This document shows, in pieces, positions 1 to 49,092 of a stretch of DNA of 49,092 nucleotides. Under the pieces are notes generated by a model. It did no database searches. It was not told the DNA's origin and was given only the letters and a program-made list of their open reading frames with translations. Where the stretch lies: the IMG/VR virus record IMGVR_UViG_3300045988_095634. One strand, written 5' to 3'. The stretch is from a virus. How positions within the stretch are numbered: the stretch's first letter is position 1; each line of letters starts with the position of its first letter. The translations under genes and the position numbers were made by a program.

Positions 1-55
1 TAAAATCAAAAAGGGCTAAGCCCTAAGGCTTAACCCTTTTTAATTTTATAATGCG
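1..55. repeat. 55-bp terminal overlap, identical to 49038-49092 (circular-assembly signature)
   Basis: Bases 1-55 (taaaatcaaaaagggctaagccc...ataatgcg) recur exactly as the last 55 bases of the window. Confidence 0.9.
8..41. terminator. Bidirectional hairpin terminator downstream of the integrase gene
   Basis: AAAAAGGG-CTAAGCC-ctaa-GGCTTAA-CCCTTTTT. The long stem has one mismatch and A/T runs on both sides. Confidence 0.7.
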
Positions 56-1611
56 CTTGACGGCGCAAAAGCTGAACCTTTGCAACCGTCACCACTGACA
101 GCGCCTTCCACCAGTTTGAGATCAACCTTGCAATTCTCTCCTGAGTAATTCATCACTAAAACCAGATGATCGTCGTCGTACAAATAGACGGAATTTAGGA
201 ACGTATCGACCAACATAATGCGGTACGCCTCGTCGTTTATATCTCCAGAGCGGAACCTCTCTAAAAAGTAGATAATTTGATCCCGCTCGAACTCTGGCTC
301 TGCTAAGAGCTCGTGAGCTATTCCCTTTTCAATGTCCGCGCGATCAGCCTCCAGCTCCATGAGCCGGGTTTTTGTACTCGGGGTAATTATGCCGGCTTCA
401 ATGGCTGCCAGCATGTTGCTGATTGCTTTCTCGTTTTCTTTCTGCCGGATCTCCAGCGCATGAAGGCCGGACTGATCCTTTTCTCTTTTCTGGTACTCCA
501 TGACGCGATCGGCAATCTGCTCGATCAGTTCGTCGTTGTGTACGATCTTGACAAGCTCGCCGACAACAAGGTCCTCGATCCAGTCTTTAGGCACCGACTC
601 CTTCTTGCAGCTCCGGCCGCGCTTGCGCTTCGTACATGAGTAATAGGCGTATGCTTTCCCGGTGTGGCTGGTGCCGCCGTCGCCTATCATCGGAGAACCA
701 CAAAGCCCGCAAAACAATTTTGTTGTAAGCAGGAAATTTTGCGCCTTGCCTCTGGCCGGTGCGTCGTGGTTTATTTTTAGCATTTTCTGAACCCTCTCAA
801 ATAGATCCCGATCGGTAATTATGGCCGGGATCCCATTCTCGACATAAATGTCCTCATACTCATAGACACCAATATATTTTTTATTCGATAGAATACGCCG
901 GAGGCTGTTCTTGTTGAATTTACCGCCCCGGCTCGTCCGGTAGCCCTCTGAGTTTAGTCTCTCGTATATATCCTTCGCGCGCTCACCCTCGGCATACTCC
1001 TCGAAGATCCTGCGAACGATAGCGGCCTCGGCCTGATCTACCATATAGCGACCGTCTGGGCCGGTTTTCAACCCGAGGCAGGTCTTTCCCAGTGTTTTGA
1101 GCTCCAGCGCGCTGTCGTAGTTGCCGCGCTTCACGTTCTGGGCGAGGTTTTCGCTGTAATACTCAGCGTAGCCCTCCATTACTGACTCTAATATAATACC
1201 CTCCGGGCCGTCCGGTATGGTCTCTTTTGCGTAGAAAATACGGATCCCGTTCTTTTTGAGCTTATATTTATACATGGCTGAGTCGTACCGGTTCCGGGCA
1301 AAACGGTCCATTTTCCAGAGCAGAACGCAGTTAAAACGGCCCTTCTCGCTGTCCTTCATCATTCTTTGAAAGTCTGGCCGCCGGTCCACTCGTCCAGTCA
1401 TTGCCTTGTCGATGTATTCGCCTATGACAATAATGCCGTGCTTTTTGGCGAACTCGTAGCAGTCGCGGAGCTGTCCCTCGATCGACTCCTCACGCTGGCC
1501 GCTGCTGGAATATCTTGCGTATATGACCGCCCGTAATGGCTCTACGCCGCAGGAATTATCCGAGCTACCTCCTGCGGCATATTTTCGAGCCGTGTTTTTA
1601 CCTGTCGGCAT
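46..1611 (-). CDS. Large serine recombinase (phage integrase)
   Basis: N-terminal resolvase motif VIYARYSSSGQREESIEGQ, recombinase domain, Cys-rich zinc ribbon (CGLCGSPM...YYSC) and a C-terminal coiled coil. 521 aa. Confidence 0.9.
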   Translation of the reverse strand: MPTGKNTARKYAAGGSSDNSCGVEPLRAVIYARYSSSGQREESIEGQLRDCYEFAKKHGIIVIGEYIDKAMTGRVDRRPDFQRMMKDSEKGRFNCVLLWKMDRFARNRYDSAMYKYKLKKNGIRIFYAKETIPDGPEGIILESVMEGYAEYYSENLAQNVKRGNYDSALELKTLGKTCLGLKTGPDGRYMVDQAEAAIVRRIFEEYAEGERAKDIYERLNSEGYRTSRGGKFNKNSLRRILSNKKYIGVYEYEDIYVENGIPAIITDRDLFERVQKMLKINHDAPARGKAQNFLLTTKLFCGLCGSPMIGDGGTSHTGKAYAYYSCTKRKRGRSCKKESVPKDWIEDLVVGELVKIVHNDELIEQIADRVMEYQKREKDQSGLHALEIRQKENEKAISNMLAAIEAGIITPSTKTRLMELEADRADIEKGIAHELLAEPEFERDQIIYFLERFRSGDINDEAYRIMLVDTFLNSVYLYDDDHLVLVMNYSGENCKVDLKLVEGAVSGDGCKGSAFAPSSAL

Positions 1612-2185
1612 TATCCTGAGCGCCTGACTCTATTACGGTATAGCCGTAAGCTCTGGCAGTCTCGGCCGCTGCCTCCCGCTGCTCCTCCAGAGAAGCCTCT
1701 GCAAGATCAGGATCCGGCTGTCTGGTATACTCAGCAACCTTCAGACCAACCACCGCGCCGGTGCTGTCGGTGAATTTGTTGCAACAGATCATAACCATGT
1801 CAATGATCCAGCCGAAGCCCAGACCACCGACGGTGAAAATATAAAGGACTCCGGTGCCGACCTTGCCAACATAGAAGCGGTGAGCGCCGAAGAAGCCGAG
1901 GAAAACACAGAGGGCAAGAGTTACCCACTTGTTTTTATCGGAAGCCATCACGGGGGCAGCAGGCGCCTCCTGAGAGGTGGATCCGGCAGCAGTCTGGCCC
2001 GTTTTCTTACTTGTGGAGTAGGAAAGCCCGGTACCCGGGATCCCTACCGTTGTTGTCACTCTGCCGCTGGTGCTGAATGTTTTCTTGAAACCCTTCGGGC
2101 CGATTGATATGCTTGCGCTCTTTGCGCTCAGGTTCAGGCGAACACCCGGCGCGATCTTTTTACTCTTTCTAAATCTCATTCCCAT
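1598..2185 (-). CDS. Membrane protein with a DUF4236-like N-terminus and a TM2 domain
   Basis: MRFRKSKKIAPGVRLNLS...GPKG matches the DUF4236 pattern. LGFFGAHRFYVGKVGTGVLYIFTVGGLGFGWIID matches the TM2 pattern. AAGGAGG ribosome binding site; overlaps the int start by 14 nt. Confidence 0.7.
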   Translation of the reverse strand: MGMRFRKSKKIAPGVRLNLSAKSASISIGPKGFKKTFSTSGRVTTTVGIPGTGLSYSTSKKTGQTAAGSTSQEAPAAPVMASDKNKWVTLALCVFLGFFGAHRFYVGKVGTGVLYIFTVGGLGFGWIIDMVMICCNKFTDSTGAVVGLKVAEYTRQPDPDLAEASLEEQREAAAETARAYGYTVIESGAQDNADR

Positions 2186-2317
2186 ATATAAGGACCTCCT
2201 TCGCTTTTATTGTAACCGATCATCGGCCGGAGTTCTGGGCCGGCCGCGTCGGTTATGTAAAATCAAGTTTTATAACATTTCCCTCTCGGGAAGTTCTGGG
2301 GCGTTTCTTATGGTAAT

Positions 2318-2674
2318 TTATGCCATTTTTTGATTGTCCCCTTTTTCGTCAACGCCGAGCGTGCGAAGCACACAAGCCTTGCCTATTGCGTCGGTTTTGC
2401 GGTATGCTATGATTATTTCCTTCTCTATATCAGATAGCGGGAAATCATTGACAACCGCCTTTGACTCCCAGCCCATAAGGTACGCCGGAGAACAATTAAA
2501 GAGCTGAGCCAGTGAGACGATCGTCTCATGCTTAATGTTCTTTATTTCTCCGCTCTCGTACCGCTGCGCTGTCGCTTCTTTGACTCCTAAATACTCAGCC
2601 ACTTCTAACAGCGTTTTGCCGGCTGCGAGCCGCCGCTCCTTTATTCGGTCGTTGATCTCGGCCATGTCTGGCAC
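2318..2674 (-). CDS. XRE-family HTH repressor (CI-like)
   Basis: HTH segment LLEVAEYLGVKEATAQRYESGE. Divergent from a Cro-like gene. GGAGG ribosome binding site. Confidence 0.85.
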   Translation of the reverse strand: MPDMAEINDRIKERRLAAGKTLLEVAEYLGVKEATAQRYESGEIKNIKHETIVSLAQLFNCSPAYLMGWESKAVVNDFPLSDIEKEIIIAYRKTDAIGKACVLRTLGVDEKGDNQKMA

Positions 2675-2713
2675 CTCCTTCCTTCTTATTTAGAACACCC
2701 TTAGAATATCACA

Positions 2714-2821
2714 AACTTACGCAAAACACAACTAATACTGTGCATAATATCAAAAAACTTACGCAAAAAGTATTGACACGCTTGCTTGCTGGTGTTACTA
2801 TAACCTTACGCAGTAGGTAAG
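2714..2821. promoter_or_regulatory. Lysis/lysogeny switch region with three CTTACGC operator-like repeats
   Basis: AACTTACGCAAAA at 2714-2726 and 2756-2768. CCTTACGCAG plus inverted GTAAG at 2804-2821. Lies between the divergent repressor and cro-like genes. Confidence 0.55.
2773..2801 (+). promoter_or_regulatory. Sigma-70-type early rightward promoter
   Basis: TTGACA (2773-2778), 17-nt spacer, TACTAT (2796-2801), 43 nt upstream of the cro-like ATG. Confidence 0.6.
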
Positions 2822-2843
2822 TTTTTAAGAAAGGAGGCACACA

Positions 2844-3083
2844 ATGGCAGAAATTTATAAAACCGACTACATCGAGATCAAAAAGATCATGGCAGAGAAA
2901 GAAATCAAAACAATTAAGGAGCTCGCGGAGAAAACCGGGATCAATAGAAACACACTTAGCAACATATTAAACGGGAAAGTGCAGCCCTCGTCCGACGTCA
3001 TGGAAAAGCTCGTATTTTCTCTGGAGATCCCGCCAGAAAAGGCCGGCCGTATTTTTTTTAGCCTTATCTTACGCACCGCGTAA
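2844..3083 (+). CDS. Cro-like XRE HTH protein
   Basis: HTH segment ELAEKTGINRNTLSNILNGK. 79 aa, AAGGAGG ribosome binding site, divergent to the repressor. Confidence 0.8.
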   Translation: MAEIYKTDYIEIKKIMAEKEIKTIKELAEKTGINRNTLSNILNGKVQPSSDVMEKLVFSLEIPPEKAGRIFFSLILRTA

Positions 3084-3084
3084 G
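3068..3084. promoter_or_regulatory. Palindromic copy of the operator half-site (CTTACGC-acc-GCGTAAG)
   Basis: Perfect 7-bp inverted repeat overlapping the cro-like stop codon. Same half-site as the switch-region repeats. Confidence 0.45.
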
Positions 3085-3104
3085 TTAGGAAACGGAGGTG
3101 CACA

Positions 3105-3707
3105 ATGAAAGCAAAAGACTACTACCCTACTTACATACCGCGCAAGTGGATCCACTTCGCTGAGCATGGCAGAAAATACCGGATCCGCAAGAAATACCGC
3201 AACCGGATCCTGCAAACCGTAAGCAGCCACCCCTCAGACTTTGAGACGGTCCTCTTTAATGTAATGCAGCACACAAGCCGCAGCGGAATAACTACCGCGG
3301 AATTTTGCCGAGACCTCACCGCCCCGCCGCTGCCCGATTATTTTAGAGACTGCTCCCCAGACGACGGCATACAGATCCCGGACGATATTCGACAGCTCAG
3401 TGAGAAGCTCGAGGAGCTCAAAGAAATCATAGAGCGCACGCTCTCCCCAGTGTTCGACTGGATCAAAGAGCTGGCCGGTAAAATTGTGAAGATTGTACGC
3501 GACGCGGTGGACCGTATCTGGTGCAATGATCGCCACTGGTGGTACATGGCAGAACACCACAAAAAGCGCCGGATCCGTAAGAAGTACAGAACCAAGATCA
3601 AACGCATGGCAAGAGACAGAGCCCGCAAGCTGCTCCACTCTCTCGGGTGTGATACCCAAGAGGAGCAGGACGACACCGAGGCCAGCGACGACGAGGAGGT
3701 CCCTTAA
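3105..3707 (+). CDS. Hypothetical early protein with an internal basic repeat and an acidic tail
   Basis: GGAGG ribosome binding site. Two copies of an H-x-(R/K)KYRIRKKYR-like segment (HGRKYRIRKKYRNRI and HHKKRRIRKKYRTKI). C-terminus is DDTEASDDEE. Confidence 0.6.
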   Translation: MKAKDYYPTYIPRKWIHFAEHGRKYRIRKKYRNRILQTVSSHPSDFETVLFNVMQHTSRSGITTAEFCRDLTAPPLPDYFRDCSPDDGIQIPDDIRQLSEKLEELKEIIERTLSPVFDWIKELAGKIVKIVRDAVDRIWCNDRHWWYMAEHHKKRRIRKKYRTKIKRMARDRARKLLHSLGCDTQEEQDDTEASDDEEVP

Positions 3708-3931
3708 TGGCAAGAAAGAACTCACAAGCGAGACAAGCAGCCTGCCGAATATGCGGCAAGGACTGGCAGATCAGCGCTCTGGCCGTTATCCCTCCGAGTG
3801 GTTACGTCTGCCCGGTGTGTGAAACCAAGCAGAGGAAGGAGCGACTTTATGGCAATGAAAACACTCAAAAGCGTGGGATCCAGAACCCCGCAAAATATCA
3901 ACATCGAACTCGATACACTCCCGGAAAATGA
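3707..3931 (+). CDS. Small zinc-ribbon-like protein (hypothetical)
   Basis: TAATG start overlap with the upstream gene, GAGGAGG ribosome binding site, CRIC...CPVC motif. The 3' part overlaps the next ORF, so the end is uncertain. Confidence 0.45.
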   Translation: MARKNSQARQAACRICGKDWQISALAVIPPSGYVCPVCETKQRKERLYGNENTQKRGIQNPAKYQHRTRYTPGK

Positions 3932-4058
3932 GAGCGACGCGCTCTGCAGGACCATAATCAGCGGAATGTCGAGAGCGTTCGAGGATCCTGCCGTTATGGC
4001 AGACTATCAAAACTGGAAGAAACAGAGACAACAAAGAAAGGAGGCAGCAGCCCTATGA
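3849..4058 (+). CDS. Hypothetical protein
   Basis: Internal ATG of the 3798-4058 ORF, preceded by AGGAAGGAG. Ends 4 nt into the dam-like gene. Confidence 0.5.
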   Translation: MAMKTLKSVGSRTPQNINIELDTLPENESDALCRTIISGMSRAFEDPAVMADYQNWKKQRQQRKEAAAL

Positions 4059-4801
4059 AATACATGGGAAGCAAGGCGAAAGTCGCCCGCTACATCGTGC
4101 CGATCATTCAGAAACAGATCGAGCGCTCCGGCTATGAGACTTATCTAGAGCCATTCTGCGGCGGCTGCAATGTGATCGACAAGATCGAAGCCCCGCAGCG
4201 GATCGCCAGCGATTGCAACAAGTACCTGATCGCCCTCATGCAGCACATTCAGGCAGGCGGCGAGCTCCCGGGCTACATCGAGCGCGAGGAATACGCCAAA
4301 GTCCGAGCCAACCGCGACGACTACCCGGAATGGTACGCAGGCTATGTCGGTTTTGTGGCTTCGTATAATGGCAGATTTTTCGACGGTGGCTACTCTGGCA
4401 AGACTCAGACAACCGGAGGGCTCCGGGACTATCAGGACGAGGGCCGGCGCAACATCGAGGCGCAGCGGGACAAGCTGAAGGACGTCATTTTCTTACATAA
4501 GGACTACCGGGCATGGAACCCGACCGGGTGCGTCATTTACATGGATCCACCCTACGAGAACACAAAGCAGTATAAATCGGTTGAAATTTTCGACCACGCG
4601 GACTTCTGGAGAGTCGCACGGCTCTGGAGCCATGACAACATTGTACTAATCAGCGAGCAGGAAGCTCCTGACGACTTCGTGCCGGTGTGGATCCACAGCG
4701 TAACCCGCACCATGAACCAAAATAAGACGATAGCAGCCACCGAAAAGCTATTCGTTGCGAAGGAGGTGCTCGAGCGTGAGGAAATTGTTGCAGCAGTTTA
4801 A
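4055..4801 (+). CDS. Dam-family (D12 class) N6-adenine DNA methyltransferase
   Basis: N-terminal MKYMGSKAK...EPFCGGCNV SAM motif and catalytic DPPY (YMDPPY). Confidence 0.85.
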   Translation: MKYMGSKAKVARYIVPIIQKQIERSGYETYLEPFCGGCNVIDKIEAPQRIASDCNKYLIALMQHIQAGGELPGYIEREEYAKVRANRDDYPEWYAGYVGFVASYNGRFFDGGYSGKTQTTGGLRDYQDEGRRNIEAQRDKLKDVIFLHKDYRAWNPTGCVIYMDPPYENTKQYKSVEIFDHADFWRVARLWSHDNIVLISEQEAPDDFVPVWIHSVTRTMNQNKTIAATEKLFVAKEVLEREEIVAAV

Positions 4802-5474
4802 GAAAATTGTATTTTTCGATACTGAGACAACCGGCCTCGATCCTGAAAAGGATCAGATCATCGAGCTGGCCGCCGCTCTCGTCACCGAAAACGGCATAGA
4901 GCTCAAAATTGACGCTTTTTGCAAGCTGCCAGAGGGCGAAAAGATACCGGAGAAGATCGTCGAGCTGACTCACATCACCGACGACATGCTGGCAGATAAA
5001 GGGATCGACTACCGCGAAGCCTGCAGGATCTTCTGCAATATGCTCCACAGTGACAGCGAGGTGCTGCTGGTGGCTCACAATATCCAGTTTGACCTGCTTT
5101 TCATTCTGGAAATGTTCAAACGCTGCGGCATGGTTCCGAAAGCTCCAAAGCTCCGGGCGCTCGACTCCCTGACGGTATATAAGGACCGCACAGCGTACCC
5201 GCACAAGCTGGCGAACGCGATCGAGCACTACGGCCTCGCTGATAAGGTCCAGAACAGCCACAGAGCGATCGACGACGTTCTGGCGCTCTACGAGGTGACT
5301 AAGGCCATGAGCGAAGAACGGGACGACCTGACGGACTACATCGACCTTCTGGGCTACAACCCGAAGTACGGCATAACCGGCCGGAAATTGAGACAGATCA
5401 CATACATGCCCCAGTCTTACAAACTCGGGTGCAGACTGCCGGATCTTATGAATGGAGGTGGATCTTGTGAGTAA
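4776..5474 (+). CDS. DnaQ-like 3'-5' exonuclease (DNA pol III epsilon family)
   Basis: Exo motifs VFFDTETTGL, HNIQFDLLF and HRAIDDVLA. GTG at 4776 follows AAGGAGG; the track start at 4755 is an in-frame alternative. Confidence 0.85.
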   Translation: MRKLLQQFKKIVFFDTETTGLDPEKDQIIELAAALVTENGIELKIDAFCKLPEGEKIPEKIVELTHITDDMLADKGIDYREACRIFCNMLHSDSEVLLVAHNIQFDLLFILEMFKRCGMVPKAPKLRALDSLTVYKDRTAYPHKLANAIEHYGLADKVQNSHRAIDDVLALYEVTKAMSEERDDLTDYIDLLGYNPKYGITGRKLRQITYMPQSYKLGCRLPDLMNGGGSCE

Positions 5475-5562
5475 CGGCGTACTTATTACCCTGATTATTT
5501 GCGTAACGCTGGTAATTATCAGCTACAACAACAAAGGTGGAAAAGACAACGACAAAAAGTAA
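5467..5562 (+). CDS. Possible 31-aa single-pass membrane peptide
   Basis: GTG after GGAGGTGG. Hydrophobic core VLITLIICVTLVII followed by a basic tail. Below the ORF-track length cutoff. Confidence 0.35.
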   Translation: MSNGVLITLIICVTLVIISYNNKGGKDNDKK

Positions 5563-5578
5563 AGGAGGCGCGCGACAC

Positions 5579-5857
5579 ATGGCCGAAGAATACAGCCGCA
5601 AGGCGGTTTTTGAGATACTGGGCCAAGAGGTCTCAGACAAAGAAATGCAGCGGGCTGAGTCTTATGCAGACAGAAAGCTCGAGCGAGCCACAGAAATGCA
5701 GCCAGAGGACGCGGCGACGTACCGCTCCGGCTGGTACCGTGTTTTGCTGGTGGCCGATCTGGTGAAACAGCTCGCCTTCCAAGACTTCACGCTCGCCCTC
5801 TGCGAGCTGAGAAACTACGAACCAAAAGGAGGCATACAGACCAATGCAAACACATGA
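5579..5857 (+). CDS. Hypothetical protein
   Basis: ATG at 5579 preceded by AAGGAGG, in frame within the 5537-5857 ORF. Confidence 0.6.
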   Translation: MAEEYSRKAVFEILGQEVSDKEMQRAESYADRKLERATEMQPEDAATYRSGWYRVLLVADLVKQLAFQDFTLALCELRNYEPKGGIQTNANT

Positions 5858-6635
5858 GGACATAAAAAGGGCCAGACGCCCAGAACGTCCAGCCCAAGTG
5901 ACCGCGAAGAAGGAGACGGTGCTCTCGCCTGAGCCCGTCCATAATTTCAAAGATCACAGAGAAATTATAGCACGAAAACGCAGAAAAGCCAATAGGCGCC
6001 GCGAGGTTTTCCTTGCCAGACTGGCAGCAGGCGCCGCTCTGGTGCTCGTTGTGACCGTTACCGTGAGTCTGGTATCTTGCAGCAAGAAAAAAGAACCGGT
6101 AAACGCTCCGGCAGCAGAAACAACAGCGACACCGCAGGAGACTACTCTCATAATTCAGGACGAAACACAGCCAGACGGCTACTACTTCGCATATCTGACA
6201 GAGGACGGAGAACCCCACGCGGTAAATATGGAGGAGCTTGCGAGATCGTGGGCCTCTGAGGCCGGTTTTGAACTCCGGTACGAGCTGACAGACGCCGAGC
6301 GCTACGAGGTGGCCCAGATCGTCACAGCAGAGGCCGAGGGCGAACCGCTTGCAGGTAAAATTGCAATTTGCCAGTGTATCCTGCAGGCATGTGAGGACGA
6401 CGGGATCCGACCGGCAGAGGCAGCAGCCCGCTACTCCTATTCCAAGAAAAGACCGGAGCCGTCAGTGGAGGCAATGCAGGCCGTTCGGTATGTGTTTGAC
6501 TTTGGAATGACAGCAAGCACCGAGCCGATCAAATACTTTTACAATCCCGATCTTGTGGCGAGTAAGTTCCACGAGTCACAGCGCTACATAATGACAATTA
6601 ACAACCACCGCTTCTATGCGGAGAAGGAGGACTAA
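5844..6635 (+). CDS. Membrane-anchored SleB/CwlJ-like cell-wall hydrolase
   Basis: Basic N-terminus, TM segment AAGAALVLVVTVTVSLVSC, and a C-terminal VTAEAEGEPLAGKIAICQCIL segment resembling the Hydrolase_2 (AEARGEP) motif. Confidence 0.55.
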   Translation: MQTHEDIKRARRPERPAQVTAKKETVLSPEPVHNFKDHREIIARKRRKANRRREVFLARLAAGAALVLVVTVTVSLVSCSKKKEPVNAPAAETTATPQETTLIIQDETQPDGYYFAYLTEDGEPHAVNMEELARSWASEAGFELRYELTDAERYEVAQIVTAEAEGEPLAGKIAICQCILQACEDDGIRPAEAAARYSYSKKRPEPSVEAMQAVRYVFDFGMTASTEPIKYFYNPDLVASKFHESQRYIMTINNHRFYAEKED

Positions 6636-7685
6636 ATGCAACCGATAGTAAACGACTTTTTCTGCGGCTGCGGAGGCATGGGCGTCGGGTTCCTTAATGC
6701 TGGCTATAAAATAGCCGGGGCGTGGGACTTTGACAAATATGCGGTGCAAAGCTACGACCACAACGTCGGGCACCATGTAAAGCAGGCAGATATTAAAGAA
6801 ATGACATGGCAAGACGTCCCTTTTGCTCATGTTTGGGCTTTTGGGTTCCCTTGTCAAGATCTGAGCGTTGCCGGTAAGCGAGCCGGGCTACTGCTCAAAT
6901 GCCAAGATTGCGACAGCGATTTTGCTATTGATCCGAGCAATTTCACGGGACAGACAACCTGCCCGAGCTGCGGATCTAAAAACTATAAAGCAGCCAGTCG
7001 CTCCGGGTGCTTCTATGAAATAATGCGCCTGATTGATGAAACCAGAGAACACGCACCGAGCTCACTCCCCGCCGTGCTTGTCGCGGAAAATGTAAAAGGC
7101 TTAACTCCGTATATTCCAGTGCTTGCGGCTGAATTAAAACAGCGCGGATATATCGCCCACGTTAAATTATATAACTCAAAATTTTGGAATGTAGCACAGA
7201 ACCGGGAACGCTACTACATAGCAGCCACCAGAGACGACCTGCAGGACGTTTTGCAAATGCCAGAGCAGAACGAAGATCCTGAAAAGGTTCCCAAACTATC
7301 GCTTTTTCTGGACGATAACGTCCCAGAGAGATTTTACATTCCAAACGAAAAAGCCCAGAAAATTATCGAGCAGGCGCTCAAAAAGCTGGAGGAACTCGGG
7401 AAAGTACATGCAACTATTACGCCAGACCGTATCGAGAAAAGGCAAAACGGGCGGCGATCCAAAGACGACGAGGAGCCAATGTTTACACTTACAGCTCAGG
7501 ATCTCCACGGTGTAATTATCCAAACCGAGGAGGACGACGAAAACGGCATTATTGTCTCTGAGATATGCAACGAGACTGGTCTGCTGGATCCAAACGGCTG
7601 CGGTAAAACCCTCCGAGTTGGCGGGGGGGGGTCATTGACCAAGAAGCACAACTACCAGCACATACTGTTGAGCACATCGGAATAA
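6636..7685 (+). CDS. DNA cytosine-5 methyltransferase, N-terminal portion (frame lost at a G9 run)
   Basis: Motif I FFCGCGGMGVGF, motif IV GFPCQDLSVAG, motif VI ENVKGL. The sequence after the G9 run (7623-7631) continues sensibly only in the -1 frame. Confidence 0.8.
   Translation: MQPIVNDFFCGCGGMGVGFLNAGYKIAGAWDFDKYAVQSYDHNVGHHVKQADIKEMTWQDVPFAHVWAFGFPCQDLSVAGKRAGLLLKCQDCDSDFAIDPSNFTGQTTCPSCGSKNYKAASRSGCFYEIMRLIDETREHAPSSLPAVLVAENVKGLTPYIPVLAAELKQRGYIAHVKLYNSKFWNVAQNRERYYIAATRDDLQDVLQMPEQNEDPEKVPKLSLFLDDNVPERFYIPNEKAQKIIEQALKKLEELGKVHATITPDRIEKRQNGRRSKDDEEPMFTLTAQDLHGVIIQTEEDDENGIIVSEICNETGLLDPNGCGKTLRVGGGGSLTKKHNYQHILLSTSE
7623..7631 (+). repeat. Poly-G (G9) tract inside the C5-methyltransferase
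   Basis: gcGGGGGGGGGtc. The reading frame changes from frame 0 to frame 2 at this run. Confidence 0.95.
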
Positions 7686-7828
7686 CGGTGACGGATTACG
7701 CCACCAATTTGCAGAAATTCACCGATACAGCAAATTGCCTTCAGGCAAGAGACTCGAAAGGCTTCGGGCGTCAAGGCATGACTGCTGTCATTGAAATATC
7801 AAAGGAGGACGAAAATGCCAAAACTTGA
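7631..7828 (+). pseudogene. C5-methyltransferase middle fragment (target-recognition region) in the -1 frame
   Basis: Translates to ...TANCLQARDSKGFGRQGMTAVIEIS..., which is typical C5-MTase variable-region sequence. Not reachable from the upstream frame as written. Confidence 0.6.
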
Positions 7829-7937
7829 AATGATCGGCTTACTGGATATAAAGGGGCAAGACTCCGTTCGGCGAGTGTACGATCCTGACGGTCTGGCCCC
7901 TACCCTTACGACTTGCGGGGGGGGTGTAGACAAGTGA
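7815..7937 (+). pseudogene. C5-methyltransferase fragment with its own RBS and ATG, terminated just after a G8 run
   Basis: AAAGGAGG then ATG. Translates to MPKLEMIGLLDIKGQDSVRRVYDPDGLAPTLTTCGGG (conserved PTLT..GG motif), then a stop 11 nt after the G8 run. Confidence 0.6.
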
Positions 7938-8353
7938 AAATTTTAGATAAAAAACGATACAGAGTCAGAAAGCTAACCCCAACGGAATACGGACGCCTGC
8001 AGGCGTTTCCTATGGAGCATTGGGAGCAGGTAGTCTCAGACTCTCAGGCTTATAAGCAATTCGGCAATGCAGTAACCACAACCGTTGCAACCGGCGTAGC
8101 TGAGTCGATAACGAACTTTTTGAGCCGCGTCGGAATATTAAAGGAGGACACCACAATGGAAGAAATGAACAAAGCAACCAGCGCTCAGGCGCAGACTGAA
8201 AACCCGGCCATAGCCCAGATAACTGCTATTTTGCAGCCTAAAAAGGAAAGACTCACAGAGCTCATGAACGAAGAAAGTCAGCTCAGAACAGAGGTTGAGG
8301 CTCTCGAGCTTGCTATTTCAACAATTCAGAACGGAGGGAAAGAAAATGCCTAA
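7913..8353 (+). CDS. DNA cytosine-5 methyltransferase, C-terminal portion (motifs IX-X)
   Basis: RVRKLTPTEYGRLQAFP and QFGNAV motifs. An in-frame internal RBS and ATG at 8156 could also express a 65-aa coiled-coil tail separately. Confidence 0.75.
   Translation: MRGGCRQVKILDKKRYRVRKLTPTEYGRLQAFPMEHWEQVVSDSQAYKQFGNAVTTTVATGVAESITNFLSRVGILKEDTTMEEMNKATSAQAQTENPAIAQITAILQPKKERLTELMNEESQLRTEVEALELAISTIQNGGKENA
7917..7924 (+). repeat. Poly-G (G8) tract inside the C5-methyltransferase
   Basis: tgcGGGGGGGGtg. A second frame 0 to frame 2 break at a G run. Confidence 0.95.
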
Positions 8354-8975
8354 GTTAATTCAGACAACCACAACAGAGACAGAAACAACATGGAAAGGAC
8401 TCGCTAACCTGATAAAAGGAGGCGGCGGCACATTAAAGATCGGCGACATTATCACAGAGAAAACCCTCGACGGTGAGGAAATGGATCTCGTAGTCGTTGA
8501 CATGGGCCCGGACTGGGCTCGCTTCGAGAGCAAGGACTGCCTGCCGGTGGAAGTAGCCTACAACCAGAACAACAGAAACACCGGCGGCTTCGCAGACTCA
8601 GACGTCAAGCGCTACTTAAACGAGGAAGTTTTCAATAATCTGCCAGAGGATCTTCGCAATGTGATCGCCGAGGTTGAGCGTAAGCAGGAAAACGGCGAGA
8701 GCTCACTCTGCCGCCTCTTTTTACCTACCGAGTCGGAGCTGTTCGGGGACTGCTGCTATTCAGAGGACGACACATACAACCAGATCGAATACTACAAAGA
8801 CCGCCGCAACCGTATCAAGTGCAACAGAAAAGGTGGATCACCTGATTGGCACTGGACCGCTTCTGTCAGGAGTGGCAACTCGACTTATTGCGTGTACGTC
8901 ACCAGCTACGGGCACTCCGGCCACTGGCACGCCGGCGGCGAGCTTTGCGTCCCGGTCTGCTTCGTAATTCAGTAA
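8346..8975 (+). CDS. DGR target protein 2: small non-structural protein with a C-type-lectin/DUF1566-like variable C-terminus
   Basis: GGAGGG ribosome binding site then ATG. The C-terminus WHWTASVRSGNSTYCVYVTSYGHSGHWHAGGELCVPVCFVIQ is paralogous to the tail-fibre C-terminus. Its last 111 bp match the TR with adenine-only mismatches. Confidence 0.85.
   Translation: MPKLIQTTTTETETTWKGLANLIKGGGGTLKIGDIITEKTLDGEEMDLVVVDMGPDWARFESKDCLPVEVAYNQNNRNTGGFADSDVKRYLNEEVFNNLPEDLRNVIAEVERKQENGESSLCRLFLPTESELFGDCCYSEDDTYNQIEYYKDRRNRIKCNRKGGSPDWHWTASVRSGNSTYCVYVTSYGHSGHWHAGGELCVPVCFVIQ
8853..8963 (+). repeat. DGR variable repeat 2 (VR2)
   Basis: 111 bp align without gaps to TR 39946-40056. All 15 mismatches are at TR adenines. 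Confidence 0.9.
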
Positions 8976-8985
8976 ATCATAAATC

Positions 8986-9005
8986 CCGCCGCCTTTGTGC
9001 GGCGG
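8986..9005 (+). other. GC-rich hairpin downstream of VR2 (candidate DGR target-recognition stem-loop)
   Basis: CCGCCGC-ctttgt-GCGGCGG, 23 nt after the VR2 end. No T-run follows. Confidence 0.5.
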
Positions 9006-9024
9006 CATAAGGAGGAGAAACCAC

Positions 9025-9828
9025 ATGCAAGAAGAACAGAAAGAAACCGCAGCGGGCTCCCCGGTTGCCTCATTCCAGACGCGGCGGGACAAACCGATCG
9101 AGGTAATGAGCCTGCAGGAGAAATTCATCGAACTGCGGCGCCAGATCCCGAGGATTGAAAAGGGCCAGCACAGCGAGGAGGTTCCCTATAAGTTTGCAAA
9201 GATTGACGACGTCTGGAGAGCTATCACTCCCACGATGAATGAGCTCGGCGTCAACTTCGACATTATTCAGGAGGAAAACGCCCAAATTAAAACCATGAAC
9301 ACGCAGCACGGCGGCCTTATGTTCCTTTATGAGTCCGATCTGACAATGCGCTGGACCAATGCAGACAACGAGGACGACACCGACGAGGCCCAGACTCATG
9401 CAATCGCATGGAACGACGATCCGGCCAAAGCTAAAGGCAGCGCGTGGACCTATGCTATAAAATATTATCTTTTTGAAAAATTCAGCATTGACATGGGCGA
9501 GACTGATCCAGACATGAAGGGCAAGCCAAGCGCTCAAACAGCCTCACAGCCGGTCAGAAATGCCGCAGGCAACCAACAGAGCCAACAAGGCAATAAAACC
9601 GCTCAGAGCGGTCAGAATGGAGCCGAGAAAAAGCTCACAGCGGCCCAGCTCGACAGAATGTACCGGAAAGCTCAGGACGCCGGGCTCTCCAAAGAGCAGA
9701 CAGACGGCAGGATCAATTATTTATACAGCAAGAAACCAGCCGACATGACTCGGGCAGAGTATGACGACATTTGCAAGCGCATGGACGACACAGCCAGAGA
9801 GCTGAGGAATGGAGGAAATAGACAGTGA
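9025..9828 (+). CDS. ERF-family single-strand annealing recombinase
   Basis: YKFAKIDDVWRAITPTMNELGV and KAKGSAWTYAIKYYLFEKF segments typical of ERF. GGAGGAG ribosome binding site. Sits next to ssb. Confidence 0.75.
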   Translation: MQEEQKETAAGSPVASFQTRRDKPIEVMSLQEKFIELRRQIPRIEKGQHSEEVPYKFAKIDDVWRAITPTMNELGVNFDIIQEENAQIKTMNTQHGGLMFLYESDLTMRWTNADNEDDTDEAQTHAIAWNDDPAKAKGSAWTYAIKYYLFEKFSIDMGETDPDMKGKPSAQTASQPVRNAAGNQQSQQGNKTAQSGQNGAEKKLTAAQLDRMYRKAQDAGLSKEQTDGRINYLYSKKPADMTRAEYDDICKRMDDTARELRNGGNRQ

Positions 9829-10247
9829 ACAAAGTCATTTTAATGGGGAGGCTCACCAGAGATCCCGAAGTACGATACACGCAAGGCAATGAGCCTATGG
9901 CGATAGCCCGCTACACTCTCGCCGTGGACCGCAGAGGCAGAAAAGACGGAGGCGAAGCAACTGCCGACTTTATCCAGTGCGTTGCCTTTAGAAATAACGC
10001 CGAATTTGCTGAGAAATACCTGAGACAAGGCACAAAGATCGCAATAACCGGCAGGATCCAGACGGGAAGCTACACCGACCGTGAGGGCCGCAAGGTATAC
10101 ACTACCGAGGTTGTTGTTGAGGAGGCCGAGTTTGCAGAAAGTAAGAACAAAAACAGCAACCAGCAGGAGCCTCCAACCGGTCCTGCAAGCGGCGACGGTT
10201 TTATGAATATACCGGAGGGCGCAGACGATCAACTCCCTTTTAATTGA
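9825..10247 (+). CDS. ssb: Single-stranded DNA-binding protein
   Basis: MNKVILMGRLTRDPEVRYT OB-fold N-terminus and an acidic DDQLPF C-terminal tip. Confidence 0.92.
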   Translation: MNKVILMGRLTRDPEVRYTQGNEPMAIARYTLAVDRRGRKDGGEATADFIQCVAFRNNAEFAEKYLRQGTKIAITGRIQTGSYTDREGRKVYTTEVVVEEAEFAESKNKNSNQQEPPTGPASGDGFMNIPEGADDQLPFN

Positions 10248-10270
10248 TTTTCGCCCTACCGGTCAACCGG

Positions 10271-10335
10271 TGGACGACCACCGGACGACCGACAAACGAC
10301 CAAAACAGAAAGACGCGCCAAGAAAAAGGACGACC
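10271..10335. repeat. GGACGACC iterons in the ssb-organizer intergenic region (candidate origin element)
   Basis: GGACGACC at 10272, 10283 and 10328. The 32-bp block 10272-10303 recurs with 3 mismatches at 10732-10763 inside the organizer gene. Confidence 0.45.
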
Positions 10336-10357
10336 AAAAAAGGAAGGAGGAAACGCC

Positions 10358-11209
10358 GTGGCATGGTTGAAAATTTATCAATCAATTAGACAGCATAGAA
10401 AAATTTTAGACGCAGCCGACGCTCTCGAAATAGCTCCACCCTACATGATCGGGCTCCTGACTTCGTTCTGGCTCTGGGCTCTCGATAATGCCCCGGACGG
10501 CAATATCTCGGAGATAAGCGCGCGGAATATAGCCCGCGCAGCACAGTGGGACGGAGACGCCGACGAACTGCTGCAAGCCTTTATTTCTGCGGGTTTGCTG
10601 GATCAGGGCGACGAGGATCCTGCTACTCTCACGATCCACGACTGGGAGGAATATGCAGGCACTCTGATCCAGCAGCGTGAAGCCGAAAAGGAACGCTCCA
10701 GACGCCGCCGAGCGGCTGCTAAAAAGATCGAAGGACGACCGCCGGACGACCAACAAACAACCGCTGGCAGAGTAGACAAGACTAGAGTAGATAAGACTAG
10801 AGATATAAAGGATCCTTTAAGTGCTCCTCCAGAGCACGAAGCAGCGGCACCTGCTAAATCAGATCCGACTCCGTATGTGAAAATCATGCAGTTATACAAC
10901 GAGATTTGCGTCAGCTTCTCGAAGATCCAGAAGATTGACGGAGCCAGACGCAAGGCGGTGGCCGCAAGATTTAAGACCTACCCAAATATTGAGACATTCG
11001 AGACACTATTCAGAAAAACCGAGGCGAGCAGCTTTATGAAAGGCGAAAACGATCGCAACTGGCGGGCTGACTTCGACTGGATAATGAAACCGACAAACAT
11101 GTGCAAAGTGCTGGAAGGCAAATATGACGACAAAGGAGGCCCGGACAATGGCAATGAACCACCAAGCGGATCACGCTATAAGCTCACCGGCTTCACAGCA
11201 GCCGAGTGA
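10358..11209 (+). CDS. Phage replisome organizer / DnaD-like replication initiation protein
   Basis: GTG after GGAAGGAGG. The N-terminal AWLKIYQSIRQHRKILD...FWLWALDNAPDG and C-terminal NWRADFDWIMKPTNMCKVLEGKY patterns are typical of phage replisome organizers. Confidence 0.65.
   Translation: MAWLKIYQSIRQHRKILDAADALEIAPPYMIGLLTSFWLWALDNAPDGNISEISARNIARAAQWDGDADELLQAFISAGLLDQGDEDPATLTIHDWEEYAGTLIQQREAEKERSRRRRAAAKKIEGRPPDDQQTTAGRVDKTRVDKTRDIKDPLSAPPEHEAAAPAKSDPTPYVKIMQLYNEICVSFSKIQKIDGARRKAVAARFKTYPNIETFETLFRKTEASSFMKGENDRNWRADFDWIMKPTNMCKVLEGKYDDKGGPDNGNEPPSGSRYKLTGFTAAE
10769..10810. repeat. 15-bp tandem repeat inside the organizer gene (about 2.5 copies)
   Basis: AGAGTAGACAAGACT, AGAGTAGATAAGACT, then a partial AGAGATATAAAG. 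Confidence 0.6.
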
Positions 11210-12053
11210 CGGCTGGTTTTACAGCAGCGAGGAAAGAGACTGGCCGGAACCACCACCGGAGCCGGTGCCGTGTGAATATTGCGGAAAGCTCCGGTATCAC
11301 AAAGGCAAAGAACTCAGCAACATGGGTGACCGGATCTTCTGGATCCCCACCGCTATTCCTTGCAACTGCCCGGGAGCGGTCGAGGCTAGAGAAAAAGAAC
11401 GGCTCGAACGGGAGCAGGAAGAAAAACGGAAAGCCGAGGACGAAATCAGACGCCGGGTGTCACGTCTCAGATGTGACTCAGGAATGAGGGGCCGCTTTTT
11501 AGAGCGAACCTTCAGCAACTACCTCACCCCGGACGAAAGAACGGCCAAAGCGAAAGAAACAGCCATACGATACGCCCAGAATTTTGACAATATGAGCCAG
11601 AAGAAAAACGGACTTTTCATACTGGGCGACATAGGCGTCGGAAAGACTCACCTCGCTGCTGCTATTGCCAACGACCTGATCCAGAGAGGCCGGCCGGTTA
11701 TTTGCATGACAATGATCGACATGCTGGCAAGGATCAAGGCTACATACGACAAGCGCGAAATCTCAGAGGGCGAGATCCTGAGAGTTTACGAAACGGTCCC
11801 GCTCCTCATTATCGACGACATGGGGAAAGAACCACCGACAGACTGGGGCGTCTCGAAGATCTACGCGATCATAAACGCCCGCTATGAAGGCTATAAGCCT
11901 ACGATTGTAACAAGCAACTACACAGACACCGAGCTGGAGAAACGCCTCACTCCTCAGAATGGGGACGACATGACAGCGAGGGCCACTGTGGACCGGCTGC
12001 GAGAAATGTGCGAGGCACTCGTCATGGAGGGCCAGAGCTGGCGCAGCAGATAA
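11148..12053 (+). CDS. DnaC/IstB-like AAA+ helicase loader
   Basis: Walker A GDIGVGKTHLAAAI and Walker B LLIIDDMGKE. AAGGAGG ribosome binding site before the ATG at 11148. Confidence 0.85.
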   Translation: MAMNHQADHAISSPASQQPSDGWFYSSEERDWPEPPPEPVPCEYCGKLRYHKGKELSNMGDRIFWIPTAIPCNCPGAVEAREKERLEREQEEKRKAEDEIRRRVSRLRCDSGMRGRFLERTFSNYLTPDERTAKAKETAIRYAQNFDNMSQKKNGLFILGDIGVGKTHLAAAIANDLIQRGRPVICMTMIDMLARIKATYDKREISEGEILRVYETVPLLIIDDMGKEPPTDWGVSKIYAIINARYEGYKPTIVTSNYTDTELEKRLTPQNGDDMTARATVDRLREMCEALVMEGQSWRSR

Positions 12054-12064
12054 GGAGGCAGACA

Positions 12065-12628
12065 ATGAGTGCAACAAACAGAGGAAGCACCAGAAAACCG
12101 CACGACTTCTACCCTACACCGATCCCGACGATCGAGACATTTCTCGACGTTTTCCCTCTGAGGGGGGGGATCGAGGTGCTGGAACCGGGAGCAGGTAGCG
12201 GCAACATAATCAAGACACTACAAAAATACGGCGATTTTTCGATCGACGCGGTGGAGATCAGACCGGAGGAGGCACAACACTTGCAGGATCTCGGTGTCAA
12301 TGTGATTATTGACGACTTCCTGAGCATGGACCTCGGGAAAAAGTACGATCTTATCATCGGCAACCCGCCATTTAATCAGGCGATCGAATTTGTTGAGAAA
12401 AGTCTCGGGCTACTTAAACCGGGCGGCAGGCTCATTTTCCTGCTCCGCACCGCGTTCATGGAAAGCGACCAGCGTTTTGAGTTCTGGCAGCAGGAAGATC
12501 ACCAGCTCGCCGGACTCTACACCCTACATAAGCGCCCGAGCTTTACCGGACATGGAACAGACGCCACGAGCTACTCATGGTTCGTATGGCAGCCCGGCAG
12601 CAGTCGCCAGACAATAAAAATTATTTAA
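12065..12628 (+). CDS. N6-adenine DNA methyltransferase (NPPF type)
   Basis: FYPTP, SAM motif VLEPGAGSGN and catalytic IIGNPPF. AAGGAGG ribosome binding site before the ATG at 12065. Confidence 0.8.
   Translation: MSATNRGSTRKPHDFYPTPIPTIETFLDVFPLRGGIEVLEPGAGSGNIIKTLQKYGDFSIDAVEIRPEEAQHLQDLGVNVIIDDFLSMDLGKKYDLIIGNPPFNQAIEFVEKSLGLLKPGGRLIFLLRTAFMESDQRFEFWQQEDHQLAGLYTLHKRPSFTGHGTDATSYSWFVWQPGSSRQTIKII
12162..12169 (+). repeat. Poly-G (G8) tract near the 5' end of the NPPF methyltransferase (in frame as written)
   Basis: ctgaGGGGGGGGatc, encoding RGG just upstream of the SAM-binding motif. Confidence 0.95.
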
Positions 12629-12641
12629 GGGAGGGCACTGA

Positions 12642-13208
12642 ATGAAATTAGCCTATATTTGCTCACCGTGTCGCGGTGACTATGAGAAAAACATCATCAA
12701 GGCGCAGGAATACTGCCGCGAGGCAATGAATGACGGCCTGCTGCCACTCGCCCCTCATGTGTATTTTACGCAGTTTGTGGACGACACCAACCCAGAGGAA
12801 AGAAAGCCCGGCCTGCGCTGCGGGCTCCAGCTCCTCAGACATTGCCAGCTTATCAGAGTTTACGGCTGCAAGGTATCTGCAGGAATGTATGACGAGATCC
12901 AGCTCGCCGGAGTGCTCGACATTGAGATCCAAGTTTTCGGTCCGCCGGAATTTATCGAGAACGTGCTGGAGATCTACAATCATGCAGTAGTAACACAGCG
13001 CAGACCTCTGAGAAAACACGCCGTCTCTGCCGCTGCTGCATACGCCGATCAGCCTGCTGCCGCTCCACTACTCGCAGAGGCCGGCAAGAGTCTCAGAGAG
13101 GTTACTGCGGTTCATATCAACATAGATCCGACGGAGGCCTCAGAACTCGGCGAAATGATTGCGAACAGTCTGAAAAATGGCACCTCAATGTTGAGAGGGG
13201 GTGCGTGA
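12642..13208 (+). CDS. Hypothetical protein (possibly nucleoside 2-deoxyribosyltransferase-like / DUF4406-like)
   Basis: Good ribosome binding site. The N-terminal pattern YICSPCRG...LPLAPHVYF...SAGMYDEIQLA vaguely resembles that fold. The function is not secure. Confidence 0.55.
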   Translation: MKLAYICSPCRGDYEKNIIKAQEYCREAMNDGLLPLAPHVYFTQFVDDTNPEERKPGLRCGLQLLRHCQLIRVYGCKVSAGMYDEIQLAGVLDIEIQVFGPPEFIENVLEIYNHAVVTQRRPLRKHAVSAAAAYADQPAAAPLLAEAGKSLREVTAVHINIDPTEASELGEMIANSLKNGTSMLRGGA

Positions 13209-13209
13209 T

Positions 13210-13821
13210 ATGAGTAACGGACGAAATTCAGAGGGCTACCCGGATCCTACACCGTGCGAAGCTGAGAGAAATATCGAGTATGAGCGCAGGCAGCAGGGCC
13301 GCCGTGCAAAATACGCCGGGGAACGCTTCGAGAATATGATCTCCGCAGCGTGCAACTACTACCGCTCCCAGAATATTGCGGACATTGAGAAAACGCCGGA
13401 GCCTATGCGACCTCTGAAACCATACGGAGATCGCAGACGCGGCCAATATGTCGCGGTTTTCACCAAGAAAGCCCAGAACGACTACAAGGGAATACTCAAC
13501 GGCGGCCGGTGCATTGCCTTCGAGGCCAAACATACAGACGCCGACAAGATCGAAGCCTCTGCCGTGAGCGATCGGCAGGCTGAACTGCTGGAGAACTACG
13601 AGAAAATGGGCGCGAGCTGCTTCGTGCTCGTGAGCTTTAAGTTTGAGCAGTTCTACCGCATACCGTGGAGCGTCTGGCGAGATATGAAGGACATATACGG
13701 CCACAAACACTTGAAACGCAGCGAGATCCAAGACTATGAGATCGGCCTCAATCATCTGGGTACGCTGGAATTTTTGAAAAAGACAAAGGGAGGAACGCAC
13801 AATGCTGACACGCGCGCTTAA
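13210..13821 (+). CDS. recU: RecU-like Holliday junction resolvase
   Basis: GERFENMI...YY...IEKTPEP...DYKGILNGGRCIAFEAKHT...SDRQAELLENYEKMGASCFVLVSF follows the RecU motif order. Confidence 0.75.
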   Translation: MSNGRNSEGYPDPTPCEAERNIEYERRQQGRRAKYAGERFENMISAACNYYRSQNIADIEKTPEPMRPLKPYGDRRRGQYVAVFTKKAQNDYKGILNGGRCIAFEAKHTDADKIEASAVSDRQAELLENYEKMGASCFVLVSFKFEQFYRIPWSVWRDMKDIYGHKHLKRSEIQDYEIGLNHLGTLEFLKKTKGGTHNADTRA

Positions 13822-14059
13822 TGATTTGAAAAACCCAAAGAGCAAAACCGGATCGCTCCAGATTATTGCAACATTCACCGGGACAACCGGATCAATGGGA
13901 TTTATCACCGGCCAGCGTTACGAACTGATCGTGAGATATATCCGCAGCCGCGGACGCTTCGAGGTGAAAACCAGAGACGGCCAGCTCTTTTGCCCTTATC
14001 AGAGCACGGAGGCCTTCGCGAAGAATTGGAGCGCCTCAGCTATCCAGAAAGGAGCCTAG
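13802..14059 (+). CDS. Hypothetical protein
   Basis: ORF with an AGGGAGG ribosome binding site, tightly packed in the early operon. Confidence 0.6.
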   Translation: MLTRALNDLKNPKSKTGSLQIIATFTGTTGSMGFITGQRYELIVRYIRSRGRFEVKTRDGQLFCPYQSTEAFAKNWSASAIQKGA

Positions 14060-14425
14060 ATGATCGAGAACTACACCAGACTATCTTCGAGAATGTTCAC
14101 GGCAACGGTGGTCGGAAAGGATAAGAACGGGAGAAAAATCACAGAAGGCAGGGAAACGTACAAAACGCCCAGCGGAGTATATGAGATCAAGGACTGGGCT
14201 CGGCTCGTTGAAAAAGCAGCCGAAGCCGACGGCCTGCTCCCGCTGCTGGAGCAAATAAAACGGCATGTGAAAGAATACGCATGGATGAAAAACGCCAGCG
14301 ACATAAATGTGCTGATTTTAGCGGCTGAGTGTCTGACCGGGCACGCCTATGAGCACTGGGAAGGCTTTGTTATTCCAATGAATACGCAAGCAGACGAAAC
14401 GGGACAACTAACATTTTGCTTTTAG
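14060..14425 (+). CDS. Hypothetical protein
   Basis: ORF with an AAAGGAG ribosome binding site. Its start abuts the upstream stop. Confidence 0.6.
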   Translation: MIENYTRLSSRMFTATVVGKDKNGRKITEGRETYKTPSGVYEIKDWARLVEKAAEADGLLPLLEQIKRHVKEYAWMKNASDINVLILAAECLTGHAYEHWEGFVIPMNTQADETGQLTFCF

Positions 14426-14437
14426 AAAGGAGCCTAA

Positions 14438-14869
14438 ATGAAAGCAATAACAATATGGCAGCCGTGGGCCGAATTTATAGCCGCCGGCGTAAAACATAAC
14501 GAGACAAGAAGCTGGGCCACAAAATACAGAGGGCCGATTGCGATCCATGCAGCAGTCAAACCAATACGCCAAGTCGTACCGCTTCTGTCAGAGAAAGCCT
14601 TCGGACTCATGGTTGAGAAGCTGGAAAAAGCAAGCACGGCAAACGGTGAGCTCCTGACATATTTCAATTACGGAGAAGTAATTGCAACGGCTGAGCTTGT
14701 GGCGTGCCACCTCATAACAGAAGAATATCTCTCTACTCTACCGGACACCGAAAAGGCTCTCGGAGATTATTCTCTCGGCCGTTACGCATGGGAGCTGAGA
14801 AACGTCAAAGAACTGCCGGAGCCCATAAAAGCAAAAGGCCAGCAGGGGCTCTGGAGCTGGGAGGCATAA
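14438..14869 (+). CDS. ASCH-domain protein
   Basis: N-terminal KAITIWQPWAEFIAAGVKHNETRSW pattern typical of ASCH/PUA-like phage proteins. Confidence 0.7.
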   Translation: MKAITIWQPWAEFIAAGVKHNETRSWATKYRGPIAIHAAVKPIRQVVPLLSEKAFGLMVEKLEKASTANGELLTYFNYGEVIATAELVACHLITEEYLSTLPDTEKALGDYSLGRYAWELRNVKELPEPIKAKGQQGLWSWEA

Positions 14870-14870
14870 C

Positions 14871-15116
14871 ATGAACATAACAATAAAACCGTGGAAACCC
14901 GGAGACGGCGGGCTTATATGCCTTCCGCTCCGATCCAATATACCAGACGCAAGCAAGCACCCAGACTGGCGCCTCGTCACATGCCCGAGCTGCGGCCGGG
15001 AGTGCTGGGAGTCAGAGCTTGCGCGTCAAGTAAAGACAGCGGGAGCCGCTGGAGTTTGTACCGAGTGCGCTCTCAGAGCCGCAAACACACCGGGAGGAGG
15101 TGAAAAGAAGAAATGA
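14871..15116 (+). CDS. Hypothetical zinc-ribbon protein
   Basis: CPSCGRECW...CTECA motif. 81 aa. Confidence 0.5.
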   Translation: MNITIKPWKPGDGGLICLPLRSNIPDASKHPDWRLVTCPSCGRECWESELARQVKTAGAAGVCTECALRAANTPGGGEKKK

Positions 15117-15346
15117 CCGCAGCAGAAATCACACTCGGCGCCGTCGTGTGTGCGTTATGGGCCGTTTTCCTGATTTTGTCAGCAATCGGAACCGTAGTAA
15201 CCCACAAAGACGCCAAAAAGAAAGCCGCAGAGCTCCACATGGTAGCTTATGCGACCTATCAGCTCAGCCTTCGCATTGACGAGCTGAACAATTCCAAGAC
15301 CAAGAAGGAGGATCCAGAAAATGAAGAAAACAAGCGTACAGAGTAA
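15113..15346 (+). CDS. Hypothetical membrane protein
   Basis: N-terminal hydrophobic segment ITLGAVVCALWAVFLILSAIGTVV. ATGA overlap with the upstream gene. Confidence 0.55.
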   Translation: MTAAEITLGAVVCALWAVFLILSAIGTVVTHKDAKKKAAELHMVAYATYQLSLRIDELNNSKTKKEDPENEENKRTE

Positions 15347-15998
15347 CATCAACCTCGAGACTCTCGCCGGCGGTGCTTTTGCTGAAAAGCTCAACGAGGC
15401 ACTCATGCAGGTGGCCGAGAACATTCAGAACCCGAACACAGAGGCAACCACCAAGAGACAGATCCAGATCACACTCAAATTTGCACCGAACAAAACGAGA
15501 CAGCTCGTAAGCACCCAGATCGCCGTCACGACCAAGCTCGCAGCAACCGAAGCAATCGACACCCAAATGATTATGGGCGTGAATATGAGAACCGGCCAGA
15601 TTGAGATCGCAGAATATGACGGCCAGATCCGCGGCCAAATGTCATTTAACGACCTGCAGGCTCAGGAGCAGCCAGCAGAACCGGCTCAGGCTACCGCTCC
15701 CGCTGCTAATGAGGCACAGCCGGCAGCAGGCGCAATAGAACAGCAGCCAGCACCAACCGGCAAGCCTCTGGACCTGAAAAACAGAAATAAAAAGCCGGCA
15801 GAGGTTCCGACCGATCAGGCGCAGGAAAAGGCAGAGGCGGTAGCAGGCGAACTCGTACCGGGCAGAGACTTTGATCCTGAGACGGGCGAGGTATTTGAGA
15901 ACGGTCGCCCGCCGGTCGACCAGCCGACAACCGCAGAACAGCCGAAAAATAACCAGCACAAAGTCATTACAATGGGCCAAAAGGCCGTAAACGCATAA
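15321..15998 (+). CDS. Hypothetical protein with a Pro/Ala/Gln-rich C-terminal half
   Basis: AAGGAGG ribosome binding site. 225 aa. No motif recognised. Confidence 0.6.
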   Translation: MKKTSVQSNINLETLAGGAFAEKLNEALMQVAENIQNPNTEATTKRQIQITLKFAPNKTRQLVSTQIAVTTKLAATEAIDTQMIMGVNMRTGQIEIAEYDGQIRGQMSFNDLQAQEQPAEPAQATAPAANEAQPAAGAIEQQPAPTGKPLDLKNRNKKPAEVPTDQAQEKAEAVAGELVPGRDFDPETGEVFENGRPPVDQPTTAEQPKNNQHKVITMGQKAVNA

Positions 15999-16011
15999 GG
16001 AGGACGAAACA

Positions 16012-16755
16012 ATGGAAGGAATAAAGGAAGCTATCGCATTTATCACAGGACTGGCAGTAAAAGCCGAGGATCCGAAAACTGTCAACATTAACGGCAAGAC
16101 ATACTGCACAAAGGATCTTGTAAGATATGACGCACCTGATAAGGCGGCGCCTATCTCTGCGACCACTCTCACCTCACTGGTGGACTACATCAAAGAAAAC
16201 CGCGAAGAATTGCGCGATCGTATGATTATTCAGGTAGTAAACGAAACAAAGGTACTTTTATACTCTGGCCTGCTTGCTGAGCGCGACCGTGAGACGCTTT
16301 TCGAGGTCAACGCCCTGCTGCCTCGTTTTGAATATGGCAGAGAATACGATCAGGAGAGCTTTCTCATTTCTATGCAGTCATGCTTCAAGGAAAGCGACGA
16401 CCGCGAAGCTGTCACCATGCTGGCAAGCAATATCGTAAACACTCAGGAGGCTACCTTCTCAGACAACGGCACAACCCAGCAGGCAGTTATGAAAACCGGA
16501 ATAACCACGAAGGACAACGTGCTCGTACCGAACCCGGTAAACCTGATCCCGTACCGCACATTTTTGGAAGTTGAGCAGCCGGCCAGTGACTTTGTTTTCA
16601 GAGTAAGCGAAGGCAGAGGCGGCGCTCCGGTATTCAAGCTCGTGGCTGCTGACGGCGGCGTCTGGAAGTCTCAGGCGGTAGCAAATGTCAAGGCGTACCT
16701 CGTGGAAGCGCTCAAAGACATACCAGACAGAGACAAGATCACAATCATTGCATAA
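16012..16755 (+). CDS. Hypothetical protein
   Basis: AAGGAGG ribosome binding site. 247 aa. No motif recognised. Confidence 0.6.
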   Translation: MEGIKEAIAFITGLAVKAEDPKTVNINGKTYCTKDLVRYDAPDKAAPISATTLTSLVDYIKENREELRDRMIIQVVNETKVLLYSGLLAERDRETLFEVNALLPRFEYGREYDQESFLISMQSCFKESDDREAVTMLASNIVNTQEATFSDNGTTQQAVMKTGITTKDNVLVPNPVNLIPYRTFLEVEQPASDFVFRVSEGRGGAPVFKLVAADGGVWKSQAVANVKAYLVEALKDIPDRDKITIIA

Positions 16756-16827
16756 TGTCACCGACACAAATGTCGGGATCATCAAGGGAGGGCCCGCTGC
16801 CCTCCCACATATTGCAGGAGGTTATTC

Positions 16828-17205
16828 ATGGAATTATTAAAAAGCCCATTCTTAAACGATCCGAGCAGCCTTGTGGCTCAGGCTTTTGCTGAAATTTACC
16901 CGGGTACGGAATACGAGGCCATACTGGTTGATAAAATCACCACAGAGGACGGCACAGAAATGGTCGGTTGTACCACATTCCCGGACGACGGCACTCTCCC
17001 GCTCATAGAGGTGGCCGGACATATCCAGGCAGAGGCAGTCCCGGAGATACTGGCGCATGAGCTGGCTCATATCGTAACCGTAGGCGACGAGCACGGGCCG
17101 GAATGGAAAAAAGCCTTCGAGGCTATTTACAGCAAATACAACGAGCTCGCGATCGCTCGTTTTGGAACTCAGGAACCGGAAGAAAACCAGAAGGGAGGCG
17201 ATTAA
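16828..17205 (+). CDS. HExxH metallopeptidase-like (SprT-like) protein
   Basis: ILAHELAHIVTVGDEHGPEW contains HExxH plus a downstream His. Confidence 0.55.
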   Translation: MELLKSPFLNDPSSLVAQAFAEIYPGTEYEAILVDKITTEDGTEMVGCTTFPDDGTLPLIEVAGHIQAEAVPEILAHELAHIVTVGDEHGPEWKKAFEAIYSKYNELAIARFGTQEPEENQKGGD

Positions 17206-18648
17206 GTGGCGAAATCAAAGAAAACGCTCGAAATCACCCAGACAAAGACGAAGGCCAACCGTCAGGAGATACAGATCAACGACATGGACTACACCACCAG
17301 CGCTGAGCCGAAAGCGTTCGCAGACGGCCGGCCGGTTTTTTGCGCACATGACAAAATTGTGCCGATAAAGGAACTTAGAGAAAACCCTCTAAACCCAAAT
17401 AAGCACCCGGACGATCAGATCAGAGCCCTCGCTGCTATCATCAAGGCAACCGGCTGGAGGCAGCCGATCACCGTGAGCACCCGATCGGGCCTGATCGTAA
17501 AGGGTCACGGCAGACTCGCGGCGGCAAAGTATGGAAAATTCAAAGAGGCTCCAGTCGACTATCAGAATTATGCCAGCGAGGAGGAAGAACTGGCCGACCT
17601 CATGGCAGACAACCGGATCGCGGAGCTTGCGGAAATCGACAGCGTGAAACTGGCCGAGGCTTTTGAGGCGGTAGACACCGGGGCGATCCCGTTTGAAATG
17701 ACCGGCTACGAGGAGTCATTTTATCAGGAACTTGCGACAGCTCTATGCGAAGCGGATCACGACAAGGAGGAGGCAGACGACGACACCGTACTCCCACCAC
17801 CGGAGGAACCAGTCAGCAAGCTGGGGGACGTGTGGATCCTCGGCCGCCATAGACTCATGTGCGGAAACTCCACCAACACAAAGGACCGCGAGGAACTGCT
17901 GGCGGGAGCAGAACCGGAGCTCATGCTCACAGATCCCCCGTATTGCAGCGGAGGCCACCAAGAGAGCGGAAAGTCTACCGGAAGTATCGGAACCGTAAGA
18001 AAAGGCCAGACAGACGCGCCGAAGATCGCAAACGACATACTCAGCACCCGCGGTTATATTAAATTATTAACCGCAGCCTTCGAGGGTATCACTCCTCTAT
18101 TTGCTTATGTGTTCACCGACTGGCGCATGTGGATCTATTTGTATGACATAATCGAGAAATCGGGCTTCGGAGTCCGTTCGATGATCGTATGGGATAAAGA
18201 GACACCCGGCATGGGTGTCGGCTGGAGAAGCCAGCACGAGCTCTGTCTGTTCGGCAGCAGAGGCAAGGCGAAATTTGACGGCCACAAAGGCTACGGCAAT
18301 GTTTTGAGGTGCAGCAGGTCCGGGAATGAGTTACACCCGACACAGAAGCCCGTCGAGCTTATGGAAATGATACTCGACAACATGGATTTTGTAAAAACGG
18401 TTTACGATCCGTTCGGAGGCAGCGGGACCACTCTCGCGGCAGCAGAAAAGACCGGCCACACCGCCTATCTCATGGAATTAACGCCGGGCTATACCGACGT
18501 AATTGTAAAGCGGTATTTCAGGATCACCGGCAACAAGGACCAGATCCAGCTCATAAGAGACGGAGCCCCAGCAGATCCGGCAGTATACGCCGAGATTTTC
18601 GACGATGTAGGCATAAGCTCAGAATACAAGGAAGGAGAATATGAATAA
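17206..18648 (+). CDS. ParB-like nuclease domain fused to an N6A/N4C DNA methyltransferase
   Basis: N-terminal ParB-N pattern (NPLNPNKH...GHGRLAAA). Catalytic LTDPPY and C-terminal SAM motif DPFGGSGTT, the beta-class order. Confidence 0.85.
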   Translation: MAKSKKTLEITQTKTKANRQEIQINDMDYTTSAEPKAFADGRPVFCAHDKIVPIKELRENPLNPNKHPDDQIRALAAIIKATGWRQPITVSTRSGLIVKGHGRLAAAKYGKFKEAPVDYQNYASEEEELADLMADNRIAELAEIDSVKLAEAFEAVDTGAIPFEMTGYEESFYQELATALCEADHDKEEADDDTVLPPPEEPVSKLGDVWILGRHRLMCGNSTNTKDREELLAGAEPELMLTDPPYCSGGHQESGKSTGSIGTVRKGQTDAPKIANDILSTRGYIKLLTAAFEGITPLFAYVFTDWRMWIYLYDIIEKSGFGVRSMIVWDKETPGMGVGWRSQHELCLFGSRGKAKFDGHKGYGNVLRCSRSGNELHPTQKPVELMEMILDNMDFVKTVYDPFGGSGTTLAAAEKTGHTAYLMELTPGYTDVIVKRYFRITGNKDQIQLIRDGAPADPAVYAEIFDDVGISSEYKEGEYE

Positions 18649-19200
18649 ATGGCAAAACAGAAAAAACCAAGCATACCGCCAGAGATCAAAAGCTACATAG
18701 ACGAGGTGGCGAAAAAAACCGCGGCAGCAGTCTCAGACGCATACAAGCCGTTGCAGCAGCCGCAGAACGCAAAGGCAGCGTTTAAAAACACCGAGGCTCG
18801 TCTCTATGCCCTCCCGGTGCTGAAGGTCAAGATTAAGGACGACGAGGAAAAGATCGAGGAGCTGAGAACCTACGGAACCCCAGCGAGAAGCAAGTCGATC
18901 ACCAGATTTTCAAAGAGTAGCACCCGCATGGATCCAGAGGAGGCTCTCGAGGCCATTATCAAAGACAAGCAGGCCTGCATTGAGTCGGATCAGCACGAAG
19001 TCGATGTTCTCGAGGAGGCTCTCGAAATCATCAAACCAGATCCGTATTATGAGTCAGTAAGCGGCCGCTACTTCGAGGGACTTGACAACGAGACCATTGC
19101 TGAGTCACTGGGCTGCGACGCGACAACCGTCTGGAGGAACCGCCAGCGCCTTATTAAGAGCCTCTCCGTCCGTTTATATGGCACGGCCGCCATTGATTAG
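18649..19200 (+). CDS. Late-gene transcriptional regulator (sigma region-4-like / RinA-ArpU-like)
   Basis: C-terminal HTH YFEGLDNETIAESLGCDATTVWRNRQRLIKSL. Last gene before the late promoter and packaging genes. Confidence 0.6.
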   Translation: MAKQKKPSIPPEIKSYIDEVAKKTAAAVSDAYKPLQQPQNAKAAFKNTEARLYALPVLKVKIKDDEEKIEELRTYGTPARSKSITRFSKSSTRMDPEEALEAIIKDKQACIESDQHEVDVLEEALEIIKPDPYYESVSGRYFEGLDNETIAESLGCDATTVWRNRQRLIKSLSVRLYGTAAID

Positions 19201-19224
19201 CCGCCGCCGGCAGCAGGCTGAGCG

Positions 19225-19282
19225 TGCAATTTACCGGTGCAAAAAAGATGCAATTTACTTTGAAATTGAGCCGTGTTATAAT
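19225..19282 (+). promoter_or_regulatory. Candidate late promoter with two TGCAATTTAC direct repeats
   Basis: TGCAATTTAC at 19225-19234 and 19249-19258. The second overlaps a TTTACT -35, followed by an extended -10 TGTTATAAT (19274-19282). Confidence 0.5.
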
Positions 19283-19308
19283 TTTTACAATGCAATAAAT
19301 GGGTAAAG

Positions 19309-19340
19309 AAACCGCGCGAGAAAATCGGGCGGTTTTCTGC
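19309..19340 (+). terminator. Promoter-proximal hairpin with a T-run
   Basis: AAACCGC-13 nt loop-GCGGTTT followed by TTTTCTGC, about 30 nt after the -10 and 35 nt before the next ATG. Confidence 0.4.
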
Positions 19341-19373
19341 TGCCGTTTTCAGGCTGAGAGGAGGCGATCACAC

Positions 19374-19985
19374 ATGGCAGCCACCAGAGGAACAACCACT
19401 TGTATGCTGTCAAATTATGAGGAGCTCGTCAAAACGCTGGACAATATTGCAGGGGTAGACGCTGAAAAGGTAATAAAGAAATGCACCTCAGACGCAAAGA
19501 GCCGAGCGCAGGCGTGGGTATCTGCTGCCGTGTGCGAGGTTTACGCTATCAAGAAGGCTGACGTAAAGGCGGCGCTTGACGGCAAAGGAAAAGGCGGCGG
19601 CCAGCTCAAAGTCGAGGGCAACCTCGTCGAGTCCGTTGTATTAACATACAAGGGCCGAGTCCTGACTCCGACGCATTTCAAAATGAAGCCCACCCAGCGG
19701 AAGCCGAAGCCATACCGAGTAAGTCAGGAAGTATTCAAGGGCCAGCGGAAGAACATGCCGGCCGGCGTATTCCTTGCCAGCTCAGGAGGCGAGGGCTCTA
19801 CACAGATACCATTCCAGAGGGAAAGCGAAAGCCGCTACCCTATCAAGAGCATAAAGACATTGAGTGTGCCGCAGATGATTGAAAACGAAAAGGTGCAGCC
19901 ACTCATACAGCAGAACATTGACGAGGGCCTCAGCAAGCGACTGGAGAACCACGTCAAGCAAATGCTCGCCAAAGCTCAGGGGTGA
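19374..19985 (+). CDS. Hypothetical protein (first late-operon gene)
   Basis: ATG preceded by GAGGAGG. The same 22-nt initiation region (AGGAGGCGATCACACATGGCAG) recurs at 35220. Confidence 0.6.
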   Translation: MAATRGTTTCMLSNYEELVKTLDNIAGVDAEKVIKKCTSDAKSRAQAWVSAAVCEVYAIKKADVKAALDGKGKGGGQLKVEGNLVESVVLTYKGRVLTPTHFKMKPTQRKPKPYRVSQEVFKGQRKNMPAGVFLASSGGEGSTQIPFQRESESRYPIKSIKTLSVPQMIENEKVQPLIQQNIDEGLSKRLENHVKQMLAKAQG

Positions 19986-19989
19986 GCTC

Positions 19990-20330
19990 TACGGGGCACA
20001 CACGCAGCCACACGGGCACCATACACCACCAGAGAACCAGAGGCCACCACTCCACACCATGCGAGCGGCTGGCCTCTTTCTATATGCTCAGCACTCTAAG
20101 ACTGAGCCACCACATCAGGCGCGGCAAGCTGGCCCGGACATGGACCACACCCAAAGGCCACGCCACACCAGAGGCGCAGCCCCGGCAGCAGGCCCGGGCA
20201 AGCCGAGGCAAGTCACCACTCGCGCGCCGAGTCGGCGCACCAACACCGCAGAGAAACGCAAGCGAAAAAAGAACACGAACGCCGGGCACCCGGCAAAAGA
20301 AAATAAAAAATTTCAATAGGTTCTTCTGAG
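19990..20330 (+). other. T-poor, C/A-rich non-coding tract with CCACAC-like repeats (candidate cos / terminase recognition region)
   Basis: Repeated GCCACAC, CCACACC and CCACCAC motifs. Very few T on the plus strand. Lies immediately upstream of the small terminase of a GpA (lambda-type) terminase. Confidence 0.45.
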
Positions 20331-20425
20331 CGAATTTTTTCCCTGCGGTGCTTGCGAGCCCAAAAACTTGCTAGACTCATAGAAAAATTTTAGGCCGTTT
20401 CGTTACGCCGGGAAGGAGGCAAGGC

Positions 20426-21016
20426 ATGGCAACACCACGAAAAGAAAAACCGGCCGAGACTCCGGGCTACTGGCCGACAACCAAAATGGCCGAACTGTTT
20501 GAGCTGACTGCCCGGAGGATCCAGCAGCTCACACAAGACGGAGTTCTGAAAACTCGCGATACACCGGCAGGCCGCCGGTACAATGTCGGCGAGGCAACGA
20601 AGGACTACATCAAATACCTGCGCACGCAGCTCGATCGCAAAGCGTCAGCTCAAAACGATAAGCTGGAGACCGACAAGCTGCAGGCTGAGGTAGATATAAA
20701 AAGCGCAAAGGCCAGAGTCGCAGAGCTCCAGCTCGCCGAACTCGAAGGAACCATGCACAGAGCTGAGGACGTCGAAGCTATCACGACGGACCTCGTTTTT
20801 AATATCCGCAGCATGTTAATGGCTATGCCGGGACGGCTTGCGGTTGATACCGCGGAGCTTGCAAGTCCGGCCGAAACTTCTGCCAGAATACAAGCAGAGG
20901 TAAACGAGATCCTTCTGTCACTCTCCCAGTACCACTACGATCCAGAGGAGTATAAAAAGCGGGTAAAGGATCGGCAGGGCTGGGCTATGATCGAGGACGA
21001 TGAGCAGGCAGAATGA
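20426..21016 (+). CDS. Terminase small subunit
   Basis: N-terminal HTH-like segment TTKMAELFELTARRIQQLTQDGVL followed by a coiled coil. Directly precedes and overlaps the large terminase. Confidence 0.75.
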   Translation: MATPRKEKPAETPGYWPTTKMAELFELTARRIQQLTQDGVLKTRDTPAGRRYNVGEATKDYIKYLRTQLDRKASAQNDKLETDKLQAEVDIKSAKARVAELQLAELEGTMHRAEDVEAITTDLVFNIRSMLMAMPGRLAVDTAELASPAETSARIQAEVNEILLSLSQYHYDPEEYKKRVKDRQGWAMIEDDEQAE

Positions 21017-22892
21017 AATTGACAGCTTAAACAATACGTTCATTCGAGCTGTTAAGAATTTCAAACCACCCGAGCGCCTCACAGTGTCCCAGTGGGCTGA
21101 GAAAAACCGCCGCTTATCTCCTGAAAGCTCAGCAGAGGCAGGCCCGTGGAGGAATGAGCGAACACCGTACCTTGTCGACATAATGGACGCCTTCACGGAT
21201 CCCAAAGTCAACAAGCTAACCGTTGTAGCTGCCTCTCAGGTTGGAAAATCTGAGGTAGAGCTCAATATAATCGGCTACATAATAGATCAGGATCCGGGAT
21301 CTACGATTTATGTGCAGCCTACTCTCGACGACGCCCGGAAGTTCTCGCGCTTGCGTATTGCTCCGATGATAAGAGACTCGAAGCCGCTGAGGAAAAAGGT
21401 CTCAGACGTCAAAACGAGAGACTCCGGCAATACAATATTGCAGAAATCTTTCCCGGGCGGCATGTTGACGATCACCGGTTCCAACAGTCCGAGCGCCCTC
21501 GCTTCTACTCCGGCCCGCTACATCATCGGAGACGAGCGCGACCGCTGGGCGTCCAGCGCAGGAACTGAGGGCGATCCGTGGGCTCTTGCAGAAGCGAGAC
21601 AGACAACCTTCTACAACGCGAAGTCGATCGAGGTATCAACCCCGACGATTAAGGGAGCCAGCAACATTGAGAACGGATTTTTCGCCGGTACTCAGGAGCG
21701 CTGGTGTCATAAGTGCCCGGATTGCGGGGAGTATCACAATATTGTTTTCGACAATATCCATTTTGAGCATGAAGTCAAAAAGGTACGAAATAAAAAGACC
21801 TACAAGGTCAAGTCGATAACATGGGTGTGCCCGAGCTGCGGCTGTATTCAGACAGAAGCAACCATGAAAAAGCAGCCGGCGAAATGGATTGCCGAGAACC
21901 CGGACGCATATCTAAAAGGGCACCGCTCTTTCTGGCTTAACGCTTTTTCGTCTCCGTGGACTCCGTGGGAGAAAATCGTCACGAAGTTCCTCGAAGCTCA
22001 GGGCGATCCTGAAAAATTGAAGGTTGTATTCAACACCCTACTCGGTGAGTTATGGGAGGATCGCGGAGATTTAGAGGACGAGGACGCAATGCTCAGCCGG
22101 CGCGAACAATACGACGCCGAGCTCCCTGACGACGTTCTGGTGCTGACCGTCGGAGTTGACACTCAGGACAACCGCCTCGAGTATGAAGTGGTCGGGCATG
22201 GACTCTACGGCGAAACGTGGGGCATAAAAAAGGGAATTATCAACGGCCGGCCTGATACCTCAGAGGTATGGGCTCGACTCGACGATGTGATCGACCATGT
22301 TTACCGCTTCAAGAATGGCAAGGGTCTGAAGGTATCATTCACATGCGTGGACTCTGGCGGCCACTTTACGCAGGAGGTATACGCCGAGTGCAAGGCCCGA
22401 CAAAACAAGCGTGTTTTTGCCATAAAAGGAAAAGGCGGCGACGGCATACCATACACCGCCCCACCTTCAAAGGTGAAGATCGTCATAGACGGCAAGCTGA
22501 TCGGCAAGTGCTGGCTCTACACTCTGGGAGTAGACGCTGGAAAAAGTAAAATAATGAACGCCATTAAAGTGCAAGAAAAGGGAGCCAAATACTGCCACTT
22601 TCCACTCGGAGAGGATCGCGGTTATGACTCTCTTTTCTTTTCTGGCTTGCTATCTGAAAAGCTGTCGCTCGTCCGAACCAGACGCGGCGACAAATGGCAA
22701 TGGGAGAAGCTGCCGGGACATAACCGCAACGAGGCTCTCGACTGCCGCAACTATGCAATGGCAGCCTTCAGAATACTGGATCCAGATCTCACGGCAGTAG
22801 AAAGGCGCCTCAAAGGCCAACCGCTGAAAACCGTCGAGAAAAAAGAAAAGAAAAAACGCTCCAGCGGCTCGAAGCTGTACGACGACTGGTAA
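21000..22892 (+). CDS. Terminase large subunit, GpA (lambda) family
   Basis: GPWRNERTPYLVDIMDAF...VVAASQVGKSE Walker-A-like region typical of GpA. 630 aa. Confidence 0.88.
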   Translation: MSRQNEIDSLNNTFIRAVKNFKPPERLTVSQWAEKNRRLSPESSAEAGPWRNERTPYLVDIMDAFTDPKVNKLTVVAASQVGKSEVELNIIGYIIDQDPGSTIYVQPTLDDARKFSRLRIAPMIRDSKPLRKKVSDVKTRDSGNTILQKSFPGGMLTITGSNSPSALASTPARYIIGDERDRWASSAGTEGDPWALAEARQTTFYNAKSIEVSTPTIKGASNIENGFFAGTQERWCHKCPDCGEYHNIVFDNIHFEHEVKKVRNKKTYKVKSITWVCPSCGCIQTEATMKKQPAKWIAENPDAYLKGHRSFWLNAFSSPWTPWEKIVTKFLEAQGDPEKLKVVFNTLLGELWEDRGDLEDEDAMLSRREQYDAELPDDVLVLTVGVDTQDNRLEYEVVGHGLYGETWGIKKGIINGRPDTSEVWARLDDVIDHVYRFKNGKGLKVSFTCVDSGGHFTQEVYAECKARQNKRVFAIKGKGGDGIPYTAPPSKVKIVIDGKLIGKCWLYTLGVDAGKSKIMNAIKVQEKGAKYCHFPLGEDRGYDSLFFSGLLSEKLSLVRTRRGDKWQWEKLPGHNRNEALDCRNYAMAAFRILDPDLTAVERRLKGQPLKTVEKKEKKKRSSGSKLYDDW

Positions 22893-22903
22893 GGAGGTGA
22901 ACC

Positions 22904-23152
22904 ATGAGACAGCAACAAAAGGCTGAAAAAATCAGCAAATTAAAGACTCGCCTCGAGCTTTACTATAAGCGCGAGGAGGAAATGCTCAGCGGCGGCGTTC
23001 AGTCCTATGGTATAGGAACACGAAACGCCACCAGATACCAGACAGATCTCTCAGCTATCCGCAAAGCAATCAAGGAAATGGAGGACGAGATCGCGTCGCT
23101 CGAAAACAAATCACAGCGCAGGGCCGTCGGAGTCGTCCCTCGCGACTGGTAA
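22904..23152 (+). CDS. gpW-like head-tail joining protein
   Basis: 82-aa ORF between the GpA terminase and the lambda-type portal, as in lambda (A-W-B order). Confidence 0.55.
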   Translation: MRQQQKAEKISKLKTRLELYYKREEEMLSGGVQSYGIGTRNATRYQTDLSAIRKAIKEMEDEIASLENKSQRRAVGVVPRDW

Positions 23153-23165
23153 GGAGGCGAAAACC

Positions 23166-24830
23166 ATGCAGCAAATAACTCCAAGCAAAACACAAGGGCC
23201 ACCTGCTCAGGCGGCAACACCCGAAGCCCGTCCGGGATCAGCAGCCCCGCGAGCTTCAAACTATGGATATTCAGAGGCCGGCGCAAGCTGGAAGAAAAAG
23301 GCGCTGAAAAGTTTCAAAGCAAGCAGCTCCTCCCCTCAATGGGATATAGACCACAACAACGACACGCTAAGGCAGCGCGCTCGTATGCTGTATATGGCCG
23401 CGCCGGTTGCTACTTCTGCCATTAAAACCAACCGCACAAACGTCATAGGCTGCGGCCTGAAATTAAATAGCCGCATAGACGCCGAACGTCTGGGAATGTC
23501 TCAGGAAGCCGCAAAGGAATGGCAGAAAAAAACAGAGGCCGAGTTCAAGATCTGGGCCGAAAAGAAAAACGCCTGCGACGCTACCGGAGTAAATGACTAT
23601 TACGCCATGCAGCAGCTCGCGCTTATGAGCTGGCTAATGAGCGGCGATGTGTTCGGACTCATTAAGCGAGTCGATCCGACTCCTATGTGCCCGTACTCTC
23701 TCAGGATCCAGCTCGTAGAGGCTGACCGTTGCAGCACCCCACTGATTAACTCGGGGTACTACTGCTTTTCTACCGAAGGCAAAGCCAAAAACGGGAACCG
23801 GATCTTTGACGGTGTAGAGATTAACAACAACGGAATGATACAAGCGTATTATTTCCGCAACACCTATCCGCATATTATCGCGACGGCCGAAACCGAATGG
23901 ACCAGAGTCGAGGCATACGGTGAAAAAACCGGGCTTCCTAATGTCCTGCATGTTATGGAGTCTGAAAGACCTGAGCAATACAGAGGCGTCACATATCTGG
24001 CGCAGATCATTGAACCGCTCCTGCAAATGAGACGCTACACAGAGGGCGAGCTCATGGCCGCCCTTGTCGAGAGCTTTTTCACGGCTTTTGTCACAACCGA
24101 CACCGGCGCCGATGAAATGCCGTTCAATGAAGTAAACGGCTCAGAGATAGAGCCTTCGGATCCTGACGATTACGAAATGGGCCCCGGAACAATTAACGTA
24201 ATGAAACCGGGAGAAGATATCAAGTTCGCAGCACCGACAAGACCGGCAAGCGGTTTTTCTGCTTTTATTAGAGCACTCTGCGAACAATGCGGCGCCGCGC
24301 TGGAGATCCCTGCCGATCTGCTCCTGAAATCGTTCAACGCCTCGTACTCAGCAAGTAGAGCCGCGCTGCTGGAAGCATGGAAAGCGTTCAAAATGCGCCG
24401 AGAGTGGTTTGCTAATGACTTTTGCAAACCCATTTACGAGATCTGGCTCTCTGAGGCCGTAGCTCTCGGACGTATTCAGGCGCCCGGCTTTTTCAGTGAT
24501 CCGCTCATTCGTGCAGCATGGCTCGGAAGTGACTGGATCGGACCGTCTCAGGGACAGCTCGATCCTACGAAAGAAATCAGCGCCGAGATCCTTGCAAACC
24601 AGCACGGGTACAGCACCCACGAACAGAGTACGATCCGCTTGAATGGCGGCCAGTGGGAAGCCAACATGAACCAGTTAAAACGCGAAAACGAAATGATCGC
24701 GGAAGCTAACGGCACCACCCCGGAGGCTCAGGCTGAGGCTACTCAGGCTATCGCCTCTCTTATACTTCAAAATTCATTAAAGGAGGATCAACAACATGCA
24801 AAAGCAGACAATCCCGCTGCGAGTTCTTAA
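23166..24830 (+). CDS. Portal protein, lambda family
   Basis: 554 aa, positioned after gpW-like and before the ClpP-like protease. General lambda gpB-like organisation. Confidence 0.8.
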   Translation: MQQITPSKTQGPPAQAATPEARPGSAAPRASNYGYSEAGASWKKKALKSFKASSSSPQWDIDHNNDTLRQRARMLYMAAPVATSAIKTNRTNVIGCGLKLNSRIDAERLGMSQEAAKEWQKKTEAEFKIWAEKKNACDATGVNDYYAMQQLALMSWLMSGDVFGLIKRVDPTPMCPYSLRIQLVEADRCSTPLINSGYYCFSTEGKAKNGNRIFDGVEINNNGMIQAYYFRNTYPHIIATAETEWTRVEAYGEKTGLPNVLHVMESERPEQYRGVTYLAQIIEPLLQMRRYTEGELMAALVESFFTAFVTTDTGADEMPFNEVNGSEIEPSDPDDYEMGPGTINVMKPGEDIKFAAPTRPASGFSAFIRALCEQCGAALEIPADLLLKSFNASYSASRAALLEAWKAFKMRREWFANDFCKPIYEIWLSEAVALGRIQAPGFFSDPLIRAAWLGSDWIGPSQGQLDPTKEISAEILANQHGYSTHEQSTIRLNGGQWEANMNQLKRENEMIAEANGTTPEAQAEATQAIASLILQNSLKEDQQHAKADNPAASS

Positions 24831-26055
24831 TGGCCCCGCAGCTCCACCCGCCGGCGTAGCCCAGAAGTTCTGGAACATTGTCGACGTAAGCGACGAGGAG
24901 GCTGAGATCACCATGTACGGTGAAGTTGTGAGCCAGAGACCGACAGACTGGTGGACCGGTGAGCCGGTCGAGGGCTTATACATCACACCGGAAGGCTTTC
25001 TCGAGGATCTGGCTCAGGTCAAGGACAAGGCAAAAATCACCGTGCGAATTAACTCCGTAGGCGGCGACTTATACACCGCACTCGGAATTTGCAACAGACT
25101 CAAAGAGTTAAACGGTGACACCGTTGCAGTTATCGACGGAATTGCGGCCAGCGCCGCCACTATCATTGCTATGGGCTGCAAAACTCGCGAAATCGCTGAG
25201 GGCGCCCTTTTCATGGTACACGAGGCCCTGCTCACACTCGTGGGAAATTACAACCACAAGGCCCTGCTCGAGGTAAATAAGAGACTCGAAGCAGCCAACA
25301 AGGCAGCAGCCGAAACATACGACGCCGCAACCGGCCTCGGAACCGAGAAGATCCGACAGATCATGGCGAAGGAAACATGGTACACCGGCCGCGAAGCTGT
25401 CGAAAATGGTTTTTGTACTTCGATCCGCGAGGGCTGCGAGACAAGCATGTGCATGAGCTCAGAAAAAGACGAGATTATCGTCAACGGAGTGCTGCACTCT
25501 CTCAAAGGTTTTCGTAATTTCCCGGGCAATGTGCCAATTATTAACAGCGTTAAAACGCCTACATCGAAGCCAGCAGCTCCGACTCAGAGCGTTTCAACAA
25601 ATAAACCAAAAGGAGGTAACACCAAAATGACACCAGAAGAATTAAGACAGCAGTACCCTGACGTCGTAACACAGATTGAGAACGCAGCCCGCGAGGCAGC
25701 GGCAAGCGAAGCCGTAACCGCCGAGCGTTCCAGACTGCAGGAAATCGAGACGATCGAGGCAACAGTCGGAGATCCTGAGCTTATCAAAGAAGCCAAGTAC
25801 GGACCGACAGCCTGCTCAGCTCAGGAGCTTGCTTTTAAGGCTATGAAAAAGCAGGCCCAGCTCGGAGCTCAGCACATTCAGAACAGCGCCGACGACTTTA
25901 CCGCCTCTGGAGCAGCCGGAGTCGGCACAACACCGAACTCAGGAGCGCCTGCACCAAAGGATCAGGCAGCCGACGAAAACGCTCAGGTAGCCCAGCTCGC
26001 TGCTATGATCGCTAACGGTGGCGCAGTTCCGGCACCTACAACACAAACAAAATAA
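24796..26055 (+). CDS. ClpP/S49-like head maturation protease fused to a scaffold-like C-terminus
   Basis: INSVGGDLYTALGICNRL...IDGIAASAATIIAMG...FMVHEA Ser-protease pattern. The C-terminus is a coiled coil rich in Ala. Confidence 0.8.
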   Translation: MQKQTIPLRVLNGPAAPPAGVAQKFWNIVDVSDEEAEITMYGEVVSQRPTDWWTGEPVEGLYITPEGFLEDLAQVKDKAKITVRINSVGGDLYTALGICNRLKELNGDTVAVIDGIAASAATIIAMGCKTREIAEGALFMVHEALLTLVGNYNHKALLEVNKRLEAANKAAAETYDAATGLGTEKIRQIMAKETWYTGREAVENGFCTSIREGCETSMCMSSEKDEIIVNGVLHSLKGFRNFPGNVPIINSVKTPTSKPAAPTQSVSTNKPKGGNTKMTPEELRQQYPDVVTQIENAAREAAASEAVTAERSRLQEIETIEATVGDPELIKEAKYGPTACSAQELAFKAMKKQAQLGAQHIQNSADDFTASGAAGVGTTPNSGAPAPKDQAADENAQVAQLAAMIANGGAVPAPTTQTK

Positions 26056-26068
26056 GGAGGGTATCACA

Positions 26069-26443
26069 ATGAGAGCAGATCAGAAAATTGGAGCTTGCGA
26101 CGCTGACAATCTTTTTATTGACGGCAAGTTCCCGGTTGACGCCGTGGGCGTCACAATCGCGAGCGGAGAAGGAGTTCTCGCGCGCGGCACAGTCGTTGCA
26201 ATGAGCAGCAAAACAAAAAAATGCGTTATTCTCGGCACAGCAGCCGGAGAAAGTGAGACGCTCACACCGTTCGGCGTTCTCTGCGACGAGATAGACGCAA
26301 CAAGCGCCGACGCATTTACAACAGCGTACAGATCCGGCCATTTCAACAGAGAGGCCCTTATCGTTGACGACGACTACACTATCACAGAAGCAGACGAGGC
26401 AGCGCTCCGCAACGGTGGCATTTTCCTCGACTCTGCTATGTAA
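26069..26443 (+). CDS. Head decoration protein (gpD-like)
   Basis: 124-aa ORF after AAGGAGGG, between the protease and the major capsid gene. Function called from lambda-like gene order. Confidence 0.6.
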   Translation: MRADQKIGACDADNLFIDGKFPVDAVGVTIASGEGVLARGTVVAMSSKTKKCVILGTAAGESETLTPFGVLCDEIDATSADAFTTAYRSGHFNREALIVDDDYTITEADEAALRNGGIFLDSAM

Positions 26444-26462
26444 GAAAAGGAGGACAATCGAA

Positions 26463-27551
26463 ATGCCTACACCGTTAATTTACAGAACCGTCACTATGCT
26501 GGCGGCAATTCAGGCAATGCCTACACACAGAACATTTTTAAGAGATCGCTACTTCCCTACTACCGCCCCGGTCAACGGAGTGTCTGAGGACATTTTCCCG
26601 GGTGAGGAGGTCCTCGTCGAGTACAGAAATGGCAGCAAGAAGATCGCACCCTGCGTAATGCCTCGAAAGGGCGGTATCACTATCGAGCGCGAGGGTTACA
26701 AGACATTCAGTTATGTGCCGCCGTTTATCGCTCCGCAGAGACCGCTCACCATTGACGACCTCAACAAGAAAGGGTTCGGCGAGCAGCTCTTCCAGAACGT
26801 AACACCTCAGCAGAGACAGGCCCAGATCCTCAACAGAGACCTGACAGAGTTCGACACAATGATCTCAGGCCGTGAGGAGTACATGGCGGCCCAGTGCATG
26901 CTCAACAACGGCTATGTGCTGAGACACTACGCCGATAAGTACGGCAGCGGAGACTATGAGGAGTACGAGATCCGCTTCTACGATGAAGCAGCCAACCCGG
27001 CGAAGTACACACCGGCAGTAAAATGGAACGCAACCGGCGCTGACATTTACGGAGATCTTTCTGAAATGATCTACATGCTCACAAAGAACGGGCTCCCTGC
27101 TACTGAGTGCGTAATGGCTCGAGGAGTTTCAAAGATCGTGCTGCAGGATCCTACAATCCAGAAATACCTCGACAACCGCAGCATTATGCTCGGAACTATC
27201 GAGCCTATGAATTTACCGGAAGGAGCTTGCTGCTTTGCTATCCTGAACGTAGACGGTCACATGGTAAAACTTATCACTTACGACGAGACCTACGAGGACG
27301 AAAGCGGTCAGATCGCTCCATATCTCCCGGCTGGTACCGTAATTATGACAGCCCCGGCAGCAGGCCGCGGTCTCTATGGAGCAGTTACCCAGATCGAGCA
27401 GGACGACGGCGAGTTCCACACCTACACCGGCCGCCGTATTCCTAAGTACACGGCAGACGTAAAGGCCGAGTCCAGAGAGATCAAAGTCACAAGCCGCCCG
27501 CTCTTAATTCCTAGAAGTAAAAATCCGTGGGTATCTGCGAGCGTACTGTAA
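26463..27551 (+). CDS. Major capsid protein, lambda gpE-like
   Basis: MPTPLIY...MLAAIQAMPTHRTFLRDRYFP N-terminus typical of the capsid protein E family. AAGGAGG ribosome binding site at the internal ATG 26463. Confidence 0.85.
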   Translation: MPTPLIYRTVTMLAAIQAMPTHRTFLRDRYFPTTAPVNGVSEDIFPGEEVLVEYRNGSKKIAPCVMPRKGGITIEREGYKTFSYVPPFIAPQRPLTIDDLNKKGFGEQLFQNVTPQQRQAQILNRDLTEFDTMISGREEYMAAQCMLNNGYVLRHYADKYGSGDYEEYEIRFYDEAANPAKYTPAVKWNATGADIYGDLSEMIYMLTKNGLPATECVMARGVSKIVLQDPTIQKYLDNRSIMLGTIEPMNLPEGACCFAILNVDGHMVKLITYDETYEDESGQIAPYLPAGTVIMTAPAAGRGLYGAVTQIEQDDGEFHTYTGRRIPKYTADVKAESREIKVTSRPLLIPRSKNPWVSASVL

Positions 27552-27576
27552 GAAATGCGAAGAAAGGAGTCGCCAA

Positions 27577-28059
27577 ATGATTAAAATTATCGCCGGAGTA
27601 TACGGCTATAAAGAGAACGGGATCATATTACCCAAAGACAAAGACTCCGAGCCCTTCTCTCTCGATCCTGAGAGAGAGGCCGAGCTCGTGGCTCAGGGCG
27701 TTGCTGAATATGCAAACGTAATTATCCCAGAGGTCGAGCTGGAGCCAGAACCAGAAACCGCCGGCGCCGAGCAGCAGCCGGCAGAGGATCCGGCAGAACC
27801 GGAAGCAGAGGAACCAGAGCAGGATCTGGAGCCGGAAGCTGACGGAGACGAAGATCCTCAGAGTGAAAAAGCAGAAAAGCCAGAGTACAGCGACAAAATG
27901 AGACTCACCGAGTTGCAGGCACTCGCTGGAGCTTACGGACTCGACGCCCAGAATATGCGCACAAAGGCCGAAGTCATTAAGCTGCTCGACGATTACTTTG
28001 CAGAGGAGGACGACACCGAAGCCCCTCCGGCTTTTGGTGCTATGGATCCGGTTGAGTAA
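27577..28059 (+). CDS. Acidic hypothetical protein with a Rho-N/SAP-like C-terminal motif
   Basis: Glu/Pro-rich linker, then LTELQALAGAYGLDAQNMRTKAEVIKLL. Confidence 0.6.
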   Translation: MIKIIAGVYGYKENGIILPKDKDSEPFSLDPEREAELVAQGVAEYANVIIPEVELEPEPETAGAEQQPAEDPAEPEAEEPEQDLEPEADGDEDPQSEKAEKPEYSDKMRLTELQALAGAYGLDAQNMRTKAEVIKLLDDYFAEEDDTEAPPAFGAMDPVE

Positions 28060-28375
28060 GAGTCTCAAAGACCTCATAGCGTCGGACATTGATCTCGTAT
28101 TCATGCAGCTCGAGGACTTCGGAGAAGTTCATAAAATCGAGGGTAAAAGTATAACGATCATTATCGACAACGACACGCTTGTCACGATGAAAAACGGCAA
28201 CATTTTGGGCGTTGCTGAGTCCGACACTCTTATTTTTGCCAGAACCGAAGATCTGGAGGGTGAAAAAGCTCCGGGCTCCGCGCTGAATGTGGACGGCCGG
28301 GAGTGTACTGTTGACTCATGGGCTGAAAATCTGGGGATCACCCAGATAGCCCTGCACCACACCCGCATGGTCTAG
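28052..28375 (+). CDS. Hypothetical head-tail connector protein (start uncertain)
   Basis: ORF 27998-28375. A TTG at 28052 overlaps the upstream stop, and an ATG at 28104 is an alternative. Function called from position only. Confidence 0.45.
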   Translation: MSKSLKDLIASDIDLVFMQLEDFGEVHKIEGKSITIIIDNDTLVTMKNGNILGVAESDTLIFARTEDLEGEKAPGSALNVDGRECTVDSWAENLGITQIALHHTRMV

Positions 28376-28385
28376 GAGGTGCGCT

Positions 28386-29006
28386 ATGGCTATAACAAGC
28401 GATCTTGACAATATTGTCAAATGGTTCGAGGAGGAAGTCTGCCCCGGCATACTTCTGAAAGTTCCAGACGACAAAGTAAACGACGGCGGCTACAATGTGC
28501 AGACAGCACACCCGGCCGCCTTTGCTATGTACATTCCTACTCAGGACAGAAAGCCGCCAGACGTTGCGGCGCCCATTCCTTCGCTATGCGTGCAGCTCTT
28601 AAAGGGCAAGCACGCACCGGCGCAGCACATCGGTCAAATGACGATACAGCTCGCGCTTGCGACATGGAACCCGGGGCAGCACGGCAGCGAAATGGCGGTA
28701 CCCGAGCAGGATCCGCAGGCACTCGGCGGCGTGAAGTACCGCAGAGAGCCGAGCGAAAATTTCAAAAGAAACCTCGAGGGCTGGCGGGACGTCTGGAGCT
28801 TTACCGACAAGGTGCTGCAAGCAATCGAAAACACTGAGTATATTGCGGGGCTGCGGCTCGTCAAGGAAAACAACATAGAGTACGGCCCATTTACTGAGGA
28901 CGGGGCTCTCGTGAGCTATTACCCGTACTGGTTTTGCTGGGTGCAGTTCACTCTCGAGCACGGACTGGCCCGCAAGATACCCGCAGACTATGAAAATTTA
29001 TTGTAA
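28386..29006 (+). CDS. Hypothetical neck / tail-completion protein
   Basis: 206-aa ORF with a GGAGG ribosome binding site, immediately before the tail sheath. Function called from position only. Confidence 0.5.
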   Translation: MAITSDLDNIVKWFEEEVCPGILLKVPDDKVNDGGYNVQTAHPAAFAMYIPTQDRKPPDVAAPIPSLCVQLLKGKHAPAQHIGQMTIQLALATWNPGQHGSEMAVPEQDPQALGGVKYRREPSENFKRNLEGWRDVWSFTDKVLQAIENTEYIAGLRLVKENNIEYGPFTEDGALVSYYPYWFCWVQFTLEHGLARKIPADYENLL

Positions 29007-29021
29007 AGGAGTGATTTACAG

Positions 29022-30503
29022 ATGAGCTATCAACACGGAGCTTACGGCGAGATCGGAAACGATAAAGTAAAAAGCGCCGTTCAGGTTGACGCCGTTGTGG
29101 CGTACATCGGAACCGCACCTATTAACCTTGTTTTAGGTTATAAGGAGAAGGGCCTGATTAACACACCGATCAAGCTGGAAAACATGCCAAAAACGCAGGC
29201 AACAGTCGGCTACTCGAGCAACTGGAACAAGTTCACATTATGCGAGCCGTTCGACTGCCATTTTGCGAACACAATCGGAAACGTGGGGCCGATCTATATC
29301 ATCAACGTATTAGATCCGGCCGTCCACCAGAAAGACGTCAAAACAACCGTCGAGCTCACATTCAAGAACGGCCGCGCCGAGTATGTGACTGACACAATTA
29401 TTCTTGACACCTTTGCACTCTCCGACAAGGTGCTGGGTGCAGACTACTCTCTCGACTACAACTATACCAAAGGTGCCGTAGTCATTGAGTCATTGAATGA
29501 CGCCGATCCTATCACCGGCACGGTGGAGGCTTCATTCACAGAGGTGGATCCGTCTCTCGTAACCAAGAGCGACATTATCGGAAGCGTTACAGCCTCCGGC
29601 AAGAGGACCGGACTGCAGGCTCTCTCTAAACTCTACACCATGTTCAACGCCGTGCTCAACATTCTGGCCGCACCGTTCTGGAGTGAAGATCCAGACGTTT
29701 ACAAGGCCATGATCTCGGTCGTTCAGAAATTAAACGGCCACTGGGACGCTTTTGTAAATGCTGACTTACCAATTTACGACAGCAAGGCGAAGGCTGCCAT
29801 TGACACGCTTAAAAAGGCCGAGGAATGGGCCGACAGCAACGGCTACAACAACGGTTTTTCGAAGGTTTACTGGCCGCAGGTTCAGTATGCTGGCAAAGTG
29901 TACCACCTGAGCACTCAGGCGACCGTCACAATGCAGAGAGTCGACAACAGTCATGACAATATCCCAATGGAGAGCCCGTCAAACAAAGAGATCATGTGTA
30001 CCGCTCAGTATTTTGGGGCCAACTCTGAAAATGAGGGCTTCGATCAGCAGGACGGCAACGAACTCAATTCAAAGGGAATTACTACCGCAGTATTTTGGGG
30101 CGGCCTCTGGGTGCTCTGGGGACCTCACACAGCCTACTACGAGTACGGTTCCGACGGCGTTGCGCGCTACATTTTCGACGTTAATATCCGTATGCTTATG
30201 TATATTACTAACGGCTTCCAGCGACGCCACGGCACCCAGATCGACAGCACTATGGATCTGAGCCTCCAGCAGAGCATACTCATTGACGAACAGGAGGAAC
30301 TCGACTCGTTAAAGGGCCGCGGCGCTCTTATCGGAGATCCTACCGTTGAATTTTTAGAGACGGCCAACCCTACCAGCAACCTGATGAACGGCGACTTTGT
30401 CTGGGATATTAGTGCAACCCCTACCCCGCCATTTAAGAGCGGAACGGCGCGCGTATCGTACACAGACGAAGGCTTTACTGCTTATTTTGGAGGAGGTGAG
30501 TAA
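29022..30503 (+). CDS. Contractile tail sheath protein
   Basis: 493 aa, N-terminus MSYQHGAYGE...AYIGTAPINL typical of sheath proteins. Followed by tube, chaperone and tape-measure genes. Confidence 0.85.
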   Translation: MSYQHGAYGEIGNDKVKSAVQVDAVVAYIGTAPINLVLGYKEKGLINTPIKLENMPKTQATVGYSSNWNKFTLCEPFDCHFANTIGNVGPIYIINVLDPAVHQKDVKTTVELTFKNGRAEYVTDTIILDTFALSDKVLGADYSLDYNYTKGAVVIESLNDADPITGTVEASFTEVDPSLVTKSDIIGSVTASGKRTGLQALSKLYTMFNAVLNILAAPFWSEDPDVYKAMISVVQKLNGHWDAFVNADLPIYDSKAKAAIDTLKKAEEWADSNGYNNGFSKVYWPQVQYAGKVYHLSTQATVTMQRVDNSHDNIPMESPSNKEIMCTAQYFGANSENEGFDQQDGNELNSKGITTAVFWGGLWVLWGPHTAYYEYGSDGVARYIFDVNIRMLMYITNGFQRRHGTQIDSTMDLSLQQSILIDEQEELDSLKGRGALIGDPTVEFLETANPTSNLMNGDFVWDISATPTPPFKSGTARVSYTDEGFTAYFGGGE

Positions 30504-30505
30504 GT

Positions 30506-31012
30506 ATGTGGTTAGACTTAAAAGGCGCGGTGGTTGCTGACACCGTATACGACAGCGGTGTGCTTACAGCTAAGGACACCAGCTTCACGCTCCCGGCAAT
30601 TTCACAAATGACAGCAGACCTCAACGCAATGGGAACAATGACGGTACCTATTGTCGGACTGCTCGAAAATATGGAGCTCTCGATCACAAAGATCGGCGAG
30701 GATAAAGGGCTCGGGAAAATGTCAAAGCTCGACAAGCACAGCTTTGAATTTAGATGGGTGCAGAACGTAGTCAAAGCAGACGGCTCCACCTCACCGGAGG
30801 GCTGCAAGGCTTTTGTCAGAACATTCCCACCGACTGCGCTCCCGGGTATCGGTGCAGAAATCGGATCCGCTTCGGAAAACGAGCTCACCTACACCGCGAA
30901 CCGCGTGCAGATCTTTGTCGGAGGTTATGAGTACCTGCTCGTCGACAGACTGAGCCAGATCCTCAGAATTGACGGCAAGGACTACATGAGCGACATCAAC
31001 AAATTACTGTAA
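30506..31012 (+). CDS. Tail tube protein
   Basis: 168-aa ORF directly after the sheath, in the conserved myovirus order. Confidence 0.75.
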   Translation: MWLDLKGAVVADTVYDSGVLTAKDTSFTLPAISQMTADLNAMGTMTVPIVGLLENMELSITKIGEDKGLGKMSKLDKHSFEFRWVQNVVKADGSTSPEGCKAFVRTFPPTALPGIGAEIGSASENELTYTANRVQIFVGGYEYLLVDRLSQILRIDGKDYMSDINKLL

Positions 31013-31069
31013 AACATGGCCGCTGGCAGAACGCCGGCGGCTTTTTCTATAAAAGGAGGAACCAAAACC

Positions 31070-31492
31070 ATGAGAACCCAGACAGAAGAAAGAGGAACAA
31101 TCACACTCAACAAGCCGGTACTTATCAACGGCGTGCAGGTTGCTGAAATGAGTTACGACACCGACGAGATCAGCGGCGAACTCTATGCGCAGGCTGAGGC
31201 TCACAAAATGAAAGCCAGCGGCTCAAAAGGTGGAAACCTTGCGGGAGCTGTCGAGCTTGACTACTCCCTGCATTTATACATCGGCTTCGCTGCTGTCATT
31301 GCAGTAAACCCTTCTTACACATTCGAGGACATGGAGAGGATCAAGGGTAAGTCCCTCACTAAATTCTCTAAAATCGGCCGAGGTTTTTTTATCGGATCGG
31401 GAGACTCAGGGGCAGACAGCTCAGACGAGCAATCAGAGACTACTCCAGAACCTTCCACACCAGCACGTCAGAGCTCGAAAGGAAAAGAGTAA
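31070..31492 (+). CDS. Tail assembly chaperone (gpG / XkdN-like)
   Basis: ATG after AAAGGAGG. Lies between the tube and tape-measure genes. Confidence 0.65.
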   Translation: MRTQTEERGTITLNKPVLINGVQVAEMSYDTDEISGELYAQAEAHKMKASGSKGGNLAGAVELDYSLHLYIGFAAVIAVNPSYTFEDMERIKGKSLTKFSKIGRGFFIGSGDSGADSSDEQSETTPEPSTPARQSSKGKE

Positions 31493-31608
31493 TTGATTTT
31501 ATAGTCGAGTACGCAGAGGCGGCCGAGGATCTCGCCGCCGAGCAAAAACGTCGACAGAAAAACAGACCACCGCAAGTGTTAAAGCACAAGAAAGGCCGAA
31601 GGAGGTGA
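31484..31608 (+). other. Possible -1 frameshift extension of the tail chaperone (gpGT-like)
   Basis: The -1 frame is open from the GGAAAAG stretch (31481-31487) to the TGA at 31606-31608. It encodes IDFIVEYAEAAEDLAAEQKRRQKN... and ends 4 nt before the tape-measure start. Confidence 0.4.
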
Positions 31609-31612
31609 TACC

Positions 31613-33883
31613 GTGGCGAGTAGCAAAACACTACAAGCGATCGTGGAGATTGCGGGCTCATTAAGCCCAACACTCGGGAAAGCCGCAGAGGAGGCCAGCA
31701 AATCACTCGAGGGCATAAACCTGAAGGCTGTCGCCGTAGGTGCTGGCGTTGCTGCTGCGGGTGCCGCTATCGGAAAAGCTACCATTGAGGCCGGCAAGTA
31801 TCTCGTAGATCTCGGCGGGCAATTCGACAATGTAGTCGACACGATCAGGATCGGAACCGGAGCCACCGGGGACGCCCTCGACGCTCTCACCGATGATTTT
31901 AACGAGGTTTACAAAAGCGTACCAACAACAATGGAGGACGCCAGTCAGGCGATCGCCGACTACAACACGCGCCTCGGTTTGACTGGCCCAGAATTGCAAA
32001 ATATTTCAAAGCAGGCGATCCAAGTGTCGGACATGCTGGGGGACGACCTCGGCGGCGTTATTGAGGAGTCAAGCCAAGCCTTCCAAGCGTGGAACATCGA
32101 CGCGGCCGACATGGGCGACGCTATGGACTATGTGTTCAAGGCGTCACAGTCAACCGGTCTCGGATTCACTGACTTAATGAGCAGCGTGCAGCAGTTCGCT
32201 CCTCAGCTTCAAGAAATGGGCTACTCATTCAATGAAGCCACCGCCCTGATCGGACAGCTCGACAAGGCCGGCGTAAATACCAGTGAAGTGCTCGCGGCTA
32301 TGAAAAAGGGCGTCGGAGCTCTTGCGAAGGAAGGAATATCTGCAAGCGAGGGTCTCGAACAGTATGCCGAAAAGATTAAGAACGCAGGCAGCATGACGGA
32401 GGCGACCACTATCGCTTCCGAAATTTTCGGAACAAAAGCCGGCTCAACTATGGCTGCTGCTATCAGAGACGGGACTCTCTCAGTCTCCGATCTGACTGCC
32501 GAGCTTGAAAAAAGCACCGAGACTATCGGAGGCGCTGCTGGAGATACTTACGACTTTGCAGAGCGTCTGCAAATGTTCAAGCAGCAGGCTCAGGTGGCTC
32601 TCGAGCCGCTTGCAAATACCATGTTTGACACCCTCAATCAGCTAATGCCGGTAGTCGGTGAAGCTATGGAGGGGCTGATCCCAATTATTCAGGGTTTGAC
32701 TGAGACAATTATCCCGGTAATTCAAGACATAATGCCGCAGCTGATCCCTCTTTTTCAAGATTTTGTACCGGTACTTTTGGAGACAGCCCAGACGATCGGC
32801 CAGCAGTTGATCCCGCCGCTGCTTCAAATGATCCAGCAAGTGCTCCCATTGGTTATTCAGTTAGTGAGCAGCGTCCTGCCGCTCCTATCTCAGATCATTG
32901 CGGCAGTTTTGCCGGTACTGGTGCAGCTCATAACCGCAATTTTGCCGCCGATCATGCAGATTATATCGGCAGTTTTGCCGGTTGTGATCGAACTACTCAA
33001 CACGGTGCTCCCTATCCTTATGACGCTGATTAACTTACTCATGCCGATACTCGACACCGTTATGAATTTAATCGGGCCAGTTGTGAGCCTGATTGCGACA
33101 GCGATCACCCCTCTGATCTCAGTGCTGGGATCGCTTATTTCTCAGGTTTTGGAACTTCTGGCCCCGGCCCTTCAATTTATAGCCGGAATTTTTACGAGTG
33201 TACTCGGTACCGCTATTCAGGGAATAGCCCCGATCGTGCAGTCTATAACTCAGATTTTTCAGGGCCTTATCGACTTTATTACTAATGTATTCGCCGGAAA
33301 CTGGAGCGGAGCATGGCAGGGAATTGTCAGCATTTTCTCGGGTATCGTTTCAGGAATTGCAAATATTTTCAGGGCTCCGATCAATGCGATCATTAGTGGA
33401 ATTAACACTTTTATCAATGGCATTAACGGCATAAAGATCCCGGACTGGGTACCGGGCGTCGGTGGTATGGGCTTTAGTATTCCAAACATACCAATGCTTG
33501 CGACTGGTGGCTTTACTGAAGGCATAACGATCGCCGGAGAGGCCGGCACAGAGGCCGTTATCTCATTCGACCGAAGTGTCAGGGCTGCCAATATAGGCTA
33601 CTGGGAAAAGGCTGGAGAAATGCTGGGCGTATACGACAAATCAGAGACAGCCCTCGCGGGTAATCTCCTGAGCGTTGACGACTTTTCTCTGGCTGAGCTA
33701 TCTCAGCCTTCTACCACTATCGTTTACGATTTTAGCGGCTTCACATGGAGCCCGGTTATTGCTGGCGGTAAGGTTACAGAGGACAACGACGACCTCATGC
33801 AGAGGCTCAAAGCTCACGAGGCCGAGTTCTTCGACTGGCTGGAGCGCTGGATCCAAACAAGGGAGGTGACTGCTTTTGCGTAG
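31613..33883 (+). CDS. Tail tape measure protein
   Basis: 756 aa, helical N-terminus and a long periodic hydrophobic repeat region (LIPIIQ..., VLPVLVQLITAILPPIMQIISAVLPVVIELL). Canonical position. Confidence 0.88.
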   Translation: MASSKTLQAIVEIAGSLSPTLGKAAEEASKSLEGINLKAVAVGAGVAAAGAAIGKATIEAGKYLVDLGGQFDNVVDTIRIGTGATGDALDALTDDFNEVYKSVPTTMEDASQAIADYNTRLGLTGPELQNISKQAIQVSDMLGDDLGGVIEESSQAFQAWNIDAADMGDAMDYVFKASQSTGLGFTDLMSSVQQFAPQLQEMGYSFNEATALIGQLDKAGVNTSEVLAAMKKGVGALAKEGISASEGLEQYAEKIKNAGSMTEATTIASEIFGTKAGSTMAAAIRDGTLSVSDLTAELEKSTETIGGAAGDTYDFAERLQMFKQQAQVALEPLANTMFDTLNQLMPVVGEAMEGLIPIIQGLTETIIPVIQDIMPQLIPLFQDFVPVLLETAQTIGQQLIPPLLQMIQQVLPLVIQLVSSVLPLLSQIIAAVLPVLVQLITAILPPIMQIISAVLPVVIELLNTVLPILMTLINLLMPILDTVMNLIGPVVSLIATAITPLISVLGSLISQVLELLAPALQFIAGIFTSVLGTAIQGIAPIVQSITQIFQGLIDFITNVFAGNWSGAWQGIVSIFSGIVSGIANIFRAPINAIISGINTFINGINGIKIPDWVPGVGGMGFSIPNIPMLATGGFTEGITIAGEAGTEAVISFDRSVRAANIGYWEKAGEMLGVYDKSETALAGNLLSVDDFSLAELSQPSTTIVYDFSGFTWSPVIAGGKVTEDNDDLMQRLKAHEAEFFDWLERWIQTREVTAFA

Positions 33884-34103
33884 AGTTACATCATACTACG
33901 AGTACACCACACAAGACGGCGACACATTCGACCTGCTTGCGTTAGATATGTATAACGACGAGCGTCTGGCTCATTACATCATCGAATACAACCCGGACTA
34001 TGCCGACGTGATCGTATTCGAGGGCGGCGTGCAGTTAAAGCTCCCCGTTGTTGAGGAGGCAGAAACCTCGGAGACAGTACCACCGTGGAGGGCGACAGCA
34101 TGA
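33876..34103 (+). CDS. LysM-like tail protein (XkdP / gpX-like)
   Basis: YTTQDGDTFDLLALDMYNDERLAHYIIEYNP...LKLP LysM-type pattern. Confidence 0.7.
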   Translation: MRRVTSYYEYTTQDGDTFDLLALDMYNDERLAHYIIEYNPDYADVIVFEGGVQLKLPVVEEAETSETVPPWRATA

Positions 34104-35017
34104 GCGAATTGTTATTGAATTATACGGACGTTTCCGAAAAGGTGGCACTCTCCTCCTGCGTGCATGAAATGTATGCGGGAGGACGCTCTGACTCTTTGCA
34201 CGTCAGAATATCAGACACAGACGGACAGTTCGACAAATGGAATTTAAGAACCGGATCACCGGTTGAATTTAAGGACTCAGGAACCGGCACGGGAAAAATG
34301 TTTTTGTACTCCTCGGCTCCTGACTCCAGCTACTACGACCTGCGCGCCTATTCTATGCCGCCAAGCGGTACGATCCCGAACTCTAAAGCATGGGAGCGCG
34401 TTCATTTTTCACAGATCGGCCAAGAAATTGCAAAACGGCACGGGCTGGAGTTTGAAAGCTACGGCGTAGCCGATCATGTGTACGAATACAGGAAGCAAGA
34501 AAACGAGGAGGACTTCAAGTTCTTCGGCCGCCTATGTGCGCTCGAGCGTGCAGCTCTCACAATATACGACGGTAAACTGATCGCAGCCTATGAGCCGTAT
34601 CTCGAGGCAATAGAGCCAGCGATCACAATCGACACGACCGGTTGCCATGTAGAATGTGAGGACAACAGCGTCCTATCGTATGGATCGGCAACGGTATCTT
34701 GCGGACCTTACACCGGAACATATAAGGCACCGGGAGAAAATTCTCGAATATGGGTACCGCAAAAGCCTATTAAGTGCCAGAGCACCCTCGAGGCGATCCG
34801 CTTCGCTGCAGGAGTATTGCGAGAAAAAAATAAAATGCTCGTATGCGGCAGCATTGAGGCGAGCCTCATGCCGATATATGCGCCCGGAATAATGGTGAAC
34901 ATACTAAACCAGCAGGCCCCGTCATGGAGCGGCGCCTTTTATATTTACAAAGTGCGGCACGATTACGGAAAGCACAAAACAAAAATATTTTTCAGAAAGA
35001 AACTGGAGGGCTACTAA
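34100..35017 (+). CDS. Baseplate hub/tail protein (XkdQ / gpD-like by position)
   Basis: ATGA overlap with the LysM gene. About 305 aa. PBSX-like gene order. Confidence 0.55.
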   Translation: MSELLLNYTDVSEKVALSSCVHEMYAGGRSDSLHVRISDTDGQFDKWNLRTGSPVEFKDSGTGTGKMFLYSSAPDSSYYDLRAYSMPPSGTIPNSKAWERVHFSQIGQEIAKRHGLEFESYGVADHVYEYRKQENEEDFKFFGRLCALERAALTIYDGKLIAAYEPYLEAIEPAITIDTTGCHVECEDNSVLSYGSATVSCGPYTGTYKAPGENSRIWVPQKPIKCQSTLEAIRFAAGVLREKNKMLVCGSIEASLMPIYAPGIMVNILNQQAPSWSGAFYIYKVRHDYGKHKTKIFFRKKLEGY

Positions 35018-35220
35018 TGGACGGAACCATAAACAAAGGCGTGATCCTGAGCATTGAGGGCAACACCGCAAAGGTGGCCCCGATGAAGGACACGCGGCTC
35101 GTGTCTCCTAATATCCAGATAGCTGACAACATCGACGCGGCAACGCTGAAAAAAGGCGCCGCCGTGGCTTATGTCTGCTTCGAGGACGACACCGGCCTCA
35201 TATTTGCAACACTGAGCTAG
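35017..35220 (+). CDS. Small baseplate protein (XkdR-like by position)
   Basis: 67-aa ORF starting at a TAATG overlap. PBSX-like order. Confidence 0.5.
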   Translation: MDGTINKGVILSIEGNTAKVAPMKDTRLVSPNIQIADNIDAATLKKGAAVAYVCFEDDTGLIFATLS

Positions 35221-35233
35221 GAGGCGATCACAC

Positions 35234-35869
35234 ATGGCAGTAATGGCAAAATGGAGAAACAAAACCTTCGAAGTCTCCAGAAAGAAAGTAAACCCGCTGA
35301 AAAACTTCTCTACTTCGACAACGATCAAGGGTGACGACTCCAAGAGCAAAAAGAAAAAAACCGAGCTCGTACCCTTTACCTTCGACATTGACGTACATGC
35401 GAACGCCGGAGTAAACCCTCAGAAAGAGTACGAGTCATGGTGCTCTCTCATTAAAAGCACCGGCGTGTTATATTTGCACGGCCGTCGCTTTGGCAGAGAA
35501 ACCAGACTAAAAGAGGTAAGCCTCTCGGGTGTTATTATGGACGATTACGGCCGGATCCGCTTCGCTACGATCGGGCTCACATTCGAGGAGGTAAACAAGA
35601 AAGAAACCAGCGGAAAATCTGGCGCCCGAGCTGCCGCCTCAGAAGCAAAGAAAGCAGAGAAGAAAGCAGCCAAGAAAAAGGGCAAAAAAGTGACAATATC
35701 AGTAGGCAGCAGCGTGAAGCTGACCGGCTCATACTATGCGGACGGTGAGAAAATTCTCAATAGTGAAAAAAAGCGAGTTCTGAAGGTTGGAAAAATCAAC
35801 GGAAACAAAGCATACCTCCCGCAGGTCGACGGCTGGGTATATATCAGCACGCTGTCCCTCGTGTCATAA
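35234..35869 (+). CDS. Hypothetical baseplate-region protein with a Lys-rich linker and an SH3-like C-terminus
   Basis: AGGAGG ribosome binding site. KKAEKKAAKKKGKK linker followed by VGSSVKLTGSYYADG...GWVYISTL. Confidence 0.55.
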   Translation: MAVMAKWRNKTFEVSRKKVNPLKNFSTSTTIKGDDSKSKKKKTELVPFTFDIDVHANAGVNPQKEYESWCSLIKSTGVLYLHGRRFGRETRLKEVSLSGVIMDDYGRIRFATIGLTFEEVNKKETSGKSGARAAASEAKKAEKKAAKKKGKKVTISVGSSVKLTGSYYADGEKILNSEKKRVLKVGKINGNKAYLPQVDGWVYISTLSLVS

Positions 35870-35882
35870 AGGAGGCGATCAC

Positions 35883-36170
35883 ATGCTGGCAAGCAACAAC
35901 GGAGATCCGCGACAATGCGCGGCCAATCTCCTGAAACTTACGAGAGGCGAAAACCCCTATGATCGTATCAAGGGGATCGACGCAGCAATAACAGACGCAC
36001 CCAGCGCCTCGGCGCGTTATGACGCGATTGCGGAGGCTGAGTGGGTACTTGACACTTACGAGCCGCGCGTCGAGGTCGAAGGCATTGACTTCGAGGCTCC
36101 AGACGCACAAGGCGGCGATTTTTCAACTATAACACAAATTAAACTAAGAGAGGAGGAGGACAATGAGTAG
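35883..36170 (+). CDS. Baseplate wedge protein (gp25/GPW / XkdS-like)
   Basis: 95-aa ORF after AAGGAGG, immediately upstream of the baseplate J-like gene. Confidence 0.55.
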   Translation: MLASNNGDPRQCAANLLKLTRGENPYDRIKGIDAAITDAPSASARYDAIAEAEWVLDTYEPRVEVEGIDFEAPDAQGGDFSTITQIKLREEEDNE

Positions 36171-37299
36171 CACCAGCGAATTACAATTCATAGAAACAGA
36201 CGCCGGCCAGATCTACGACTTTATCATGTACGTTTTAGAGAATGGCGTCACCGAGGAATTATACCCCGGAGACGAGCGCCGAATTTTTGGAGAAACGCTT
36301 GCGACTCTCGTTGTAGCGCTTTACTCCACGATGAACGACTCAGCAAAGCAGTCAACTCTCCGCTATGCAAGGGGCGACGTTCTCGACGCTCTGGGAGAAT
36401 TTGCGGGAGTGTTCAGGATCGAAGCACTACCGGCGACAACAACGGTTCGCTTTTCTCTCAAAGAAGCAGTAACGCAAAACATCATTATCACCAAAGGAAC
36501 CCGCGTAACTTCGGACTACTCTCGCTACTTCAAAACCACCGAGACCACAGTCCTGCAGGCTGGTTCCTTATATGTCGACGCCGAAGTCGAAAGCGAGGAA
36601 GGCGGCACAACATACAACGACATACCAGTCGGCGAGATCAATGTGCTGGTTGATATGATCCCATTTATTGACGGAGTTTCCAACACTGAGGAAACAGCCG
36701 GAGGCGGCGACGAGGAAAACGACGAGGATCTGAGAGAAAGGATCCGACTCGCGCCAGCCAGCAGATCCACGGCCGGGCCTAAAAACTCATATAAATATTA
36801 CGCCGTATCTGCTGACGCAACCGTGGCCGACGCACATGTAAGCTCGCCGAGCCCGGGCGTTGTTGTAATTACGCCCATTTTGTACGGTGGAGAAATACCG
36901 GATCAGTCTGTACTCGACAAAGTTCTGGCAGCCTGCAACGCTGACGACGTTCGCCCGCTGACCGACAAAGTGGAGGTATCTGCTCCGACTATCCAATCTT
37001 ACGATATTGAGCTGAAATATTACACAACCGCAGCCAATGAGACCGCAGTCGTTGAAAATATAGAAAGCTCCGGCGGCTCGATCGACCAGTACATATACTG
37101 GCAAGGCAGCAGCCTCGACCGGAATATCAACCCGGACTATTTGAGAAAACTCATACTTTGCCCGGAGGACTCAGACGGCAACCACCTGACCGGCGCGGAT
37201 CGCGTCGATATTATCAAACCGGTATACACTGAGCTGAGCGCAACGACTGTGGCGAAGTTTTCCGGCAAATTAACGGTATCGCATGAAGTGGAGGGGTAA
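36163..37299 (+). CDS. Baseplate J-like protein (XkdT-like)
   Basis: 378 aa, in the canonical position between the gp25-like and tail-protein-I-like genes. Confidence 0.7.
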   Translation: MSSTSELQFIETDAGQIYDFIMYVLENGVTEELYPGDERRIFGETLATLVVALYSTMNDSAKQSTLRYARGDVLDALGEFAGVFRIEALPATTTVRFSLKEAVTQNIIITKGTRVTSDYSRYFKTTETTVLQAGSLYVDAEVESEEGGTTYNDIPVGEINVLVDMIPFIDGVSNTEETAGGGDEENDEDLRERIRLAPASRSTAGPKNSYKYYAVSADATVADAHVSSPSPGVVVITPILYGGEIPDQSVLDKVLAACNADDVRPLTDKVEVSAPTIQSYDIELKYYTTAANETAVVENIESSGGSIDQYIYWQGSSLDRNINPDYLRKLILCPEDSDGNHLTGADRVDIIKPVYTELSATTVAKFSGKLTVSHEVEG

Positions 37300-37302
37300 A
37301 AC

Positions 37303-38124
37303 ATGGCAAGAATGAGCATTTTTAACCCCAACATGGCGAAGCTGCTCCCTAAATTTATGAAAGCGGACGAAACGGACGTGGCGCTTTCTCACGCTATGGA
37401 CGTTCTGCTCGCTGAACCGGCGAACAGAGCCAAAATTCTGCGGAAATGGGACCAGATCGACAACATGAACGACGCGCAGCTCGATGAAATGGCGTGGGAG
37501 TTCAATATTGACTGGTGGGACTCCTCTTTCTCTCTGGAGACCAAAAGATCAGTAATACGCACATGCTACCGAGTCCATGAAAAGCGCGGCACAAAATGGG
37601 CGGTTGAGGAGCTTATCACCTCAGCCTTCGGAATGGGTAAAGTTACGGAGTGGTTCGAGTACGGCGGCCAGCCGTACTGGTTCAAAATCCAGACAAGCGC
37701 AACGCTCACGAAGGACGGTATGCTTTATTTTTTGAACATGATCGACAAGGTAAAAAACGCGCGCTCTCATGTTGAAATGATCGAAGTTACCAGAACGATC
37801 CAGCAGCCACTCCACGGAGGAACCGCGCACCATTCATTCAGTAAATGCGTAGTTTTAGACCATTTTCAGGAAACACGCAAGGCAGAAATCACCCAGCACG
37901 GAGGAACCGGCCGAGGATCCTACCACAGCCGCAACAGCATTATGGACTACTTTGCGTTGGAATACTCTGCGGGCATTGTGTCGAATGTCGGCACGGCAGC
38001 AGGCCAGAGCCAAAGCAAAGCGGGAGCAATAGAACATTTTGACGACGTACAACCTCTGGAGCTTCCACTGGCTGCCGGAGTTGCACATACAAACCACATT
38101 AAAAACATCATAAAGGAGGAATGA
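37303..38124 (+). CDS. P2 gpI-like tail protein (XkdU-like)
   Basis: LDEMAWEFNIDWWD...KRSVIRTCYRVHEKRGTKWAVEELI pattern typical of tail protein I. Confidence 0.65.
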   Translation: MARMSIFNPNMAKLLPKFMKADETDVALSHAMDVLLAEPANRAKILRKWDQIDNMNDAQLDEMAWEFNIDWWDSSFSLETKRSVIRTCYRVHEKRGTKWAVEELITSAFGMGKVTEWFEYGGQPYWFKIQTSATLTKDGMLYFLNMIDKVKNARSHVEMIEVTRTIQQPLHGGTAHHSFSKCVVLDHFQETRKAEITQHGGTGRGSYHSRNSIMDYFALEYSAGIVSNVGTAAGQSQSKAGAIEHFDDVQPLELPLAAGVAHTNHIKNIIKEE

Positions 38125-38131
38125 TTGCATT

Positions 38132-39427
38132 ATGGCAGATTTTAACAATGCAGTAATGACAAACGGTGGCGCCGCCTTGCTGGCAGCCACAACCGCCGGA
38201 ACCGCAAAAATTAAGTTCACCAAGCTGGTGACTGGATCCGGCACCTATTCAGACTCGGAGAAAACCAGAGCCAGCCTGCAGGCCCACTCTACTCTCAAAG
38301 CGCAGAAACAAGAGATCCCATTCTCTAAAATTGAAATGGCGACCGATACCTGCGTAAAATTGACGGCGCTCGTCTCAAATGCTGAGCTTTCCGCTGGCTA
38401 TTATGTGAATGAGATCGGCATTTATGCGGTTGATGAATTACACCCGGCCGCTGCTCCAGTCCTCTACTCGATCGCGATCGCGAACGTGGCCGACTATTTG
38501 CCGCCGTACAACGGTTTGACACCTTCGACCATTACGCAGGAATACTTTGCGACCGTCGACAATGCTCTGGAGGTTACGATCCAGACCAAGACCGGAGCCG
38601 TCGCTCTGGCTGAGGATCTCGAAGCTACAAACGAGGAGCTTGCGAGAGCTATGTCCGACAACGATCGCCTCTATGACGGCAGAGACCTGACTACTGTCTT
38701 TGCGCTGGAGATTGCAAAGTATTCAGACGCATGGGCGTGGATTAAGGCAAGGATCAAAGCCCACAATTTTGCCGGTATTCATGTAGCCGACTATATTCCT
38801 ATCACAATGAACGGCCAGACGGTGAAAATGCAGGTTGCTGGTATCGACACATATTACAGAACCACCGATCAGCAGCTCAGCCACCACATTGATTTTATTA
38901 GTAAAGACTGTTTTAATCAGACAGTAAAATGGAATGAGGCCAATAATAACAACGGAAACGCTGCAAATAACTCACCGTACATGATAAGCAACCTGCACAC
39001 ATTCCTCACTACTACCCTTTACGGCTACCTTCCGGCAGCGGTCAAGGCTGTAATCAGCAACAAGCGCGCCCTCATGGAATACAGATACAGCGCAAGCGGC
39101 GCACTCACTGACGGCACGGGCTGGGGCTGGCAGGATCTCGGTCCTCTCTGGGTGCCTCTCGAGTATGAAATCTTCGGTTCAACTATCTGGGGGACAAAAG
39201 GCTGGAGTCAGGGACAGGGCGTACAGTACCCGATCTTTGCTAATAGCTTTTTGAACCGTATCAAGGGCGCCGGAAACGGCGGCGGCCGCTGCAACTGGTG
39301 GACCGCTTCTGTCAGGAGTGGCAGCTCGACTATTTGCGTGTACGTCGACACCCACGGGTACTCCATCACCTGGAACGCCAGCGACGAGCTTTGCGTCCCG
39401 GTCTGCTTCCGAATTGACGAGGCGTAA
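38132..39427 (+). CDS. Tail fibre / receptor-binding protein, DGR target 1
   Basis: N-terminal tail-collar-like region (NAVMTNGGAALLA...KFTKLVTGSG). C-terminus NWWTASVRSGSSTICVYVDTHGYSITWNASDELCVPVCFRIDEA contains VR1. Confidence 0.88.
   Translation: MADFNNAVMTNGGAALLAATTAGTAKIKFTKLVTGSGTYSDSEKTRASLQAHSTLKAQKQEIPFSKIEMATDTCVKLTALVSNAELSAGYYVNEIGIYAVDELHPAAAPVLYSIAIANVADYLPPYNGLTPSTITQEYFATVDNALEVTIQTKTGAVALAEDLEATNEELARAMSDNDRLYDGRDLTTVFALEIAKYSDAWAWIKARIKAHNFAGIHVADYIPITMNGQTVKMQVAGIDTYYRTTDQQLSHHIDFISKDCFNQTVKWNEANNNNGNAANNSPYMISNLHTFLTTTLYGYLPAAVKAVISNKRALMEYRYSASGALTDGTGWGWQDLGPLWVPLEYEIFGSTIWGTKGWSQGQGVQYPIFANSFLNRIKGAGNGGGRCNWWTASVRSGSSTICVYVDTHGYSITWNASDELCVPVCFRIDEA
39282..39410 (+). 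repeat. DGR variable repeat 1 (VR1)
   Basis: 129 bp align without gaps to TR 39929-40057. All 12 mismatches are at TR adenines. Confidence 0.92.
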
Positions 39428-39448
39428 GCCGCGGCATAATTTCAAAAT

Positions 39449-39469
39449 CCGGCTACCTCGTGTAGCCGG
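39449..39469 (+). other. GC-rich hairpin downstream of VR1 (candidate DGR target-recognition stem-loop)
   Basis: CCGGCTAC-ctcgt-GTAGCCGG, 39 nt after the VR1 end. No T-run follows. Confidence 0.5.
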
Positions 39470-39486
39470 GTAAATGGAGGCATAGA

Positions 39487-39897
39487 ATGAGTAACGTATA
39501 CACCAGAAACCGTAAAAAGACGCCGTTCGACGTCCTTGCGAACGCCGAGAAACTTCAAGATCTTGTAACGCTCTATGTTATGAATGAGAGGTATGTGCCT
39601 AAAAAGTGGCGCTTTATGATCGGTCAGGATCTTATCAAGAAAATTGACGAGCTGAACGACAACATAATCGCCGCGAACAGTATCTATGCCATGAATGAGC
39701 AGGATCTCGCGAGCCGTAAGGCATACGCCCAAAAGGCGATCGCGAACGGCTACCAATTACAGAGAAAACTCTCCCGTCTTATCAGGTGCGTGCCTTCGGC
39801 CACGGCCGCAAGCCTCGAAGAAATCACGAACTTATTGAGTCAAGAGATCGACGACCTGAAAGGCTGGAGGAAAAACGACAAAATAAGAGCCAGATAA
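39487..39897 (+). CDS. avd: DGR accessory variability determinant (Avd-like four-helix-bundle protein)
   Basis: 136-aa basic protein between VR and TR. The VPKKWRFMIGQDLIKKIDELNDNIIAANSIY pattern resembles Avd and 23S-IVS-type proteins. Confidence 0.75.
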   Translation: MSNVYTRNRKKTPFDVLANAEKLQDLVTLYVMNERYVPKKWRFMIGQDLIKKIDELNDNIIAANSIYAMNEQDLASRKAYAQKAIANGYQLQRKLSRLIRCVPSATAASLEEITNLLSQEIDDLKGWRKNDKIRAR

Positions 39898-39928
39898 TAA
39901 ACTCGGGTTATTTGCTGAAAAGTGTCAC

Positions 39929-40057
39929 GCGGCCGCTGCAACTGGTGGACCGCTTCTGTCAGGAGTGGCAACTCGACTAATTGCGTGAACGTCAACAACA
40001 ACGGGAACTCCAACAACTGGAACGCCAGCAACGAGCTTTACGTCCCGGTCTGATTCC
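39929..40057 (+). repeat. DGR template repeat (TR)
   Basis: Non-coding copy of the VR, rich in AAC. It has 11 AAY codons in the VR frame and an in-frame TGA, and lies between avd and the RT. Confidence 0.92.
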
Positions 40058-40287
40058 ACCTATATGCCAGACAGAGTAGAAAAATCGAAATCAGTGCCAG
40101 AGTGGAAGGAAGGAGCAAATAACCCTCGCCGTCAAGGCGTAAATAAGAGCCCAGACGCTACCGGGTGGACGCTGCTTGCATGGCGCGGAGTTTGTGCGAG
40201 TTCTCCGCGTTTCATACCCGTTGTACTATGCGGCTAATTAAACGCATGACAGCCGTGCTGGGTAATAACAAAGGAATGAGTTAAATT

Positions 40288-41427
40288 GTGACAAGCGAAG
40301 AAAGACGAGAACAACGATACCAGAGACGAAAAGCCGCAAGGCTGAAAAAGAGGCAGGAAACAATCGGGAAATATGATGATTTTGAGCGCGTGGCCTCACT
40401 GAACTCTCTGTATGAAGCAGCAAGGGAAGCCTCGAAGGGCGTCGACTGGAAAGCCAGCGTCCAGAGGTACAACTCTTTGCTGCTTTTTAATATATCCAAA
40501 ACACGCGCCGAGCTGCTTGCTGGAAAAGATATACGCCGCGGCTTTATCTGTTTTGATATATGCGAACGCGGCAAGCTGAGGCACATCAAAAGCGTGCATT
40601 TTTCCGAGAGAGTTGTGCAAAAATCATTTTGCACCAACATCATATACCCCACTTTCACCCGCTCCCTGATTTATGACAACGGGGCGAGCCAGCAAGGAAA
40701 AGGCACCCAGTTCGCGACCAACAGACTGACGACTCACTTGCGGAGGCATTTCAGGAAATACGGACGCGAAGGCGGCATACTTCTGATTGACTTCTCGGAC
40801 TACTTCGGGAATGTGGCGCATGAGCCACTTTTTGAGATATACCGGCAGATCTTCACGGATCCACGCGTCATAGCTCTGGGAATGAGCTTTATTTCTGCCT
40901 TCGGCGATAAAGGCCTCGGGCTGGGAAGTGAAACGAGCCAGATTAACGCCGTAATGCTTCCAAACCGCGCGGACCATTACGCGAAGGAAGTGCTCAGGAT
41001 CCGTGGCTATGGCAGATATATGGACGACACCTATCTGCTGCACCATAGCATTGCATACCTCGAGGAATGTCTCGAAAAACTCCGGGCGATATACTCGGAA
41101 TATGGCATAGTTATCAATGAGAAGAAAACAAAAATTGTAGACCTCAAACACGGGTTTACATTTTTGAAAACTCATTTTTATATCACAGAAACCGGCCGGA
41201 TCATCAAAAAGCCGTGCCGTGACAGTATCACCAGAGAACGCCGAAAGCTGAAAAAGCAGGCGGATCTCGTAGCTTCTGGCGTCCTGACCTTCGACGAGGT
41301 TCGGCACTCCTACGCCTCATGGCGTGGCAGCATGTCGCACCGGGACGCATACAGAACCGTGCAAAGCATGGACCGCCTATTTAATAGGCTGTTTATAGAT
41401 CAATGGAAAGGAGGACCACAACCATGA
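40288..41427 (+). CDS. DGR reverse transcriptase
   Basis: GTG start. RT motifs SQQGKGTQFA, LLIDFSDYFGNV and YGRYMDDTYLL (YxDD). About 230 nt downstream of the TR. Confidence 0.9.
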   Translation: MTSEERREQRYQRRKAARLKKRQETIGKYDDFERVASLNSLYEAAREASKGVDWKASVQRYNSLLLFNISKTRAELLAGKDIRRGFICFDICERGKLRHIKSVHFSERVVQKSFCTNIIYPTFTRSLIYDNGASQQGKGTQFATNRLTTHLRRHFRKYGREGGILLIDFSDYFGNVAHEPLFEIYRQIFTDPRVIALGMSFISAFGDKGLGLGSETSQINAVMLPNRADHYAKEVLRIRGYGRYMDDTYLLHHSIAYLEECLEKLRAIYSEYGIVINEKKTKIVDLKHGFTFLKTHFYITETGRIIKKPCRDSITRERRKLKKQADLVASGVLTFDEVRHSYASWRGSMSHRDAYRTVQSMDRLFNRLFIDQWKGGPQP

Positions 41428-41645
41428 GAACCAGAGAAGAAATGGAGGCAGAAATCAGAGGCTTACAGCAGTTACTCGCTGCGACAGATTATAAGGCTCT
41501 GAAACATGCCGACGGCGCCCTCACAGACGAGGAGTACGAGCCGACACGCACCCAGCGAGCTGAATATCGTCAGCAGATCAATGACCTGCAGGCAGCGATT
41601 GAGACGCTCGAGACCACCGAAGGGCAGGTGGTAGACAATGAGTAA
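41424..41645 (+). CDS. Small coiled-coil hypothetical protein
   Basis: ATG after AAAGGAGG. 73 aa. Overlaps the RT stop by 4 nt. Confidence 0.55.
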   Translation: MRTREEMEAEIRGLQQLLAATDYKALKHADGALTDEEYEPTRTQRAEYRQQINDLQAAIETLETTEGQVVDNE

Positions 41646-41787
41646 CCTCGAAATTATTGAATTGCAAAACGCAATAATTTCCAACATGGCCCAGATTAAC
41701 GCCGAGCTGCACTCCAGACTCGAGCAATATGAGGCCGTGGCTCAGAACGAAAAACCGAGCAACTGGAGGAAGCGACCGGCAACATGA
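41638..41787 (+). CDS. Possible 49-aa hypothetical protein
   Basis: ATG overlapping the upstream stop region. Below the ORF-track cutoff and no strong ribosome binding site. Confidence 0.3.
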   Translation: MSNLEIIELQNAIISNMAQINAELHSRLEQYEAVAQNEKPSNWRKRPAT

Positions 41788-41833
41788 TCGGACGCCTGAA
41801 GGCCGCCGGCATTTTTGAGGAAGGAGGGATCCT

Positions 41834-42184
41834 ATGACAGATCTGAGCATTTTCATCACGGTGGCCGGGCTCTGTCTCTCTGTCGCTACTTTCTATTTTG
41901 GGCGCCAGTCAGTAACCAAAGCAGACGGGAAAGCCGCCGGAGCTCTGGAAACGGACCTGCGCTACATCAAGGAAAGCGTCGGCCGTATTGAGGGCCAGCT
42001 CAACAGAGACGTGCAACGACTGGAGGGCCGGATCGACGAGATCAGCAACCAGCTCGCCGGAATTAGTAACACAGCCGGCCGAGCCCATGAGTCAGCCAAA
42101 AGCGCGCACAACCGCATTGACGAACACCTCGAACGTGAGCACAACATACAGACGGATCGGAGGCGATCAAATGCGGAAACCTAG
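41834..42184 (+). CDS. XhlA-like membrane-anchored coiled-coil lysis-associated protein
   Basis: N-terminal TM segment IFITVAGLCLSVATFYF followed by a coiled coil. Immediately upstream of the holin and endolysin. Confidence 0.55.
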   Translation: MTDLSIFITVAGLCLSVATFYFGRQSVTKADGKAAGALETDLRYIKESVGRIEGQLNRDVQRLEGRIDEISNQLAGISNTAGRAHESAKSAHNRIDEHLEREHNIQTDRRRSNAET

Positions 42185-42482
42185 AAAAGAATTTTCTAAG
42201 ACCATATTACGAGCGGTAGCTGCTGCCACCGTCGTGATCGTGGTCTTTTCTTTTGCCCTCATGTGGAGAACCGGCGACACCTCGCCGCTCGCCTACATCA
42301 TACCGGGAATATTTACCGAGCTTTCTGCTGCTACTGGTTTTTATTTCTGGAAGGCTAAGGCTGAGAATGAGATCAAGCTCGACACTATCAGGCGTCAAAA
42401 GGAGTTAGAACAATCTAAAAAGCAGAACACTGAGCCAGGAGAATATGATCCGGGCTCTAACTATGAAGGAGGTACACCATAA
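42171..42482 (+). CDS. Holin (two TM segments)
   Basis: Internal ATG at 42171 after GGAGG. TM segments AVAAATVVIVVFSFALMW and LAYIIPGIFTELSAATGFYFW, with a charged C-terminus. Confidence 0.65.
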   Translation: MRKPRKEFSKTILRAVAAATVVIVVFSFALMWRTGDTSPLAYIIPGIFTELSAATGFYFWKAKAENEIKLDTIRRQKELEQSKKQNTEPGEYDPGSNYEGGTP

Positions 42483-43432
42483 TGACAGAAAAAGAATTAA
42501 GACAGAGCTACGTCAATGCAGCCGTTTCCTATCTGGGCTGCAAGGAAAGCAACGGCAGCCACAAGAAAATTATTGATCTTTACAATAGCCACAAGCCCCT
42601 CGCCAGAAACTACGCCGTAAAATATACGGACTCATGGTGCGCGACTTTTGTCTCAGCTATGGCTATTAAAACGGGACTTACTGACATTATCCCGACCGAG
42701 TGCGGCTGCGGCCAGATGATCCAGCTTTTCCAGAAGCTCGGCGCATGGGTAGAAAATGACGCATACAGACCGAGCGCCGGCGACGTTATTTTTTACGACT
42801 GGGACGACAACGGAGTCGGCGACGATACCGGCTGGCCTGAGCATGTCGGCATTGTAGTGAGCGTATCAGGCAACACGATCAAGATTATCGAAGGAAACAA
42901 GAGCGACTCAGTAAGCTATCGCGAAATTGCTGTAAACGACCGCTATATTAGAGGCTACGGAGTGCCTAAGTACAGCAGCAAGGCAACCAGCGCCGGATCT
43001 GGATCTGGCAACGGTGGAGGTCTGAAATACTCAAAGGGCGATATTGTAAACTTTACCGGATCCAAGCACTACGCAAGCGCGAACGCTACCAGCGGTCCTT
43101 CCTGCAAGGCTGGAAAAGCAAAGGTAACAGACACCGCAGAGGGTACAAAGCACCCTTACCACCTGATTGCAGTCAATGGATCGGGATCGACCGTTTACGG
43201 CTGGGTAAATGCCTCAGACATTGCGGGAGCCTCTACTGCTGCCGCCTCTGGCTCTATTGCGGAGGGCAAAACAGTCAAGGTAAAGAGCTCGGCCACAAAG
43301 TACGCAACCGGCCAGACGATCCCGAGCTGGGTGAAGTCCAGAAAATACACGGTACAGAAAATCGACGGAGATCGCGCCCTCTTGAAAGAGATCACAAGCT
43401 GGGTGAAAATCTCCGATCTTGAATTAGCATAA
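42482..43432 (+). CDS. Endolysin: CHAP domain plus two SH3-like cell-wall-binding repeats
   Basis: Catalytic Cys context YTDSWCATFVS and His context WPEHVGIVV. Two SH3b-like repeats after a Ser/Gly linker. Confidence 0.85.
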   Translation: MTEKELRQSYVNAAVSYLGCKESNGSHKKIIDLYNSHKPLARNYAVKYTDSWCATFVSAMAIKTGLTDIIPTECGCGQMIQLFQKLGAWVENDAYRPSAGDVIFYDWDDNGVGDDTGWPEHVGIVVSVSGNTIKIIEGNKSDSVSYREIAVNDRYIRGYGVPKYSSKATSAGSGSGNGGGLKYSKGDIVNFTGSKHYASANATSGPSCKAGKAKVTDTAEGTKHPYHLIAVNGSGSTVYGWVNASDIAGASTAAASGSIAEGKTVKVKSSATKYATGQTIPSWVKSRKYTVQKIDGDRALLKEITSWVKISDLELA

Positions 43433-43445
43433 GGAGGGCAACGGA

Positions 43446-43988
43446 ATGGATCAGGAAACTCTCAACACACTCATGTCAATGGTTATTTTGCCTCTGCTGC
43501 TGGCTCTCTCAGGCTTCGCGGTTGCATGGCTGAGAAAAAAGACGCAGGAAATCACGGCAAACATTAACGACGCAACTGTCCGCAAGTATGTGGATCTCGC
43601 AAGCGACGCCGTAACGAAAGCCGTACAGACAACCTTCCAGACCTACGTCGACGCATTAAAGGCGCAGGGTAAGTTCGACAAAGAGGCCCAGCTCACGGCA
43701 TTACAGAAAGCAAAAGACACCGCTACTGCTCTTATCACCGACGAAGCCAAGCGAGTGATCGCTGAGGCTTACGGAGATTTTGACAAGTGGCTCGCCTCTA
43801 CGATCGAAACCCTCGTCAGGGAGGATAAGAGAACGGCGCCTGCTGCCACTGAGGAAAAGCAGACACAGATCGCCACTACTGCTGCCACCGCTGCCGCCTC
43901 GGTAGCTGCTACGGTAGCCCAGACGGCAGTCGCTCAGGCTACTGCTGAGGTAAAGGCTGCCAAAGCCATGGAAACGGTCACAGAATAA
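43446..43988 (+). CDS. LL-H-family holin-like protein
   Basis: N-terminal TM segment VILPLLLALSGFAVAWL followed by a long helical Ala/Lys/Thr-rich domain. Confidence 0.6.
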   Translation: MDQETLNTLMSMVILPLLLALSGFAVAWLRKKTQEITANINDATVRKYVDLASDAVTKAVQTTFQTYVDALKAQGKFDKEAQLTALQKAKDTATALITDEAKRVIAEAYGDFDKWLASTIETLVREDKRTAPAATEEKQTQIATTAATAAASVAATVAQTAVAQATAEVKAAKAMETVTE

Positions 43989-44017
43989 GCCACAGACGGT
44001 CAGAATTGACGCAAAGA

Positions 44018-44056
44018 CGCTCACTCGGTAATTTTATCGAGTGGGCGCCTTTTTTG
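44018..44056 (+). terminator. Rho-independent terminator ending the late operon
   Basis: 10-bp stem CGCTCACTCG / CGAGTGGGCG followed by CCTTTTTT. Confidence 0.75.
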
Positions 44057-44097
44057 CGTTCTGGGGGCATTTTAGACGCTGCTCTCTATTGCTTTAA

Positions 44098-44182
44098 TAT
44101 CTTGTGCAAGATAGACAAAAGCTCCGGCAGAGGTTTGGTGAGTGTGTGTATTGTTATCTTGTGCACGATATAGTATTATAAT
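44098..44182 (+). promoter_or_regulatory. Promoter with two TATCTTG-tg-CAAGATA-type palindromic operators
   Basis: Palindrome at 44098-44113, with an imperfect copy at 44155-44170 lying between TTGTTA (44151-44156) and TATTAT (44174-44179). TATAAT is at 44177-44182. Confidence 0.5.
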
Positions 44183-44223
44183 ATCAGAAACAAGGAAAAC
44201 CGCAGAAAATAAGGAGGCAGCAC

Positions 44224-44388
44224 ATGAAAGTCACAACGTACACAATCAACGAAGGAACCGCTTCTCAGTATTACGGACTGAAAAGCGTAAACGATAACCA
44301 CGTTTTATACTATGCACCGAATAACTGGAAAACAAAGCGCGGAGCTATAAACTGGGCCAAGAAAAACGGCTACGAGGTGGAGGAATAG
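44224..44388 (+). CDS. Hypothetical 54-aa protein
   Basis: AAGGAGG ribosome binding site then ATG. Below the ORF-track cutoff. First gene of a two-gene cassette after the late terminator. Confidence 0.5.
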   Translation: MKVTTYTINEGTASQYYGLKSVNDNHVLYYAPNNWKTKRGAINWAKKNGYEVEE

Positions 44389-44399
44389 GAGGCGACACC

Positions 44400-44612
44400 G
44401 TGGGAAGAAAAACAACCAAGACGCCGGAAGAACTGGCGGCGGCCCGCACCAAGTACAAGAACACATGGCAGCGGAAAAACAAGGACCGGATCCCGATCAC
44501 GGTTCCGGCCGGTGACAAAGATCGGATCGCAGCATGGGCCAAGTCAAGAGGCTACCCAAGTACAAACGCATACATAACCGACCTTGTATACAAAGACATG
44601 GGGGAAAGATAA
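44400..44612 (+). CDS. Arc/RHH-like small DNA-binding protein
   Basis: GTG after AGGAGG. RIPITVPAGDKDRIAAWAKSRGYPSTNAYITDLV has a ribbon-helix-helix pattern. Confidence 0.6.
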   Translation: MGRKTTKTPEELAAARTKYKNTWQRKNKDRIPITVPAGDKDRIAAWAKSRGYPSTNAYITDLVYKDMGER

Positions 44613-44911
44613 CACCCGCAGCAATGCGGGGCACTAATGAAGCCGAGGACGGTCCCAAGCCCGTGAAAATTCAGAGGGGTGCGCATAATGAACAGATCAA
44701 GCCCGGTCTGAGTGATAGCTGACAAGTTTTGCTGGTTTTTAATGTGAAAACCTTAAAACGAGACAAGAAGGCAGCAGGCGCCGCAGCCAGTCCCGTGCAA
44801 CCCGTAAACAATAGCCACGCGGCCGAGGAGGCCAGAGAGGAACGGTGATAGCTGCCGAGCTGAGCAGGCTCTATTTCTCGAGCCCTATCGAGAGACGACC
44901 GGGCATAACAA
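44613..44911 (+). other. About 300-nt non-coding stretch, candidate structured RNA or 3' UTR
   Basis: No credible ORF on either strand. Begins with a CCCGCA-gcaa-TGCGGG hairpin (GNRA loop) and has GTGATAGCTG, GCCGAGG and CCCGTG motifs, each duplicated. Ends at a terminator. Confidence 0.3.
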
Positions 44912-44949
44912 AAGCGCCAGAGCCTAAGCCCTGACGCTTTTATTTTTCG
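44912..44949. terminator. Bidirectional terminator hairpin
   Basis: AAGCGCCAG...CTGACGCTT stem with a T-run on the plus strand and TTTT on the minus strand. Lies between the plus-strand cassette and the minus-strand tRNA. Confidence 0.6.
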
Positions 44950-45027
44950 CTATTTCCGCGTGAAGTTTACCACCACGGCGAACACTTTCTTGAAAAAGTA
45001 CACCGGGTTCGGCTTCGCGCCATTGAG

Positions 45028-45112
45028 TGCGGAAGATGGGACTTGAACCCACACGATTGCAATAATCACAAGATCCTTAGTCTTGCTCGTCTGCCAGTTC
45101 CGACACTTCCGC
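45028..45112 (-). tRNA. tRNA-Leu (type II, long variable arm), anticodon read as AAG
   Basis: Minus strand GCGGAAG-TG-...-CAAGA-CTAAGGA-TCTTG-(16-nt variable arm)-GTGGG-TTCAAGT-CCCAT-CTTCCGC-A. 85 nt, no encoded CCA. Confidence 0.85.
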
Positions 45113-45209
45113 ATGTATTTTGTTTTCGCCGCTTGTCTCACGCGACTCGTATATAATATCAGATTGTTTTCAAAAATGCAAGCACTTTTTTCAAAAAAAT
45201 CATATTTTT

Positions 45210-45818
45210 TTACAGACTCTTTTCATAGCACAAAAACGGCTGCCCAAACAGGCTGCATTCACCCACTGTATCAAATCCAAACACTGCATACGAGCGCAGA
45301 GCCTTCACATTGAGCTTGTTGACTAAAAAATGCACACTTTTGTATCCTCTCCTTGCGAGTTCTTCCATCCCAAATACCAGCATTTGTCTCGCAATTTTCT
45401 GATTCTGAAAATCTGGATGAACCGCAAGTCTTGAAAGCTCAGCCCCGGGTGCCAGTTTATGGCTCCAGCAATCAAGCCTCTCCACCTGTGGATCATCATC
45501 AATTGAAATCGCTGCGATAATTCTGTCCTCTTTGCTTCCGGCATCAGCATTAATCTCCTGCCCATCAATCATTACAAACAAAGATTCTCTACCAAGATCA
45601 AACTCAATCTCCTTCATTCCCGGATAAGAATCGTCCCATGGACAAAACTCCCTGCCTAGCTGTATCTTATACAATTTTAAAATTTCTTCTTTATTTTCTT
45701 CTGTAGCTGCTACTATTTTTCTCATTCTGTTTCTCATTTCCTTTATTTTCCCATGTGCATCGTTCTCTTCTGTTACACGATTATCTTTATCATAGACTAT
45801 CTTTGCAACATAGCCCAT
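45210..45818 (-). CDS. GNAT-family N-acetyltransferase
   Basis: Acetyl-CoA motif A: LSRLAVHPDFQNQKIARQMLVFGMEELARRGY. 202 aa. Low-GC region. Confidence 0.8.
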   Translation of the reverse strand: MGYVAKIVYDKDNRVTEENDAHGKIKEMRNRMRKIVAATEENKEEILKLYKIQLGREFCPWDDSYPGMKEIEFDLGRESLFVMIDGQEINADAGSKEDRIIAAISIDDDPQVERLDCWSHKLAPGAELSRLAVHPDFQNQKIARQMLVFGMEELARRGYKSVHFLVNKLNVKALRSYAVFGFDTVGECSLFGQPFLCYEKSL

Positions 45819-46127
45819 CGTTTCTTACTTCCGCAACTAAAAAGTCCATTACAATACACATAACATCTCTGTATATTGTAACGGACTTTTTTCAAACCCA
45901 GACTTGGTGCAAGCACCATTTCTGATAAAAACCTCGAAAGTTTTTGTTCTATGTGCATATATTACCTAATTTCATTCACAAAGTCAATATATTTTCTGCT
46001 AAATTTTCAAATACCATTTATGTTTTGGATTATTATTTTGCCCCTTAATATATTGTATTACCCCACTAATGAATCTATACGCTTCAGCAATAACCTGATT
46101 TTTTTAACTGTTTTGAGATTTATAGTG

Positions 46128-46452
46128 ATTTCAGCTACTTTTTGGGCTGGGTTTGGGAGCTGTTTTGGGGATTTCTGCAGTTTCAGCTACTTTTTCTCGG
46201 CTTTTTTCCAGCTTTTTGGCTGAGTTCGGGAGCTGTTTTGGGGATTTCTGCAGTTTCAGCTACTTTTTCTCGGCTTTTTTCGGCTTTTTGGCTGAGTTTG
46301 GGGAGCTGTTTTGGGGATTTCTGCAGTTTCAGCTACTTTTTGCCGGTTTTTTTCCGGCTTTTGGCTTGGTTTGGAGAGCTGTTTTGGGGATTTCTGCAGT
46401 TTCAGCTACTTTTTGCCGGTTTTTCTCCGGCTTTTGGGCTGAGTTTGGGTTG
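46128..46452. repeat. Tandem repeat array, about 4.5 units of 63-83 bp
   Basis: Core AGCTGTTTTGGGGATTTCTGCAGTTTCAGCTAC at 46158, 46221, 46304 and 46377, plus a partial copy at 46128. The inter-core segments are also mutually similar and differ mainly in T-run lengths. Confidence 0.85.
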
Positions 46453-46848
46453 TTCCTTCTCCACCTCGTCGGTACGAAGTCTGAACTGCCTCTTTTAGCA
46501 TTCTGGCCTGCGCATCTTCTGTGATTCGCTCATGTTTCTCGAGTCCAATAATTCGATCCAACAGGTAATACCAATATTGACTGGACATAATTCCTGAAGA
46601 GGAGGAGTGTTACCTCATTTCTTTGTAAAATGTTCTTCGACTGTTTTGTCTAGGGCTTTCTGCTTCTTTCTGCAATCTGGCAAGCTTCTCCGACATCGTT
46701 TCTGCCTTGTCCATTGAAGTATCTGTGTCGCCATATTCCCGGTGACAAGAAAGATATATCTTATAAAATTTCCGAACCGGATGATGAAAACAGAGTTTAA
46801 AGCACGACCGTTTTACCTTTCAAAGTTTCGATTTTGGAGCTCATTTCC

Positions 46849-48579
46849 TTATTTCACCAGCATCTCATATGTAACCCCATACTTCTGCGCAATCTCGCTT
46901 GCATAGGATTTCCCTTCCGGAGGCGCCACTTCAACCTGATAGGAGCGCTCTGTCCCCTTCATGTGCACGATCATGGAAAACGCTTCCCCATCTGTGTGCT
47001 CTGCCTTCTGCTGCTCTTCATTCATTTCCTCCACATCAAATGCCAGCTTATGCATATGTGTATTATAAATGGTCCTCATTCCCTTATGTAAAATTGCCCT
47101 GACACTGTCCTTGGCAATGTAGTATCCCTCTTCAAACGAAGTGGTAGAAAATGATTCATTCATCAAAAGCAGACTCCTGCTGTCAGCCTCCTCATAGATT
47201 GCCTTAAAACGCTTACATTCTTCCCCAAGCCTTCCTAAATCCAATGTCTTGTCCTCATCAGCTGGGAAATGGGTGTAAATACCTGTAACAGGGGAAAATG
47301 TAAATGCTTTTCCCGGAATATATATGCCACCCTGCGCCAACACAAACAACTGCCCAACAGCCTGTGTAATTGTCGTCTTTCCACCTCGGTTGGCACCTGT
47401 TAAGATGTACACTCTCCTATTCCGGTCGAAATCCATATCATTCGGTACAATATTCCCAGACTCCTCTGTCTCAAAAACAGCAAGCTTTAAATTGTAAATT
47501 CCACGTGCCTGCATCATATACGGATCAGATTCATTTTCTCCCTCTTTATATACAGAAGCTTTAGCAAAGGTAAAGCCCTGTTCCTGCAATTTTTGGATGT
47601 ACTCCGCCCATTTGATATAGTAGAGCAGCTCCGGAATCAAGTCTGTCATGTCGGTAATGGTAATAGAAACATATTTGTTCAGTACTTCTCTGACTCTTTT
47701 CACCATATGGGAAATCATATGGTTGACGATTCGGTCTGTATAACGAGTCACATCCTTTGCCTGATCTCCCTCGGGAAGCTTCACAATGCCACCCCGGCTT
47801 TCCGACCGCATAACAGCTGTATCCATCACCTTCTGCATATGAGTGCTAATCACCGCATCTGCATTCACATCAAACGGCTGAAATTTGAAATTCTTTTTCC
47901 ATATGGTATCCTCATTGATCCGATCCTTTGACGCAATATGGTCATAAAAATTGCCCAGGATTCCGGACTTGGTAAAATATTTGCTGTTCACAGATATCAG
48001 ACCGATTCCGTCCGCTTCAAAGCGGTCATTCAAGTTAATACCTACTGTAATGCTCTTAAGCTGTGAAGTGTCCATTTTCAGTTCTGAGATATCTTTTTTC
48101 AGTTCTGCAAATCCGTTGTCCGCATAGATTTTCTCCACATAGGCTTTTAAACCCAGAAAGCCTGCGGAGTGAATGTCCGAAGCTGCCAGACATGTATGAA
48201 TCGCATCCACACACTTGATATAATCATTAAGCTCGTCCAGCCGATGCAACAGATCCCAGATGCAGGCACTCTCATCATATTCCCGGTTAAAGCTGCCGTA
48301 CTCCCTCAGAAAGCTGATGCGCTCGAGTATTTCCATAAGATCATCACGCATTTTTTTCTGTTGAAGGACATCCTCGAAAATATCGCAGCGGTACTGTGTC
48401 ACCGCCGGATCTGCATATATACGCGCCATCACGTTTTGGATGAAGTTCTGCTCCCGCTCCTTTGCTGACAGCTTTTTGCAGATTTGATCCATCCCCAGAT
48501 CATGCATAGTCACATCACTCAATGTCCGGTATTGTGCATTTGTATCCGGGTATAATAAACTGTATTTTTTCTGACTCAT
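46849..48579 (-). CDS. MutS-domain-V (ABC-type) ATPase lacking a recognisable mismatch-binding domain
   Basis: Walker A GANRGGKTT and Walker B-like LLLMNESFSTTS, with an N-terminal helical region. The likely start is the ATG at 48579, preceded by AGGAGAGG; the track start at 48612 is in frame upstream. Confidence 0.8.
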   Translation of the reverse strand: MSQKKYSLLYPDTNAQYRTLSDVTMHDLGMDQICKKLSAKEREQNFIQNVMARIYADPAVTQYRCDIFEDVLQQKKMRDDLMEILERISFLREYGSFNREYDESACIWDLLHRLDELNDYIKCVDAIHTCLAASDIHSAGFLGLKAYVEKIYADNGFAELKKDISELKMDTSQLKSITVGINLNDRFEADGIGLISVNSKYFTKSGILGNFYDHIASKDRINEDTIWKKNFKFQPFDVNADAVISTHMQKVMDTAVMRSESRGGIVKLPEGDQAKDVTRYTDRIVNHMISHMVKRVREVLNKYVSITITDMTDLIPELLYYIKWAEYIQKLQEQGFTFAKASVYKEGENESDPYMMQARGIYNLKLAVFETEESGNIVPNDMDFDRNRRVYILTGANRGGKTTITQAVGQLFVLAQGGIYIPGKAFTFSPVTGIYTHFPADEDKTLDLGRLGEECKRFKAIYEEADSRSLLLMNESFSTTSFEEGYYIAKDSVRAILHKGMRTIYNTHMHKLAFDVEEMNEEQQKAEHTDGEAFSMIVHMKGTERSYQVEVAPPEGKSYASEIAQKYGVTYEMLVK

Positions 48580-48653
48580 AAGCTTGTCCTCTCCTTCTGA
48601 TCTAATATGCAATTTTGAACGAAATCCGTATAATTTAGCTTACCCCATTTTAA

Positions 48654-49036
48654 TGCGGAAGATGGAGTGCGGAAGATGTGTTGCAAGACGTCCGGAGGAC
48701 GTCTGTTCTGCGCCGACCGAAGCGGAGCGGAGACCTTGGACCCATGGGGCGCCTGCCACGCAACAACCGAAGCCATGCGGAAGATGGGTTGCAAGACGTC
48801 CGGGGGACGTCTGTTCTGCAACGACCGAAGCGGAGCGGAGACCGAGTGAGGTCCGGGGGACCTCATGCCACGAGCCGACCGAGCCGGAGGCGAGACCTTG
48901 AACCATAGGCACCTGCCCCACAACAATCGGAGTCTTGCGGAAGATGGGGCGCAAGACATCCGGGGGATGTCTGCTCTGCGCCGACCGGAGCGGAGCGGAG
49001 ACCTTGGACCCATGGGGACAAGGTCCGCTTCCGCTT
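48654..49036. repeat. GC-rich repeat array (3 units of about 110-160 bp) with internal hairpins
   Basis: TGCGGAAGATG(G/T)G at 48654, 48668, 48776 and 48936. Each unit carries a GACGTCCGG-r-GGACGTC hairpin and a CGGAGCGGAGACC(T)TGGACCCATGGGG-like segment. Confidence 0.85.
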
Positions 49037-49037
49037 C

Positions 49038-49092
49038 TAAAATCAAAAAGGGCTAAGCCCTAAGGCTTAACCCTTTTTAATTTTATAATGCG
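49038..49092. repeat. 55-bp terminal overlap, identical to 1-55
   Basis: Exact duplicate of the first 55 bases of the window. Confidence 0.9.

What the first reader, a model, noticed from the sequence alone, without database searches (positions are those of the whole stretch)
6636..8353. C5-cytosine methyltransferase broken at two poly-G runs, both needing the same -1 shift
Motifs I, IV and VI are in frame 0 (6636 onward). After a G9 run (7623-7631), sensible methyltransferase sequence (NCLQARDSKGFGRQGMTAVIE) continues only in frame 2.

A new RBS and ATG (7815) then start a frame-0 piece (RRVYDPDGLAPTLTTCGGG). That piece hits a G8 run (7917-7924), after which motifs IX and X (RKLTPTEYGRLQAFP, QFGNAV) again lie in frame 2. 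One extra G at each run (or a -1 ribosomal or transcriptional slip) would give two overlapping ORFs, 6636-7828 and 7815-8353. That resembles a naturally split enzyme such as M.AquI.

I see three explanations:
- Homopolymer under-calling in the assembly.
- Slipped-strand phase variation of a phage methyltransferase.
- Programmed slippage on G GGG GGG.

The variable region also contains three TL-type target-recognition-like segments (PMFTLTAQDLHG, CLQARDSKG and APTLTTCGGG). This is reminiscent of the multispecific Bacillus-phage C5 methyltransferases.
Basis: partly seen in the sequence, partly recalled or inferred. Interest (0 to 1): 0.65.

Follow-up and report, generated by a model that had tools for sequence, protein, structure and literature searches.

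The report
Phage methylase switched by poly-G tracts
A common human-gut Roseburia phage carries three unstable runs of G, all inside two of its four DNA-methylase genes, and their length changes switch the enzymes on or off and probably change which DNA sites one of them marks.

Summary
G9 (7623-7631) and G8 (7917-7924) lie in a C5-cytosine methyltransferase, and one extra G at each gives ORFs 6636-7828 and 7815-8353.

These are not assembly errors or gene decay. The window is about 98% identical to Roseburia phage Shimadzu. Both genomes hold exactly three G/C runs of 6 or more (about 21 expected). All three sit in methyltransferase genes; the third, G8 at 12162-12169, is in frame in an NPPF-type DNA methyltransferase. 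All three differ in length between the two genomes.

In 25 related assemblies the tracts range over 6-10, 7-10 and 7-9. In 13-kb comparisons the few gap columns (0-4) equal the tract-length differences wherever I tallied them. Relatives only about 60% identical keep 2-4 poly-G tracts (G5-G13) at the same protein positions.

The enzyme is a genuinely split, M.AquI-like, multi-module methyltransferase. Its modules are homologous to those of the Bacillus-phage multispecific enzymes.

One correction: G9 at tract 1 is not a break. It reads a conserved tail (SLTKKHNYQH...). G7/G10 instead reads a different conserved module, and G8 truncates the protein. Tract 1 therefore looks like a three-way selector, and tract 2 an on/off switch that is off here.

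The parts
6636..7685 (+). Alpha subunit of the split C5-cytosine methyltransferase as encoded with G9 (349 aa). It holds motif I (6657-6692), motif IV PCQ (6843-6866), a CxxC..CxxC zinc-ribbon insert (6897-6986), motif VI ENV (7083-7100), motif VIII QNRERYY (7198-7218), a conserved segment KVHATITPDR..FTLTAQDLHGVII (7401-7520), and TRD module 2 LLDPNGCGKTLRVGGGG-SLTKKHNYQHILL (7581-7682).
   Evidence: Pfam PF00145 and TIGR00675 dcm. It aligns to M.HhaI residues 16-209. The four zinc-ribbon Cys are invariant in 34 homologues. Proteins of 349 aa matching this ORF (identical over the last 22 residues printed) are on record, e.g. P0123 on 7 contigs; the exact sequence is carried by two further contigs. 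Many diverged homologues end a few residues after KKHNYQH.
7623..7631 (+). Poly-G tract 1 (G9 here). It encodes the Gly loop after the TL dipeptide of TRD module 2 and acts as a three-way frame selector for the alpha C-terminus.
   Evidence: In 25 window-lineage assemblies the lengths are 6 (1), 7 (2), 8 (16), 9 (6), plus G10 in L069. Products of 332/333, 348/349 and 396/397 aa are all on record in the protein collection.
7632..7685 (+). Conserved tail of module 2 (SLTKKHNYQHILLSTSE, stop 7683-7685), read in frame 0 when tract 1 is G6 or G9.
   Evidence: Among 17 distinct homologous 39-nt segments, third codon positions vary at 13 of 13 sites against 7 and 5 at first and second positions. Synonymous/nonsynonymous codon differences are 632/402 in this frame against 114/865 and 66/917 in the other two.
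7682..7828 (+). Module 3 (ITVTDYATNLQKFTDTANCLQARDSKGFGRQGMTAVIEISKEDENAKT, stop 7826-7828) in frame 2. It joins the alpha subunit only when tract 1 is G7 or G10, giving the 396/397-aa form.
   Evidence: It is under purifying selection in its own frame: window versus L051 substitutions by codon position are 7/5/22. L051 has no start codon upstream of the CLQARDYKG motif in this frame (sequence; my reading). The 396/397-aa forms exist (representative P0002; members P0137, P0138, P0141 and others).
7801..7817 (+). RBS AAAGGAGGA (7801-7809) and ATG (7815-7817) of the beta subunit. The ATG overlaps the end of the long alpha form by 14 nt.
   Evidence: Read directly from the sequence. The same stop/RBS/ATG arrangement, with the beta subunit one frame ahead of alpha, is present in all tract-bearing relatives examined.
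7815..7937 (+). Beta subunit as encoded here with G8: a truncated 40-aa product (MPKLEMIGLLDIKGQDSVRRVYDPDGLAPTLTTCGGGVDK*). This is the OFF state.
   Evidence: The same 40-aa ORF was called in L072, L073, L074 and L080-L082.
7917..7924 (+). Poly-G tract 2 (G8 here; G9 is in frame). It encodes the GGG of the TL..GGG recognition loop of the beta-subunit TRD.
   Evidence: ORF-B residues 2-101 align to M.HhaI 224-320, with TLTTCGGG opposite TLSAYGGG. In 25 assemblies the lengths are 7 (4), 8 (9), 9 (7), 10 (5).
7925..8353 (+). Remainder of the beta subunit in frame 2: motif IX RKLTPTEYGRLQAFP (7967-8011), motif X QFGNAV (8057-8074) and a C-terminal tail running to ..QNGGKENA.
   Evidence: Pfam PF00145 profile positions 270-323. 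The intact 179-aa form occurs in L003-L005, L068 and L077 and as P0136 and P0140. The tail is also present in unsplit relatives P0005, P0009 and P0012.
12065..12628 (+). Second tract-bearing gene: a 187-aa NPPF-type DNA methyltransferase, in frame (ON) in this window.
   Evidence: phrog_799 'DNA methyltransferase', E 2e-46. Motif I VLEPGAGSGN and motif IV GNPPF. Weak Pfam matches to MTS and Eco57I.
12162..12169 (+). Poly-G tract 3 (G8 here, in frame; codons for R-G-G near residues 33-35).
   Evidence: Across 15 relatives the lengths are 7 (4), 8 (8), 9 (3). Shimadzu has G7, and its annotation starts the gene downstream of the tract.

Best explanation
The region encodes a naturally split, multi-module C5-cytosine DNA methyltransferase of a Shimadzu-like temperate Roseburia phage. 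Its expression and composition are governed by hypermutable poly-G tracts (contingency loci) that change length by slipped-strand mispairing during DNA replication.

Tract 2 lies in the beta subunit, which carries a TRD plus motifs IX and X. It is a plain on/off switch. G9 gives the 179-aa subunit. Any length not divisible by three, including the G8 here, truncates it at about 40 aa, so no active enzyme should form.

Tract 1 lies in the Gly loop of a TRD-like module of the alpha subunit, which carries motifs I-VIII. It selects among three C-termini:
- G6/G9 (this window) completes module 2 and stops, giving 349 aa.
- G7/G10 replaces the tail of module 2 with a linker and appends module 3, giving 396/397 aa.
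- G8 stops at once, giving 333 aa.

Motifs IX and X come in trans from the beta subunit, so a frameshift in alpha only changes which recognition modules are present. The likely result is a change in the set of methylated sites. A third tract switches a separate NPPF-type DNA methyltransferase on or off.

The phage population would therefore carry a reversible mixture of methylation states. This plausibly hedges between hosts whose restriction enzymes are blocked by a given methylation and hosts whose enzymes are triggered by it.

Shown: the tracts, their length polymorphism, the frames, the conserved split, the conservation of both alternative C-termini, and the module homology. Inferred: the slippage mechanism, reversibility, enzyme activity and the change of specificity.
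For: 1. Exclusive placement. Both the window and Shimadzu have exactly three G/C runs of 6 or more, at the same three sites, all in methyltransferase genes, against about 21 expected.

2. Length polymorphism on near-identical backbones.
- Tract lengths vary over 6-10, 7-10 and 7-9.
- In 13-kb comparisons of relatives 97.5-99.1% identical, blastn shows only 0-4 gap columns beside 107-327 substitutions. For the single-HSP pairs I tallied (L001, L079, L081, L072/window against L074) the gap count equals the summed tract-length differences; I did not list gap positions.
- Pairs differing by only 1-3 substitutions in 1701 nt have different tract lengths.

3. Deep positional conservation. Homologues about 60% identical, in IMG/VR contigs and in genomes or MAGs labelled Lachnospiraceae, Oscillospiraceae, Acetatifactor, Clostridiaceae and Bacteroides, carry 2-4 tracts (G5-G13) at the same protein positions. 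Of 89 G/C runs of 7 or more in 562 kb of loci, 71 lie in this gene. The loci were centred on the gene, which biases that count.

4. Tracts are a codon-choice feature. Tract-less homologues encode the same Gly motif with GGC/GGT/GGA. Some homologues interrupt the Gly run (GGKGE, GGNGS, GGDGS), which locks the frame.

5. The split is real. The stop/RBS/ATG architecture is conserved. ORF-A aligns to M.HhaI 16-209 and ORF-B to 224-320. Naturally split C5 enzymes and fragment complementation are known (PMC3404938).

6. Both tract-1 outcomes are under purifying selection. This holds for the tail SLTKKHNYQH.. and for module 3, which lie in different frames with only tract 1 upstream. All three product lengths are on record in the protein collection: P0121 (333 aa) alone is on about 150 contigs, and the two 90% clusters that hold these forms have 629 and 1161 member sequences, each cluster mixing lengths.

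7. Modules are homologous to those of the multispecific Bacillus-phage methyltransferases rho11s and SPbeta MtbP. Unsplit relatives carry differing numbers of TL-type modules.

8. No frameshift-stimulating RNA structure follows any tract.
Against: - No reads were available, so within-population heterogeneity, switching rate and reversibility were not observed. The polymorphism is between assemblies.
- No methylation data exist for any state. Truncated alpha forms might be inactive, which would make tract 1 a simple on/off switch.
- The commonest sampled state of tract 1 (G8, 333 aa) lacks both alternative tails. In my sample tract 2 was in frame in only 7 of 25 assemblies.
- The AlphaFold model of the alpha subunit has pLDDT below 50 across residues 250-349, so there is no structural support for the module assignments.
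- I did not examine whether the host has mismatch repair, which would bear on expected slippage rates.
- The alternative-frame linker after tract 1 (VIDQEAQLPAHTVEH) is only 19 codons, so its being open is weak evidence on its own.
Confidence: 0.75

Rival explanations
1. The tracts are real contingency loci, but each is a simple on/off switch. Only one alpha form is active, and the other two frames are just OFF states with no change of specificity.
For: This is the usual behaviour of poly-G tracts in phase-variable methyltransferases. Tract-1 states look roughly random across lineages: about 8 of 25 loci are in the conserved frame. The variable region of the alpha subunit could not be modelled with confidence.
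Against: Two mutually exclusive C-termini are both under purifying selection across lineages that lack any second tract between them. Diverged homologues have the frame locked on the short tail, while 394-397-aa forms with module 3 also recur in the collection. Motifs IX and X are supplied in trans, so truncating alpha need not kill catalysis.
Confidence: 0.2
2. Homopolymer miscalling in assembly. The true genome has G10 and G9, and the gene is intact.
For: Homopolymers are the classic site of consensus indel errors. The window alone cannot exclude it.
Against: - Three assemblies give an identical sequence with the same 9/8/8 tract lengths: the window, ENA scaffold L072 and Logan contig L073.
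- The Shimadzu isolate genome, PacBio polished with Illumina, is also out of frame at 8/10/7.
- Lengths range over G5-G13 in dozens of independent assemblies.
- The 13-kb comparisons include the T8 run at 3052-3059, yet the gap columns are fully accounted for by the poly-G length differences in the pairs I tallied.
- The existence and conserved position of the tracts, against genome-wide avoidance of G/C runs, is not an assembly property.
Confidence: 0.03
3. Programmed -1 ribosomal frameshifting or transcriptional slippage on G GGG GGG produces the full-length proteins from a fixed genotype.
For: G GGG GGG formally fits the X XXY YYZ slippery pattern. Long homopolymers can provoke RNA-polymerase slippage, which could make OFF genotypes leaky.
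Against: Tract length is not conserved, which a programmed site would require. No stable structure lies downstream: z-scores are -0.9, +1.9 and -0.4. In-frame genotypes exist in nature for every junction.
Confidence: 0.04
4. The gene is a decaying pseudogene in which frameshifts happen to accumulate at homopolymers.
For: Most sampled genomes are out of frame at one tract or more. Singleton deletion variants exist (P0003, P0010).
Against: I saw no lesions other than tract-length changes in most of the window-lineage genes examined: every tract-flanking segment keeps an open frame, with apparent upstream breaks in L005 and L006. Substitutions show purifying selection in every segment tested. The architecture persists over about 40% protein divergence. 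Tract changes recur on backbones 1-3 substitutions apart.
Confidence: 0.03

Closest known systems
Phase-variable (contingency-locus) DNA methyltransferases of bacteria: Type III mod genes, the Campylobacter Type IIG cj0031 poly-G (PMC4889913), and Helicobacter poly-G/C R-M genes (PMC3936762, PMC4209511)
   Same: A homopolymeric tract inside the methyltransferase ORF, length changes that shift the frame, and population heterogeneity in methylation.
   Different: Here the genes belong to a temperate phage of a gut Firmicute and have no restriction partner nearby. One enzyme carries two tracts, and 2-4 in relatives. The enzyme is a split C5 methyltransferase, and one tract appears to choose between alternative recognition modules rather than on and off.
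Phage contingency loci: Fletchervirus poly-G tracts in receptor-binding proteins (Sorensen et al. 2021, as cited in PMC12633550), T2/T4 contingency loci (PMC12633550), and the poly-G tract in a methylase gene of Bordetella phage BPP-1 (Liu et al. 2004, as cited there)
   Same: Hypermutable homopolymers in phage genes proposed as bet-hedging. In BPP-1, which like Shimadzu carries a diversity-generating retroelement, the only G/C run of 7 or more (C8 at 29922) lies in its adenine methyltransferase gene bpm.
   Different: The BPP-1 tract is single and in an adenine methyltransferase. The T-even and Fletchervirus loci affect glucosylation, rII or receptor binding. I found no description of a multi-tract split C5 methyltransferase or of tract-selected recognition modules. 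The Shimadzu paper does not mention it.
Multispecific C5 methyltransferases of Bacillus phages (SPR, phi3T, rho11s, SPbeta MtbP)
   Same: Several TL-type modules lie between motifs VIII and IX. ORF-B residues 6-43 are 61% identical to rho11s 312-349 and align likewise to MtbP 291-328. ORF-A KVHATITPDR..DLHGVII is 55% identical to rho11s 394-433. By eye, module M3 of relatives resembles rho11s 351-390. MtbP methylates GGCC (PMC8270828).
   Different: The Bacillus enzymes are single polypeptides without homopolymer tracts. Here the enzyme is split and tract-controlled. The order of the conserved pre-IX element relative to the TRDs differs. No specificities are known for the present enzyme.
Naturally split C5 methyltransferases M.AquI and M.EcoHK31I (PMC3404938)
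   Same: As in M.AquI, alpha has motifs I-VIII plus part of the variable region, and beta has the distal variable region plus motifs IX-X. The two ORFs are adjacent and overlapping.
   Different: No sequence relationship to M.AquI was tested. The split here coexists with closely related unsplit versions (P0005, P0009, P0011, P0012) and with poly-G tracts in both subunits.
NgoAV Type I system of Neisseria gonorrhoeae, where a poly-G tract in hsdS changes specificity (from my own knowledge: Adamczyk-Poplawska et al. 2011)
   Same: A one-base change in a homopolymer truncates the specificity determinant and alters specificity instead of abolishing activity.
   Different: That is a Type I S subunit in a bacterial chromosome. 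Here the determinant is a set of TRD modules of a C5 methyltransferase in a phage, with alternative modules encoded in different frames.

Membership tests
C5-cytosine DNA methyltransferase (Pfam PF00145 / TIGR00675 dcm) | Conserved motifs I, IV (PCQ), VI (ENV), VIII, IX and X in canonical order | tested here: met
   PF00145 E 3e-34 for alpha and E 2e-12 for beta. TIGR00675 scores 121.9 bits against a cut-off of 100.65. Alignments to M.HhaI cover 16-209 and 224-320.
Split C5 methyltransferase of the M.AquI type | The large subunit has motifs I-VIII plus the proximal variable region; the small subunit has the distal variable region plus IX-X; they are two separate ORFs | tested here: met
   The stop/RBS/ATG arrangement is conserved in all tract-bearing relatives examined. 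The definition is from PMC3404938.
Split C5 methyltransferase of the M.AquI type | Both polypeptides are required and sufficient for activity | not testable with these tools
   Needs co-expression of alpha and beta and a methylation assay.
Simple-sequence-repeat contingency locus (phase variation) | A homopolymer or short repeat within the ORF whose length sets the reading frame | tested here: met
Simple-sequence-repeat contingency locus (phase variation) | Tract-length polymorphism among otherwise near-identical genomes, in excess of other mutations | tested here: met
   In the pairs I tallied the gap columns equal the tract-length differences, and pairs 1-3 substitutions apart differ in tract length.
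Simple-sequence-repeat contingency locus (phase variation) | High-frequency, reversible switching within a clonal population | not testable with these tools
   No reads or cultures were available. The recurrence of the same lengths on different backbones is only indirect support.
Multispecific phage C5 methyltransferases (SPR/phi3T/rho11s/SPbeta group) | Several target-recognizing modules in tandem in the variable region | tested here: inconclusive
   There are four TL-type segments. Module 2 is paralogous to the beta-subunit TRD core (E 7e-4). Unsplit relatives carry differing numbers of TL-type modules. One segment matches a non-TRD conserved element of rho11s, and the structural model is uninformative.
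Multispecific phage C5 methyltransferases (SPR/phi3T/rho11s/SPbeta group) | Sequence homology of the modules to those enzymes | tested here: met
   61% identity over 38 aa to rho11s 312-349, with MtbP 291-328 aligning to the same residues, and 55% over 40 aa to rho11s 394-433.
Multispecific phage C5 methyltransferases (SPR/phi3T/rho11s/SPbeta group) | One polypeptide that methylates more than one target sequence | tested here: not met
   The enzyme is split into two ORFs. Multiple specificities could not be tested.
Programmed -1 ribosomal frameshift site | A slippery heptamer of fixed sequence with a downstream stimulatory structure | tested here: not met
   Tract length varies. No structure lies downstream beyond shuffled controls.

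The most novel reading that the evidence does not exclude
A single poly-G tract acts as a frame-operated selector of target-recognition modules. Two alternative modules of a split, multispecific-type C5 methyltransferase are encoded in different reading frames downstream of the tract. One-base slippage therefore swaps the enzyme's specificity set (none, module 2 or module 3 on top of the beta-subunit module). A second tract in the trans-acting beta subunit gates all activity, and a third gates an independent methyltransferase. A temperate gut phage, and its lysogen, would thereby gain a combinatorial, heritable but reversible methylome. Relatives with 3-4 tracts would have still more states.
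Probability: 0.5. Interest if true: 0.85.

Novelty: new variant of a known kind. Interest (0 to 1): 0.7.

Why it matters
Phase-variable methyltransferases are known mainly from mucosal pathogens, and contingency loci in phages have only recently been argued for. This finding places them in a prevalent temperate phage of a major butyrate-producing gut commensal. One allele of the alpha subunit alone appears on about 150 contigs. Relatives occur in contigs labelled Lachnospiraceae, Oscillospiraceae and others.

If the tracts work as proposed, three things follow:
- Gut phages hedge between restriction systems that are blocked by a methyl mark and systems that are triggered by it.
- Lysogens may acquire a phage-borne switch that changes host methylation.
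- Frameshift-selected recognition modules would be a compact way to switch C5-methyltransferase specificity.

Practically, these genes are currently annotated as fragments (Shimadzu orf41, orf42, orf48). Tract lengths should be treated as phasotypes in gut virome and methylome studies, not polished away.

Tried and rejected
A simpler tract-1 pattern then found 6 contigs.
- The AlphaFold2 model of the 349-aa alpha subunit with a 34-sequence alignment is confident for the catalytic domain. It falls below pLDDT 50 for residues 250-349, so I drew no structural conclusion about the modules and ran no fold search.
- RNA folds downstream of the three tracts do not differ from shuffled controls, so there is no support for a frameshift stimulator.
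- The Shimadzu preprint contains none of the words methyl, homopolymer, frameshift, orf41, orf42 or orf48, and no supplementary files are held.
- Liu et al. 2004 on BPP-1 is not held. I checked the BPP-1 genome directly instead.
- I considered independent translation of module 3 from GTG 7688 by reinitiation after the TAA at 7683. I rejected it as a general route because the 84%-identical lineage L051 has no start codon there by my reading of the sequence.
- I considered a third lesion between 7685 and 7815 that would fuse alpha to beta. I rejected it because the stop/RBS/ATG junction is conserved in all tract-bearing relatives examined.
- The promoter and terminator scan of 5500-9200 gave nothing interpretable on the coding strand.
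Full report
**1. The observation.**
The sequence is as described. A G9 run lies at 7623-7631 and a G8 run at 7917-7924. The coding pieces are 6636-7685 (frame 0), 7688-7828 (frame 2), ATG 7815 to stop 7937 (frame 0) and 7913-8353 (frame 2).

Adding one G to each run gives a 397-aa ORF (6636-7828) and a 179-aa ORF (7815-8353) that overlap by 14 nt. Pfam's C5-methylase model matches the first (E 3e-34, N-terminal motifs) and the second (E 2e-12, profile positions 270-323, motifs IX-X).

The runs are not a chance feature.
- The 49-kb window has only three G or C runs of 6 or more, against about 21 expected from shuffles.
- All three are G8-G9 on the coding strand.
- The third, 12162-12169, sits in frame in a second methyltransferase gene (12065-12628; phrog_799 'DNA methyltransferase', E 2e-46; motifs VLEPGAGSGN and GNPPF).
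- GGG is the rarest glycine codon in the window at 10.8%.

**2. What the window is.**
It is a circularly assembled contig; about 55 bases are repeated at the two ends. It is 97.9-98.6% identical over 45 kb to Roseburia phage Shimadzu (LR596903.1). Shimadzu is a temperate myophage with a diversity-generating retroelement and four methyltransferase genes.

Shimadzu also has exactly three G/C runs of 6 or more, at the same three sites. Its lengths are 8, 10 and 7, against 9, 8 and 8 in the window. Its annotation lists the C5 gene as two fragments (orf41, orf42) and starts orf48 downstream of the third tract. That genome came from a PacBio assembly polished with Illumina reads.

**3. Tract-length polymorphism.**
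I collected relatives from IMG/VR, metagenome contigs and the ENA/Logan gene index.

| Tract | Lengths seen (number of assemblies) | n |
|---|---|---|
| 1 | 6 (1), 7 (2), 8 (16), 9 (6), plus G10 in L069 | 25 |
| 2 | 7 (4), 8 (9), 9 (7), 10 (5) | 25 |
| 3 | 7 (4), 8 (8), 9 (3) | 15 |

Thirteen of the assemblies were retrieved through a protein of a given tract-1 state: L071 via P0002, L072 and L073 via the window's own ORF, and L074-L083 via P0121. Only the other tracts are unbiased in those. In the 13 unbiased assemblies tract 1 is 9, 8, 6, 8, 9, 8, 9, 8, 8, 8, 7, 10, 9.

- Ten contigs encoding the identical 333-aa alpha protein have tract 2 = 8, 10, 7, 9, 10, 10, 8, 8, 8, 10. Their tract 3 = 8, 8, 8, -, 9, 9, 8, 8, 8, 7.
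- In 13-kb comparisons of relatives 97.5-99.1% identical there are 107-327 substitutions but only 0-4 gap columns. For the single-HSP pairs I tallied, the gap count equals the summed tract-length differences; I did not list gap positions.
- Gene copies differing by 1-3 substitutions in 1701 nt have different tract lengths: L067/L083, L076/L078/L080, and window/L067.
- The window, ENA scaffold L072 and Logan contig L073 are identical and share 9/8/8, so the call is reproducible between assemblers.

**4. Deep conservation of the tracts.**
Homologues only about 60-65% identical in the N-terminal domain carry 2-4 poly-G tracts at homologous protein positions. These positions are after GKTLRV, 49 nt further on after ..NP, and in the second ORF after APTLTT(S/C). 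Lengths run from G5 to G13. The homologues come from IMG/VR contigs and from genomes or MAGs labelled Lachnospiraceae, Acetatifactor, Oscillospiraceae, Clostridiaceae Marseille-Q4145 and Bacteroides.

Near-identical members differ mainly in tract length: L012 (7, 8, 8), L014 (8, 8, 9), L017 (7, 7, 9), L033 (7, 9, 9), L037 (9, 9, 8). Of 89 G/C runs of 7 or more in 562 kb of fetched loci, 71 lie in this gene. The loci are centred on the gene, so this count is biased.

More distant single-ORF homologues have no tracts. They encode the same Gly motif with GGC/GGT/GGA.

**5. The enzyme is genuinely split.**
In all tract-bearing relatives examined the first ORF ends at ..(V/I)IE..K(E/Q)... The second starts at an ATG behind an RBS, one frame ahead.
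- ORF-A aligns to M.HhaI residues 16-209 (motifs I-VIII). It has an extra CxxC..CxxC zinc ribbon whose four Cys are invariant in 34 homologues.
- ORF-B residues 2-101 align to M.HhaI 224-320. That region covers the stretch around the TL dipeptide plus motifs IX and X.
- Tract 2 encodes the GGG opposite HhaI's TLSAYGGG.

This is the M.AquI arrangement as defined in PMC3404938. Closely related unsplit, tract-less versions also exist: P0005 (532 aa), P0009 (525), P0011 (464) and P0012 (564). They share the same N- and C-termini but carry other TL-type modules. They also show that the tail 8157-8353 belongs to the methyltransferase.

**6. Tract 1 is not a break.**
The 19 codons after tract 1, in the frame the window already has with G9, encode S(L/I)TKKHNYQH(I/V).. 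. This peptide is found in one frame of all 46 loci that carry the module.
- Among 17 distinct versions, all 13 third-codon positions vary, against 7 and 5 at the first and second positions.
- Synonymous/nonsynonymous codon differences are 632/402 in this frame, against 114/865 and 66/917 in the other two.
- Module 2 (LLDPNGCGKTLRVGGGG-SLTKKHNYQHILL) is paralogous to the beta-subunit TRD core (E 7e-4).
- Many diverged homologues terminate a few residues after KKHNYQH. Some have the Gly run interrupted (GGKGE, GGNGS, GGDGS, VCGGGS), which locks the frame.

The 349-aa ORF 6636-7685 is therefore a bona fide alpha subunit.

The downstream segment 7682-7828 (module 3..CLQARDSKG..AVIE..) is also under purifying selection in its own frame. 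Window versus L051 substitutions by codon position are 7/5/22. In the window lineage, and in L051, L046 and L052, it is fixed one frame away from the KKHNYQH frame with no second tract between. L051 has no start codon for it, by my reading of the sequence. The only route to it is tract 1 at G7/G10, which reads the 19 codons in the other frame as a linker.

All three products are on record in the protein collection:

| Product length | Tract-1 state | Evidence in the collection |
|---|---|---|
| 332/333 aa | G8 | P0121 alone on about 150 contigs |
| 348/349 aa | G6/G9 | e.g. P0123 on 7 contigs; members of both 90% clusters |
| 396/397 aa | G7/G10 | P0002, P0137, P0138, P0141 and others |

The two 90% clusters holding these forms (representatives P0001 and P0002) have 629 and 1161 member sequences, and each mixes lengths.

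In the sister lineage a second tract (1b) lies between module 2 and module 3. There the in-frame 407-aa form with both modules represents a large cluster (P0021, 4926 sequences). In an unsplit relative (P0085) modules 2 and 3 are in one frame and run straight into motif IX.

**7. Relation to multispecific enzymes.**
- ORF-B residues 6-43 are 61% identical to rho11s methyltransferase residues 312-349, and align likewise to SPbeta MtbP 291-328.
- The ORF-A segment KVHATITPDRIEKRQNGRRSKDDEEPMFTLTAQDLHGVII is 55% identical to rho11s 394-433. In rho11s that element lies just before motif IX, so this segment may not be a TRD.
- By eye, module M3 of relatives (..NPSGHGMNGSVYFAEGLAPTLTTNKGEGIK..) resembles rho11s 351-390.
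- MtbP methylates GGCC (PMC8270828). That the beta-subunit module might be GGCC-type is my inference only.

**8. Mechanism.**
Shown:
- the positions of the tracts;
- their hypervariability between near-identical genomes;
- the frame consequences;
- the conserved split;
- selection on both alternative C-termini;
- the homology of the modules.

Inferred from the established behaviour of homopolymeric contingency loci:
- The tracts change by slipped-strand mispairing at replication, reversibly and at high frequency.
- Tract 2 gates the beta subunit, and hence all C5 activity.
- Tract 1 chooses none, module 2 or module 3.
- Tract 3 gates the NPPF methyltransferase.

In this window the genotype reads: alpha-349 intact, beta OFF, NPPF methyltransferase ON.

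The benefit is speculative. It may be bet-hedging between hosts whose restriction is blocked by a mark and hosts whose methylation-dependent restriction is triggered by it. Variable methylation of the lysogen's chromosome is another possibility.

**9. Rivals.**
- Assembly error is very unlikely (sections 3 and 4).
- Programmed frameshifting lacks both a fixed site and a stimulator.
- Pseudogene decay is contradicted by the near-absence of lesions away from the tracts and by purifying selection.
- The serious rival is that tract 1 is merely on/off. Only methylation assays of locked alleles can settle that.

**10. Novelty.**
Known already:
- phase-variable methyltransferases in bacteria (e.g. 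PMC4889913);
- poly-G contingency loci in phages (Fletchervirus; T2/T4 preprint PMC12633550);
- a poly-G tract in a methylase gene of Bordetella phage BPP-1, as cited in that preprint.

I confirmed that BPP-1's only G/C run of 7 or more lies in its adenine methyltransferase gene bpm. Split and multispecific C5 enzymes are also known.

I found no description of the combination seen here. That combination is several tracts in a split, multi-module C5 methyltransferase, plus a second tract-bearing methyltransferase, in a prevalent gut temperate phage family, with two conserved alternative C-termini selected by one tract. I rate it a new variant of a known kind.

Noticed in passing
window 12162-12169 (gene 12065-12628): A third poly-G tract (G8, in frame) lies in a separate 187-aa NPPF-type DNA methyltransferase (phrog_799). 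It is the only other G/C run of 6 or more in the window, and it varies over G7-G9 in relatives. A GTG follows 6 nt after the tract, so the tract could act as a Shine-Dalgarno sequence for the 150-aa form that Shimadzu annotates as orf48.
   Followed up: yes
window 45032-49092 (and 1-51): About 4.1 kb is absent from phage Shimadzu, lying between the lysis region and the serine integrase (46-1611, minus strand). It holds tRNA-Leu(aag) at 45027-45112 right at the junction, a GNAT acetyltransferase (45210-45818, minus), a 73-bp tandem repeat x4.3 (46138-46449), a MutS-domain-V ATPase (46849-48612, minus) and a 160-bp repeat x1.8 (48712-49003). Whether it is phage cargo or host flank in a spurious circular path is unresolved. 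A contig with an identical methyltransferase region (L072) is 45,082 bp long.
   Followed up: partly
window 1-55 and 49038-49092: The terminal stretches of the window are identical (about 55 bases), the signature of a circular assembly path. The repeat includes a terminator-like hairpin just downstream of the integrase gene.
   Followed up: no
window 6897-6986: A CxxC..CxxC zinc-ribbon insert of about 30 aa lies between motif IV and the following conserved block of the C5 methyltransferase. All four Cys are invariant in 34 homologues. M.HhaI has no such insert.
   Followed up: partly
window 8142-8353: An RBS-like AAGGAGGA and an in-frame ATG (8157) lie inside the C-terminal tail of the beta subunit. 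They could also express the helix-rich 65-aa tail on its own. The tail is retained in unsplit relatives.
   Followed up: no
L013:8946, L016:9135, L017:11559, L021:9574, L035:9015, L037:9944: In the sister phage lineage another variable poly-G tract (G7-G10) sits just upstream of a TTG-initiated gene for a putative regulator, 5 nt before the start. It may act as the Shine-Dalgarno sequence.
   Followed up: partly
L017:299, L026:2565, L046:8183, L009:343; L020:1579: Further recurrent poly-G tracts (G7-G11) occur inside a small hypothetical gene upstream of the methyltransferase; the gene is in frame in L046 and L009. One G8 lies in frame in a PAPS-reductase-like gene. These phages seem to use poly-G tracts in several genes.
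   Followed up: partly
window about 39,490-41,430 (by synteny to Shimadzu orf23-orf24): The phage also carries a diversity-generating retroelement (Avd, reverse transcriptase) next to the tail-fibre gene. It therefore combines two targeted diversification systems. Bordetella phage BPP-1 does the same: its only G/C run of 7 or more lies in its adenine methyltransferase gene.
   Followed up: partly
L075:12005-13002, L077:11455-12660: In some Shimadzu-like contigs a 401-aa PAPS-reductase-family gene follows the NPPF methyltransferase (L075) or replaces it (L077). This points to a swappable DNA-modification slot.
   Followed up: no
proteins P0003, P0010: Two singleton deletion variants of the locus exist. 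In one the long alpha form is fused to the downstream DUF6273 protein and the beta subunit is lost. In the other the whole variable region is deleted. The methyltransferase region is also more diverged between the window and Shimadzu (94%) than the genome average (98%).
   Followed up: no

What the first reader, a model, noticed from the sequence alone, without database searches (positions are those of the whole stretch)
8346..8975. Second, remote DGR target in a small non-structural early-region gene
The 3' end of a 209-aa ORF carries a second variable repeat (VR2, 8853-8963). The ORF sits between the C5-methyltransferase and the ERF recombinase, about 31 kb from the TR. VR2 aligns over 111 bp to TR 39946-40056 with 15 mismatches, all at TR adenines, and its substitutions differ from those in VR1.

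The protein has no signal peptide or TM segment that I can see. It shares only the C-terminal lectin-like scaffold (LFLPTESELFG...WHWTASVRSG...ELCVPVCF) with the tail fibre.

Its position suggests it is expressed with the replication/anti-restriction genes rather than with virion genes. A hypervariable, probably cytoplasmic or non-virion binding protein made early by a phage is not the standard receptor-binding role. It could bind variable host factors, for example defence proteins or superinfection targets. That functional idea is pure inference.
Basis: partly seen in the sequence, partly recalled or inferred. Interest (0 to 1): 0.88.

Follow-up and report, generated by a model that had tools for sequence, protein, structure and literature searches.

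The report
Second DGR target in early gene
A Roseburia prophage uses one mutagenic retroelement to diversify its tail fibre and also a small lectin-like protein encoded among its early DNA-modification and recombination genes; this is real and active, but it was already published for the near-identical phage Shimadzu, and the protein's function is still unknown.

Summary
VR2 (8853-8963) aligns without gaps to TR 39946-40056. There are 15 mismatches, all at TR adenines (chance about 1e-10), and the adenines sit at codon positions 1 and 2.

The window is an integrated relative of Roseburia phage Shimadzu (about 98% identical). The ORF is Shimadzu orf43. Cornuault et al. (bioRxiv 10.1101/575076) already described VR2 in orf43 and showed read-level diversification. 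[quoted passage not shown] The finding is therefore a rediscovery.

What I add:
- VR2 is hypervariable across 110 homologs, while the scaffold is under purifying selection (dN/dS 0.13-0.30).
- The gene always sits just upstream of ERF-SSB in relatives.
- It belongs to a large family of small stand-alone DUF6273 proteins without hydrophobic segments.
- In every one of about 13 lineages whose neighbours I examined, family members lie among replication, DNA-modification or lysogeny genes, never among structural genes. I confirmed the TR-VR pairing in seven lineages, counting this one.

Early expression and a non-virion role are inferred from position, not shown. A counter-defence role remains speculative.

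The parts
8346..8975 (+). Small DGR target gene (209 aa), ortholog of Shimadzu orf43; stand-alone DUF6273 protein
   Evidence: ORF. Pfam DUF6273 scores 45.5 bits against a cut-off of 23.5. It is 91% identical in protein to Shimadzu orf43. Scaffold dN/dS is 0.13-0.30. No hydrophobic segment.
8853..8963 (+). VR2, the variable repeat
   Evidence: 111 bp against the TR with 15 mismatches, all at TR adenines. Against Shimadzu it differs at 18 positions, all templated by TR adenines, while the TR itself is identical. Entropy is 2.96 bits at the 11 TR-Asn codon columns and about 0.35 bits elsewhere across 110 homologs.
8986..9005 (.). GC-rich hairpin (7-bp stem, 6-nt loop) 22 nt after VR2, in the gap before ERF
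   Evidence: DNA fold -9.5 kcal/mol, z -1.78. There is no T-run on the + strand; the scan scored it as terminator-like only on the - strand. A comparable hairpin follows all six VRs examined in three phages. A role in DGR target recognition is inferred from what I recall of the BPP-1 system.
38132..39427 (+). Tail-fibre gene, the adjacent DGR target (431 aa)
   Evidence: The DUF6273 hit (27.6 bits) clears its 23.5-bit cut-off. The Phage_tail_fib N-terminal hit (21.4 bits) falls just short of its 23-bit cut-off. The tail-fibre assignment rests mainly on PHROG tail-fibre families, E 3.5e-37.
39299..39409 (+). VR1
   Evidence: 12 mismatches to the TR, all at adenines. Homology extends upstream to about 39282.
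39449..39469 (.). GC-rich hairpin about 39 nt after VR1
   Evidence: z -2.87.
39487..39897 (+). Avd accessory protein
   Evidence: PHROG 3206 'Avd protein of DGR', E 2.7e-7. Annotated as Avd in Shimadzu.
39946..40056 (+). Template repeat (TR); homology with VR1 runs from 39929 to 40057
   Evidence: Identical to the Shimadzu TR.
40062..40285 (+). RT-2 RNA motif (Rfam RF03077) between TR and RT, probably the structured 3' part of the DGR template RNA
   Evidence: 144.9 bits against a gathering score of 40, E 3.8e-34. The role is inferred.
40288..41427 (+). DGR reverse transcriptase
   Evidence: Pfam RVT_1. PHROG 1423, E 3.6e-71.
6636..8353 (+). C5 cytosine methyltransferase, split over three reading frames; its stop codon overlaps the start of the target gene
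   Evidence: PF00145 matches both 6636-7685 and 7913-8353. The same split is seen in a relative whose target protein is only 72% identical (L002).
8995..9828 (+). ERF single-strand annealing protein directly downstream, followed by SSB at 9825-10247
   Evidence: PF04404. The same order is seen in L002-L005.

Best explanation
VR2 is a working second homing site of the prophage's single DGR.

Diversification mechanism (inferred from the known DGR mechanism):
- The TR transcript, with its RT-2-type structured 3' region, is copied by the RT with Avd.
- Adenines are misread during copying.
- The cDNA replaces either VR1 in the tail fibre or VR2, 31 kb away.
- VR2 offers the needed 111-bp homology, a GC-rich 3' boundary and a downstream hairpin.

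The target gene:
- It is the ortholog of Shimadzu orf43.
- It encodes a stand-alone DUF6273 binding module, reported by others to be C-type-lectin-like.
- About 11 surface positions are randomised.

Inferred steps, not shown:
- The gene is read from the long rightward early operon together with methyltransferases, ERF and SSB.
- The protein stays in the infected cell rather than joining the virion.
- It binds a variable ligand there. The most plausible role is in the phage-host or phage-phage arms race, such as counter-defence or exclusion.
For: DGR target:
- Adenine-only mismatches.
- Codon-position bias of the TR adenines.
- Complete cassette: Avd, TR, RT-2 RNA and RT.
- VR2 differs from Shimadzu's at 18 adenine-templated positions, although the TR is identical.
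- Entropy peaks exactly at the TR-Asn codon columns in 110 homologs.
- A hairpin follows all six VRs examined.
- Published read-level diversification of both VRs in Shimadzu virions and mouse viromes.

Functional protein:
- Scaffold dN/dS is 0.13-0.30.
- The Toutatis counterpart is reported as a core gene present in 98.8% of phages.

Early, non-virion:
- The start codon overlaps the methyltransferase stop codon.
- The promoter/terminator scan found no strong promoter-like site and no convincing + strand terminator between the early promoter-like site at 2773 and the gene; the few + strand hits in between are weak.
- All large ORFs from there to the ECF-like sigma factor at 18649 are on the + strand.
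- The position directly upstream of ERF-SSB is invariant in relatives.
- The same kind of small target lies inside replication or modification modules in Dulem virus 34, Acutalibacter phage Fontainebleau and FP_Toutatis, each with a verified TR-VR pair.
- It does so as well in about eight IMG/VR subfamilies. Neighbours there are Rha, ParB_N, PAPS_reduct, SSB, G39P, a DUF2800 nuclease, DNA polymerase A, C5 methyltransferase, Rep and, in two cases, an integrase or serine recombinase. None are structural genes. Three of these subfamilies also have a TR within the locus.
- One family member is the first early gene next to a Mu-type transposase.
- None of 116 small representatives has a hydrophobic segment, whereas several of the largest relatives, including all five above 2,000 aa, have hydrophobic N-termini.
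- One relative carries an N-terminal AbrB DNA-binding domain.
- There is no tail-attachment domain.
- VR2 alleles did not sweep in mice while VR1 alleles did.
Against: - No expression or proteomics data exist for this protein (one search found none in the Shimadzu paper).
- Gene position does not prove timing or exclude incorporation into particles.
[quoted passage not shown] Published opinion for analogous small targets favours receptor binding.
- There were no matches to defence-system models. No library of anti-defence proteins was available.
- The structural model is of only moderate confidence, especially across the VR.
Confidence: 0.55

Rival explanations
1. The small protein is an accessory receptor-binding or adhesion protein. 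It would end up on the virion, or bind the same surfaces as the tail fibre, despite being encoded far from the structural genes. The DGR would tune two adhesins at once.
For: - It has the same DUF6273 scaffold and the same TR as the tail fibre.
- DUF6273 domains are otherwise found in tail fibres and secreted surface proteins.
- This is the interpretation offered in the literature for Toutatis and for the nd4/nd12 second targets.
Against: - It has no N-terminal tail-collar or other attachment domain.
- It lies among replication, modification or lysogeny genes in all ~13 lineages whose neighbours were examined, never next to structural genes.
- VR2 showed no allele sweep during infection-driven selection in mice, while VR1 did.
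Confidence: 0.22
2. The protein is made inside the cell but acts outside after lysis. As a soluble lectin-like factor it would coat host receptors, debris, mucus or immunoglobulin.
For: - It has no signal peptide, yet it belongs to a domain family with extracellular ligands, including an IgA protease domain.
- Lysis would release it.
Against: - Nothing in the sequence points to this role.
- Consistent placement in the early operon next to DNA-modification genes is not explained by it.
- Relatives fused to an AbrB DNA-binding domain, or placed first in a Mu-like early operon, suggest an intracellular setting.
Confidence: 0.13
3. VR2 is a bystander. It would be a duplicated lectin module that still carries the homing signals and is diversified passively, with little or no function for the phage.
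For: - VR2 alleles behaved almost neutrally in gnotobiotic mice, and the authors judged the gene less essential.
- In some Toutatis-like phages the DGR is lost.
Against: - The scaffold is under purifying selection, with dN/dS 0.13-0.30.
- The reading frame is intact in 110 of 120 listed homologs of matching length.
- The family is conserved at 27-46% identity across many phage lineages and in the same kind of genomic position.
- The Toutatis counterpart is reported as a core gene in 98.8% of phages.
Confidence: 0.07

Closest known systems
Roseburia phage Shimadzu orf43 / VR2 (Cornuault et al., bioRxiv 10.1101/575076; LR596903.1)
   Same: - The same gene in the same place.
- The window is about 98% identical to Shimadzu across the whole prophage.
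- The TR is identical.
- Both VRs were shown experimentally to be diversified in Shimadzu.
   Different: - This copy is the integrated prophage form of a different isolate.
- Its VR2 differs at 18 adenine-templated positions and its VR1 at 18 positions, 17 of them adenine-templated.
Second, small DUF6273 targets of other gut phage DGRs: FP_Toutatis gp24, Faecalibacterium phages Lelie and CP11, nd4/nd12 target 2, and the four prophage species in Nature 2025 (PMC12629997)
   Same: - One TR serves a large structural target and a small single-domain DUF6273 protein with the VR near its C-terminus.
- Proximity to DNA methyltransferases has been noted in print.
   Different: - Only 20-34% identical to the window protein.
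- In Toutatis about 39 residues follow the VR.
- For Lelie, CP11 and nd4/nd12, I did not check the genome positions.
Bordetella phage BPP-1 Mtd and Treponema TvpA (C-type-lectin-fold DGR targets)
   Same: - C-terminal VR with AAY-rich template codons.
- Adenine-specific mutagenesis.
- A downstream hairpin.
- Others report a C-lectin-like fold for DUF6273.
   Different: - Mtd is a trimeric tail-fibre tip protein encoded beside the RT, whereas this protein is a small stand-alone module in the early region.
- My model gave no significant Foldseek or sequence match to either structure.
N-terminal DUF6273 domain of the Thomasclavelia ramosa IgA protease (PDB 9qa6)
   Same: It is the only solved structure that matches. 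By fold the probability is 0.92 and TM-score 0.53. By profile the E-value is 0.0012.
   Different: It is part of a secreted, sortase-anchored 137-kDa protease and is not a DGR target. The paper I read does not assign it a function.

Membership tests
DGR variable repeat / target gene | TR-VR pair whose differences fall almost only at TR adenines | tested here: met
   15 of 15 mismatches are at adenines over 111 bp, P about 1e-10.
DGR variable repeat / target gene | A DGR-type reverse transcriptase with an accessory gene and the TR in the same element | tested here: met
   RVT_1 and PHROG 1423 RT, PHROG Avd, and the RT-2 RNA between TR and RT.
DGR variable repeat / target gene | VR in frame at the 3' end of an ORF, with template adenines at codon positions 1 and 2 | tested here: met
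   29 of 30 TR adenines are at positions 1 or 2 in the VR2 frame. The VR ends 12 nt before the stop codon.
DGR variable repeat / target gene | Cis signals for homing: a GC-rich 3' boundary (IMH) and a downstream hairpin | tested here: inconclusive
   A hairpin lies at 8986-9005, with weak statistics (z -1.78); a counterpart follows all six VRs examined. The GC-rich boundary GCGTCCCGGTCTGC is shared by VR1 and VR2, but the two differences from the TR there are at adenines. An IMH therefore cannot be told apart from ordinary mutagenesis plus selection.
DGR variable repeat / target gene | Actual diversification | tested here: met
   Across genomes. At read level it was not testable here, but it is reported for Shimadzu.
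Pfam DUF6273 (PF19789) | Score above the curated gathering threshold | tested here: met
   45.5 bits against 23.5, covering residues 70-208.
C-type-lectin / FGE-like fold of DGR targets (Mtd, TvpA) | Structural match to solved C-lectin-fold DGR targets | tested here: inconclusive
Phage tail fibre / virion receptor-binding protein | Tail-attachment domain and a position in the structural module | tested here: not met
   Only DUF6273 and PHROG 21980 (unknown function) match. The tail fibre, by contrast, matches PHROG tail-fibre families strongly and the Phage_tail_fib domain just below its cut-off. The gene sits between the methyltransferase and ERF.
Phage tail fibre / virion receptor-binding protein | Presence in purified particles | not testable with these tools
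   No proteomics was found in the Shimadzu paper.
Known defence or counter-defence protein families | Match to a curated model | tested here: not met
   No PADLOC or NCBIfam hit for this protein or for five relatives. No anti-defence library was available.

The most novel reading that the evidence does not exclude
The small stand-alone DUF6273 proteins encoded in phage early regions could be an intracellular, DGR-programmed repertoire of binders. Temperate gut phages would use them to neutralise or sense variable host immunity proteins or competing phages. That would be a phage-side counterpart of the DGR-diversified antigen sensors proposed for bacteria.
Probability: 0.2. Interest if true: 0.85.

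Novelty: already known. Interest (0 to 1): 0.38.

Why it matters
Nearly all that is understood about phage DGRs concerns receptor-binding proteins on the particle. This protein is diversified by the same template, yet it is encoded and probably expressed with the DNA-modification and recombination genes in many gut phage lineages. That points to a second use of targeted hypermutation that nobody has characterised.

Shimadzu is cultivable and its DGR is active. The question can therefore be tested directly, even though the observation itself is not new.

Tried and rejected
Searches that gave little:
- Two of the three large protein searches returned mostly the same Shimadzu-like clusters and added only four diverse sequences. 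This limited the depth of the alignment for structure prediction.
- The first AF2 model was poor, with pLDDT 62. The second reached 67.7.
- Foldseek against the PDB did not recover Mtd or TvpA.
- Sequence and profile searches of the PDB gave only the IgA protease domain.
- A locus search with the broad alignment failed for lack of a conserved stretch. A narrower alignment worked.

Readings I considered and dropped:
- I rejected reading the 8986-9005 hairpin as an ordinary terminator, because no T-run follows it on the + strand.
- I rejected treating the two shared VR/TR differences near the 3' end as proof of an IMH. Both are at adenines, and one removes a stop codon.
- I considered a link with the early-region cell-wall hydrolase-like genes seen in Shimadzu, Dulem virus 34 and Toutatis. 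I did not pursue it, because it is absent from the other lineages.
- The roughly 35-residue N-terminal extension motif of the longer family members matched no Pfam family.

Full report
**1. The observation**

Window 8853-8963 aligns without gaps to 39946-40056, with 96 of 111 matches. All 15 mismatches sit at adenines of the template copy. That copy holds 30 adenines, so the chance of this pattern is about 1e-10.

The tail-fibre copy, VR1 (39299-39409), has 12 mismatches, also all at adenines. It differs from VR2 at 15 positions. In the VR2 frame, 29 of the 30 template adenines are at codon positions 1 or 2. The template reads as an Asn-rich peptide with an internal stop, as expected for a non-coding TR.

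The cassette is complete:
- Avd at 39487-39897.
- The TR.
- An Rfam RT-2 RNA at 40062-40285, scoring 144.9 bits.
- A reverse transcriptase at 40288-41427.

The 209-aa ORF starts at ATG 8346 behind a GGAGGG site. Its start overlaps the stop codon of the upstream C5-methyltransferase fragment. ERF and SSB follow it.

**2. Identity of the element**

Window 52-45031 is about 98% identical to Roseburia phage Shimadzu (LR596903.1), in the integrated permutation and next to a tRNA-Leu. The ORF is Shimadzu orf43.

Prior literature:
- Cornuault et al. (bioRxiv 10.1101/575076) reported that 'two VR could be detected in Shimadzu', with the second in orf43 of unknown function.
  - About 2% of virion reads at both VRs carried 10-15 DGR-type changes.
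  - All five ultravirulent isolates were mutated at both VRs.
  - In mouse viromes VR1 alleles swept, while VR2 stayed highly diverse. The authors concluded that the VR2 gene is less essential for multiplication.
- Other papers describe second, small DUF6273 targets in Faecalibacterium phages and gut viromes.
- Wu et al. noted that many phage DGRs have a non-adjacent target within the same prophage.

Both the observation and the gist of the interpretation are therefore in print.

**3. Evidence that the site is active and the protein functional**

- Between this prophage and Shimadzu the TR is identical.
- VR2 differs at 18 positions, all adenine-templated. Only 18 of the other 519 bases of the gene differ.
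- Across 110 homologs of 205-212 aa, column entropy is 2.96 bits at the 11 template-Asn codons and about 0.35 bits elsewhere.
- The non-VR part has dN/dS of 0.13-0.30 in three comparisons.
- A GC-rich hairpin follows VR2 at 8986-9005 and VR1 at 39449-39469.
- Hairpins in the same position follow all four VRs examined in two unrelated phages, two of them with GAAA loops.
- From my recollection of the BPP-1 system this resembles the target-recognition hairpin. That link is an inference.

**4. Genomic setting**

Everything from the promoter-like site at 2773 (next to the HTH repressor) up to an ECF-like sigma factor at 18649-19200 is on the + strand. The scan found no strong promoter-like site and no convincing + strand terminator before the gene; the few + strand hits in between are weak. 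This stretch holds:
- four DNA methyltransferases;
- an exonuclease;
- a membrane-anchored SleB-like hydrolase;
- ERF and SSB;
- replication proteins;
- RecU.

In relatives whose target protein is only 72-78% identical, the gene is always directly upstream of ERF-SSB. This holds even where the C5 methyltransferase is absent.

**5. A wider family**

An exhaustive search found 1,283 representatives. Many are 180-300 aa and match over almost the whole protein, not only the Pfam domain.

Hydrophobicity:
- None of 116 small representatives has a hydrophobic 19-residue window.
- Several of the largest relatives, including all five above 2,000 aa, have hydrophobic N-termini.

Some small members carry extra N-terminal parts:
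- a roughly 70-residue extension with a shared motif of about 35 residues;
- in one case, an AbrB-type DNA-binding domain.

Three annotated phages unrelated to Shimadzu show the same design, with adenine-specific TR-VR pairs that I verified:

| Phage | Small target | Neighbours |
|---|---|---|
| Dulem virus 34 | 221 aa | beside an adenine methyltransferase |
| Acutalibacter phage Fontainebleau | 189 aa | between DNA polymerase I and a helicase |
| FP_Toutatis | gp24 | among methyltransferases and replication genes |

Seventy-one IMG/VR loci fall into about eight subfamilies, each with VR-type variation.
- Their neighbours are Rha, ParB_N, PAPS_reduct, SSB, a G39P loader, a DUF2800 nuclease, DNA polymerase A, C5 methyltransferase and Rep.
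- In two cases the neighbour is an integrase or serine recombinase.
- None are structural genes.
- Four of these loci, from three subfamilies, include the TR.
- One family member is the first gene after the repressor, next to a Mu-type transposase.

**6. Fold**

- The better AF2 model has pLDDT 67.7 and pTM 0.71, with low confidence across the VR.
- It matches other phage DUF6273 models.
- Among solved structures it matches only the N-terminal DUF6273 domain of the T. ramosa IgA protease, with probability 0.92 and TM-score 0.53.
- I could not confirm the published C-lectin assignment myself.

**7. Interpretation**

Shown: a functional remote DGR target in a conserved gene of the early module.

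Inferred: early co-expression, an intracellular location and a binding role.

The adhesin reading cannot be excluded, because DUF6273 is an extracellular module elsewhere. It explains neither the invariant placement outside the structural genes nor the lack of VR2 selection in mice. A counter-defence role is only guilt by association. There were no matches to defence models.

**8. Verdict**

The finding is already known, but the biological question behind it is open and can be tested.

Noticed in passing
window 6636-8353: The C5 cytosine methyltransferase is broken into three reading frames (6636-7685, 7791-7937, 7913-8353). The same split occurs in Shimadzu and in a relative whose target protein is only 72% identical (L002). 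It is therefore not a sequencing error. It could be a conserved pseudogene, a split enzyme or a recoding site. No Rfam intron was found there.
   Followed up: partly
window 40062-40285: The Rfam RT-2 RNA motif (RF03077, 144.9 bits) exactly fills the gap between the end of the TR and the RT start. It is probably the structured 3' part of the DGR template RNA.
   Followed up: partly
window 45027-45112 and 52-45031: A tRNA-Leu (anticodon AAG) lies at the right prophage end. Homology to Shimadzu stops at 45031, inside the tRNA, so this is the attachment site. Bases 45032-49092 are host DNA.
   Followed up: partly
window 5844-6635: The early region encodes a membrane-anchored protein with a hydrophobic segment near residue 60 and a weak SleB/cell-wall-hydrolase match. 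In relatives that lack the C5 methyltransferase it directly precedes the small DGR target. Dulem virus 34 and FP_Toutatis also have a lytic-transglycosylase-like or 3D-domain gene a few genes upstream of their small target.
   Followed up: partly
L011 5945-6850 (protein P0282): A 301-aa family member is the first gene after a divergent HTH repressor and lies directly upstream of a Mu-type transposase, in the place usually taken by a Ner/Cro-like regulator.
   Followed up: no
protein P0140 (search of protein representatives): A 266-aa relative has an N-terminal AbrB/MazE-type DNA-binding domain fused to the small DUF6273 module. It scores 28.8 bits against a TIGR01439 cut-off of 28.3. Its genomic context could not be looked up.
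   Followed up: partly
L010 (FP_Toutatis NC_047915) 49048-49200: The RefSeq record annotates gp80 as a 'DUF6273 domain-containing protein'. This short ORF is the DGR template repeat itself (TR 49076-49179), so the annotation is an artefact.
   Followed up: yes
proteins P0001, P0086, P0288: Some database homologs are odd. P0001 (332 aa) fuses the methyltransferase C-terminus to the target. P0086 carries an insertion inside the VR that matches the N-terminus of the neighbouring ERF. These are probably assembly or gene-calling artefacts around the hypervariable region.
   Followed up: no
window 4055-4801, 6636-8353, 12008-12628, 17206-18648: The early region carries four DNA methyltransferase genes: Dam-like D12, C5, Eco57I-like and N6/N4. 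This is a heavy investment in anti-restriction.
   Followed up: no
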